Part shown: one piece after another, positions 1-64,000 of the stretch
How positions within the stretch are numbered: the first letter of the stretch is position 1
How the letters are laid out: each line of letters begins with the position of its first letter
NCBI RefSeq assembly: GCF_000143415.4
Contig: NW_003314290.1
Location: 1,095,481-1,159,480 of the forward strand
DNA length: 64,000 bases
Origin: Selaginella moellendorffii
Lineage: Eukaryota; Plantae; Lycopodiophyta
Reading direction: 5' to 3'
Position numbers and translations under genes: made by a program
The notes under the pieces: generated by a model
What the model saw: the letters and a program-made list of their open reading frames with translations, nothing else
Database searches by the model: none
Told to the model about the DNA's origin: nothing

Positions 1-308
1 GAATCCGCCGCCGCGGCCATTCTCTCGAGCTCTGGAGATCGGCGGGAATGCGCAGAGCTAGATGGATCGGGAGCGCCAAAGGCCTACCTGATGGACCGAG
101 CGATCGATCGCCGCCGCGCGCCAGGGCGGAAGGGACGAAAACGAAAGCTCGCGTCGCGCGCACCCTGGAAAAGCCCTAAGTGCTGTCGGGTAACGGTTCG
201 AATCCTCTCAAAGTTCTTGCTTACGCGCGAAAAAGCCCTAAAGTGTTGCTGTGTCCCGGTTCGAATACTCTCAAAGCTCTTGCTTGTTTTGCCCTAATCT
301 GGCGAGGA

Positions 309-1468
309 ATGGCGTCGACGCAGCAGGAGAAGGTCCCGGCCGCGGCGGCGGAGCAGCAGCAGCACAAGCGTAAGTTCCCGATTTCTCTGCCCGATGTGCG
401 CGGCTCGCGCAGCCGGCCAAAGTTCTGGCTCGAGATGTTCAAATTCAGCGTCTACGTGACGATCCCGGTGGTTCTCATCTTCGGCTTCTCGGCTGGCTCC
501 GACGCGCTCAACTGGGCCATCCGCAATGTGAGTGAATCGATGCATTGCATTCCATCTTCGTTGCTTCTCAGGGTTTTGTGGTTTTGTCCAGCTTCTCGTT
601 CTTTTTCTTTTTCGTTTCCATTGAACAGTGCGATACTTCCTCGCAGCTTTCTCATGCTAGATAAGATTCCTTCTGGAACTTTGTCTGCTGCTTTGGCGAT
701 TCTTCCATCTTCTTAATGGTTTCTCCGTCCAGCTTCTGTCCAGCTTCTTCTTTGTTCCTTCCCATCTTCGCGTTAAGCGGCGCGATACTTTCTCGCAGCT
801 TTCAACGTTTCTCTTTTCTCTCTGACTTGTTTTGCGTTGTTGTTAGATAGACACTTGGTATGTTTCCTTCTGGAACTTTGTGTGGTACCTCCTCCCAATC
901 GTTTTTCCTTTTTTTTATATCTCGTGAAGAAGCGTGATACTCTCTCGCAGCTTTCTTGCTAGACACACACTTGTATGATTCCTTCTGGAACTTTGTGTGG
1001 TACATCCTCACACTTTTGCGATTCTTCCATCGTCCTTCTTAATGCTTTCTTTGTCTTTCGGCTTGCCCGATTGTTCTTCCATTCTTTTTTCTTTCTAGCC
1101 GTGTTTCTAATTTCTAAATAGATAGTTTGTGTGGATCTCTTTGCGATTTTCCTTCTCTTTCTTCGTCCAGCAATCAAAGTTTTCTTTGCCAGCGTTTCCT
1201 ATGAGAATGTGTCTTTGCGCGATTGTTCTTTCTTTTTCTCGCTAGCTCGCTCTTAAGCTGTTTCTTTTCTTTGTTTTTTCCTTCTTTTTCTCCACCCTAT
1301 CTTCCAGCTCGGTCTACTAACGAGATTCGATTTGGCTCTCGATATTTGCAGCGAAGCTACGTCGTCTACCCTCCACAGAATTCCAAGCCTCTACCACCGC
1401 CAGAATTCTTCATGGAAGTCGCCAGAAGGAGAAGAGAGGCTCGGGAAAAGGCGGCAAAAGATCTCTGA
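309..1468 (+). CDS. PET100: PET100-like mitochondrial cytochrome c oxidase assembly protein, 2 exons (309-527, 1352-1468)
   Basis: Exon 1 ...WLEMFKFSVYVTIPVVLIFGF (single TM) ends at GTGAGT donor 528; acceptor TTGCAG at 1351 gives RSYVVYPPQNSKPLPPPE...; matches the plant Pet100-family pattern LE..KF..YV..P / SYVVYP. Confidence 0.72.
629..1045 (+). repeat. Three degenerate ~150-bp tandem units in the PET100-like intron
   Basis: G(C/T)GATACT..CTCGCAGCTTTC at ~629, ~782, ~934 and TTCCTTCTGGAACTTTGT at ~667, ~864, ~979. Confidence 0.7.
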
Positions 1469-3220
1469 ACGACGATGGAAACAGAGAAGTAGAAAAGGAA
1501 ACGAGGACCAGGTCTGAAGACGCTCGAGAGAGAGAGCCGAAGCGAATGTTATGTGTGAGTCTTTCTCCTGAGGAACAAGGTATTTCAGGCCCGTTTGCGT
1601 CATTGCTTACATACCTTGGCTTCACAGGAACACTAAGATATAGCCATCTAAGTGCTTTGTTTCTTCTTTCTGCTGTTGGGCCTTCCTTGTCAAAAGCGTT
1701 TGTTTATTGTTACACTACACAGGAACTGCTTACGTATTCTCGAACAACTTGCATTGCCAAAAGGGTCCCATCGATCGACGCATCAGAATGCTACCCGGTA
1801 TAGTCTTTTTTTTTCTCTCTTCAAGTCTTGCGCTGTCCTGAAGTGTTTGTTTTCTTCCAGTTGCATCGCTAATTGTGTGTGTGCCTTCCAGGTAACAGGC
1901 CATCTCCGTTGTCCATTTGCGATTCAAGTATCACAAAGCGCAGTATCAAAAAGGAACAGGAACAGCGATCTACACTTATCTTTAGAGCCGACAAGTTGGA
2001 ATTTTTCGGCCAAAGAAGTATGAGGTGGTACTTACATGCAAGCAAAGGTGCTTCAGCTCTTTCTTCTCATATAAAGCTTTCGAAAGCCTTCCAAAGTAGG
2101 TGGCAAGTGGATAGAACGGGAAAGCTTTGAAAAATTGGCTTTTGGGCGAGATTGCAAGGAATGGGGGTGCGAATCTCTCCGCCAAACACCGACGACTTTC
2201 TGCTCAGTTGGCACACAGGGATCTGGAACGCAAAGCGCACGACCCAGCGAAAGAATGCAAAAACAATTCCCAGAGGTCGGGCATGCACGTTGGTTGACTC
2301 GTGCTTGCACAGGAGCCTGTGATCCAGCGACGGGAAACGTTTTGGCTCTGATATGGACGTCGCGTGCCGCAGAGCTTTGAAAGAATGAAGCGGACACACA
2401 ACAAGTTTATAAAGTCATCGCTAGCGCATGAACATACACAAGGCGGAGAAGAGCTACTGCCGTCTTCGTCTCTTCGTTTCTTGGCGGGCGCCGCCGATCC
2501 AAGTCAGTCGCCGGGAGGAGCAAAAGCCAGATTCGCCGCTTAGATCTCCTCTGGATGACTGAAACGCCTGCATGTCGTGCGTGAAAACTCGAGCTCCTGG
2601 CGGGGCGAAAGTGGTTCTGATCTCCACTTCTTTCTCCATCGGAGATTCTCGGCCCCAGAGGTTCTGCAAGCGATCTTGGCTACGTCTCTCGACAGCAGCG
2701 CAGCAAACATCATCTCGTCAGCGTCTTAATTGCGATGTTTTTTAACGCATTTGGATGAAGCGTGCAGTGCAACAAACATCTTTATGGTGATCTGTTCCGG
2801 GTCTGTTCTTGCTATACGATTGTGCGAGAGAGAGAGAGAGAGGGACGAGACGAGAGGCGCACGGAAGCGCAAAATCTTCCTTGCCCGATAAAACTCTGAA
2901 AGGAACCGGCGAACCATCCAGCCTCGCTGTTGCCATATCAGAGAAAAAAAGAAAAAGTAAGGTGCCCAAGAACACAAAAAACTATCTTTATCGAGGACTG
3001 AAAGAGCGAAACAAAGCTTGATCGACACAAAAACCCCGGTCGAGGATGAACTCTATCGGCAGGACGAGACTGAGAAATTATCGATTCCAACCTGTCGAAA
3101 GTGGAAGATTTCTTATGTACAAGTACGCCAGCCTCATCGTCCTCTCGGAGAAGGAACAGCGATTGAGCTATCCAAAAACTGGAAAGGAGGAAACCAAGAC
3201 CGAACCTTTCGTCTTCCTTT

Positions 3221-4165
3221 CTAGTCCTTGACGAAGGCGAAGGCCATGTCCCGGAAAGCCATGGTGGCGGGCGACTGCATCGGCCCAAACAGCCTGCTGC
3301 GAGGAGAGAGGCCGTGAAACTCGGAAGAAGAGGAGCTCATCGTCGTCCAGAGATCGAACTCGGGGAGGAAGTCCGCGTGGGAGATTCCACTGGGAGTGAA
3401 AATGGGCGACCATGGCTGCTGCTGCTGGATCGTCATCTGTGGAACGTAGACCGATGGCTCGCCATTGGAAGCGAGCGAGGAGGAGGTGGAGAAGGGATTG
3501 GGGAGGAACTGGCGGTGCTGATCTCCAAACGCGAGCCCCGCGGCATCGAAGCTGACCAGGGGGCTTTTCGGCGACGCGAGCAGTGGATTCGCCAGGCGGT
3601 GGAAGGGATTGCCCGAGTCGGAGCTGGATGCCGGCGAGAGGAGGAGGTGCTCCACCTTGAATTGCTGCTGCAGGTCGGAAATGGAGGAGGAATCGTCGTC
3701 CCCGGCGGAGGAGGAGCGGAGGAGCTCTGGATCTTCGGCTTCCTCGCTGCTGGGCGAGCCGGATAATTGGTGGCGGTGGCGCTGATTGATCACTGTCTCC
3801 TCCTCCACGATCTCCCGCTTCCAAGGAGAGGAATTCCTGGCAGTGGTGGGCATGGATCTGGGCGAGTGGGATGGGCTGCTGGGCATGAAGGTGGGCAGCA
3901 CTGCCGGCTTGGAGCTCTTGCATCGCATCCGGGTGTCCGATGATCCGGTGAGGCGCTGGACGAGCCACATGAAATTGGTGGCGTCGGTCTCGATCACTTT
4001 GGGGGAGTACGTGTGGATGATCACGGGCTGCCGGTACTGCACCACGGGCAGCGGCACCGGCGGCTTGCGGATCGCCCTGGAATCCTTGCTCATCTTGAGC
4101 GCCGAGGGCCTGCTCCTCCTCGCGCTGGCGCCAGTGGCGCCACCGCCGCTGCCTCCTTGATCCAT
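3221..4165 (-). CDS. VQ motif-containing protein (MKS1-like), intronless
   Basis: RPSALKMSKDSRAIRKPP...PVIIHTYSPKVIETDATNFMWLVQRLTG (FxxxVQxLTG); Ser/Pro-rich tail; ATG at 4165. Confidence 0.92.
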   Translation of the reverse strand: MDQGGSGGGATGASARRSRPSALKMSKDSRAIRKPPVPLPVVQYRQPVIIHTYSPKVIETDATNFMWLVQRLTGSSDTRMRCKSSKPAVLPTFMPSSPSHSPRSMPTTARNSSPWKREIVEEETVINQRHRHQLSGSPSSEEAEDPELLRSSSAGDDDSSSISDLQQQFKVEHLLLSPASSSDSGNPFHRLANPLLASPKSPLVSFDAAGLAFGDQHRQFLPNPFSTSSSLASNGEPSVYVPQMTIQQQQPWSPIFTPSGISHADFLPEFDLWTTMSSSSSEFHGLSPRSRLFGPMQSPATMAFRDMAFAFVKD

Positions 4166-4375
4166 CACTGCGCTGTGCTGCTGCGGCGCGGTGTTGTAGC
4201 GATCGAATCGAAGAAAAAATTCGCCACTGGACACCCAAACCTGCGAGAACTTTCCTGGCGGCGCTGGAAGATCCGGCCGGATTTTCGGATGGAATTGGAG
4301 CGGTACACCACACCCCGCGCACACTTTCCTCCGAAGCGATCGAATGGAAATGATTTGGGGAAAAGCCTCTCTCAT

Positions 4376-4800
4376 TTATATACCGCGAAAGAGAAGGGGT
4401 ATATTCCGTCCGTGCGAGGAATCGTGATTGACGGCGTCCACGGGCAGACGAGGTCTGGGCACTGCCGCGTGGAATATAACGAACAGTATATCTCATTCCA
4501 AGGTTATAGGGTCAAGGTCAGTCAGTCCAGGTGAGGCAGCGGTTGTACGGGTCTGCCGTACGAACACCGCGTACGCGTTAAAATCCTTATAATCCGGATT
4601 TTGCGGAAATGTGGCGTCCATGATCCATCCAGAAGAATGTATAGGGGAGATGAGAGCACGAAACCTCTCTTTTCTTAGACTAGGCAAGCTATGGCTATGG
4701 TAACTACGCACAGTTTTATTAAAGTTCCATCTTGGTGGTCCTGGGAAAAGAACAGTTAAGTGAATTGTTGACTTTTGGGATACCAAAGGGGGAAGGTCAA
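4376..4800 (-). promoter_or_regulatory. VQ gene promoter: TATA box, W-boxes and CGCG boxes
   Basis: TATATAAAT on - strand ~4375-4383; TTGACY at ~4510, ~4767, ~4795; CCGCGT/ACGCGT at ~4465 and ~4567-4578. Confidence 0.45.
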
Positions 4801-5633
4801 ATCTCGTGCTGGAATCGCGATTAGGGCAAACCATTAGAAAACTTGTTTCTTGTGTTTAAAAAAATAGGATGTTGCGAGGATCCGCGAATTGATCTGGAGG
4901 TAGCTTCCTCAACACCTTCCTCGCTCTTGCCACGTGTGCACGTACATCTGCGCCATTAATCCCCGACAACGACGCCATTTTCTGTCCTCTGTTTGGGAGG
5001 AGAATATTCTATACTTTTTTTCCAGCACATGTAAAAAAGTTCTGCTTCCAGATTTTATTATTATTCTTTTTAATGGGTGTGTAAAAATCGTACACAACCA
5101 TTGCTTTTCTTAATCCTTTTTATGATTATTAAACACCAACTAGGCGGTGGTTTACAGTGGACACAGCGAGCATATGGATAGATAGATTTGTCAATAGAAC
5201 ACTCTTTTAAGAAAAATCAGCTTTTTTTACTAAACTTGCACTACAACTTTGCATTGAGTTGGGATCACATATAAGTGTTTTTTGGCCTTTTCTTGTGTTA
5301 AAGGCTTTTGAGACTGTAAGTGTTAAACTGCCTTCTGATGTAGGTCACATATTCCTAGTTGAAACCTATAGCAGTTGAGATCACAGGGCTAATCAACAAG
5401 GAGCATCTTACAACATTGTTAATATTGTTACTAATCAGGTGCCAACCACTGGATATTAACAAAGAGCATTCTACAAAATTGTTAATATTCAATTTTAATT
5501 TCTTTACCTGAAAAAAAAAAAAGAACAAGGATAAAAGAAGGGTGATTGATTTCCATTGACTACCCAGAATCTTACATGTTTTGATCACTAGCTTTCCACC
5601 ATCTCGGTAGAAAAAAAATTCCTCTTTAGAAGG

Positions 5634-7058
5634 CTAGCTTTTCTTCGTAGCTCGCAGCTCTTGGACCAATCTCTTCATCTTGTCCAGCTCTTGCGAAGTT
5701 TCGACCAGGACAATCCCCCTCTGGTCGTGGATCATGCAAGCCTTGAAGATCTGCCCGCCGCAGCCATACTCGACGATGTAAGCGCCGCCATCCTCCTCGA
5801 ACTGTCTCACAACATGGCTCGCCAGCCCAAGGCTGATGGATCCCTCCTCCCTCTCCATGGCAAACTTGTGATCTTCCCACTCTTTTGGAAGGCGGTGATC
5901 TCCCTCTCGCAAGAACAGGCTCATTCCTCCACCCCTCTCCAGTGATCCCGTGCCGAAGCTCACAATCATGGTGTGGTGGTGCGTTTGCTCCGGGAAATCA
6001 ACCACGCTGCCAACCTTGACGCCACCTCTGATGATCCGAGCGATCTTCTCCACTCCATGCATGATCCCGGGGAGCTGGGCGATGGCGACGAGTAAGATCA
6101 CGCGGCAGGAGCAGCCCCCGGACTCGAGCGCTAGCAGCAACTTGTCACACAAGCTCTGAAGATCACCGTCCTGGCACCGGCGAAGATCCGCGATTATGAG
6201 CTTGACGCTCCGCTTCTCGGCCAAGAGCCTGACGATCCATTCGACGCTCGTCTTGCTGCACTCGCGCACCAGGTATGGCGAGATCTCATCGCCGCCGAGC
6301 TTCTCCTGGAGACGAGAGTACCAACCAAGTGGAAGCGGCACAAGCTTGAGCGTCTTCTTCTTCTTGGCGAGCTTGGAGCAAGCCTCGGGTTCCACTCTCG
6401 CCCACTCGTCCAGCTCCTCGTCGCTGATCCGGAGCCTCTTCTTGAGCCCGGAAACGCTGGTAACGTAGCTTGGCAAGATGTTGCTGGCGATGCACTCCTG
6501 GAGCAGCCTCTCGGCGATCAACCTCCTGTTCTTGAGCTTCTTCCCGAGCTGATCCAGAGAAGGCACGTCCATCTCGCAGCTCGGGAACTTCCGGAAGAGG
6601 CAGGCCTTGCTCGCGAGCTGCTCGGCGACGTAGAGGAGCTCTTCGTTCTCCAGCGCGCGGATGCTCACGAGGCTGGCCATGGAGATGGAGTTGCTCGGCA
6701 GGCCTCCTCCGGTGGGGAGCCTGCCATCGCCCAGCGGGAGCTTTCCTTGCGCGTTGAGCTCCAGAGCCTCCATCCATTTGTCGAAGACGTGATCGTCCGA
6801 GGCGAGCAGCCTGTGCACCGTGAATGTGTCACGGGCATCAAACGCCGAGTTGACGAAGCTCTCGAATTCCTACAAAGTTTTCAGCCTTTGGTTTTCTTTT
6901 TCTCTCCATTTTTCTGTTTGTTCTCTCTTTCTGAGAACACTTGCCTGCCATTCTCGGGAGTGAGCCTTGCCCCGGCTCGATTTTTGGGGCCGACCCATTT
7001 CCACCCATTTGCTCCTCGCGTGTCTCAGGGTCGCGTGGAATGGCTCCGGAGATGTCAT
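5634..7058 (-). CDS. Intact ~449-aa orphan protein: helical N-region plus degenerate beta-class DNA amino-methyltransferase-like domain; exons 7058-6945 and 6869-5634
   Basis: Long open, codon-biased exon; GC-AG intron (TGGCAG|GCAAGT ... TTTGTAG|GAA) removes an in-frame TAG; SVKLIIADLRR (motif IV position), LESGG, YIVEYGCGG...RGIVLVETSQE (motif I/II position) in beta-class order; homologous to the transposon gene at 60.2-63.1 kb. Start could be 7058 or 6998. Confidence 0.8.
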
Positions 7059-7329
7059 GTCCCCTGGAAGGTCTGATTAGTCTGGTGGACACAGACAGAT
7101 GAAAGAGAGCATACCTCGGAAGAACCACAGAAAACCCTAGATCCTTGAGTATAATCCCAAGAATCTTGTTTGCTAACAAAATGAAAGCAATATTAATATT
7201 TCTAAGTTTTTTATTTTCAATTGTTGCTGAAAATTTTCATGGGTCTGCACCTCTAAGAGATTGTAAGATTTGATATTGAGTGTTGATAGTGGTTTTATTA
7301 ATTATAATTTACAAGAATGGCAATAATAT

Positions 7330-7505
7330 TTCCCACATTTAAAGGTAATATGTAGTGATGTTATCTTTGCTATGAAAATTATTCATTCTATTAATTTAAA
7401 AAATATAATTTTATAAATTAATATTTTATATTAATTATTAAACATTTAATAGTGAGCTTGCATATGGTCTATTCATGATAGTTATTTATATAGCACTAGT
7501 TTAAT
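7330..7505 (+). mobile_element. Highly eroded Helitron helicase C-terminal remnant
   Basis: AT-rich; VIFAMKIIHS resembles FAMTINKSQ and a downstream FYIALV resembles LYVALSR. Confidence 0.3.
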
Positions 7506-8224
7506 ATAGTTAAATGATTTATATGAAAAAACTTAAATTCATGTATCTCATGTAATTTAGACCTTTTTTTATTTGTGTTTTATATTTATATGAGGCTAAT
7601 AGCTTATATTATCTTTATCACTAAAACATCCATTTCAAGTTATGAGATTGTGAAGTCTAAGTGTACGGCTATGATGCAATATTAATATTAATGTAGTGGG
7701 ATTTTAATAACCATTGGATTAAATATAAACACTTGCACTCTTATTTCAATTGTCAAACTAGGAAAAGGGCAATTGTTTGGAATAACTTCATTTGCCAACT
7801 AAAAAAGAGGTAATTATATAAACTAGTTATTTTGATGGAAGGTGGGAAGAGTATTCATGAGGCTCGTGTAAAGCCACAGTGTTTGGAAATGTTCTTCCAA
7901 AGTCCCGAACTATAGAAAAGAAAAAAAATAATCCTTTTGCATAATGACCAAAGGCATAATTATGTGGTGAAGAAGTCCCAGAGATCAATGGGACTTAATG
8001 GTCAACCTTCAGGCTTTAATTCAATAACAATGTTATTAAATATTACTATGACTAAAATAGGACATATTGAAGAAGTATTAAAGAAGAGTGTTTTTTATGT
8101 CTTTAAGCATCTTAAAGATGTTAAAGTGTGGTCATGGAATGATCACTCATAAACAGATGGCTCAGTCTTTGAGAGATAGAACTAGGGTACGTGTGATCTA
8201 TTGAATTACCAATGAGACAAGGGT

Positions 8225-8350
8225 AAATAAATATAACTTTAATGTAATGAATGGTACCTTTGGGGTGTTTATCATGGGATTAAACATGTGGAGCACTTGG
8301 ACTCAATGCAAAGGCTGAGTGGCATACATGTCATTCATAGGGCTAGCATG
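8225..8350 (-). repeat. Fragment of the LTR family seen at 24.2, 45.4 and 51.6 kb
   Basis: ACATGTGGAGCACTTGGAC...GAGTGGCAT is the reverse complement of ~45528-45570. Confidence 0.55.
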
Positions 8351-9221
8351 TTGTGAGACACAAAATCCCTAGGCCTCAATGTAGAGCCGAAAGGGTGCCA
8401 TGTGGTAGTGGCTGCAGCGAAAGCCAAACGAGCGTAACACATTTGGACTAAAAGTTCCGACTTGAAAGGTTGAGAACCTTAATGGTGTTCCCAAGCTTTA
8501 TTGTTGCGGTCCAATTGTGTTGAGAAGATCTAGAGTGCTCAGTGAGGAGCTCAAAACTCAGCCATGCTTTGTGGAGTTGTAGGGAGGGAATCTTTGGGAG
8601 TCTCACAATTGGTTGTAAAGACACAATGTTCCTGAGTGTGAGCAAATCAGAGTGGCAAAGAATTGGCACATGGAGAATCTTGCCACCTTTGTAGGCGAGT
8701 TAGGCAGATCATGTACAACAGTTGTCACTAAAGGCCCTAGCGCAAGGAGGAGCCAGGCAGAGTACTGGTGACCAGTTCTAAAGCAGTTGGAGAGCTGGGA
8801 GACCCATAGAATCAACGGGACTGTGTCTCCCAAAAATCAACGGGGCTGCTGCACAGAGCATCAGCGACGCAAGGTGGCTTGATGGGCAACAATTGCTGCA
8901 AGAGGAGAGCTGGGAGCGGCCAATAACAAGCAATAACAAGCAGAAAGTCCTTAGGTGAGAGGAGGAAGAAAGGAGAGTTTGGCTTTACCCCTTTGTTCCT
9001 TTACTCCTGTGTTTAAGGGTTTGGTTTGATTTAAATTTTATTAAACACATGTATATTCTGTTGGATACTCATTTTCTCTTTGTTACAGTCCAGATCTGAG
9101 TCGGGCGCTCCCAGCAAGCCTTAGCCCGCATTGCGTCCAGGTGGGTAGAGATTATGCTGTCCATGATTGGCGATGCAATTCCAGCCTAGATTCTCTAGCT
9201 AGAGATCCAGCAGGATGTGTG

Positions 9222-11652
9222 ATGGCTCCCAGCAAAGAGGACGAGAGACACGAGAAGATCATCCGCGGGCTGCTTAAATTGCCTGGAAATCGAAGATGCG
9301 TCAACTGTGGTAGCCTGGTATGACAACGATTCTTGGGTCTTATCCCCTCTTTCTTGAGAATTTATCTTTTTTTCTCTTAAGCAGGGACCGCAATATGTGT
9401 GCACTAGCTTCTCCACTTTCATTTGCACACTTTGCAGCGGGATTCAGTATGTTTATTCGTTCCCTCTCTTCGATCTTTTCTCGTTTCCAGTTTCTCACTC
9501 GTACTTACAGTCGAGAATTCTTGCATCGCATCAAGTCTATTTCCATGGCCAAGTTTACTGCCGGGGAAATCAGCGAGCTCCAGGCCGGTGGAAACGATGT
9601 ATGTATCTAAATTTACAGTAGCAGCAAATTAGATTCACAGCGTTTTTCACTTGTTCGTGTAGCAAGCTCGACAGGTTTTCCTCAAGGCATGGAACTCGGA
9701 CAGGAACATATTCCCAGACAGCAGGTACTTAGATCCTTGACGTGTTTTTAGGAGAGCAAAATGATTTTTTTTCGTTTCTCATCAGCAATCCCGATAAAAT
9801 CCGCGAGTTTATAAAGCTTGTGTACGTCCAGAGGCGTTTCACTGGAGAAAAGGTATAACTATACAGCCAATGTTAAACATGACCGAAAGTTCTTCTTCCC
9901 TTCCATTCTCTTTCTGTTTTTTTTTTTTTTTTCTTTTCCAGCAGCCCAGTCGTAGTCCAATGCATGAAACTCCTGAATATCGCGAGGCTCGCCCCTCTCC
10001 TCGTACGAGCTACGGCGGACTCGCGTACGGTAACCGAGACTTTGTGAGAACAATCCCCGGAAGAAGAGAAAACGGGGGTGCGACTGTGGAAGACAACGGT
10101 GAAGACGACGTGAAATCTTCGCCCCAGTCGCCTCCAAACCAGAAAACAGCCAGTGGGAGTAAGAGGGAAACGGTCATTCGCCAGTTTCTACAACCTCCAG
10201 TAAGAAACATTCGCTAGTTTCTTCTTGGTTTTGCCTTTTGATCCTCGGTTCTTTTTCGTTCCAGGTGGAGAAACGCAAGGACCAGCAGCTGCAAAGAAAC
10301 TACTCTAGCGGGAGCATAGTACCGGACCAAACCAGTCCCGCAGCTCGACCTCCACAAGTCCAGCGCTCAAACTCGCTCTCTCTCAAAGATCTCATGACTG
10401 ACGAGAAAACTTCCCACCGGCCAGACAATCCAAAGACGCCACCACGATCCGCGACAAAGTCGAGAAGTCTGATCGATCTTAATACCGACCAGCAGCAAAA
10501 GGTACCACACTCTAGAAGCTCGCCAGTGACAACCAAGTCAAGCTCCACACCGTGTCTGGTCGATCTCATCTCCGGCGACGCAAGCAACCACGAGAGTGTC
10601 GCCAGTACAAAGTTTCGACACGACACCGATGGCAGCCGCGACCTGATCGATCTCATCTCTTCTCCGGAGGGAGATTCCTCGCAGCCGACGCAGGTGGATC
10701 CTTTCGTGACAACGAGTTTCGCGGGTCTTGATCTGGCTGCTGATCCTTTTGCACGTAGTGGACCAGTTCAAGCTCAAACAGGCACGAATTTCACGAGTTT
10801 TAGCGCTCCTGGACCAGCCAATCTTCCACAGTCCATTCCATCAGAAGTTTCACAGGGAGTTTTACCGGGTGCTCCCCCGCAGTACCCGTCGAGCTTTCCA
10901 GGAATTTCACCGAATTTTACCATGCCACCTTCAGTTGGCTTTCTACCAGCGGCGCCGTCGCCATCGATTTCTTCTTCGGGTGGCTTTCTATCGAATTCTG
11001 CTTTGATGACTTTCCAGCAGTTTGATCCAGCAGCCATGAACGTTGGAGTACAAGTGAGTGATCTAAGAGACTACGCATTTCTCTCACATACGATCTCTTT
11101 TATTGTTACAGGGAGCTGTTCATCACGTGAACACTTTCGGACCTCCATCGGTAGTATTTTTATACGCAGACTTTCTTGCATGACCTCTCTTTTGTTTCTT
11201 CTCTCCAGAATCAAAGTCTGGGCTACTTTGGAGTGTCAACCAGTGTCAATCCTTTTGACCACTCCCAAAGTCAGGTAAAAGGGGAACAATTATTTGCAAA
11301 AACTCTAAACTTGAAATGTTTTTGCAGTATGCCCCTCTAGGAACTACACATGTACAAGTCCCTCCAAATTTTTACCATCCAAGTAAGAACCTGGAGAGAC
11401 AAAAAAAACAGAAATTAACCTTGATTAAACCGGTTGACATCACAGATTATCATTGGGAGGCCACTCAAGTTACCATGTAAGCGTTACTCTTCATTTTTTT
11501 TTTAGGATGCTCTCTCTTTACAGGAGCTGGCACTCAAAAGTGATGTGGTGTTCGTGTAAACCTCTAACAGGCAAATTCCTCCAGTGTTCCAGCAGCACCA
11601 TCCAACAACAACAACACCATCATCGTCCTCGTCAGGCAATCCATTCGCATAA
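9222..11652 (+). CDS. ARF GTPase-activating protein, AGD14/NIG-like, multi-exon
   Basis: EDERHEKIIRGLLKLPGNRRCVNCGSL|GPQYVCTSFSTFICTLCSGI|REFLHRIKSISMAKFT (C4 ArfGAP finger); LIDL and DPF motifs; C-terminal SGNPFA stop at 11652. Confidence 0.9.
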
Positions 11653-12138
11653 GACGACACCAAATCATCCCAAAAAAAAACATAAAAACACATATAAAAC
11701 CACAGAGAAAAGTATTTAATATGGGGAGGAGGGCCCGTTTGCTTGTTGTTGGGTTGTTGTTGCCGATTTGTTACAAGAAAACGAAAAAAAATCCTTAAAA
11801 AATACAAGGTCCACAGCACAGAAAAAAATGGTTACAAGAAAAAAAAGGGGTTGTCTTCACCGAATATACCACCACAGGCGGTGGAATATACCGTCCCAGT
11901 TACTTGAGGAAATTAAGGCATAAATCGGGGAAGCTCTTTCACCTACCGACCGCCTCCCTCCTTTTTTCTGTGTTGTCTTTCCCTGGCTGCGATTTTTTTT
12001 TTTTTTGCCTGTGGCTCCTCCATGGCTCCATAGCCAGAGCTGTGCGAGGAAGGCCAGGAGGAAGAAGAAGATTCTGTAGTGCTTGAGTTTATAGCGAGGC
12101 TTTGCAAGTAAAAGAAAAAAAGAATCCTTACAAGTGCA

Positions 12139-12921
12139 ATGCTGCCAGGTATCGACGAGGAAGAGGCCCAGCTGCGATTGACGCTGTCGCCACCGGGTGG
12201 AGGCGGCGGCGTGGCGGCGGCACCGGCGGCGTCGCGCGCGCCCGCCGCTCATCTCCATCACGAGCGCCCGGAGGCGCCCAGCGAGGAATCGAAGAAGGCC
12301 CGCCGCCAGCTCCGCTCGGGATCGGCGTCGTCCTCCTCCAGCGATCAAGCCGCCTCGGCGGCGGTGGCGGCGAGCAAGGAGCCCCCCCCGCCGCAGCGAT
12401 CCAGTCACCACCACGGCGGTGGCAGCAGCGGGAAGGGAGATATCATCGTGCCGGCGTACGCGTGGGCGAGCGAGCGGCGCGCGGTGGTGCTCTCCCTTGA
12501 CACCCTGCAGGCGGCGGGGATCGACAAGGTGGCCGGGGACGTGATGTGCAAGCGGTGCGACGGCCCGGGCAGCGTCGAGGTCGGGGTGGCGGCGGGCTTC
12601 GCGGCGGTGAGCAACTACTTCGTGACCCACCGCGACACCATGCACGATCGCGCGCCCAAGTGCTGGACGTCGCCGCGCCTCCTCGACTGCTCGCTTTGCC
12701 TCCAGACCGACTGCGTCAAGCCCGTCATCCACGCCAAGAAGCGGCACATCAACTGGCTGTTCTTGCTGCTCACGCAGACGCTCGGCCTGTGCACGCTGGA
12801 CCAGCTCAAGTACTTCTGCAAGCACACGCGCCGCCACCGCACCGGAGCCAAGGATCGGGTGCTCTACCTCACCTATGTTGGCCTGCTCAAGCAGCTCCAC
12901 CCCGCCGGGCATTACGACTGA
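12139..12921 (+). CDS. Plant DUF7086-type Cys/His-rich protein with an N-terminal LxLxL (EAR-like) motif
   Basis: PAYAWASERRA...CKRC...MHDRAPKCW...C..C...VKPVI..KKRHINWLFLLL...LKYFCKHTRRHRTGAKDRVLYLTY; N-terminal LRLTL. Confidence 0.85.
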   Translation: MLPGIDEEEAQLRLTLSPPGGGGGVAAAPAASRAPAAHLHHERPEAPSEESKKARRQLRSGSASSSSSDQAASAAVAASKEPPPPQRSSHHHGGGSSGKGDIIVPAYAWASERRAVVLSLDTLQAAGIDKVAGDVMCKRCDGPGSVEVGVAAGFAAVSNYFVTHRDTMHDRAPKCWTSPRLLDCSLCLQTDCVKPVIHAKKRHINWLFLLLTQTLGLCTLDQLKYFCKHTRRHRTGAKDRVLYLTYVGLLKQLHPAGHYD

Positions 12922-13015
12922 TCGAGTTTGATCCATCCACCATATCCTTTCAATCGCTAGAAGCTCCATCCTTCCATATCCTCGTGCTGGCTGAGTCATC
13001 CTTACCCAACTCCAT

Positions 13016-13062
13016 TGCTACTGCTACTACTGCTACTACTGCTACTATTACAACTACTGCTG
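13016..13062 (+). repeat. (CTA/CTG)n microsatellite in the 3' flank
   Basis: GCTACTGCTACTACTGCTACTACTGCTACT... Confidence 0.8.
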
Positions 13063-13629
13063 ATCATGCCACTGAAGTTTACCATGCTTGCTTGCTTACT
13101 AAGTTCACTTCTTACTTGCATTTACCCACTCACTCAGTCATGGCTGACTCCATCTCTCTCACCTTCCATGGCATTACCACTTTCTTGTTTTGTGATCTCC
13201 TTGTCTCCTGTTTCTGTTTTGGAATGATTGAGTTTTGTAAGAGCTGCTCCAACCCGGGCTGCTAATGCAATATGATGCAACCTTTCTTTTCTCCTGGAAC
13301 TTTGTTATATGCTTTGTTCATGAATGCAGATGAAGCTTTTCAGGTGTACATAGTGATTTGGCTGGCGACGTGATTGATCATGGGATCAAGAAGGTAAGAT
13401 GTGTCTGGATTCCAAACGGTTCTAAATCGGTTTTGCCTGCTGCTGCTTATGGGAAAAACTATGAGCTTCTACGGCTCTAATCTGTGTTACAAGCTGTCGA
13501 ATCTTTGTTCACAGTTGTTTCTTAATCGAGTGTATTCAGGTAGCCTGACTGAAGTTACAGACATTCTTATTACTTTCATGGTTGATTGTTGTGAGTTGAC
13601 ATGTGTTTTGGGAACTTGATCCCAGTATG

Positions 13630-13870
13630 TTCTACTCTTGGTTTTGAAGGTTCCAATGCTATGATTATAGCTGGAGAGAACTCTAGAAGAAATCAACATC
13701 TTGGGGGAGAGGGATCGGATTATAGCGAGAAGGTTAGAGGTAATCTCTAAATTCTTAGTGCAACTTTAGTGCTAAAGCTCTAATCTGTTATGAGCAAGTT
13801 GCACTTACATGGTTTACTCTTGGTTTTGAAGGTTCTAATGATCTGATTATAGCTCGAGACGAACTCTAGG
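13630..13870 (+). repeat. Degenerate direct repeat (~57-bp core, ~180 bp apart)
   Basis: TACTCTTGGTTTTGAAGGTT...GATTATAGCT.GAGA.GAACTCTAG at ~13633 and ~13815. Confidence 0.65.
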
Positions 13871-14651
13871 GGGTTGTAGCGAAGTTAGAGATAATGTCCA
13901 TTCGATCTTAAGTTCTAAAACAAGCTGTGAGAAAGAACAAGTTAGAAGGTGATGCTCTAAGTTTCCTACACAAGTTAGGCTCTTTCGATATTGATTCTTT
14001 CCATTCAGGTCAAGGTCTAAAGACAATGCGTATGACAACTATAACATCAGGACAAATATCTACTTTAGTTTTGACATACCGTACAGAAAACATTTGGGCC
14101 ATGGCGGTGGCGGGAAGTGAAAAGGTTGACCCGCCGTACAAGTGTATTTTGGAGGAGAGAGAAAAGCTTCTCTGGCGTGGATCATTGCGTCTGTCACTTC
14201 CCGCCGTACTAGTGCCATGTAATGTGGATTTTAGAGCGCCCCGCCATTGGTGTGAGAAACCGGTCAGCGAGGATCTTGGACGCCCGCGATGGCGCCACGT
14301 CCATCGACGTGTGACGTGGCGGACGATGGGCCGTGCATCCCGGGAGTCTCAGCTATGGCGAGTGTATTGTGAGCAGCCGGCTATCTTTTCGATAGAGGGG
14401 AAGGGGAGCGTTCCTCGCGCGCGGCTAGGGTTCCTCTTTGTCATGCCGCGGCTGGAATGCATGTAGGCGCCGCGGTGTGAGCGCGCGGGATTAATGCAGG
14501 TTCTCACTCCTCGATCCTCGGGAAATTTTCTTTCTTCTTCCTCCTACTTGTGCGCCGCCCGCCTGATCTCGGCCTGCATTGGATTTCTGGCGATCGGCTC
14601 GTGAGCGCTGCGGGTGATTTGGTCGATCGCCGCCGCAATATCGCTCCTGGG

Positions 14652-16793
14652 ATGCCTTTGGCAAGGTACGAGCTCCAGAGCGAGTACTGTTTTGCGAATC
14701 CCGAGCTGTACAAGGCCGTCCCCAAGAACGATGCCGAGGCGCTGTTCGAGAGCATCACAATGGCGGCACTGGCTGGGATCGTGCGACAGCTTGGAGAAGT
14801 GGCAGAGTGAGTGTTGTATGTTTTTTTCTTCTCTTTTGGTCTCATTCTCTTGTCTTTACTCTTGTCTATGCGTGTGTGTCAGGCTCGCCGCGGAGATTTT
14901 CAACGACTTGCATCAAGAGGTCGTGGCGTTATCCTCGAGAGGGAAACAAATCGCTCGGCGAGTGGGAAGGCTCGAAGCCGAGCTAACTACATTGGAAGAG
15001 ACCGTCTATTGCGAGTCTGATCAGCTGAGCTATGCCTTTACAGAAGGTATTCCTTTTGCTTTCCTTTGCTTTTGCTTTGTGATAAATTCTTTTTTTTGTT
15101 TTTTTTGGTTCTCAAGCAGGTTTTCAGTGGCATCCAACCATTTTCGTGAAGCAGAATCACTTCTCTCAGCCGGAGCTTCCCCGCTTCCTCCAGCAGTCGT
15201 ATGATGACTGTAGAGAACCCCCGCGCTTCTTTCTCTTGGACAAGTAGGCAATCTGGATTCTTTTGCAGTTTGTATTAGTTGATTTTTGTCTGTAGTTTTG
15301 ACGTTGCCGGAGCTGGAGCTACGCTGAGGAGATATACGGACCCTTCCTTCTTCCGAATTAAATGGGCGAATTCGGAGCTGTTAAAGGCGGAGAGGCTCCA
15401 GACTGGGCGGCGCGTCAGAGAAAGAGGGAAAGTAAGTCGCGTCTAATGAGTTGCTGTAGCGTAATTGACGGAATTTTGCAGAAACGTGAAACTAGTGGTG
15501 TTCATGATACCCGACAAAGTATCACCCCGGAAGCTAAGCTCAGGTACGTTTTGTTTATCGAAAAAGTATCAACTGTTTGGCTTGCATTAGTTTCATAGAA
15601 GCCTCAAAGTTCATCCACAGTGTGGATGCATTCTCGGACCCCTATCTGGAAGCTGATGATACCGACACGGAACTACGTGCGTTGAAAGTGGAAACGCTTC
15701 GGATCAGCGCCAAGGAAATAGAAGAAAACTCTCTACTCCAGAAGAGGACGAGGCATACGACGTCAGCGACCGACAGTGATTTTGTCGACGGTGCAGAGCA
15801 CTTCGTTGATGCTCTCACGAGCATAGAGCCGGATGCAGAAATAGAAAATGAAAAGGCCAGGTGCAGTACGTCCAGCCGAACATCCAGTGGGTCAAATCAG
15901 GAAGCTGCTTTTTCAGTTAAACAGGAGGCTAGAGCGACGCCACCAAAAGACTTTATCCAAGAGGATCTGCCGCAACGTAGTCCCTTCAATGTTCAAGGAG
16001 CGACCGAGCTTTCTTTCTACTCCAGCACGTCACCTTCCGAGATTTCATCGCCATCCGCGTCGCCATCCCTGTCGGATCTATCTGAAGAGTCGTACTCGTC
16101 GCAGCAAATATTCAGTGTGCTGGACTCTCCTGTAGTGGGGATTGGAAGAAACGCAACGAAGGAACGGGAGGTTTGGACCATGCCCTTCAGGCCGAGCTCA
16201 CCTTCGGAAGCAGCAAGTTTTCCCGATGAGGCACCACCTCCTCCTCCGCTGCCTCCGAGCAAATGGAGAGTTGCGAAGACGCTTGTTCCCGGGGACGTTT
16301 CGTCGTCACCAGCGCCAGAAGATTTGCAGGGCCAAGGAGCTCCCGTTGGCCACCAGCACCATGACATACTAATGGATTCCATTGTTTCTCATGACAAGGA
16401 TACGGTAAGTGTTTTTTACTTTTGAACTTCTGAAAATTGCAAACTTATTTTTCAGCTGAGAAAGGTGACCAGTGATCCTCGGGCGAAATCGTTTGGCAGT
16501 CGTGAGGTCTTACTGGAGCAAATACGCTCGAGGGTAAGAATTCATATCATGAGTGAAAGAATTGTGACAATGAGCATGTTTTGTTCCAGTCTTTCAATCT
16601 AAAGCACGCTGCCCAGCAGGAGAAGGAGAAAACTGAGACTCCTTGCCCAGCAACGTCCAGCGTCAACGTCGCGACGATCCTGGAGAAAGCTAGTGCAATT
16701 CGCCAGGTATGCTGCATTTTCGTTGATCGTTGTTCGATGATTATTGTTGTGCAGGCACTTCAGGGGAGTGATGACGAAGAGGACTTTACCTAA
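14652..16793 (+). CDS. SCAR: SCAR/WAVE-family actin nucleation-promoting factor, multi-exon
   Basis: SHD: MPLARYELQSEY...MAALAGIVRQLG|LAAEIFNDLHQEV...LLDK|FDVAGAGATLRRYTDPSFF; PPPPPLPP; WH2 LLEQIRSR|SFNLKH; VATILEKASAIRQ|ALQGSDDEEDFT. Confidence 0.9.
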
Positions 16794-17025
16794 CATTTCG
16801 CATTTTATATCTCTTTTAAACTACACCGCATTATGCCTTGCTGCCTTGGTGTTTCAGTTGAGCAAGAACTGTACGAATTTGGTAACACCAACCTCTTAAA
16901 TTATCTGAAATTTGCGATGACAGATGGGAAATAATTTCTTGGAGACGCTTTGGCAAATTTGCTCAAGGAATCCAAGCTGGAAAGACCCCTCCAGCGGAAG
17001 AAAGCGCTGCTCGCATCGACACAGT

Positions 17026-17516
17026 ATGAAGACCCCAGCAGGATTTGGCCTCTTGCTTCTAATCTCAGATACAAATTATCTTTTGTATTTACAGCATCTG
17101 CTAATTTAAAACTCCCTTTTTTTATCACAGGACAGGCATTTGGAAGTTTTCTTAGTTCTCTCTTTCTTTCTCGCGCTTAGACTTGTGGATTTGCAGTTGC
17201 GCAAGGCGTTGCTTGCACCAAAGGAGTGTTTCGCTGGGATTTATCTCGATTGCCCGACGTTCGTCAGCTACGATCAGTGCCAGAACTGCTGCACAGCGAC
17301 TGCTCGCTGCACTACAGGAACGGAAGCGTGGCTTGCAAGGGTCGAGGCAGCCGGTGCCCCCTGTTTTGCGTAACGGACACTCTTGTCAAGTGTGGCGGCG
17401 CGGTGATTGTCGATCGCTGTGATAATTGCTGCACGATCAAGTACACGAACTGTGCTCTCCTGAACAAGAACAACGGGACCATTGTGTGCAAAGGGATTGG
17501 ATTCGAGTCTACATAA
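17026..17516 (+). pseudogene. Two-domain potato type II (Pin2) proteinase-inhibitor-like gene, damaged copy 1
   Basis: Signal exon MKTPAGFGLLLLIS with donor mutated GT>AT at 17069; domain 2 CPLFC...C...CDNCCT...C.L...NGTIVCKG intact; domain 1 scrambled by compensating frameshifts. Confidence 0.7.
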
Positions 17517-17839
17517 TCAGCCTCCCAAGCCGTTTGACAAGTGATCGACCTTTTTGTCTGGCTTAAACTGAAATTTATCTATGGTTTATTCAAACCTTTA
17601 TGGAAGTGATGCAAAAGTAATAAAGCATATTGTAAAAACAATGCTGTCCATGAGAACGATGTTTTTTTCTTTTTTCTCTTTAGGAGCTGATTCTTACAAA
17701 GATGTTCTTTTATTGTCCATTTTTGCTGATCGATCAGCATATGTGAGTTTGGGCATTTTTAAAACTAATGTGATTTGTGGTGAATATAAGATTGTTTTGA
17801 TTCTGAATCTTGCAAACCTCATCCCTCCAAACGATCATT

Positions 17840-18597
17840 ACTTACTTTTTTGCCACTGTAGATGTTTTCTCAATTCCCCACTCCAACTCCATGGCACAAT
17901 AACTCTCCTCATCTACTGGAAATTCCTCCATTTGCTACTCCAACTCCATGACAAAATCGTCTTGCTCCTCACCCAAATCGGATCGAGTGCCTTGGCCCTG
18001 TGGGTCAAGACCCAGTAGTAAATCTAGATCATCACCGTCATCAACTTTGAAATCCCTGAGAAAGTTCTCCTCATCCTCCACGGAAGGGCCCTTGTCCTCC
18101 AAATCCATTTTCAATTTCTAAACCTCCTGGAAAATCTCCTCGCCTTGCACGTATCCCTCGAGGTCACAGGCGTTGACTGGCAACGATTGATCCCGGCGCT
18201 GACTAGGGCATTGACCCACCTCTATCGCGCAAGGAAGACACTGCCCCCTTGACTTCTTCTGCTGCTGCTCCTTCTTGGGTTTCTTTCTTGGACGACCGCC
18301 ATCTTCCTTCTTGGCTCGTTTCGCTCATGTTGTTCCACCCAGGGTGAAGTGCCGTTTGCACACCGTGCACTTGTAGCACACTTGGATCAGCATGTGGTTT
18401 TTGAAATAGTCAAACTTGGTGAGTGCCGAGGGATCGCAGCCGAGTGGGCAGAGCGGATGCTGCTGTTGCAAGAAGGCCATGAGCTCCTCCACGCTCCCAA
18501 ACGTAACAACCTGCTGTGATACCCGTGAATCAAAGACTGGGTAGTCTTTGAGACGGTGGATGTCCTTAACCAGCATGCCTCTCATTTTTCTCTTCAT
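17840..18597 (-). pseudogene. Divergent Dof-like zinc-finger gene with acidic C-terminus, copy 1
   Basis: CPLGCDPSALTKFDYFKNHMLIQVCYKCTVCKRHFTLGGT vs Dof CPRC.S..TKFCY.NNY...QPR.FC..C.RYWT.GG; TGA at 18325-18327 and TAG near 18118. Confidence 0.7.
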
Positions 18598-20830
18598 ATT
18601 TACTACCAGAGAGATGAAAATAATTTAGGTATCCTGTTAAGGGCGATGAAATTATGTACTTGACCACAACTGTTGATCACAGTCCATCCTATTCGTTGGA
18701 TTAGATAAACATCAAAATCTCTGAGACAAAAGACCCTTAATACGAATATGCTACAGGTGCTCATTGAGTGACAAACGAATGAAATCTGAGTCCCTAACCA
18801 TTCGCAGGCGAGCCAACATCTCCACCCAAGTAGCTCGTGCCATAAGTTCCAGTGCCAGGTAGAGCTGAGCTTGATCCAGTCTAAGGGGACGAGCTCAAAG
18901 TTTGGCCTGGCGTGCTTGATCCAGTCGAAGCGGATGATGGCGTTGGAGTAGATGATCCAGACAACGACGATGCTAGTGTGGATTCTCCAGAAGTCGGTGT
19001 TGATGGTGATGATCCTGGCGAAGTTACAATGAATACCAGCGTCGCTTTGCCAGCTGGCGAACTACTACATCCTACTGAAGCTGCCACTTCAACACCAGAG
19101 CCACTCGCGAAACTGACGGTCCCGCACTAGATCCAGAACTCTCTGCTGCGATTACCAGCGTCAACAACATTGTATTCAATCTTAGAAACCAAACCATACT
19201 CAAAGACTATATACTGGAATCAGCCGCTGCCTAGAATGCTGTTGATAGATTTTGCCCTTGTTGTAAACGAGCAGGAAATATGATCCAGCAGATAATCTTG
19301 TTCTTGTTGTGACCTTCGACTGCTGCTTTCAACATCTCAAATCGCCCACAACGACCAGGCTAGCGACATTCTTTTTTGATGAACTTGGGACTTCAACTAT
19401 GTGGTTCCAAGACATGATGGCGTCTTATGCAGTTGAGTGTCAAGGATTGAGTGGTCTAAAGTCTCGGAATCATCATTCCGTACTTAAGCCTTCACAAAAA
19501 CAGAATGCCTCAAACATTTGCCCATTACAGGCAAATGCTGAGAGGAGGTTTACCTTAACTTTGTATCCTCGCAGCTGGAGCTTCTGGATGAGCTACCTGA
19601 CTGGTAGCGCCCACAACCAGAAGCATTGTAAACTCGGCATTGGAGATGGTGAATTTGGCTGCCGACGAGCACAACCCAGAGCACAAGCTATGATCAATCA
19701 CAAGAAACTGAATGGAGTCGAATTTCTTCGAGGATCAAGCCTTACTGCTTGGATCGTGCATTGCCATGAGGTCACGCTTGTGCCATTTCGCGAAGTTGCA
19801 GTGTCTTTTATAACTCAATCAGATTTTATTCATAGTATATTCGTATTAGAATATTTGTTTGAATATGAATCTAATCCAACGGTTGTGATCATCTACAATA
19901 TGTTAGGCCCAGTTGCATGGAAGTGGGAAAAAAATTCCTGATGTTAGTTTTGGCCAGTGGGAGAGCACCATAGCTTTGGTGCTCATTGGCTCTAGCAAGG
20001 TGATATATGAATTTGACATGTGTTTATTTGGATTTGTGAATGCCATTGAGCAGTGGAGCTAGAGTGTGGCCAGAACCATCGAAGAGTTCGACTACAGTCC
20101 CTGTCCACAAGAGAGAACAAACTCAAGGTGAGTTCTCAAAGCCATAGCTTGCAAACCCCATCCACCTCTCACAACTCAAGCATTAAGAACCAAAACTTTG
20201 ACAAACTTCCCATTGAGCTCCTTGCCTTCTTCTTGAGCTGCCAAGCCTCTCAAGTTTCTGGACAAGATAAAGGCTGAAGGAGGCAGCTGTGTAGCGAACA
20301 ATGCAAGCTATGCTATTGCTTTCAAGGACAATGCTAATACAAACATAGAGCATGCTGATGAAGCTCATACAAATATAGACCTTGAAAATGGTAATAAAAC
20401 ATTTATACAAATAGCATATAAAGAAATTTACAATGACCATATAATACATATGATAAGTATTAGAAGTATGTCATCCATATGTGTTTTTGCAGTGTATTAC
20501 ATTTGAAAATGAGTTAAACTCAATATGCTGCTATAATGGAAAGGTTTGCCTTCCCTAACTTTCATCTTTACTATATTACATATACTTTTTAATGAAATTA
20601 AAACTTATGTGAGTGCATGAAATATTGAAAGAGAATATAGAAAATCCATATATTAATTAGCTGAAAAAGTGAGTGGTTCAGATTGAAACTAATTCAACAA
20701 CCATTAAAATCCTACTGTACTAATATTAGTATACGGCATTATAGCCATACACTTAGATCTTACATCATCCCCTCCTCTCAAAAAGATGGAAGACTGTCAA
20801 GGTTCTCTCTAGCATAGGCTGGGCCCTTTG

Positions 20831-21934
20831 TGTAGCACATGTGATCATTAGATGAGATTTAGATATACTGTCACCGTGGATCCTTGGAACCTTGGGGGTT
20901 CCAAATGTATAGTAGGGAAAGTGGTTGAAATGCATGTCCAACCATTTGAAACATTAATTTGGCTTCTGCTGGGTTGTGTCGCTCCTTGTTCTGCGTCCAG
21001 CTTGGGTCTAAGCCCAAGTTCCACATTGCTCTAGTTGGTGGGGTACCTTCCTTCTCGCATTAGGCCACCAGCATGCCAAAATTGTGCCAGACTTTGTCTG
21101 ACACCATTTTGCGTGCAAGTGCTGGATACGGGGAGCTGGTGCTCATGGGATTGTACTAGACCCTCGTTTCGTAGTGCAACTGGGTTGGAATTCGGCTCTA
21201 AATTCAGATGCGCTACATTTAGTATAAGAGGAAATGGCACGGGTTCGATTCCCATTGATTGGTGGTTACTTAAAAATATAATATACCTTTGAGCAAGTTA
21301 TATTCCTACCCTTACATTTGAAATCGTACATATTATGCATCCATGTGTACGTCTTTCCTTTTGTGTGGAGTATCCACAGATGAAGGTATTCATTGTGGGA
21401 ATGCGGTATGGGTGGATGATTAGTTGCCTTACATAGAATAGTTGGTTTACACAATGGAAGGATTAGTAAATTCAATGCGGAAATGGAGGTGTTGATTCCC
21501 CTTGGTTCAGTAGAGGTTGTTAGTCAATAGTCAATTAGGACATTGACATCTTTGAAAGGGGGGGTGAGTGTAACGCATGTGATCATGGGATGAGATTTGG
21601 ATATACTATCACTATAGTCAAATGTATAGTAAAGATAGTGGTTGGAATGCATGTCCGACCACCTAAGACATTAGTTTGGCTTCCGCTAGGCTGTGTCACT
21701 TCTTGCTCTGTGTTTGGCTTGGGTCTAAGCCCAAGCTCCACGCTACTTTAGTCGGTGGGGTATTATCCTCTTCGTGTTAGTCCACCGGCATGCCAAAATT
21801 GTGCTAAACTCTATTTGACACCATTTTGCATGCAAGTGCTGGATACGGGGAGTTGGTGCTCGTGGGATTGTACCAGACCCTTGTTTTGTAGCGCAACGGG
21901 CTTGGAGTTCAGCTCCAAATTTAGGTGCGCTACA
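20831..21934 (+). mobile_element. TRIM (terminal-repeat retrotransposon in miniature)
   Basis: LTRs 20831-21217 and 21569-21934 (TG...CA), PBS-like TTAGTATAAGAG, ~350-bp non-coding interior, PPT GAAAGGGGGGGTGAG, 5-bp TSD CTTTG both sides. Confidence 0.88.
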
Positions 21935-24241
21935 CTTTGTATGAAGCATTTTAACCACTACACATGCACAATTTTCAGAGGATTGTCTTGCTAAATATCA
22001 TGCTAAATCTCATAAAGTTGCGGTCTAACTTGTTGCAACATTTTATACAATCCTTTCTATTGAGTAAAGAGCCCTTTAGATAAACCACATACCAGAGGAA
22101 AATGGACTAACACCAAATCATCCACTTTATACTCCACAGGTGGACAATGATGGGTTATTGTTGTCCCACTTGTATGCAGCCCAAGTGTTTAGCAGACTTT
22201 GTTTAGACAAATGGAAGAATGCTTGTCAAATATTAATCCCACGACCTAGCATTAGTAACCCATGGCAATTGCAAAGGTAAACCCAACTCTGTTGGTAGTA
22301 TTGGATCATAACCATATAGGAGTTTCTATGGTGGAGCACCAATAGAACTCTACACCTCTGTGATATATGTATACTGAAGAAACGGCAAATAACCATACCA
22401 ATTTGAATGCTGAAAATTCATATACTTCTCGATTATCCCTTTAAAAGTCTGAACAAGCTGTTCCACCAAATCATTTAAATGTGGATGATAAACACTTGTG
22501 AAAGTGTGGCATATCCCCAACCGAGACATTAAAACATAAAATGCCTTAGCCATAAATGCAGGACCATTATCCGAAAGAATCTACTCCAGACAGGAATGTT
22601 GGAACAGTACTTGATTGAGGAGGAAGTATTCAATAGTAGTTGCAGACGCGCTAGTAAAAGCACTGACTTCCACCCAACAAATCAAGTAGTCAGATGCAAT
22701 AATGACATACTCATTACAAGTAATTGATCATGGAAAAGGTCCTATTAATTCAAATGTTACCAACTCAAATGGATGGAAAACTATAATTGACTCCAAGTGT
22801 CCTTCTGCAACACAAGGGGGATTATTACAAGCTTGCCACCAAATGTAGTTATGCACATACCAGATAACATCATGTCATATCTTTGGCAAAATAGCAAGTC
22901 ATCAGCAAGTGATATAAGATTCTCAAACCTATCACAAAGCCTTTGAATCCATGGTTTAATCTTTTAAACCTCATGAACCTCATTAAAAGAAAGTAAATTT
23001 TGTTTTGCATCTTATAGATATTAAATGTTAAATATAACAACTGTTGACGGTATGAAATCCTCATCCAAAAATTCCATAAATGCTGGAACAATAGGCTCAT
23101 CAGAAATATGGAAAAAGAGTGAAGAAGGAAAATGAGCTAAAAAAAGGGCATTAACATCAACTTTAGAACTCCCCAGGTGATGAACAACTTCAAAATCATA
23201 TATCTGAAACTTCAAAGCCCACTAAGCAATACAACCAACTAAGTTCTTTTGCTTCAATAATGAAATAATTGCAGCATGATCACCTTTTAGTAACATCTAA
23301 GAACCATATAGATATACATGAAGTTTATCGAAACCCCAAACTACTACTAAACACTCCTTCTCTATTGTGGAATAATTCACTTCTATTGATTGTAATTACG
23401 GTTGATATATGTAATAGGATGGCATTGATTAGACACACTTTAGCTCTCTTGCATCAACACACCTCAAAAATTAATATCAAAAGCATCTGAGTATAGTCAG
23501 GATATGCTAAAACTATAAGAGTTGTCAATAGCTCTTTGAGATCTATAAATGCTCGCTCATAGTCTGCAGACCAAATAGAAGATGATGTTGATGAATTCAG
23601 CAATGCTTGCAATGGTGCAATGTGATTAGAAAAGATGTTCAACAAAATGACTGAGATACTGCATCTTACCCAAACACATCATTCACATACTTTGGAGTAG
23701 GGAACTTTACAATAACCATAGTTTATCATGATCAACTTGTAAACCTTTATAAGAAATAAGATACCCAAGATAAGTCATGTCCTTGGATCCAAACATGCAC
23801 TTCGACTGCTTTAACTTTAAATTAACTTCCCTTAACTAATCCAACACTTTATTAACATCACTGATGTGTTTTTCTCATGTCCTTATGAGTGGATCAAAAT
23901 ATCATTGATGAAGTTAATAGTCACCTTTGGCATATCACAAAAAACCTTATCTATTATCTGTTGGAAAGTTTCTGGAGCATTGTTCATACCAAATAGCATC
24001 ACCAAGAAATCATACAAATAAAACAGTGTATGAAAAACAGTCTTAGGAATATCTTTTTCAGCCATTGGTACTTGCTAGTACCTAGAAACAAAATCTAATT
24101 TGGTGAATCAACAACTTTTCTTTAGACGATCCAAAAGATTAACATTGTGAGGAAGAGGGTACAAATCCGGGATCATCATTTCATTTAATAAACGATAGTT
24201 AATGCAGAAATGAATATTCCTATTAAACTTTATCACAAGAT

Positions 24242-25530
24242 TGTAAGTGACTAAATTTTCCATTCTACTTTAGTCACTTAGCCACATCTTCAACCATTTG
24301 GAGGAGTCTCCCTCACAACCTCTATATGTCCTATTCTAGACTTAAGGACTTGCTACTCCCGAGAACGGCATCTATGCCACTCAACCTTTGCACTTGGTCC
24401 AAGTGCTCCATGTGTTTGATCCCATGACCGATACTGAAAATATCAATCTATTACACTAAGGTTATGCCCATTCGTCTTTGTTATGCTAGTGGTCTAACAC
24501 CATCTACATCACAGTTTTATCTTTCAAAGATTAGACCATCCGTCCATGAATGATCAACTTATATCTCCTCCTTAGCATGCTTAGGATGCCCACAAACATG
24601 GGGAACAACCTTCCCCAATATCCCCTTTTTGATCCTCACCAAGTTTCTTTCCAACCATGGCTATGTTTGCCAACATTGCAATTGAGAAAGGGTCTAAAAG
24701 CTCACCCATTATGTCCCATTAACCTCTGGGACTTCCTTGTTGTATGACTACATCCTTGGTCACCACACAAAAGGATTGCTCCTCTTCCTTTCCATAGTCT
24801 GGGACTCTGGAACAACATTTTGAAACACTACAGCCAAGCCTTATGACCATCTATTTTTGAGTGCCCTAGCCATAGGGCTAAAGCGAGGTTTTGATGAGCC
24901 ACATTAGGTATTCAAGTAGGTAGTGCCACCTATGCTTGGACTGGGAGCATCGACCATTTGATCTCCCGAGGGAACTAAAGTCAACTTTTGAACACTTCAC
25001 CAAACTACCCCACTTGTTTGTTTGTATTCACTCTAGCCTTGGACTTTCTAGTGGTTATATCATCACCTAACACATGGGTATACTTTCTTAGGCCACACTA
25101 GCCTTTCTTGGCCAAATTGGTTCTATTGGAGTCCAAGCCCCACAATCTCCCCTACTATACTTTTGGTACACACCCCCCCAAAGGGACAATTGCTTTGGCA
25201 TTTCACCTAACAGTAGTATTTGGACTTGGACTGTGGTCTTGAACTCGAACTTGGTCTGGAACTCGGACTCGATCTCGGTCTCGGTCTTCATCTCAGGTCC
25301 ATCTCAAACTCTCCATCTTGGGTCCATATAAAATTCTATCTTAGGTCCATCTCGGACTCCATTTCAAACCCCATCTCAGGTCCTTCGTTGGGAGTTCCAC
25401 TCCCACTGTCGACTTTTTGAGTCAGAGCTTTTTAGTCCAAATGTATTATGCTTATTGGGCTTCTACTTTGGCCACTACTATGTGGCACCTTTTTCGTGCC
25501 ACTTTGGGGCTTAGGGATTTTTGTCTCACA
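24242..25530 (+). mobile_element. Solo LTR (family Y) inserted in the RT of the old Ty3
   Basis: TGTAAGTGAC...GTCTCACA termini, TSD AAGAT on both sides. Confidence 0.85.
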
Positions 25531-27580
25531 AAGATGAATTTCACACACTTAAGGACTCCACAACTTTCGAATAACACCCTTTTCCAACATTTTCTTGACA
25601 TTTACATGTAAAATCTTAATCTCTTTGTGTGACTGATAACTAACCAAAACCTTGATTGGACAAGTATCCTCAGTTGGAATAGGATGACATGTGGCAATTT
25701 TAGCCCTAAACAATAGGTCAAATTTAAAAGGATTGGTATACTCCTTCATAAGCCAATAAACCATTGCAATACAAAGACATCAGAAGGATTGGAAAAGGGA
25801 AGAGAGGAATAAAATAGAAACATAAAGGGAATTAATAGGGAGATAAAAGTGATAGAAGTAGAGGTAAAAGCAAAGGTAGAAGTAGAGAGATAAAAATATA
25901 CAAAAGTGAAAGGAATGAAAGAAATATAAAGAAGTATGAGATAAACGGGAGAAGCATTAAAGTCACATTTGGCATAATTGCACCACAATCAATTTATACT
26001 AAGGATAAGGTCAAAAGCTTGACTCAACACCACCCGTAATGACTACAACTCAAGCTCAAGATCACCCACTCATCCCATGCATATGTGTGTGTACGGCTGT
26101 TGCTATAAAGAATGAAAATTAACTCTGCCATATGACGCAAATGTAAATAGTAATGTGTTGTAACAAATTGAGCAATAGAAGATAAACTTGAACCAACATA
26201 GAGAGAATAATAGAAGACTTTTTATTATAAAAACAAATTTGAAAAGTAAACAGTAGATGAACTAGTGCTAAATGAAACCCTTGATGATACTTTTAAAAGA
26301 AAGATGGAGGGATTATTGATTTATTTACGTAAGGTCCTTCCACTTCTTGCATAACTCCTTATTTCCCAAATGCATCTCGGTATCCATTGTAGCAACACTA
26401 ACAGGACCTTGTTGATGCCAAAGTCTCTACTAAAGAAATGGAAGTCACCAATCTGGAAAATGCCAATAATGTTGATAAGTGTGATGAACTTTATCACACG
26501 CCTAGCAATAGACATCACAGCCATGACTGTGTCTTTGCCCTTGTCCTTGAACTCAAGCAATAGTAGCATCAACATCCATTAAAATAGGACCATCTCCCAT
26601 AGGAAGTGGAGTTAAAGGGTGTGTATCGAAAAGTGGAAAAAGTGATGTCTCATAATGTTATGCTAAACGAAGGGCATTATCAAGGGTGGCTGAAGCAAGT
26701 GCATGCACAAGTCCTGTAAGATCTTGACGAAGTGTTTGCCACAACATTCCCAACTTGATCCGCTCTAATATATTTGGCTTTACATGAAGCATGAGGCTTC
26801 AAAAACAAATTTCAAATTGCATCACCAACTTAAATGACCTTTGATGAAAATGATACAATTGTTGGAGGGCATTATCACAATCATTAAATGTCCAACTATG
26901 CATTTAAAGACATTCAAAAGAATACTCTAATCCTCATGAGTGGCTGTGCTCAAACCATTGACCATTGCAGCACAATCCCTTGGAGACACGTGGGAAACTC
27001 ACACGAACATTGAGTATCATTCTAAGAACAATATAAGGCAATCACTGTGAAATGATCAAACCAATGGTACACATCATCTTTAAGATTTCTGCGAAAAAAC
27101 TCTGGCCAAACACAAAGATTGGCAACAAGAGCATGAGGAGTTATACCATGCACTATGAATGCGGCCATCAACTAAGTCTGATTGTTTAGCTATAGCCATA
27201 TAGCATCAAGCAATTGCGTCAACTACTACTATAGAGTCAAAGGAGGAAGAAGCTATTGCTTTGCTATGAAGATGAATGAAAAGAAATAAGCAAAAGAGAA
27301 GAAGTTGAGAAAAGTTAGAAAAAAAGGGAGATTTAAACAATGCAAAAGCTAGATTTAAACCAAAAATCCCAAATCTCAACACTCTTCAAGGATAACCTTT
27401 CACCTCCACTAATGTGAGTGCATGGAATATGGAAAGAAAATATATTAATTAGCCCAAAAACTTTATAGGAGCGAGTGGTCTAAATTGAAACCAATTTGAT
27501 AGCTACCAAAATCCCACTACGCTAACATTAGTATACGGTATTGTAGCTGTACACTTGGACTTCACAACTCCAAATTTAAA

Positions 27581-29380
27581 ATGAATATAAGAAATTTCAA
27601 TAGTGCTTTAGCTTTTGCATCAATGGGTGTTAATGTTGATAATTTAAGTGGTAAAGTTTTATATTGCTTTAGAATACATAGTCAAATCCTACTACCAATA
27701 TACCACTATTATATGGACAATTTTACATGTTTGACACATCTGAAGTTATAAATATTAGAAAGTAAAATCCATTTTAATTTGTTATTACAATTAGATCACT
27801 TGCTAAGAATGATAAATCCATATGCATAAGCTTTCCAAATGATGTATGATCTCGAATCACAAATAAAACATCACTCAATTAGCAATAAAACTCCAAAATA
27901 TAGTATTTATATTGTTGTTAGAAGTAAATGTACTAACCTACATTGTTATAACTTGTTACGGAGTAATGATGTTATTGTTGTTTTTGCTATTAATGAAGGT
28001 TAGCTGTTTCTTGACAAAGAAATATGCATACATTTATATAGTTCAAAGTTGATTAAAATTTCTACTCTTAATGAAAATTGTGATATCTTTTACCTTCAAT
28101 GCTATACATATCAATTATCTCAACAAGATAGCATTGGTAACTCTTTGCTTTGTGATTAAATCCTACATACTATGTTAGAAAGCTCACTTAACAATTTAAT
28201 ATTTATATTTATGTAAAGGTTCAATCTAACAACTTTTATTTCTTTCCCACTCATAAAAAATACCTAAAATTGGATTACTATATAGGTCTTATGGACTATA
28301 TTAGCAATAAAGCTTCTTTTAATAATGGTGAAACTAGAAAAAAATATCATTTTGCATTTTACATTTCCTGAAAGCCTATAAGCAATGCAACATATTAACA
28401 TATTATTACTATTGTCATACATTTTGGAAAACCTAACTTATTTATTACATTTACATGCAACCTAAAGTGGTATGAAATTATGCAAAACTCATAACTAAAT
28501 GAATCACTTAAGGATTGAGTTAATCTTAAAACTTAAGGAATTTTTATATGACATAAGTATCAAAGGAATTTGGGGGAAGTGCATTGTATATATTTATATT
28601 ACTGAATTCTAGAAAAGAGGTTTGATTTATTGCTATTTTTTAGTAATGTTATCAAGAAAAGACAAAGTAAAAATCATGACTCAATTGATAAATTTATCAT
28701 CACATAATTGCCACATCCATTACTAGAACTATAATTGCATAATATAATTATAAATCATATGATATATGGCCCATATGCTAATTTAAATCCCAGAAGCCCT
28801 TGCATAGAAAATAACAAATACTCTATAAGGATTATCTATTTATTGTATTGATGGTTATCTTGATTACTACTAATCTAACAATGGATGCACTTTTATAAAA
28901 AATGGTTACACCATTGACAATAGATGGGTTGTTCTTTATAATAAATACATTTGCAAGAAATAAAGCACATATCATCATAAATATTTAATATTCCATAAAA
29001 ATTATTAAATATCTATGTCTATATATATATATATATATATAAAGAATATAATTATGCAACACTAGAATTCCCAACTACATCTAAAGAGCAAAGTAATTTA
29101 AATTAGGACAAAATCAAACTTTATCAATACTTGATATATTTCTACTTCTGAAGTCCTATGCCATATATTTAAGTTTTATATAATAGTTAATGATTTATCA
29201 TGTAGTTTATTTACATAGTTTTCATAATGTGTTTTTCCATGAACAAAAAGCAGTAGAAAGAGCCACTCAAAATAGAACAATAAACAGTTCAATTGAAACA
29301 TGCAAAATATTAATTTAAAGCAATACTCAAATTCTGTTATACTACACATATAATAAATCTTCTCATTAATGGAAATTACA
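27581..29380 (+). mobile_element. Decayed Helitron Rep coding remnant
   Basis: NIRNFNSALAFASMGVNVD..YCFRIH; FGKPNLFITFTCNLKWYEI; EF*KRGL; MIYGP..NPRSPC; IDNRWVVLYN; IIKYL: Rep motifs in order. Confidence 0.8.
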
Positions 29381-29510
29381 CTAACAAAAAGGTAAACTCA
29401 TACCAAGAATATATCCTATATCTCTTTCTAAAAGTGAGTTATACCACCAAAAGGATATGGCAAGTGTTTTTTACTTTTGAACTTCTGAAAATTGCAAACT
29501 TATTTTTCAG

Positions 29511-29848
29511 CTGAGAAAGGTGACCAGTGATCCTCGGGCGAAATCGTTTGGCAGTCGTGAGGTCTTACTGGAGCAAATACGCTCGAGGGTAGGAATTCAT
29601 AGCATGAGTGAAAGAATTGTGACAGTGAGCTTGTTTTGTTCCAGTCTTTCAATCTAAAGCACGCTGCCCAGCAGGAGAAGGAGAAAACTGAGACTCCTTG
29701 CCCAGCAACGTCCAGCATCAACATCGCGACGATCCTGGAGAAAGCTAGTGCAATTCGCCAGGTATGCTGCATTTTCGTTGATCGTTGTTCGATGATTATT
29801 GTTGTGCAGGCACTTCAGGGGAGTGATGACGAAGAGGACTTTACCTAA
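29511..29848 (+). pseudogene. Duplicated last three exons of SCAR (WH2-C-A only)
   Basis: Same exons as 16456-16793; no upstream exons; preceding donor GT>GC. Confidence 0.8.
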
Positions 29849-30080
29849 CATTTCGCATTTTATATCTCTTTTAAACTACACCGCATTATGCCTTGCTGCC
29901 TTGGTGTTTCAGTTGAGCAAGAACTGTACGAATTTGGTAACACCAACCTCTTAAATTATCTGAAATTTGAGATGACAGATGGGAAATAATTTCTTGGAGA
30001 CGCTTTGGCAAATTTGCTCAAGGAATCCAAGCTGGAAAGGCCGTTCCAGCGGAAGAAAGCGCTGCTCGCATCGACACAGT

Positions 30081-30566
30081 ATGAAGACCCCAGTAGGATT
30101 TGGCCTCTTGCTTCTAATCTCAGGTACAAATTATCTTTTGTATTTACAGCATCCGCTAATTTAAAACTTCCTTTTTTATCACAGGACAGGCATTTGGAAG
30201 TTTGCTTGGTTCTTTCTCTCTCGCACTTAGACTTGTGGATTTGCAGTTGTGCAAACCGTTGCTTGCACCAAAGGAGTGTTTCGCCGGGATTTATCTCGAT
30301 TGCCCGACGTTCGTCAGCTATGATCAGTGCCAGAACTGCTGCACAGCGACTGCTCGCTGCACTACAGGAACGTAAGCGTGGCTTGCAAGGGTCGAGGCAG
30401 CCGGTGCCCCCTGTTTTCCTTAACGGACACTCTTGTCAAGTGTGGCGGCATGGTGATTGTCGGTCGCTGCGATAATTGCTGCACGATCAAGTACACGAAC
30501 TGTGCTCTCCTGAACAAGAACAACGGGACCATTGTGTGCAAAGGGATTGGATTCGAGTCTACATAA
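30081..30566 (+). pseudogene. Pin2-like proteinase inhibitor, damaged copy 2
   Basis: Signal exon 30081-30123 with intact GT donor; same frameshift pair as copy 1 plus TGA near 30321 in the through frame. Confidence 0.7.
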
Positions 30567-30876
30567 TCAGCGCTCCCAAGCTTTTTGATAAGTGATCGAC
30601 CTTTTTGTCTGGCTTAAACTGAAATTAATCTATGGTTTATTCAAACCTTTATGGAAGTGATGCAAAAGTAATAAAGTATATTGTAAAACAATGCTGTCCA
30701 TGAGAATGATGTTTTTTTCTTTTTTCTCTTTAGGAGTTGCTTCTTACAAGGATGTTCTTTTATCGTCCATTTTTGCTGATTGATCAGCATACGCGAGTTT
30801 GGGCACTTCTAAAATGTGATTTGTGGTGAACATGAAATTGTCTCGACTCCGGATCATCCCTCTAAACGACCATTGT

Positions 30877-31574
30877 TTACTCCTTTACCATCGCAGATAC
30901 TTCCTCAATTTCCCGCTCCAACTCCATGACGAAATTATTCTCCTCGTCTACTGGAAATTCTTCCTCCATTTGCTGCTCCAGCTCCATGACAAAATCGTTT
31001 TGCTCCTCACCCAAATCAGATCGAGTGCCTTGGCTCTGTGGGTCGATGAACTCCTCAAGACCCAGTAGTAAATCTAGATCATCACCGTCATCAACTTTGA
31101 AATCCCTGAGAAAGTTCTCCTCATCCTCCACGGAAGGGCCCTTGTCCTCCAAATCCATTTTCAATTTCTGAACCTCCTGGAAATCTCCTCGCCTTGCACG
31201 TATCCCTCGAGGTCACAGGCGTTGACTGGCAACGATTGATCCCGGCGCTGACTAGGGCATTGACCCACCTCTATCGCGCAAGGAAGACACTGCCCCCTTG
31301 ACTTCTGCTGCTGCTGCTCCTTCTTGGGTTTCTTTCTTGGACGACCGCCATCTTCCTTCTTGGCTCGTTTCGCTCGTGTTGTTCCACCCAGGGTGAAGTG
31401 CTGTTTGCACACTGTGCACTTGTAGCGCGCTTGGATCAGCATGTGGTTTTCGAAATAGTCAAACTTGGTGAGTGCCGAGGGATCGCAGCTGTGTGGGCAG
31501 AGCAGATGCTGCTGTCGCAAGAAGGCCATGAAGTCTTTGAGACGGTGAATGTCCTTAACCAGCACGCCTCTCAT
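30877..31574 (-). pseudogene. Divergent Dof-like gene, copy 2
   Basis: CPHSCDPSALTKFDYFENHMLIQARYKCTVCKQHFTLGGTTRAKR; 1-bp frameshift near 31182 separates the acidic tail; 5' deletions relative to copy 1. Confidence 0.68.
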
Positions 31575-34270
31575 TTTTCTCTTTATGAGAGATGAAAATA
31601 ATCTAGGTATCCTGTTAAGGGCGATGAAATTATGTACTTAACCACAACCGTTGATCACAGTCTGTCCTATTCGTTGGATTAAATAAACATCAAAACCTCT
31701 AAGACAAAAGACCCTTAATACAAATATGCAACAGGTGCTCATTGAGTGACAAACGAATGAAATCTGAGTCCCTAACCATTCATAGGTGAGCCGACGTCTC
31801 CACCCAAGTAGCTCGTGCCATAAGTTCCAGTGCCAGGTAGAGCTGAGCTTGATCCAGTATGAGGGGACGAGCTCAAAGTTTGGCCTGGCATGCTTGATCC
31901 AGTCGAAGCGGATGATGGTGTTGGAGTAGATGATCCAGACAACGACGATGCTAGTGTGGATTCTCCAGAAGTCGGTGTTGATGGTGATGATCCTGGCGAA
32001 GTTACAATGAATACCAGCGTCGCTTTGCCAGCTGGCGAACTACTACATCCTACTGAAGCTGCTGCTTCAACACCAGAGCCACTCGCGAAACTGACGGTCC
32101 CACACTAGATCCCAGAACTCTCTGCTGCGATTACCAGCGTCAACAACATTGTATTCAATCTTAGAAACCAAACCATACTCAAAGACTATATACTGGAATC
32201 AGCCGCTGCCTAGAATGCTGTTGATAGATTTTGCCCTTGTTGTAAACCAGCAGGAAATATGATCCAGCAGATAATCTTGTTCTTGTTGTGACCTTCGACT
32301 GCTGCTTTCAACATCTCAAATCGGGCTAGCGACATTCTTTTTTGATGAACTTGGAACTTCAACTATGTGGTTCCAAGACACGATGGCGTCTTATGCAGTT
32401 GAGTGTCAAGGATTGAGTGGTCCAAAGTCTCGGAATCATCATTCCGTACTTAAGCCTTCACAAAAATAGAATGCCTCAAACATTTGCCCATTACAGGCAA
32501 ATGCTGAGAGGAGGTTTACCTTAACTTTGTATCCTCGCAGCTGGAGCTTCTGGATGAGCTACCTGACTGGTAGCGCCCACGACCAGAAGCATTGTAAACT
32601 CGGCATTGGAGATGGTGAATTGGGCCGCCGACGAGCACAACCCAGATGCATTTAACTTGTGGAAGAATTTGAGGGATCATCCGCACAAGCTATGATCAAT
32701 CACAAGAAACTGAATGGAGTTGAATTTCTTGAGGATCGAGCCTTACTGCTTGGATCGTGCATTGCCATGAGGTTCACGCTTGTGCCATTTTGCGAAGTTG
32801 CAGAGTCTTTTATAACTCAATCAGATTTCATTCATAGTATATTCGTATTAGAACGTTTGTTTGAATATGAATCTAATCCAACGGTTGTGATCATGTACAA
32901 TAGGGGAGGCTTGCTGGCTGTTGGATCCCGTGATGTTAGTTTTGGCCAATGGGAGAGCACCATAGCTTTGGTGTTCATTGGCTCCAGCAAGGTAATATAT
33001 GAATTTGACATGTGTTTATTTGGATTTGCAAATGCCATTGAGCAGTGGAGTTAGAGAATGGCCAGAACCATCAAAGAGTTCGGCTACAGTCCCTGTCCAC
33101 AAGAGAGAATAAACTCAAGGTAAGTTCTCAAAGCCATAGCTTGGAAATTCCATCCACCTCTCACAGCTCAAGCATTAAGAGCCAAAACTTTGGCAAACTT
33201 CCCATCGCGCTCCTTGCCTTCTTCTTGAACTGCCAAGACTAACCAAGTCTTGAAAGCAACAGCATAGCTTGCATTGTTCGCTACAGAGTGCCTCCTTCAG
33301 CCTCTATCTTGCCTAGAAACTTGAGAGCCTCTCTTCTTGCTTGTTCTGTGCATTCATGTTCCAAGAGAGTGTGATTGACTCATGTTCTTGATTGGCAAAC
33401 CGATCTCACTTGTGCTTCTGCAGTGGTGGGGGTGGTCAAGACACAATGGAAAGTATGGGAGGCTGTTTGAGCACTCACCACAGCCTATGCATTGGTCTAG
33501 GTTTCATTGCTGGTTTTCCAGATTAATGTTGGCACAACTTTCCTTTTTTCACAGTTGTCTAGAAAATCCCTATGACCCAAGGAGCTCAGGATCATAATAG
33601 TCTTAGATTTGTTATTTTTTCCTGTGTAAGAACACCCCTTTTGGAGTTTAAGTCTCCTTTACTTCCATATGCTTAGAATCTTTGAAAAAGATTTGCATTT
33701 CTTTTAAATTTGTGCCTTATCCCATTCACTCTCATCTACTTCTTGCCCTAAGTTTAAATTCACACTAGATAAGCTATTTCATTTCATTTATTAAACACGC
33801 AACTGGCATATGTCACCAATTGCCTTTAACTGTTGACATACTCACAACAACGTTGAATGTGCTAATAAAGAACATCATTTCTCTTCTTGTGTTATCTATG
33901 AGGAGTTTGGAGCTTTTTGGCCTCTTTTCTGTTTTTTTTTTGAGATTTGTCTTATTTGAGAGTTATATTAGATAAATATTTTTCTAAAGAGTTCTGTTAA
34001 ATTTTGGTGTTGTGTGTCAAGAAATCTAATGTCATTTGCTTCTTGCACTGTCTACAAGGAGTTTGGAGCTTTGTCACCTTTCTTTTGTTTGAATGTTTAG
34101 AGATTTTTTTTTATCCAAGAGCTAGGGTACATTAGGAGCTTTCCAATGAGTCATGTCTTACCCATTTTCATTGTATCTAGCTTGAGTTTCCCAATTTTCA
34201 CACTCTTGTTTGCTTCAAGAGTGTAGGGAAGTTTTATTGGTGTATAACTCTTGTCTATTTTAGGAGCTGG

Positions 34271-37200
34271 TGTAGCGCACGTGGTTTTGACCCTTTATCC
34301 TATGGTGATTTACCATAGGATAACACCACGAAGCGGAACCTAAACCCTCTTTGTGCCACGTGACAGATGCCACATGTCACATGCCACGTGTCCATGCCAC
34401 GTGTCCATAGGAACCCGAAGTTCAAGGCCTTGGGCCACTGAACGAAGGAACGGTGCCAAACTCCCAAGCATGGAGCCAAGGAGTGATGGAATCGGACCAC
34501 GGAGCAACTCCCGAGCATAAAGCCCAAGGAGCGAAGGGACAGGAGCCCGAAGCGACTTGGAACAGTCCTGGAGCAACCAGCATCCCAATGCCAGGACCAG
34601 CACACAAAACGGAGCTAAACGGAGTCTGGCGCTATTTCGGCATACCGGTGGCCTAACGTGAGGATATGGGTACTCCACCAACTAGCATGGAATGGAACTT
34701 GGGCTTAGACCCAAGCCGGACGCAGAACAAGGACAGGCACGCAAGCGGGAGCTAGACTATGCCTCAGGTTAGTCGGCCATGCCCGACCTACCCACTATCC
34801 CTACTATACATTTGGAACCCCCCACAGCCCCCCCCCCCCCTTGAGGAACACACGCTTTGGGCTTTCACCGTAAGCCTCCCTTAGTATCAGGAGTTAGTCT
34901 CTGGGACAAGCTCGAAACTTACTAAATATGGAATGTCCCTAGATTGCGAATTTGGACACGGGACGAACACCATTGTGTTCAGGACGATCTCTACATTCCT
35001 TAGATATGCCAAATGAGCAAATTTGGACACTTTCCACAAATAGCATTTGGGACCGAAATGAGACTAACACAAAGGGCATGATAGCAAGGGTGTTTGGCAG
35101 ACACGGTAAGCTATCATCCGGCGATATTGAGGGACCAATCTCAATACGCGAGGGTTCTTGCCAAGCCAGTGCAAGACAGAGCAAAAGAGAACTAACAAGC
35201 CGGGCCAAGTATGCTTGGCTAAATAGACACTTAGGAATTCCTTCCTTATGCTCATCCGGCCAAGTACAGATGCTAAGTCCAATTTACTAACACTTGAACA
35301 AGAGGGGCCAATAAAGGGAACCAGCAGTACCGACCTCCTGCCATCGTGGCAGTAAGGTAAGAGTGTCCGTAAGGACAGGTCGACAGGTAACTTTCGATAC
35401 CCGAAGTCACATGCGCGACACTCTCCCCCCCTAGGGAAGATCGACGTCCTCGTCGATGCATACTCGAGTCTAGAATACCGCCAAGGAAACAACTCAAGAA
35501 AAAGTTCACGGTACTCACACTATATGAGAAATGCACCAACTTAAATGAGTTAGGAGGCAACCTCTTTGTCTAACGCGGATGCGCTACCAGCTCAGACACC
35601 TTCCGGCCGTCGCCGACAAGGAAATGACCAACGGAGTCAGCCACCCTTGCTGCTCTGGGAGTCACCCAGCTACAAAAGTGTGATATGCCCCTACCCGCAG
35701 GAACATAGAGAGAGAAGCCAGAGGCCCCAACCCTCCTAAGCAAAGAAACCAAACCCGTCGGTAAGGTTTAGATAGACTACTGTAAACAGGCAGTTAGAGT
35801 TGTTTACACGGTCACGCCCTTTCAACGGAACAAGGAACATCGACAAAGAGGCGGGTTATGTGACCAGTCGACAGTAGCTACCCCATGACTAGAGATTTCA
35901 ACATGCACACGAAGTGCCGAAGCCAGTCTGCCTATACTGGCCCAAACTCAAAGATCAATAGATGGACAATATCAAAGTCATAAACAATGATATCTTAGAG
36001 ACTTAATTATCAGTGAATATATCTTAGATTAGAACACAAAAGTATTCCAAGGAAGTTATCATCTGATAAACTAGTATTATAGTGTAGGAGCCACCAAGAT
36101 CATAGGATTCACCATCCAACAAAGTTCAACAGCAAGTATATCATCAAGGAAACTCAATGATGAAACTTAACTATCGAAGATGGCAGACAGTATATCAAAC
36201 AACTCACTAAAGATAACTCAAAGAACACAAAGTATCATTGATTAGCAAGCAAGATGCTCGCGAATGTATCACCCGAAGGAAATAACATCCGAATCTATCA
36301 AAGCGAACTCAAGCAATAATCAACACAATAGAATGAATGTTGCATGGCCAACAAACACTCATTCATGCCAACTATCACACGAGCCAATCCGAATAGATCC
36401 CGGTCAACAATACCAAGGAACCAGAGTTGCTCAAGCAAGTGTCAGCAACATCCTATTGATATGTCAAACCCAAGAGACCAATCTAGAGCAAACCACAAAG
36501 AACATGTGGTATTGCGAAAAGCTATAAGCCATCAAAGAGAACAACTAACCATCATGAAAGATCATGAATCATCCCATCAATGCAGTGATGCATAATCATT
36601 GTCAAAGAAGAAATCCACCATCCTGAAGAATGGCAATTCATTCTATATGAACAACAATCAAGCAACACCTTTTTGACAAGGATAATCAACTATCCCAGAT
36701 GATAGTCAATCATCACCAATGATTGCTAGATGCAAAAGCCAACTTCAACATTGAAGCTAATGAGCCAAAATGCCTTCCCTAACAACGTCTAACAAATGGA
36801 ACAATGAGCATAAAACTCAAAGAACCAAAAGCTCGAAGAAGTCTATAGCTAAGTCTTGCTTAATAATGATCACAAGCTTTGCATGCACTAACTTCAATGC
36901 CAAAGAAGAAATCATGGTGCAACCCACAATATCTTCCTCAACACATCCATAAGCTAAACTTCATAATGCAAAGCTAATGAAGAGCATGTCTGCATCAATC
37001 CAAAAGCTAAGCATAACGAAGTTATGCTCGACAAGTGATCACCAAACGATCCTCCATGAATCCATCTATAGCAAGACGTAACTCACTTCATAACAAGCAC
37101 AAGAAGAATCATCAAATGATTGATATATTCCAACTCAAATCCAATAAGAACTCAAACATTCCAATATCAATCACTAACTCTTCCGCTTGTAGAGTTAGCA

Positions 37201-40200
37201 TGGTCCACGACTGAATCACTTTTCAAGGAAAAGCCAAAGCTTAACCCCTACTAAATAACCTCGTCTAGAACACAACTAACTCAAACTTGCCACTCAGTTC
37301 ATTTGAACGTCAAAACAGTTGCTAATTAGCAAATGCACGAATGTTAATAACACAAAGCTATAGCCAAATCATCAACACTATCTTCATCAAGAGCAATAAA
37401 ACTCAATATCAATCCTAAGGATAGATATATCATCTCACCTGAATCTCAACATCAATAATATCAATGACAAGGCATCACCTCAATGCCAACAACATCAGAA
37501 CAAAGCTAAAAGAAAGCAAGAGTGAATCACCACCCAAACTCTCTAGCAACCAAGCTAACCAAAGTCGAAGATACTTTAGTCAGTATCCGAGACTAATCCT
37601 TCAGCAAAACTCAGTTACAGATAACACTTCCTCAAGGAGTGAATCACCACATCCAAGACTCAATGAAATCCAACACTATGAACTAAATGCAACCAAATGA
37701 TAACAACAGAGGTAGAGTCGACATGCCAACATGGAAAACCCATGTAAGTCAAATGACACGATCCTCCGCAACACCAACCGGCAAAGCAAGCCCATCACTG
37801 CTAAATCATCATCGAGTGAAGCAAGTGTCAAAAGCCCTTGACAAAGTCTACAAGCAATCACTAATTGCAAAGCAACCAACAATCACTTGTCTTGCCTTTC
37901 ACAAGACCCAAACACTAACTCATGCCATTGAGTTACATACTTGTCCAACATGAACGTAATACCCCAAATATAAGATAAAGGTTCATAGACAAGCACAAAC
38001 TAAGTGACCACTCAAATCCAACTCAACTGTGATAAGCTCACTAACACATTTAGCCAATAGCTCTGAGCATGCCTTGAAGAGGCTAGCTATGCACGATCAA
38101 CACTCAGCCGAAACTAAAGTGAAGACCATAAGATGGACTCATATTGGTACACAACCTCCACTTAGACAAAGCTATAGTATGGGTACTAACATCTCAGACT
38201 CAAACAACTAAGTTGGACATCACCATCCTCAGCCAAGGCGTAGGGCCACCAAGACCAACTCAAGATTAGTGAGAGCTCACTACTCTCATAGAGTCTAACG
38301 AAATGCAAAGTGCAACCTGCCACCAAGCATAACGCTTCAAAAGAAAGCATAACGCTTCAAAAGAAAGGCACAAGGGTCACCTTTCTAGAAAAGTGCAACG
38401 GCCACTTTTCTACATTAACTCCAGACTCTATCCAACTCAATTGCCTTAGCCCCAAAAGTCGGCATCCCTTTCGGGCCGCATCATACAAACTACATACTAA
38501 GGTTTAAGCTAACCGAAGTCAACTCCAACCTCTTCACTAGTTTGTATTGGCTTGCGAAAACGGAATGGTTTTCGAGCAAAGTGATAACAGATCAGCCATT
38601 GGAAGAGCATAAGAAAATTTGTGGAAAAATTTCCATCCTAGAGAAAGAATGACTCTCAGTCCAGGAATACAAACTTTCAAGACTCAACCAACTTCCTCCT
38701 ACTAACAACTTCGCATAGGTTCACTTCAACGCAAATTCTCATGACTTATAATATGCTTAAACCTCGAACATCTTTTTGCCCATTCTTTCAACATCCAACA
38801 CCGACGTCCGCAGAATGCAAAATGAACATCTAAAGCTTGATCATGGAGACCATATCTTCGGATATTCACATTGCACTAACACTCTTCTTCGATTACCTTC
38901 AAGATCCAATGTGAAGCCAAAACACTAACAAGGAAAACGACATGGAAAATCAAGCTCTAAGGAAAATTCCTCATCACTCGAATCAACAATGCCACTTCCA
39001 CTAACACAAGTGCTAGCGCTATCAATGCCTTAACTAAACACCTTTTCCATCCAACAATCTACTCCAAGTGCTAACGGATAAACCAACAAGCCATAGCAAA
39101 TGAATGCTACAACCCTTTCCAACACCTTATAGGCAAACCCTCAAGGAAACAAGGAACAAGGAACCAACTTAAGCTTAGCATAATGAACCACCATCGAGAA
39201 TCTAGTCAAAGCTACTACAATGCTATTTCGTGCAAGTAGACTAGCTTCACCATCAACCACTTTGGGGTTGATCATCGTTTATCCAAGCAACTTCGTAAAC
39301 ACATTGCTCATTATCACATGGATATGATATGGAAATCACAATGTCTTGATCATCAATCAAGCAACACCACGAGCAATGCCAATGTCATTACTTTAAAGGT
39401 TTATGTGAGTATCAAGTGCAAACTCGATTCGACAAAATGCTACATAAATGCCACACTCCACCGATAGAGATTTACAACACCTAACACCACTAACTTTTGT
39501 TCACAACACAGACAAGCTCATGCCACTCTCTTTCCGACCAAACTCAAAATTAATCCAACACCAAGCTACTCGAGGAGCAATAGCAAGGTTCCCCGGAAAA
39601 GAATTGAGCATTGCAACCCAAGTCTTCCAATAGCAAGCCTAGACAAAAATGGTATAGTGTTTCACCACTATCCATCCCATAACTCACCATTTGTAAGACC
39701 ATCATCTCCAAGATGCATCAAGGTAGGGACTCTTGATTGCATGATGTGAACACGAGCAATAAGTTAACACTTCGTTGCAAATCATCTCTCCAAGGAGAGA
39801 AGATGATTTACGTGTTTGATCCTTCGTCCCCGATGACCCTCTTTTCGGTCTCATCTTTGACTAAACCTCAAACTTGCTTTCGCACTGCCTTCAGTCCAAT
39901 CCAAGAAAAGTTTATGAGAGAGCACGGCAATGATTACTTGAATCAATAGACTCATCCCTACAGTCTTAGTTGATCCACTTGTAATCATGCCTAGGAAGGA
40001 TCCACTAGTGCCGTGCTAAACAGCTATGGACCAGCCTATTTGCCACTCATAGCAAACCCAGGGAAAGTTTGCTTTCACCCACGGTACATGGAACAACTCA
40101 TGGAACCACCGATAGGCTAACATTAATCCTGCCAACTCAAAGTGTAATCTCGAGTTGCTAATGTGCCTCACTCACGAGCCCAAGCGTAAACTCGTGTTAA

Positions 40201-41564
40201 CGGAGCATCTCAAATCCATCCTATGAGCCCAAGAGCAAACTCACATTATTAGGTACAAAAGGTAACCAAAACCATACCCAAGGAACAATTGTGAACCCTT
40301 TGCACCTAAACGTGTACCCACTCGGATCATCGTTTTCATCTCTGCGTATGCAACGAGACTAGTTGCCCAATCTCATTGAATAGTACTCACTGAGACTCAT
40401 CCTCTGATACCAAATGTAGCGCACGTGGTTTTGACCCTTTATCCTATGGTGATTTACCATAGGATAACACCACGAAGCGGAACCTAAACCCTCTTTGTGC
40501 CACGTGACAGATGCCACATGTCACATGCCACGTGTCCATGCCACGTGTCCATAGGAACCCGAAGTTCAAGGCCTTGGGCCACTGAACGAAGGAACGGTGC
40601 CAAACTCCCAAGCATGGAGCCAAGGAGTGATGGAACCGGACCACGGAGCAACTCCCGAGCATAAAGCCCAAGGAGCGAAGGGACAGGAGCCCGGAGCGAC
40701 TTGGAACAGTCCTGGAGCAACCAGCATCCCAATGCCAGGACCAGCACACAAAACGGAGCTAAACGGAGTCTGGCGCTATTTCGGCATACCGGTGGCCTAA
40801 CGTGAGGATATGGGTACTCCACCAACTAGCATGGAATGGAACTTGGGCTTAGACCCAAGCCGGACGCAGAACAAGGACAGGCACGCAAGCGGGAGCTAGA
40901 CTATGCCTCAGGTTGGTCGGCCATGCCCGACCTACCCACTATCCCTACTATACATTTGGAACCCCCCACAGCCCCCCCCCCCCCTTGAGGAACACACGCT
41001 TTGGGCTTTCACCCTAAGCCTCCCTTAGTATCAGGAGTTAGTCTCTGGGACAAGCTCGAAACTTACTAAATATGGAATGTCCCTAGATTGCGAATTTGGA
41101 CACGGGACGAACACCATTGTGTTCAGGACGATCTCTACATTCCTTAGATATGCCAAATGAGCAAATTTGGACACTTTCCACAAATAGCATTTGGGACCGA
41201 AATGAGACTAACACAAAGGGCATGATAGCAAGGGTGTTTGGCAGACACGGTAAGCTATCATCCGGCGATATTGAGGGACCAATCTCAATACGCGAGGGTT
41301 CTTGCCAAGCCAGTGCAAGACAGAGCAAAAGAGAACTAACAAGCCGGGCCAAGTATGCTTGGCTAAATAGACACTTAGGAATTCCTTCCTTATGCTCATC
41401 CGGCCAAGTACAGATGCTAAGTCCAATTTACTAACACTTGAACAAGAGGGGCCAATAAAGGGAACCAGCAGTACCGACCTCCTGCCATCGTGGCAGTAAG
41501 GTAAGAGTGTCCGTAAGGACAGGTCGACAGGTAACTTTCGATACCCGAAGTCACATGCGCGACA
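34271..41564 (-). mobile_element. Young non-autonomous LTR element (LARD-like)
   Basis: 1150-bp LTRs 34271-35420 and 40415-41564 differing at about 4 positions by eye; TSD GCTGG; PBS TGGTATCAGAG (tRNA-iMet) 40402-40412; PPT beside 35420; 5-kb interior without a long ORF. Confidence 0.93.
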
Positions 41565-44500
41565 GCTGGGCATTGAAAAGTTAAAATATATTCTAGACAT
41601 GTTGGTTGAAGTAAAGATATGTCGTAACTAAAAGTTTCTTTGGTTTATGGCACAAATTGGCATTTGCCACTGTTGGGCATCTGCAGTTCATGCTTATGCA
41701 AACAAGGAGTAGCTCTTAAAATATACAACATGGATTATTACATTATTTTAAGCTCAAGGCAATTCTCTCAATTATGATATGAACTAAATTTCTAGAAGTG
41801 CATCTTATACATTTCTCTAGCATGCTATGGATCTACCTATATTTGATCTTATTTTAGGGTTTCTTCCACCCAAATATTATACCTTTGGATTGATATGGCA
41901 TAATGCTTGATGTTTATAAGGTTGTTGATAGGGAAAGCAGAAGTATGAGTGAGAGCTGAGTATGAGGACTTTCCCATAATTCTCATTTCCTTTTGTAAGG
42001 CTTTTGAGATCGAGAAGAGCCTATAACAACTACTTTGCAAACTTTTCTTCTTTCGGCAAATGAATCTATGCTTGATTACACAACACAATTCAAGTAATAC
42101 TAGAAAATTTGTTAAGCCAAGGAAATGATGGAGGAGAATCTAGCTATCTTTGCATATAGGACTAAACTCAAGTTGGGGATTCAGCAAAAGGTGGCTCAAT
42201 GATGCCATTCCAAGTGTAACAACATGTATAACCATGCCATATATAAGAATACAAATTTCTAAGCCCCAAAGTGGAACCAAAAGTAAGCCATGTGGCAATG
42301 GCCAAAGTAGAAATTTAACAACCATAATATGTTTGGACCAAAAGCTCTAACTTAGAAAGTCAAGAGTGGGAGTGGAACTTTTAAAAAAGTGGATGAAGAA
42401 TGAATTATAAAATGATCAGTGAATGAGTCTCTAGAAAGGGACACAAGAGGGATGGACATGTGACAAGTGCCATAGCATGTGAAAGTGTCAAGACCAAGTT
42501 TGAGATGGTGTAGCACATATGAATTTGGAACCGAACTCTAAACCTGTTACATTACGAAATGAGTACAATCCCACGAGCACCAGCTCCATATCCAGCACCT
42601 ATATGCAAAATGGTGTCAGACGGTGTCTGACACAATTTTGGCATACTGGTGGCTTAATACAAAGAGGAGGGTACCCCACCGACTAAAGCAGCGTGAAGCT
42701 TGGGCTTAGACCCAAGCTGGAAGTAGAACAAAGAGTGATACAACCCAGCAGGAGCTAAATTAATGTCTCAGGTGGTCGGACATGCATTCTAACCACTATC
42801 CCTACTATACATTTGGAACCCCCCATAGCCCCCCATGTTCAAGTTCCAGGAAGATAACCACACATGATCTCCCACTTGATAGGATACATCATGACGATGC
42901 TGATCCTTATCATGTCAATATCTATCCTGAGCCTTGCCTATCGCCTCTGTAGCTCTAGACCAACCTTGGTGTAGTTGCTCCGTATAAGTTTCAATGTCCG
43001 GGACCAACACTTTGGACATTGGTTTTGGTACAACAATCTGTTGAGGAACCCTATGAGCATTCCCTTGCAGCATCTCCCATGAAGAATAGCCAATAGTGTA
43101 GTGAAATATGTTGTTATAGCAGATTTTTGTTGTATCCAAATACTCAACCTAGTTGCGTTGGTCCACCGCAACATAATACCGTAGATAATCCTCAACTTGA
43201 GCATTCACACGTTCGGTCTGCCCATCAGTTTGAGGATGATAAGTCATACTAAACTTCAACTTGGTATCGAACAATTGAAATAGTGTGCCTGAAAACTTCC
43301 CCGTAAATATCAAATTTCTATCCAAGATCATTTCTTCGGGAAGACCATGAACCTGCACCACTTTATGGAAAAAGAGCTTTGCTGCTTGTTTCACATTTAC
43401 TGTTCCCACAGTTGGAATGAAGTGTGCAATCTTCGACAATTGATTCACAACCACCATCAAAGTATTATAACCTTTAGACTTCGGCAAGCAAGTGACAAAA
43501 TCAAGTGTCACACTTTGAAATGGCCATGCCAGTGCTAGAATGCACTACAACTTTCTAGCTTGCTTCTCAGTTTTGCACTTATATTGTTGGCATATTGGGT
43601 AGGAACAGACACAATCTACCATATCACCTTCCATACCAGACTAGAAAAATCCCTTTTTCAATGAAGCCAGAGTCTTTTGCTTTCCACCATGTCCCACTAC
43701 CAGAACATCATGATGTTCCCGTAGAAACAATTGCTGCAGATCTTTAGAGGGAAGATATAATCTTTTTTGCTTATAGAATATAAGCCCATCCTGAACTGAG
43801 AAGTGAAGCTTTGCATTGGTGTGGCTAGCAACTTTTTCTGCTTCACTACTAGGGTCTTATTTTAACAACTTTGCACAGTGTAAGATTGCTTTTGCTAATG
43901 GATCACTTCCATATGAAGCCTGAATGTCCTTCAACCAGTCCGAACTAATTGCCGATATTCCCCGAAACTGAGCCTGATGACTTAATGCATTTAGAACAAT
44001 ATTGTTTTTATTAGGTTTATATATGATTTCAATATTATATTTAACAAACTTCTCTTGCTAACGAGCTTGCTTCGGCATAAGCTTTGGCTGCGTAGCAAAG
44101 TAGCTCAGTGTGTTACTATCTATATAAACCTTGGTATTTCCACCCAAATAATATCTCTAGTGTTTTAATGCCGACACTATAGCAAACATCTTTTTCTTGT
44201 GCGTTGGCCATCTTCATTAAATTTCATCCAATTTCTTGGAATAGAACGTAACTGGACAACCATATCACTTTAACATAACACCAACTGCTTTGTCATAATC
44301 TTGCTGCAACACGGCACCAATAGCATAGCTAGATGCATCACAATGCACTTCGAAGGGTTTATCAAGATCCGGGATCTTGAGAATAGGAACTGTAATCAAG
44401 ATTTCTTTCAACCGTAAAAAAGCACGCTGACAAGCAAGTGTCCAATAAAACAGTATATTACTCTTCATTAATTCAATCAACAAAAGAGACATTCTTGCAA

Positions 44501-45396
44501 AATTGTGGACAAACTTGCGATAGTATCCCACCAAATCGAGAAAGGAATGAACATCTGATATAGTGGTCAGGATTCCCAAAACTTCACTGCTTCCACCTTT
44601 TTTGGATCCACCTCAATTATGCCACCACCAACTATATATCCAAGAAAGTTCACGTGCAATTGTCCAAAAGCACATTTACTTTCCTTAGCATACAATTTGT
44701 GTTCATGCAATTTCTAAAACACAAACTCCAAGTGTTTCAAACAATCCTCTAATGTTTCACTAAAGACTAGAACATTATCGATATATAGAATAACAAATGT
44801 GTCTAAATAATTTTTGAATATTCTATCCATCATAGTGCTAAATGTTGTGGAAGCATTGCACAACCCAAATGACATAACAAGGAACTCATAAGATCTATAT
44901 CAAGTCTCAAAGACTGTTTTCTTCACATCCTGATCTGCCACCCGTATCTGATGATACCTAGACTACAAATCAAGTTGTGTAAAATACTTAGCTTTTAAGA
45001 GTTGGTCAAACAAATCATCAATGTGAGGCAAAAGATAATTGTTTTTGACCATGATCTTGTTGAGTGCCCAATAGTGGATACACATCCTCATGGTTCCATC
45101 CTTTTTCATAACAAAATGGACTGGCACTCCATAAGGTGACTTGTTTGGTCAGATATGACTTTTGTCAAAAGCTCCATGAGTTGCTTTTTGAGTTTAGCCA
45201 TCTCCTTAATGTTTAAATGATATGAAACTTTTATATGGTTTAGAATCCGGGATGACCTCAATACAATAATCAACCTCACGGCTAGGAGGTAGCCTTGGTA
45301 GCAAATCCTTCGGAAAGATATCCTGATTCCTTGCCAACAACTCTAATATCTTCTTTGGCACAGGATCAACCCCATCACCAATTCGAAATGAGTCAC

Positions 45397-47035
45397 TGTA
45401 AGTGACTAAATTTTCCATTCTACTTTAGTCACTTAACCGCACCTCCGACCACTTGGAGGAGTCTCATTCGCAACCTCCATAAGTCCCATTCAGAACTTGG
45501 GGCTTGCTAGCCCCGCGAATGGCATCCATGCCACTCAACCTGTGCACTTGGTCCAAGTGCTCCACATGTTCGATCCCATGACCGACACCCCAAGGTACCA
45601 CTGACATACCAGCCCGTTACGCTAGGCCATGCCCATCCACCTTAGTCACATTGGTGGTCCAACACCACCTACATTACAATCCTGTCTCTCAAAGACTAGG
45701 CCATGCATCCATGAGTGGCTTTCCCAGATCCACTCCATAGCATCCTCAGGATGCTTGCAGACATGGGGAATAGCCTTCCCCAATGTCTCATTTCTGGTCC
45801 CCACCAAGTCCCTTCCTGTCCATGGTCATGTTCACCAACACTGCCACTGGATCAAGGCCCACATGCCCGACCACTACGTCCCACAGTCCTCTGGGACTTC
45901 CTCACCACACGACTGTGTCCTTGGTCACTACCCCAAAGGACTGCTCCTCTTCCTTTCCACAGTCTGGGACTTTGGGGCAACGTTTCGGAACACCGTGGCC
46001 CTACGCGGGCCTCGTAGGTACTCTCCTCGCCTTTTGCCTTTGGGTGCTCTAGCCATGGGCTTAGAGTGAGGTTCCATTGAGCCACACCGGGTATCCAAGT
46101 AGGTAGTGCCACCCACACTTGGACTGGGAGCATCAGCCAGTCGATCTCCTGGGGGAACTAGAGTTGGCTCTTGAACACTTCACCAAGCTACCCTGCTTGT
46201 CGGTCCGTATTCACTCTAGTCTTGGACTTCCCAGTGGGCAGCTCATCACCCAACATTGGATCTGGCCTTCCTGGGCCAAACTGGCCTTTCCTGGCCAAAT
46301 TGGCTCCACTGCAATCCTCCCCCTACTATACTTTTGGAGCTCACCAAACCCCCCAGGGTCTGGGAGACGAACGCTTTGGGCTTTCACCCTCTCAGACTCG
46401 AACTCGGACTCGGACTTGGACTCGGACTCGGACTCGGACTCGGGCTCGGACTCGGGCTCAGGCTCGGTCTCAGCCTCGGCCTCGGTCTCGGTCCCGGTCT
46501 CGGTCTCGGTCTCGGTTTCGGTCCCGGTCTTAGTCCTGGTCTCGGTCTCGACCTCGGACTCCATCGGGTCCTTCTCAAATTCCATCTCGGACTCCATCTC
46601 GGACTCCATCTCGGGTCCATCTCGAACTCCATCTCGGACTCCATCTCGGACTCCATCTTGGACTCCACCTCGGACTCCAACTCGGGTCCATCTCAGACTC
46701 CATCTCGGACTCCACCTCAGACCCCAACTCGGGTCCATCTCGGACTCCATCTCAGACTCCACCTCGGACTCCAACTCGGGTCCATCTCGGACTCCATCTC
46801 GGACACCTCCACGTGTCATGTGTTGGTCCTTTTGGGTCCCTTTTTGGAGCCTCGCTTATTGCTCGCTTCATGCTCGTTCCTTGAGCACTCTGTTGGGAGT
46901 TCCACTCCCGCTCTCAACCTTTCAAGTCGGAGCCTTTTAGTCCAAATGTGTTACGCTCGTTTGGCTTTTGCTTCGGCCACTACCACATGGCACCCTTTCG
47001 GCTCCACTTTGGGGCTTAGGGATTTGTGTCTCACA
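45397..47035 (+). mobile_element. Solo LTR (family Y) inserted between protease and RT
   Basis: TGTAAGTGAC...GTCTCACA; TSD GTCAC/ATCAC; host pol continues on both sides. Confidence 0.88.
46390..46810 (+). repeat. CTCGGA hexamer / CTCCATCTCGGA dodecamer satellite inside the Y LTR
   Basis: Directly visible tandem array; eroded versions at ~25.25, ~49.36 and ~52.5 kb. Confidence 0.9.
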
Positions 47036-48819
47036 ATCACCAACACTCTCAACTTCCATCACTTGAACCCAAAAGGTCTGACATCCCTTCTTAATTGCTT
47101 TTTGAGCGGCTCTTACAGTCAAGAACTTAACATCCCAATCCTTTAAGAACGCTTTTGCAATTGGAAGGACACATCAGAATGTCCTTCTAACTTCAATGTG
47201 ATGCGATTTTGTCTAGCACCATAAATCCTTTTAATATATTTGTTGAAGAAATCCATTCCAAACACTATCTGAAAATCTGGTATCTTCAACACTATCAAGT
47301 CCACTCTTTCTTTCCACTTAGATATTTTTATTGGAACATCATTCACAATTTTTCTGGCTACTTGCCCATCTTCTGCAAACCAAAAGTGAATGGGTGACAT
47401 TTTCTCAGCATTCACCTTCTATTTCCGATCATCTTGTTTATTCCCAAAATACTTATTCTTGTCTAAGGTACTAGCATATGGTTGCTAATATTGTTCCATG
47501 AGTGAGTGACTAAAGGCAACTTGCTGCATTGCCTCCTTATATTCCAGGTATGTCTTTGGCTTAAACTTCAAAATCTCATTGTGAGAAAGTGAACTTAAAC
47601 CCTCCAGGAAATAACTTTGAACATCTTCATCACTCATATTGGCAATCATAATATGTTTCTGAGCAAATGCATTAACGTAATGCATAAGATCCCCTCGCTG
47701 CTTTTAACCACTGTAGCTCTACGTGAAGTCTCAGACCAAGATCGTCTGGCAAGTATTCTTTATGGATATGAGACTGCATCTTAGTCCAATGTCTAGTCTG
47801 CCCTTTTTCAACACACACCTGGTGCCACCAAGTTTTGGCATGATTGGTGAGAAAGGATTGTGCACATGCAACTTTCATACAATCATTTATGTTTGCTTTT
47901 ATGAAATAATTTTTTATATCATAGACCTAGTCTTCCAAAACATGATAGTCTTGCATGCCCCTGAAATTGAGTAGTTTCAGAGGCTTGAACTTTGAAACTT
48001 TTGCAACCAGAGGTGATTTCAGAACTTCATTGTCCTTAGAACTTGAAGAGGAGTCTGGCTGCATAGGTTTAGTTGGTTTAGTTGCCTCAACTTCTTTCTT
48101 CCTCTTCTTGTTCTCTTTCTTCAACTTGCGAATTTCCCTTCGCAAATTCTCAATCTCAACTTCCTAAGCCATACACTGTAGTGTTGCAACATCTGGCTCT
48201 TCCTCTTTTGACTCAGCCTCAGCCTCTTCTACAGCATCTCTAGCAAAATTTTCCTCCTTTCAATTCATTCGTCTAGAGGTTTCAGCGTCATCAGCATAGT
48301 TCCTTTTCACCATCCCGTTAACTGCATGCATCTATCAGTAACTGAACATGCATACAATGTTTTTATTGAATGGTGCAATCCAACTAATCTTACACAAGTC
48401 ACTTTGGATCTACTAGAAAAGTCTCTGCGTATGCAACTTGAGTCAGAAAATCCAACAAAATTTGGATAGGAATTGCTAAAACAATTCCTTTGATACCAAA
48501 TATAGCGCATCTGAATTTGGAGTCGAACTCCAAGCCTGTTGCACTATGAAACGAGGGTCTGATACAATCCCACGAACACCAACTCCCCGTATCTAGCATC
48601 TGCATGCAAAATGGTGTCAAACAGTGTCTGGCACAATTTTGGCATACCGGTGGCCTAACGTGAGGAGGAGGGTACCCCACCAACTAGAGCAGCATGAAGC
48701 TTGGGCTTAGACCCAAGCCAAACGCAGAACAAGGAGTAACACAACCCCATGAGAGCCAAATTAATGTCTCAGGTGGTCAAACATGCATTCCAACCACTAT
48801 CTCTACTATACATTTGGAA

Positions 48820-48919
48820 NNNNNNNNNNNNNNNNNNNNNNNNNNNNNNNNNNNNNNNNNNNNNNNNNNNNNNNNNNNNNNNNNNNNNNNNNNNNNNNNN
48901 NNNNNNNNNNNNNNNNNNN
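48820..48919. other. Assembly gap (N run)
   Basis: 100 N. Confidence 1.
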
Positions 48920-51900
48920 ATCGACGATCTCAAACACCATTGTGTTCAAGATAATTTCTACATTCCGTAAATATGCCAAATGAGCGAAACTAGACTATTT
49001 CCATAAATAGTTTTTGGGACTGAAATGAGATTAACATAAAGGGCATGAGAGCAAGGATGTTTAGTAGACATGATAAGCTATCATGTAGCCATATTAAGGG
49101 ACTAGACTCAATACACAAGGGTTCTTGCTAAAGTAGTGCAAGACAAAGCAAAAGAGAATTAACAAGCCGGGCCAAATATGCTTGGGTAAATAAACACTTA
49201 GAAATTCTTTCCTTATGCTCATCCGACCAAGTACAAATGCTAAGTCTAGTTTACCAACACTTGGATAAAAAGGGCTAATAAAAGGAACTAGCAATACTAA
49301 CCTCCTATCGTCATGGCAGTAAGGAGAAAGTGCCCATAAGGATTGGCTGACAAGTATCTCGGACTCGGACTCGGACTCAATCTTGGTCTCAGACTCCTTC
49401 TTGATCCATCTTGGACTCTATCTCAAACTCCTACTCAATCCATCTCAAACTTTATCTTGGCCTCCTTTTCAAACTCCATTTCAAACCCATCTCAAACTCC
49501 ATCTATCACGAATTTGAGTCTGGAATTGAATCTAAACACTAATACAAATCATGGGGTGAAAGCCCAAAGTGATTATCCTTGGGAGGGGGGGGGGGGGATT
49601 CCAAAAGTATAGTAGGGAGAGTGTGGCCTTTCCTAGCTAAATTAATTTTACTGGAGTCCAAACCCCATTATAACGTAGAAAGGTTATATCTACATAGTGG
49701 GTGATGATATAACTATTGAGGAGTCCAATACTAAAATAAACATAAATGGACAAATAAGGTAATTTAGTGAAGTGTTCAAGAGCTAGCTTTAACTCCCTTA
49801 AGAGATTGAAGGGTCAATACTCTCAATCCAAGTGTGAGTGGCACTACCTAGCATAACTCATCACAACCTCATTTTAGCCATATAGCTAGAGAACCCAAAA
49901 TTGAAAAGTGGGGAGAATACCCATAAGGCTTACATAGGGGTATAGTGTTTCAAAAGATCATCCCAAAGTCTCAGTTTATAGAAAGGAAGAGGAGTAATTC
50001 TTTTGTGTAGTGACTAAGGGTATGGTCACGTGGTGAGGAAGTCTTAGATGTCAATGGGACATAGTGGTCGGGCCTTTGGGCCTTGACTCAGTAGCCGTAT
50101 TAATAAGCACTACCATGAACGAAGTGGGACTTAATCGGGACTGAAGAAGGGACTGAAGAAGGGGAAGGGTGTTCTTCATGTTTTTAGATATCTTAAGGAT
50201 GCTAAACTGTAATTATGAGATGACCACTCATGGATGAGTGGCACAATCCTTAGGAGATAGGTTGTGGTATGAGTGGTTTTGGATTACAAATGAGACAATC
50301 ATAACTTTTATGCCAATGGTACTTTGAGTGTTTGTAATGAGATTAGACATATGGAGCACTTGAACCAAGTGGAAATGTAGAGTGGCATAAAGGCTATTCA
50401 CGAGGTTAACAAGTCCCTAAGTTAAGAATAGGACTTATGGAGGTTGCAAGTGAAACTCCTCCAAATGGTCAAATGTGTAGTTAAGTAATTAAAGTAAAAT
50501 GGAAAATTTAATCACTTACATTATAGAGATTGAGAAGGATTTAATATGAGAGTTAGATGTTTTTAGTGTGGTAGAGATATATGGTTGTCTTTTACTATGG
50601 CAATGTATGCCATCTCTAGGATATGACCTCCCACCCTACTTCGACACCATCATTAGCATTAATTACAAGCTCTTCTATTCCTCATTATCAACTCAACCCA
50701 ATGCTTTAGACATCTTCTCCATTTAACAATCATTAAAACTTTAACAATATAAGACTTTGTTATTGTAGTAGTAGCAAAACTTTATACTCTAAGAACAACA
50801 ACAAGAGTGGCTTTTGGAGGAATTCTACTCTTTCAAGGTACACCTTGTTCTATGATTCTCAAATTCATAATGATGATCATTGCTAGAAGTTACACCTAGA
50901 GCAATGCTCTATGAAGCAACAATAAACTATGATGCAACCCTTTGTGGACAACTCAAGCTTCATGGCCAATGGTTATTAGATTGCACTTTAGTAGAAAGCC
51001 CTTGAGGCTCTCTTGATGTCCCAAGATTATGGCAAGGTGATCGCAAGGGTTAACATGGTAAGCACTATTATAGCCATCATATGAGGTTGGAAGAAGAAGC
51101 ATATCCATATTAGAATCAGGTTTGAGTAAGCTCAAGTACTATATTTATTCTAGTAGCTGTATAATTGCTCTTCCCACGAGCATCTGTAGTGCCAACTTCA
51201 GGTCCAATTGTTTCTTCTCAATCATGAGGAATTTTGCCTAGTGATTTATGATAGTGTTCCTCTTTTTCAAGACACTATAGCCACTTTTGGCACAATTGTT
51301 GAAGTAGATTTAAGTGCTTCAACTCTAAATTTAACTTAGCAATTTTCTCTTATGTATCCCATGTTCTAATAGCTTGATTACCCACTTAGCTTAGCTAACT
51401 AGTTGAACCAATTTTTCACTTGCACTCATAATACTTTTCTAGTCCCTTCTAGTGAACAAGTGAAGCTAATGGATTGTCCAATTTGACTAGATCTAGAGGC
51501 TCACAATCTTCGGGTGTGATATATAGAGTGCTCTTAGACTTTGGTTCTAGGAGTAATACCATTTTCTTGCACCCCTTATACTATTTAGGATTGCAAATTT
51601 TTTCTATTATTGTGTAAGCGATTAAATTTTTCATTCCACTTTAGTCACTTAACGACACCTCCGACCATTTGGAGGAGTCTCACTCACAACCTTCATAAGT
51701 CCTACTCTAGACTTGGGTTTTCTAGCCTCGAGAATGGCATCCATGCCACTCAATTTTTACACTTGGTCCAAGTGCTCCATGTGTCCAATCCCATAAGTGA
51801 CACCCAAAAGTACCACCGACATATCAACCTATTACGCTAAAGCCATGCCCATTCACCTTTGCCACATTGGTAGTTCAACACCACTTGCATGATAGTTCTA

Positions 51901-52686
51901 TCTCTCAAAGATTAGGCCATCCGTCCATGAGTGGTCATCCCAAATCCACTCCTTAGCATCCTTAGGATGTCCACAGACATGGGGAACAACCTTCCCCAAT
52001 ACCCTTTTTTTAGTCCCCACAAAATCTCTTTTTGTCCATGGTTGTGTTCGCCAATATTGCCATTGGGTCAAGGCCAACTGACTCGACCACTAAGTCCCAC
52101 TGTCCTTTAGGATTTCCTCACCATATAACTGTATCCTTGGTCACTACATCAGAGGACTACCCTTTTCCTTTCCATAGTCTGGGACTTTGAGACAACATTT
52201 TGGAACACTATGACCCTATGTGAGCCTTGTGGGTACTCTCCCCACCTTCCGCATTTGGGTGCTCTAGCCATAGGGCTAGAGCAAGGTTCCATTGAGCCAT
52301 GCTAGGTATCCAAGTAGGTAATGCCACCTATACTTGGATTGGGAGCATTGATTATTCGACCTCCCAAAGGAACTAAATACGGCTTTTGAACACTTCACCA
52401 AGCCACCCCACTTGTCAGAAGCACCACCCCCCCCGGGGGACAATCTCTTTGGGCTTTCACCCAAAGCCTGTCGAACTCGGACTCACTTTTGGTCTCAATT
52501 TCAAACTCAAACTTAATCTCAGTCTCAGTCTCGATCTCGGTCCCATCTAGAACTCCATCTCAAACTCCATTTTAGGTCCATCTTGGACGCTATCTCGGGT
52601 CCATCTCGGACTCTATCTCTGACTCCATCTCAAGTCTATCTCAAACTCCATCTTGGACTCCACTTTGGGTCCATCTCGAACTCCTC

Positions 52687-53184
52687 TGTAGCGCACCTTA
52701 TCTCTCTCCCCTTAAGCCAACTGGAAAAGGGGCAATTGCTTCATGAGAGAGCCCTTAGTGGCTATTTTATCCCCATTTATCCCCCAAGGTTCCAAGGATC
52801 CACGGTGATAGTATATCCAAATCTCATCCCATGATCACATGTGCTACACTCACCCCCCCTTCAGAGATGTCAATGTCCTCATTGACTATTGACTAGCAAC
52901 CCCTACTGAGCCAAGGGGAACCAGCACCTCCATTTCCGCACTCAATCTACCAATCCTTCCATTGTGTAGACCAGCTATTCCATGTGAGGCAACTAGTCAT
53001 CCACCCGTACNNNNNNNNNNNNNNNNNNNNNNNNNNNNNNNNNNNNNNNNNNNNNNNNNNNNNNNNNNNNNNNNNNNNNNNNNNNNNNNNNNNNNNNNNN
53101 NNNNNNNNNNNNNNNNNNNNNNNNNNNNNNNNNNNNNNNNNNNNNNNNNNNNNNNNNNNNNNNNNNNNNATCACATGCGCTACA
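52687..53184 (-). mobile_element. TRIM with short (~162-bp) LTR, spans a gap
   Basis: LTR 52687-52848, PPT, interior matching the 20.8-kb TRIM in reverse, terminal GCGCTACA at 53184, TSD TCCTC. Confidence 0.8.
53011..53169. other. Assembly gap (N run)
   Basis: 159 N. Confidence 1.
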
Positions 53185-56100
53185 TCCTCCACGTGACATG
53201 TATTGGTCCTTTTGTGTCCTTTTTTTAAAGACTCACTTATTGCTTGTCCCATCCACAACCCATTTACACTTCATTGGGAGTTTCACTCCCACTCTTGACT
53301 GTCCAAGTCAGAGCTTTTAGTCCAAATGTGTTACTCTCGTTTGGCTTTTACTTCGGCCACTACCACATGACATCCTTTCAGCTCCACTTTTGGGGCTCTA
53401 GGATTTGTGTCTCACAACTCCACTATCCATAGATGAAGTTCAATATCCTTATCAAACAATAAACCATTTTATAAAATAACACCAACATGTATTATCCTTT
53501 CCATCCTTGGCACCTAACTAATATTTGTCAATAGTTTGACACCAAAGGCTCACCATGCCTTATCCATCTTTTAAAGAGCATAGTCTTTCTAATTTAGAAA
53601 CTCATTTGACCACTTATGGTGGTCCTTCCCCTTTTATTCTTTTAGTTCATGCTAAATGTGTTAAAGACATTATCTCTATTTCAATTTCACTACTCATTTA
53701 GGAATAACTTTGGCCTCTACCAATATAACCATCGCATTTTGGAACTTTTAATTTTGATTTTTTATAGTTAATTTCTTAGGTGTCTCTAACACCTTGCATT
53801 GCATATATTATGCAAACTCAATTTCCCCATCCTAGGAAGTTCTTTACTTGAAAGCACCATCATCCTCTTTTCTATTTTGTGCCACTCTAGGCACTAAAAT
53901 CCATCTTTCTATAATTTATGCTAGGATTATTTATGGCCTTATCATTTGGTTACCTTGTCGCTCTTTCCCTTGGAGCTTTTGCTTTGCCAAATTAAAGTAT
54001 TTAGAAATTCATCATTAGAAATATATTTCCCTTTCCATAATCCGTTAGCACCAAACACATGAGTGTTCCTCGCTTAACTTTTCTTTTTGGATTCTTTTCA
54101 ATGATTTCCATGGCCCATTCTTGGTCTTTAGTCTTTTGCTTCTATCCTTTGATTGTTGCCCCAAGCAACATAGGATCATTACCTCCATCCTTAAGGTATC
54201 ATTTTGATTCAATAGCAAAGGCTCTACTTTGCCAAATCCATAAAAGTGTTCATCCTTAATAGGTCTCTTTAGCATTTTCTACTATAGGCTTTATGCATGG
54301 CTCAACCTAACAACCCACTCATAAGTCCCTTTCTTAGATTCGCAATACCACTACATTGCTACAATTCATTTCCTTTAGGTGTTTTTTCCACTTGGTCACT
54401 TTGACCAAGCCGCACAATTATCAATAGTTTAAATCAACACTTTGAACTAAGAACTTTATTCTTTAACTTCACAAAGATTTTATCCTTGTTTTAGCTATAA
54501 GATCACCTAATGATTTAACCTTGACACCTTAACAGGTTTACTAATTGATACTAAGTCTTCTAGACTTTTAACTTGTTAACCATGACCCCAGAGGCATCCC
54601 CCACACTTGGAAATATGCCTAAGCCAACCTTTTTGGCCAAGGGTCCATAGTAATTGAGATTGAATGTCCCCATTTCATTCACCACGTTTTTGGTGCCACT
54701 TGCACCAAAGTGTTCAAATTAGATATACTAAATTTTCACACTAAGCAATTTAACTGTGCATCACGACTCTAAAGCATCCCCCCCTTGGCAGTGTGCCCAA
54801 GTCAATCTCCTTATTAAGAGTCCATAACCACCAAAAAATGAGTGTCCTCATATTCCAAACCATCACCATGCCATAATGAGTTGGGACTCAAACCTAAATA
54901 CTAAAGGGTTGGAATTCAAACCCAACCTCCGTATATGCATCTATAGATGGCATTACTTAGAAAGCCTGGCGTGATTCCTCATGCTAATGCACCAACTTAT
55001 ACTTAAAGCGCGTTATGGATCACAACTCAAAATTTAATTCCTCCCAACTACCAAGTCTTTTCACTAGATGAGTTTGTGATCATGCATGGACTCCTCCATG
55101 CTTAACCCTATATGCCACCCTTTTTGAAGTTATTCCTTCAAATAAGGTTTTTTTTTTTTTTTTTTTTGTTCTCTTGACTTGCCAATCTTGCTTTAGCAAG
55201 TCACTGTAAGCAACCAAAGAGAATGACTCAAGAAATGATCCAGGGGTTCAAATATAAAGGGAAAGGGCCCATGAACAAAAGTGCACCCCCTTTTCCAATC
55301 GGTTAAGGGTCTTGGGATAGTTGAAGTTAAGTGTCCTTGGGTCTGAACAGTACTGTGCTGGGTGATCTCCCGAGAAGTCCAAACTCAGAAGCTTACAGTC
55401 ATCTGACCAGCGTAACATGGTTTCATGCATAAGCATGAAAGTCTTTAACCATTGACTTTCATTCAAAGCCATCTTTTTGAACACTCAAGAACTACTTCCC
55501 TAATCCTAATGACCTTGAACACTCGAGAATTACTTCCCCAATTCTAATAACCTTGTCTTGTGGCAAATTTCAAATCCATACTTTTGCTGTGCTATTTTAA
55601 TTTTACACTTTCTTTGAACCATTTACATTTGTTTTTCTAAACACCAACTTACCTAGAATTATCTTTGGGAACCTTAAAGGAACTTTATCCTTTAGCTTGT
55701 TAAGACCTCTCCTTTCATAAGCTTTCTAATTGCCATATGGTCTACCATGGATAATTCCATACTTTAGATTTTTTATGGCATCACGGTTGCTAATAGTAAC
55801 ACATTAAAGCACCCACTTGATTTTTCATTCCTAACTTGTATAACCACCCTTGGTTATAGCTTTCAATTCTTACGATTTAGTTTTATTTTTTTACTACTTG
55901 TTTTTTGGCTTTATACCTTCACTTTAGTTATTTTCCTCCCATCTAGGAGGGTACTTTTGCACTTTCTACCATGCCTTAGCATTTCTTGGGATAAATCTAC
56001 TCAATAACTTAGGGAATGCATTTTCAATTGGGATATGCTCACTATATAATCCCACATACCGGGATTAACGTCACTAAGCTCTATTTCGTTAAAGTGGGAT

Positions 56101-56331
56101 TTATTCAGTAAAATGGGACTAGGTACAAATTTTCAAATATTTGAAAATGACGTGAAATTATATATTTTTTGTCCAGGGGCTAGACATATCTGGGGCATGG
56201 TGACTAGCGTGGTGACTTTGTGTCCAGACTGAGTCCATCTGGTTGTATAATAAATCTCATTGTCAAGGTGAACAAGCCGAATCTGAAGCTAAAGAAGAAC
56301 AATGGCATGCGCGCACACACTATTTGTTTGT

Positions 56332-57930
56332 TCATTGAGCGTGTGGTGAGCTTTCCAAGATGAACGTCATTCCTAACCCTACAATCTGACGGCCAACATA
56401 TTCACTGGGATGGCATGGGGCCCCACACGATACTGCAAGCCTTTGCTCCTCCTCCAGCTGAACCCTGTATGGGGTTCGATCGACAAGGGCCTTATGCAAG
56501 GGTTGGCCGTTCAGCTCAGTTTGCGCACTTTGCAGAGACCTTAAGTGTTTTGCTAGAGACGCAATCATCATGTTTGCACCCCCGCCACCCCATAGAGGTA
56601 CAAAGAAGTTCCCATAGTTCTGGGCACCATGCCCATGAGCGATTATGCCAAACAGAGACACAGGCAGCTGCATGGATGAAGAGATTGCCTTGGGGGCAGG
56701 ATTGAGTCGAGGTAAGCACGTCTTTTTCTAGTCCATTTTGTCGTGGATGATGTAGAGGTAAGAGTCAGGTCTCTCCATGGAGAGAATCTTGTTATGATAA
56801 TATGCAGTCCTGCAGCTTCTCTGCTCGATGTTGTGGTCGAGCCGCCTTCTAACCAACGTCTCTCGCTCTTGAGCGATGCAAGAATTCTTCGACAAAGCCA
56901 TTTTGATAGCAGTGCACTTGTCACACTTTGAAAAGCTGGAGTACTTTCCTATACTCACATCCCTGAGCCTGTTGCTCCACAATCTACTAAATCTAGATTG
57001 GCTCAGCTTCCTGTAGCCATTACTCTGGAGTTCCTGATTCACATCTTCCAATATGGCCCCCTTGGTATACATGGAAGGGAGAACTCGTTGGGTGTCTCGA
57101 GTTCCATCTTCCAAGAGGCGGGTTTTATGTGGTTGCTGCTCGCTACATGTCTCGACAAACCTCTTGAAGATTGCCTCTCCATATACAACATGACCCCTGG
57201 TTTTGTGAGTACCGTCGTTCCCATGGACTGCCTGTTGAACCCTTTGTTCCTCGAACTCAGTTTTGATTCTGTAGAATGTGGTTCGAGGGACTCCATAAAT
57301 GATTCTCCATGCCTTCATGCAGACCAAACCCCTCTGGAAGACCATGCCCCCCACCTGATGTTCTGAAGCATCAACAGATGACCGTAATGCCTCATATACA
57401 AAATTGCGAGCTACTTTCCAGGACAATGTCTTGTATCTTGCTCTCTCCTCTTCAATAGCATCCCAATCAACATGTTGACAGCACCTCCTCTTGCAACAAG
57501 CAACTGTCGAGACCATTCGAACCTCCATCGCCATTTTCTGCCTTTTCGGTTCGTTGCTCAGATCCCTTTGGCTGCGCTTTAGGAAGGTGTACTTTCTTTT
57601 CCCATGAAGAGATGTTCTGTCATCAGTTGTAGTGGTGTTTAATTGTGAATCCTTCACATTCTCAAACACTAAGTGCCTCAATTTCCACCGCATAATGCTT
57701 CCAATAGTCAGACTGTTTTCTTCTGTATCAACAACCTCTAAAATCGCAACTCCAATATCATCCCAGCCCAATTCTTGATTAGCAACCGCATCTCTTGGAT
57801 CGACAACTATGGCTAAGCCCTCAGCTACCACCTCCCCCTAGGGGTTGTTTAGAAACACCTTTGCCTGAATCCATGTAGCACGGTTCTTAAGATCCACGGA
57901 GGGAACATGCGTCGCATTTGCGAAGGCCAT
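56332..57930 (-). pseudogene. Sola-like (DUF7869-type) transposase, nonsense-mutated and apparently internally deleted
   Basis: CCKRRCC...VCMKAWRIIYGV...HGN...FSRLW...FSKCDKC...H...Q...R..Y...IIHDKMD*KKTCLP...LFGIIAHG; TAG at 57838-57840 and 56728-56730; downstream catalytic DN../GHT.D motifs not visible. Confidence 0.72.
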
Positions 57931-58294
57931 TCTGAAAGTGCAGAAAAGAAGTTAAGACCATACAAAAAATGATTGGAGAATGGCCTAAATCATAACATAC
58001 CAAACAACCTCAATAGCATGAGGCCACATGCTATTATTCAAACATGCTATTGACACCCACGTGAAATTTCGCATTCACAAAATTGGCATGAGGCCTCATG
58101 CCATCTTGATAAACACATAGCTGCAGGCAAGTAAAAACATACATGACAATATGCTAGCCATGAAATTGCAAGGGCCCAAGATGGCATGTGGCCTCATGCC
58201 ATTTCTAAATGTGGTCTTAAGCCATTCCATGGTGAACATACCAGGAAGCACAAGTGCCGAATATCAAGAGGAAGCGGTAGCCACACCAAAGACA

Positions 58295-58420
58295 GTGCCG
58301 CTCGCAACACCGCAACTACTCATAGCGCCGCTCGCAACACCGCAACTGCTCGTAGCGCCGCTCGCACAAACTGCCACTCGCATAAACTGCCGCTCGCAAT
58401 GCCGCAACCGCTCGTAGACG
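58295..58420 (+). repeat. 30-bp tandem repeat (GCGCCGCTCGCAACACCGCAACT...) upstream of the transposase
   Basis: Visible as APLATPQLL repeats in ORF 58151-58417. Confidence 0.7.
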
Positions 58421-60250
58421 CATAAACCACAGCTCACAACACCGCTTACACAAGCAGCGCTCACTGCGCTCAACGGAACCAAGAACACGGCGCACAAAAA
58501 TGATAGACCTAGGAATGAGTTCGAGAATTCAAGAATAACACACGCTTGAACGTCACATCAAATCCTCTGACAAACCAGATCTTATGATTCCTTTGACAAA
58601 TTTCAAACTGAGTAGCTTCTAGACTTTGCTGTCGGACGTTAAACTTTGTCACATCATGTCCTTGCCTCGATCCAGCTGTGCCATGTCAGTGATTCAAACT
58701 TTGCCATGCCATGTCAGCGATCCGCGCCAAGATTATTCGCCGTGTAAAGGAATAATTATGCTGTGTGTATACGTCCATTTATGGCAATATAAGGCCACAC
58801 GCCATTCAAAGAATAATGCTAGTCGAGCATTTTTTGGTGCATTTTTTGGTTCAAAATTGCATGAGCCCACATAAAGTTTACCTGTACCAAAAATAGAAAT
58901 AGCTTTATTTACTTGGGAATTTAAGTGGTTGAGGCATTTTTAAACTTACAAACACATGCCCTACTTACATTCTTTTGGTTGCTTAAAATTCAAAAATATT
59001 ATAAACCTTTCTTTTTGCATTTTCAATGTTTTCAATTATGGTTTTTGATTTTCGCAGGACCAGCCTAGTAATCTATTTGCATCCCGTCATGTTTATAGCT
59101 AGCTTTCGTTTGTCCCCTTCGCTAGCCTGAGATACATCTGCTCGGCATCTACCTTTTACAGCATTTGCCCAGAAAGGGCATCTTTCTTCACGCAGCATTT
59201 GCCACATGTTTAGGGTTTAGGGTTTAACAATTCAGTAGCTTGATAAACATGCAAATACAGAACTTGATGCAAAATCCTTTGATATGTCACAATGCCCCTA
59301 GGACCATAAACACATTTCAATAGAGAGGGTCCTTTCATTTCATAACTCCTTACGTAGATCTTGGTGAAACCAGAGTTAGTGAAGTTGGTTTCTTGTAATC
59401 CTGCATCTGATTGTGATGTCCCTTTGCAATGTCGATGGAAAGGTCAATGCACACCAAACTGTAGAATCTTGGAGCAAAATAACGGTCGGATTTATGGCAA
59501 ATGCCCCTGAAACATTGTAAGGCTCGTGTGGTCTTATGTGGTGTCCGATCGAGATGCTTCTTTGCAGGGTCATCAAGAAGGACATTGTATACCATTCTTT
59601 ATTTAGCTGAACATTTGGCATTTTTGGAAATACAAGATGCTTTGGAATATCCAATCATGCATGGTACAAATATAGCGAGGGTATTAAATGATATCCCAAT
59701 CATGATCTTTCTTTTGGATTTCGCGTGCATGCAGTCCGAGGAATGATGACATTGCGGATTTCTTTTGGATTTCACGTGCATGCATGCGCGCGGCGATCCA
59801 GAAATTAATGGTGGCGCCCAAGTCCGAGGAATGATGACGTTGCGGGATTAGTGACATTTCGCGCGTGTGAGGTTAGGTTTTGCATTTTGCTTCGTATTCG
59901 CGCTCGCATCGCGCTCCCACTCGCGATCACGCTCACATTCGCGCTCATCTACCTTCTCTACAGGTTTCTCGTATGCATCGGCGTCCACTCGCGCTTGCAT
60001 CACATTCGCGCTTGCATCGCGCTCGTGTGCATCGGCATCCACTTCAAGACACACCTAGTTTGTAACTTCGCCGCCAACTCCGCCGCCCACTCCGCCACCC
60101 ACACGCAGCCCACTTGGCGTCCCGGGAGATTTCAGCGCCACTCTCCAACTGTAAGTGGCAGAGTAGCCTTGCTGCTACGATCCGCTGCACACATAGTGCA
60201 CATTCGCCAGCGAGTCCGGCCTCGATTGTCACGCCTCCATTCGGCTTCAA

Positions 60251-63090
60251 ATGGTAAGTCTTTTAGGCCAAGTAGAAAATGGCATGAGGCCACATGCCAT
60301 TCAGTAGCAACATTGGCATGCACCGATTGGGCTCTCGAGTGCAGTCCGGTTACAGATGGCGTGTAGCCTCACGCCATCTTAGGATGCAGCCTCAAAACAT
60401 CTGATGCAGTGGTGAATGGCGTGTGGCCTCACGTTATTTCCAACTGCTAGTTTTTCATCTGTCAGCTCTAATTGTTGTGCATTTCTGAACAGGTGAGGAA
60501 TTGCGTTCTTCTTCCAGCCACTATCAATGTGGATGCAGAGAAGGAGGAGGAGCTCACCAGTTGGACTTTCGGGATGGAAGGCGAGGATCTGAGGCTGTAC
60601 AACACAGATGGTGGGAGAAAAGAATGCATGGGGATCCTCATCCAAGTGACAGACACTCCATGCAATTCCATGCAAGAATATGGACTGGCACTTGTGGTAG
60701 AGACAACGTTCGCCTTCAAAATCCACCTTGCACATCCTAACGGCTTCCCGGAGGGGGGCAGCGGCTATGAGGAATTCCTAGAGAGAGCTAGGGAGAGGTT
60801 GTCCAGGAGGCCCACAATTTCAAAGACGCTATGGTCTATGAAGATCACATGGAATCCACGGACCTCACCTACGGCGATGTTCAAAAACTATATTCCAACA
60901 TTGAGCCGTTGAGAGTGACTCCAGTTTGCAAAACGAAGGGGAAGGGGGTCGATCTGGAAACTACCCCGAAGCAGAAAAGGGTGGTTAAGCTCAAGCCGAC
61001 GTCCGACTCTCCTGCTCCAAAAAAGAAGCTACTCGGTGATGCCATTGCCTCGGGTTCGAACACTACACCCACCAAAGCCACAAAAACCAGGACAAGGACG
61101 TGCACTAGCAACTAGCGCGTGGCAGGTAAGCCTCGTTGCATGTGGCATAGCATGTGGCCTCACGCCATTTCCATTGCAGGAATTCTCGAGTCTTCTCTCG
61201 AAAACACTGGGGGTCAATGACACACTCAGCATCCATAACATTCTACTCGCAACAAAAGTTGTTTTTGACAAATGGGTAGATGTGCTGAGGAGGTACCATG
61301 ACGGGGAGTTGCTAAACTCAATGGGTGTGGAGGACGGCCGGAAGCCTAATGATTTGAAGCTCAACGCCTTGCGTTTCTCGCGGTCTCTAGATGACGATGA
61401 CCTTCTGACAGTGGCTAATGCTCTTCTACGTGGTGAGGTAGTCTTCAACAAGACCAAAATGACTCCCGGTCATATTGTGACATATAAGGACTTGTGCACG
61501 ACTCTGAGAGCTCGTGCGCTATTGAAGGATTGGATCTTCGAGCAAGTGGTCGTGGAGAGGGTGAGCATCGACACCACGCAAGAGATGATGAAAGAGCTGG
61601 AGTTGTCAAATGAAGACATCGACGAGTACGTGAAGGGGGCCCCCAAGTTCATCGATCTGCTGCGGGATGCCACGAAAAGTAAAGCTGAGAAGTTGGATCA
61701 GTATCCAAATTTCATTAAGAGGGATGTCGACCGCTGGCTTCAGAAACAGCTCGACCCTGCAGTAGAGGCCTATCGAGAACCTTACCGGGTATACGTGAAT
61801 TCGGATGAGGATCAAAGGTGGAGGAGCATCATTTCCCGCGGAGATGAGCAGGTCAAGAACATCTTTTGTGTGATGGACTTCACAAACGAGGAGATCACTC
61901 ATGCAGACAAAGTCAGCTCCATCATTGACTTAATGGTGGGACTTGCGGAGGTGGAATCTTCAGTCCACTATATGATCTACGACTCCGAATCCTATCACAA
62001 GTTCTGGAAGGCCTTGAACGAGGTGAAGGCTCGGTTGAAAGGCAAGGAGATGCGGGAGATCCATGGGATAATGGCTAAGAAGAAGATACCGACGAATGTC
62101 CGCATCTTCACACTCGCCCTTGTTATTGGTCCTGCAGTAGAGTGGGACTAGAGTGACTTCCCAGCTTCGTTCGACAAGGCCGATCGAATTGATCTGAGGG
62201 AGGTCAATTTACCCATGCCTGAGGAACTGAAGACGGCTATGGAGCTTTCGAATCCAGAGAAAGCTCCAGGTGCAGCATGGGAAATGCTCAGCTGGGTCTT
62301 CAACGCAATAGCGGGTGGGTCACCTGCTTCCGACTCCAAGGGCAAATGCGTTGTCAAGTACAACTGCGGCGAACTATTCTTTCGAGCCGCACTACTCAAG
62401 GGTGTCCCGTGTGTTGCGGTGACAAATTCCATTGAAGAGGTGACTTCAATGGAGCATATAATTACAGTTGCCAAAGAAAAACAGTATCTTCTCTGCGAAC
62501 CTGGTGAGTACGCACTTTAAGTTTAAATGTTATCTCACAAGCTCTATATGCAGGAGCGTGGCCACCCCCAGATGCTGAAACGGCGTTAACAGCTACTGTT
62601 GAAGATACCCATGTTGGGCCGAGCTCACAACCTGCACAAGGTAAGGTCACGTGAGGCCTCACGCCATTTTGATTATAGATCTTTGTGAATATTCAGACAC
62701 GAGGACTGAAAAGCGCACTGGTGGCGCGTCGAAGAAGGACCGTATGTTCTGGGGGACCTTGCAAAACGGCTTGGAGCGATGGTGATAGAGAACCAGCCAG
62801 TCCAGGAAGTGGCTGCAGAAATCAACCAAATGGTAGATGGAACGGTATATCAGAAGCCATTTGATCGGACAGACACTAGTCATCATTTATGGCATGTATA
62901 TTGTCTAGCCAAGCACTATCTGCATCTCCATAATCTGCTCAACCAGATGGGTTCTTCGACCACTGAACATGAGCGTGGACATATTAGAGAAGAGATGGCA
63001 TTACTATTGGGTTTAAATCCTGATAGTGTGGAGAGTGATGAAATTCCAAGATTATTGTATAGGCGTTGGAGGCAAAAAATAACAGTCTGA
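60251..63090 (+). pseudogene. Transposon cargo gene with degenerate amino-methyltransferase-like domain; multi-exon, frameshifted
   Basis: ATG|GTAAGT 60251-60254; exon from 60493; intron 61126-61179; long exon 61180-~62503 with TAG at 62149-62151; later exons to 63090; aligns by eye with 5634-7058. Confidence 0.78.
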
Positions 63091-64000
63091 GATGGCATGT
63101 ATTTATTTAAAAATGTAACTTATTATGGCATGGGGTTCCATGCCATTGTATTAATATTAAAAGACAATTCTTTGAGAGGATTTGCATTATACTAGAAGTG
63201 TTACAGCATGTTATTGGAAGTCTACGAAGTTGTTTTATTAATAAGGGGAAAGTAAAGATTGAATGGGGACTTGGGCTCCACCTAAACTCAGAGCAACGGA
63301 GCCAATATTAAAAGGATGGAAAGAAATTGGACGACGATGACAAGGAGAAGAGAGAGGTGAAGCAGTGGCAAGGGGAGGAGAAGTGATTGAGTAGACATTT
63401 CCTTGTTTAAAATAAAATGGCATGTGCCTTAATGCAGTTGAATTTTGTTATATTTATATACTATATAAAGGTTTGGAAACCTTATTTTACAAGTGGGATA
63501 ATGACAATTCCCACTTTAACGAAATAGAGCTTCACTATGTATGGGCTTCTTTATGCCCATTGCTAGCCATGCTAAAATTTCTTTTGGCTTGGTCTAATTT
63601 GGATAGATGGACTTCTTCTATCTTCGCAATTTTAGACATTAGATAGCACTTTCTATCCATTATTCGCTAGGGACTTAGTCCCTTAAGCCTTATCTAATGC
63701 CTTCATGATACTAAATATCACTTCTTGGTGTTTTAAAGTGTTTAGATGCCCCAATGATAGCCTTCTTTAACAATAAACATTTTCCTTTTCAACATTGATT
63801 TATTAATTTGCAACATAAGCAATTTATCCCCCCGAGGGATATATCTAACTTTTTTATCCAAACAAAAAATCTTGAGTAGTTACCTTCTACCAATCCAATC
63901 AATTAGGCAACACTTTTTGCTTAATTGCCTCATAGTTATCAAGTCCTACAACTCATTGCTAGTGTTTCCACACCTCCATCATTATTTATCTTTTCCGTGC

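Follow-up and report, generated by a model that had tools for sequence, protein, structure and literature searches.

A candidate domesticated gene in Selaginella moellendorffii related to the accessory gene of a Sola1-like transposon

A 64,000-nt stretch of the Selaginella moellendorffii genome, here called the window, carries a gene on the minus strand at 7058–5634 whose relative lies inside a transposon in the same window. Has the plant taken over a transposon gene, did the transposon acquire its gene from the plant, or is the free-standing gene only a leftover of an old insertion? The first-pass annotation, made from the sequence, had described an intact free-standing homolog that was either an exapted transposon accessory gene or the host donor. 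The intact homolog is present, and of the two origins we favor domestication over donation as the more probable. With a probability of roughly 0.6, the locus is a single-copy domesticated gene that derives from the accessory (non-transposase) gene of Sola1-like two-gene transposons.

The locus corresponds to LOC9650508 (SELMODRAFT_416075, SELMODRAFT_409495), which is annotated only as 'uncharacterized' and whose two coding exons give a 449-aa product. The span called at first pass was accurate to the base, the minus-strand ATG beginning with its A at 7058 and the stop codon ending at 5634, and the flanking genes are indeed ArfGAP and VQ. The features of the gene are as follows.

7115–7149, minus strand: non-coding 5′UTR exon 1 (covered as far as 7149 by the X9 contig)
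7064–7114, minus strand: 51-nt GT-AG intron in the 5′UTR, ending 5 nt before the ATG (contigs of runs X3 and X11)
6945–7058, minus strand: coding exon 1, aa 1–38 (from the sequence; identical on both haplotypes)
6870–6944, minus strand: 75-nt phase-0 GC-AG coding intron, 36% GC (449-aa NCBI model)
5634–6869, minus strand: coding exon 2, aa 39–449, with the stop codon at 5636–5634 (from the sequence)
6330–6869, minus strand: conserved, predicted helical N-terminal region of the protein, aa 39–218 (BLASTP E=6e-20)
5637–6281, minus strand: predicted C-terminal alpha/beta region of the protein, aa 235–449 (ESM Atlas, hhalign, motif spacing and AF2)
5556–5633, minus strand: 3′UTR, to the reach of the RNA contigs, which end at 5512–5620

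The upstream limit of the 5′UTR, 7149, is merely the farthest reach of an RNA contig.

RNA contigs in four runs from four studies establish that the locus is expressed. Their coverage is restricted to 5512–7149, and the 5′UTR intron is spliced in two of them: the X3 and X11 contigs break at 7065, their loose ends match 7117–7130, and the skipped part reads GTATGC...CCAG. Sampled words of the transposon's gene were next to absent from five runs containing the host gene, and likewise from other runs of the same studies.

The coding intron has the donor CAG/GCAAGT and the acceptor TTTGTAG/G, and its retention brings in an in-frame TAG at 6872–6870 that ends the frame. The GC-AG junction proposed at first pass is used exactly by the 449-aa NCBI model XP_024528744.1, but in each of the four runs the assembled contigs keep the intron unspliced, and the main assembled mRNA then stops after 62 codons. 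NCBI has models for the spliced and for the retained form, the latter giving a 379-aa product from M71 on the haplotype of the window; together with retention in every run's contigs, this model suggests that the spliced mRNA is perhaps rare. An older JGI model places a GT donor 6 nt downstream of the GC donor. We set it aside as the less probable donor since CAG/GCAAGT fits the GC-donor consensus, agrees with the intron position in the transposon and is used by the 449-aa NCBI model.

These transcripts bear on the view that LOC9650508 is what an old transposon insertion left behind, still transcribed but of no use to the plant, its frame open by chance or by recent origin. If the main mRNA retains a stop-bearing intron, most transcripts would be unproductive, and an orphan protein with no known domain is what such a relic might encode. 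However, the frame stays open for 449 codons, and the best-conserved stretch of the protein, EF...VFDKW, precedes the first internal ATG and is translatable solely from the spliced mRNA.

The transposon that carries the related gene is a true, young, multi-copy element. Its components are as follows.

56076–63532, no strand assigned: Sola1-like cut-and-paste element of 7.46 kb (TIRs and target duplication)
56728–57831, minus strand: transposase ORF
61036–62520, plus strand: part of the accessory gene homologous to the host gene (61036–61125, intron, 61180–62520)

The 27-nt TIRs, at 56076–56102 and 63506–63532, are 96% complementary and the target duplication is CACT; a 4-bp duplication combined with TIRs agrees with the habit of Sola elements. 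A second copy, on Logan contig L015, is 97.6% identical and has the same terminus. No Pfam family matches the transposase ORF, and DUF7869 genes come next after its relatives at 31–34% identity. The accessory gene runs in the opposite direction to the transposase, and its intron (61126–61179) contains a 22-bp palindrome, ATGGCATGAGGCCTCATGCCAT. A search for further copies of the accessory gene by way of the transposase relatives returned only short Logan/ENA contigs, none with the accessory gene.

Both peptides on which the proposed relationship was first based were found, that of the host from 6869 onward and that of the transposon at 61036–62520 on the plus strand, and the homology between the two proteins is significant: comparing the spliced host protein with the transposon ORF by BLASTP yields E=6e-20 at 27% identity across host aa 23–218, or about 200 aa. 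The similarity had also been said to extend to a later block, and a second, collinear BLASTP match (YIVEYGCGG / VVKYNCGE; E=0.002) covers it. Globally aligned, the proteins are 24.6% identical over 411 columns and collinear up to the C-terminus, the best-shared part being the N-terminal region with its core EF..DT..H..L..VFDKW at 6774–6869. By tblastn, the host gene and the transposon accessory gene are the only two such loci within the 64-kb window. The intron position is shared as claimed, both introns being phase 0 and following the same WQ codon (WQ/EF). Coding exon 1 of the host gene terminates in PQKSSRGKAHSREWQ and its transposon counterpart reads PQKPGQGRALATSAWQ; the host intron of 75 nt (6944–6870) has the donor GCAAGT, the transposon intron of 54 nt (61126–61179) the donor GTAAGC. 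The spliced host frame has no stops and the transposon copy is interrupted by a TAG at 62149–62151, again as first described.

The surroundings of the host gene differ from those of its relative. We found no inverted repeat around it, no DNA similarity to the transposon in 4200–9300, and no match to the 22-bp palindrome (at most 4 mismatches) near it, all matches lying between 58013 and 63125; the statement that no TIR, transposase or palindrome is nearby therefore holds for 4200–9300. Codon usage is host-like, as had been claimed: GC3 is 0.79 in LOC9650508, with 0.82 for VQ and 0.94 for DUF7086, its neighbors, and values of 0.58 and 0.51 for the genes of the transposon.

On both haplotypes of S. 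moellendorffii, LOC9650508 has ArfGAP on one side and VQ on the other, and only one protein cluster exists. Divergence between the haplotypes is 0.42% over the 1425 nt of the gene (6 sites) and about 5% over 994 nt of flanking sequence (52 sites), twelve times lower in the gene (Fisher 8e-15). Among three alleles (the third from run X9) there are seven synonymous and two non-synonymous variants (binomial P=7e-4; small numbers), a ratio that does not bear out neutral evolution. LOC9650508 is under purifying selection, on these small variant numbers. The first-pass annotation had named an insignificant protein alignment, or an unexpressed, non-syntenic and neutrally evolving locus, as grounds for abandoning its reading; the alignment is significant, and the locus is expressed, syntenic between the two haplotypes, and constrained. 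Both the low divergence with its excess of synonymous variants and the shift of GC3 to host values also speak against a functionless relic, which we consider quite unlikely.

The identity of 25% to the one transposon copy compared allows either direction of transfer. If the host gene were the donor, the Sola1-like element would have captured it by transduplication and the transposon ORF would be a decaying copy, a view in keeping with that ORF's in-frame stop, its lower GC3 and its lack of detectable RNA. It would also accord with the capture of genes by plant DNA transposons, which is common. Giant Ectocarpus elements without a transposase gene have been likened to Pack-MULEs (PMC12477816), a likeness that favors donation as well. 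Yet an identity of 25% would imply a very ancient capture, and captured fragments normally decay fast. A phmmer search of 1.84 billion representative proteins matched the host protein to itself only, with no homolog outside S. moellendorffii, which argues against an old host donor gene. We therefore regard donation as unlikely, if the least unlikely of the alternatives weighed here, and favor domestication, in which the transfer would have run from transposon to host. An old domestication would lead one to expect orthologs in other Selaginella, and none were found in libraries whose coverage of those species is not established.

Other searches with the two proteins gave little. A word-indexed search returned the host protein itself and, for the transposon ORF, nothing; a PDB sequence search returned nothing, and neither Pfam nor PHROGs gave anything above noise for whole proteins or domains. 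ParB_N (PF02195) has no Pfam match to the host protein, nor to any of eight further ORFs from the element. The N-terminal half of the host protein has no usable ESM Atlas match, and its fold neighbors are mixed, none of note. Within it, a weak HTH-like stretch at 6399–6446 matches HTH_17 at E=0.08, below Pfam's cut-off, and the lysine run KLAKKKKTLK (6345–6374) is a possible nuclear signal. MAFFT alignments with the transposon fragments as separate rows were misaligned and were left out as a search profile.

What kind of protein, then, does the gene encode? The first-pass annotation had seen a methyltransferase-like pattern. The motifs it named are present in the sequence, and with two further stretches they form a series of putative motif remnants in canonical order: SVKLIIADLRR (6177–6209) where the DPPY strand would stand, LESGG inside 6114–6140, then DFPEQTHHHTMIVSF (5955–5999), and YIVEYGCGGQIFKAC (5736–5780) in place of DPFxGSGT. 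The link to methyltransferases did not find the same support, with no Pfam or PHROG match and an hhalign E-value of 0.17. Specifically, the PF01555 profile has no Pfam match at E up to 10 to the whole protein or its domains, and hhalign against 13 phage and E. coli PF01555 members gives a probability of 0.4%, with 9 of 200 column shuffles scoring no worse. At the aligned position of catalytic motif IV, (D/S)PP(Y/F), the host reads ADLRR, and the transposon copy likewise has no PP(Y/F). At that of motif I, host EYGCGGQ and transposon KYNCGEL have just one loop glycine in common with the DPFxGSGT consensus. Motifs IV and I lie 139 aa apart in the host protein as against 159–235 aa in the five of the 13 phage methylases in which both could be located. 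We also considered a DFP motif (aa 329–331) as motif IV and rejected it: the G-x-G loop follows only ~75 aa later, and in the hhalign alignment DFP falls in the HE-x-I (motif VIII) region.

Only sub-threshold atlas neighbors and the neighbors of low-confidence models lead toward PF01555. ESM Atlas neighbors of the host protein, by features and structure, belong to PF01555, often with ParB_N, at scores under the tool's trust level; the structure neighbors are all PF01555 or ParB_N, with TM 0.36–0.41 by query and at most 0.62 by match. The transposon ORF gave only helical noise with low recognition in the same atlas and no methyltransferase lead. AF2 models (pLDDT 40 for the whole protein, 43 for aa 215–451 with a 3-row alignment) are too poor for a fold call. 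Using the aa 215–451 model, Foldseek found nothing in the PDB at E<=0.001 (best E=9e-3, TM <0.3); about two thirds of the top 50 rows for this low-pLDDT model are SAM-methyltransferase folds, including CcrM, M.BceJIV and M1.HpyAVI, and an atlas shape search with it gave only weak, mixed rows. The C-terminal region is thus possibly a decayed PF01555-type methyltransferase fold, which we offer only as a lead.

An active N4C/N6A DNA methyltransferase, as in the brown-algal Sola1 accessory protein, would explain why the ESM Atlas neighbors are PF01555 methyltransferases, and the motif I remnant (GCGG) is better kept in the host than in the transposon copy. Against such activity, both hhalign and spacing place ADLRR rather than (D/S)PP(Y/F) at motif IV, motif I lacks the DPF..GSGT pattern, and methyltransferase profiles give no match even with the cut-off relaxed to E=10. 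We judge an active enzyme highly improbable.

Domestication of transposon genes is itself an established phenomenon, and in plants it has mostly involved transposases, together with the Myb-like partner of Harbinger. The Arabidopsis genes HDP2 and ALP2 are domesticated accessory genes from Harbinger elements (PMC5339849, PMC7282668). Like them, LOC9650508 would be the non-transposase gene of a two-gene cut-and-paste transposon, standing alone without TIRs, expressed and under purifying selection. Unlike them, it would come from a Sola1-like rather than a Harbinger element, in a lycophyte host, and it has neither a Myb-like domain nor a known transposase-derived partner and has been seen in one species so far.

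To our knowledge the ParB/methyltransferase accessory proteins of Sola1 elements, recently described in algae, have no known function. In Ectocarpus, Sola1-1_Ec32 carries a gene for a ParB plus N4C/N6A DNA methyltransferase protein (1104 aa) opposite its transposase (PMC12477816). The transposon relative of LOC9650508 is likewise encoded opposite a transposase, that of a Sola1-like element, and the nearest, sub-threshold ESM Atlas neighbors of the host protein are PF01555 proteins, some with ParB_N. In contrast to the Ectocarpus protein, the host protein has 449 aa, is encoded outside any transposon, and has no detectable ParB, PF01555 profile match or DPPY. With PF01555 enzymes at large (E. 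coli YhdJ, CcrM, phage methylases) it shares a predicted alpha/beta secondary structure and four motif remnants that are similarly ordered and roughly similarly spaced (a strand plus D, L-x-x-G-G, an H-x-hydrophobic strand and, close to the C-terminus, a G-x-G loop), but the similarity is statistically insignificant and the catalytic motif is absent. If our main reading is correct, this would be the first domestication candidate from a ParB/methyltransferase-type accessory gene of Sola1 elements; a free-standing, expressed and constrained copy would offer a handle on the role of that protein class, and one lineage-specific 'uncharacterized' Selaginella gene would be given an origin.

We propose that the domesticated protein would have two parts: a conserved N-terminal domain of ~200 aa, helical and perhaps bearing an HTH and a nuclear signal, and a putative decayed beta-class (PF01555-type) DNA methyltransferase fold. 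Because the DPPY catalytic loop would now read ADLRR, the protein would most likely act without catalysis, as a nuclear factor that binds DNA or chromatin or serves as a scaffold. DNMT3L and METTL14 are catalytically dead methyltransferase-fold partners of this general kind; like them the host protein would keep its putative fold for binding or scaffolding rather than catalysis, although, unlike them, it has no known active partner enzyme and its fold is itself putative. Production of the 449-aa protein would require splicing of the weak GC-AG intron, and since the main assembled mRNA keeps that intron, retention may limit the amount of protein.

A more speculative extension, which we think quite doubtful, is that the protein is a catalytically dead copy of the Sola1 accessory protein that acts as a brake on its parent transposon family. 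The first-pass annotation had raised a related idea, that the gene product could be a reader or decoy against the family. The N-terminal domain of the protein would occupy the 22-bp palindromes of the element, or it would pair with and poison the accessory protein of the transposon. LOC9650508 would then be a transposon-derived immunity gene directed against its own parent family, and the dose of the protein would follow retention of the GC-AG intron.

We read LOC9650508 (SELMODRAFT_416075, SELMODRAFT_409495), a minus-strand gene flanked by ArfGAP and VQ genes, as a domesticated accessory gene of a Sola1-like cut-and-paste transposon, with a probability of roughly 0.6. Its features in the window, from sequence reading except for the 5'UTR intron, are:

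7114-7064, minus strand: 5'UTR intron, 51 nt, GT-AG, ending 5 nt before the ATG (from RNA contigs)
7058-6945, minus strand: coding exon 1, 38 codons, ATG at 7058
6944-6870, minus strand: coding intron, 75 nt, 36% GC, donor CAG/GCAAGT, acceptor TTTGTAG/G
6869-5634, minus strand: coding exon 2, 411 codons, stop included in the coordinates

Splicing yields a product of 449 aa, which a word-indexed protein search identified as SELMODRAFT_409495 of Selaginella moellendorffii. Its 90% cluster holds four records. Two are 451-aa JGI models, one from each haplotype, in which splicing at a GT donor 6 nt downstream gives the reading WQAS/EF. NCBI XP_024528744.1 (449 aa) uses exactly the GC-AG junction of the 75-nt intron that the first-pass annotation had proposed, and a 379-aa NCBI model from the window's haplotype, starting at M71, corresponds to the intron-keeping mRNA.

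The comparator at 56076-63532 (7.46 kb) is a real transposon. Its inverted repeats are bordered by the duplication CACT, and its principal features are:

56076-56102 and 63506-63532: inverted repeats, 27 nt, 96% complementary (sequence comparison)
56728-57831, minus strand: transposase-like ORF, on the strand opposite to the accessory gene (sequence reading)
61036-62520, plus strand: part of the accessory gene homologous to the host gene
61126-61179, plus strand: accessory-gene intron, 54 nt, GT-AG (sequence reading)

Another copy, 97.6% identical, is present on Logan contig L015; it ends at the same terminus and continues into unrelated DNA, so the family is young and multi-copy. In a search of the window allowing up to 4 mismatches, matches to a 22-bp palindrome were confined to 58013-63125, one of them within the accessory gene's intron. 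The element is probably a deletion derivative unable to move by itself, judging from its sequence: the transposase ORF stops about 100 aa past an IIHDKMD motif where relatives run on into a DUF7869 domain, and 326 nt found in the L015 copy are missing. Three short ENA metagenome contigs encode transposase relatives (31-45% identity); on two (L016 and L017) a DUF7869 gene comes next, L016 and L018 give faint DUF8039 matches, and no accessory-gene relative was found on any of the three.

The proposed match between the host protein and the transposon gene holds. The transposon peptide that had been quoted is encoded at 61036-62520 on the plus strand, and BLASTP aligns the two proteins over host aa 23-218 (E=6e-20, 27% identity), with a second collinear match (E=0.002) spanning the quoted C-terminal block. 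Global alignment gives 24.6% identity over 411 columns and reveals further common islands, such as DFP..LRE..P.E..K.AME immediately past the transposon's stop codon; the accessory ORF carries an in-frame TAG at 62149-62151. The transposon intron follows the same WQ codon as the host intron, as had been claimed, and is in the same phase; tblastn within the window returned these two loci only.

The host copy behaves as a plant gene. Between 4200 and 9300 there is zero DNA similarity to the element, and neither the palindrome nor an inverted repeat flanks the gene, in agreement with the first-pass annotation. The GC3-rich, host-like codon usage that it described is also borne out: GC3 is 0.79 in the host gene, 0.82 in the neighbouring VQ gene and 0.94 in the neighbouring DUF7086 gene, against 0.58 and 0.51 in the accessory and transposase ORFs of the element. 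GC content in the host gene's flanks is 27-33%. The other haplotype (GL377575.1, locus L001) likewise places the gene between ArfGAP and VQ. The homology, shared intron position, lack of transposon marks, codon usage and coordinates confirm the original observation, apart from its methyltransferase-like pattern.

The sole repeat near the gene, 0.8 kb upstream, belongs to a dispersed family unrelated to the Sola1-like element, with these members in the window:

7836-8475, 24363-24829, 25409-25531, 45505-47036, 49902-50400, 51732-52250, 53304-53418: dispersed repeat family

A large haplotype indel coincides with the upstream member: nothing in the window corresponds to L001 7492-9373. The window's repeat-rich middle contains two runs of N (assembly gaps, 48820-48919 and 53011-53169).

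Sequence variation points to constraint on the host gene. Between the haplotypes it shows 6 differences over 1425 positions (0.42%), versus 52 over 994 in its 500-nt flanks (Fisher 8e-15); divergence is 1.37% in the VQ gene and 1.43% across the ArfGAP span. Synonymous changes account for four of the six differences and for all three extra changes in a third allele, present in the RNA contigs of run X9. Across the three alleles this makes 7 synonymous and 2 non-synonymous changes at 304 and 1043 sites respectively (binomial P=7e-4, with small counts and mutation bias ignored).

The gene is transcribed. At least half of the sampled words of 5400-7300 were present in 16 sequencing runs, and RNA contigs from four runs, each of a different study, span only 5512-7149. 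In runs X3 and X11 the contig breaks at 7065 and resumes with the letters of 7117-7130; the 5'UTR intron has thus been removed, which identifies these runs as RNA and assigns the transcript to the minus strand. Contigs of X1 and X9 keep this intron and carry small indel alleles there (13 nt at 7079, 2 nt at 7088). None of the sampled words of the transposon accessory gene (0.00) occurred in five runs containing 0.56-0.66 of the host stretch, nor in eight further runs of studies whose runs contain that stretch.

Each of the four runs aligned has a contig that reads straight across 6870-6944. The dominant assembled form thus keeps the coding intron, although a rarer spliced form may go undetected in such contigs; the 449-aa NCBI model implies that one exists. 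If the intron stays in, the reading frame opened by the first ATG closes after 62 codons at TAG 6872-6870, and the long frame can start only at M71, the mRNA's eighth ATG, as in the 379-aa NCBI model. The segment EF...DT..H..L..VFDKW (aa 39-70) is better conserved between the host and transposon proteins than any other part; it lacks an ATG and lies directly after that TAG, so it can be translated from spliced mRNA only. Its persistence at an overall identity of 25% speaks for the importance of the spliced form. GC donors with the full CAG/GCAAGT consensus are typical of weak, regulated introns, and we therefore read the retained intron as regulated or inefficient splicing rather than a wrong gene model.

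No family profile and no PDB sequence matched the host protein, and a phmmer search of 1.84 billion representative proteins returned only the protein itself; at the sequence level it is an orphan. The N-terminal half (aa 1-230) is predicted to be helical, with a lysine run and a sub-threshold HTH_17 match (aa 162-197, E=0.08), and a fold-neighbour search with this half gave no informative neighbours. For the ESM Atlas model (pLDDT 0.60), nine of the ten structural neighbours listed are phage and bacterial PF01555 N6/N4 DNA methyltransferases or ParB_N proteins, the tenth being an unnamed cluster; they cover aa 165-451 at scores below the tool's own trust level (TM 0.36-0.41 by query, up to 0.62 by match). 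Its neighbours by features include the PF01555/ParB_N family at 0.81-0.84, again below that level. A low-confidence AF2 model of aa 215-451 matched mostly SAM-methyltransferase folds in the PDB, including CcrM, M.BceJIV and M1.HpyAVI (best E-value 9e-3, TM below 0.3). When the host and transposon pair was compared by hhalign with E. coli YhdJ and 12 phage methylases, 13 PF01555 members in all, host 253-443 paired with YhdJ 27-260 and SVKLIIADLRR fell on SVDLIFADPPY as the first-pass annotation had proposed; the probability was 0.4% (E=0.17), and an equally good score came from 9 of 200 column shuffles. The remnants follow the beta-class order (ADLRR 265, LESGG 286, HHHT-MIVSF 335, EYGCGG 405), and their spacing fits approximately, with motifs IV and I 139 aa apart versus 159-235 in the five real members in which both were located. 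The methyltransferase lead was absent when the transposon ORF was searched alone.

None of these lines is significant taken singly. Combined with the published finding that Sola1 accessory genes are of ParB-methyltransferase type (PMC12477816), they incline us slightly towards a decayed methyltransferase fold in the C-terminal half. Such a fold would have lost its catalytic (D/S)PP(Y/F) loop and have a degenerate motif I, so methyl transfer would not be expected.

Although two sequences do not polarise the direction of transfer, we favour domestication from transposon to host as the likely course. Captured host fragments are normally not recognisable down to 25% identity, and the phmmer search found no relative of the host gene in any other organism. 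The accessory gene, moreover, has been reported from Sola1 elements in distant lineages, and Ectocarpus Sola1-1_Ec32 carries a 1104-aa ParB plus N4C/N6A DNA methyltransferase gene opposite its transposase (PMC12477816). The reverse, in which the host gene was the donor captured by the element, has as its sole point the decayed, silent state of one transposon copy, and we consider it improbable. The first-pass interpretation is supported in part, as regards a plant gene of probable transposon origin. Domestication of a transposon accessory gene is a known phenomenon; the source protein class has only recently been described, which gives the case moderate interest.

As a best guess, the domesticated product would be a non-catalytic nuclear protein whose conserved N-terminal domain attaches to DNA, to chromatin or to a partner; the dead methyltransferase fold would serve as a scaffold, and retention of the GC-AG intron would set the amount of protein made. 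That it might restrain the transposon family, by binding its palindromes or poisoning the transposon's own accessory protein, is a hypothesis we regard as a long shot.

The element's accessory gene itself seems to extend beyond 62520 (62506-62700, plus strand). The homologous exon closes on a consensus donor, CCTG/GTGAGT, beyond which come additional short exons with introns between them; one of these introns bears the palindrome once more (62649-62670). Since the host gene terminates at the same point as the homologous exon, its counterpart may be only the middle of the transposon's accessory gene.
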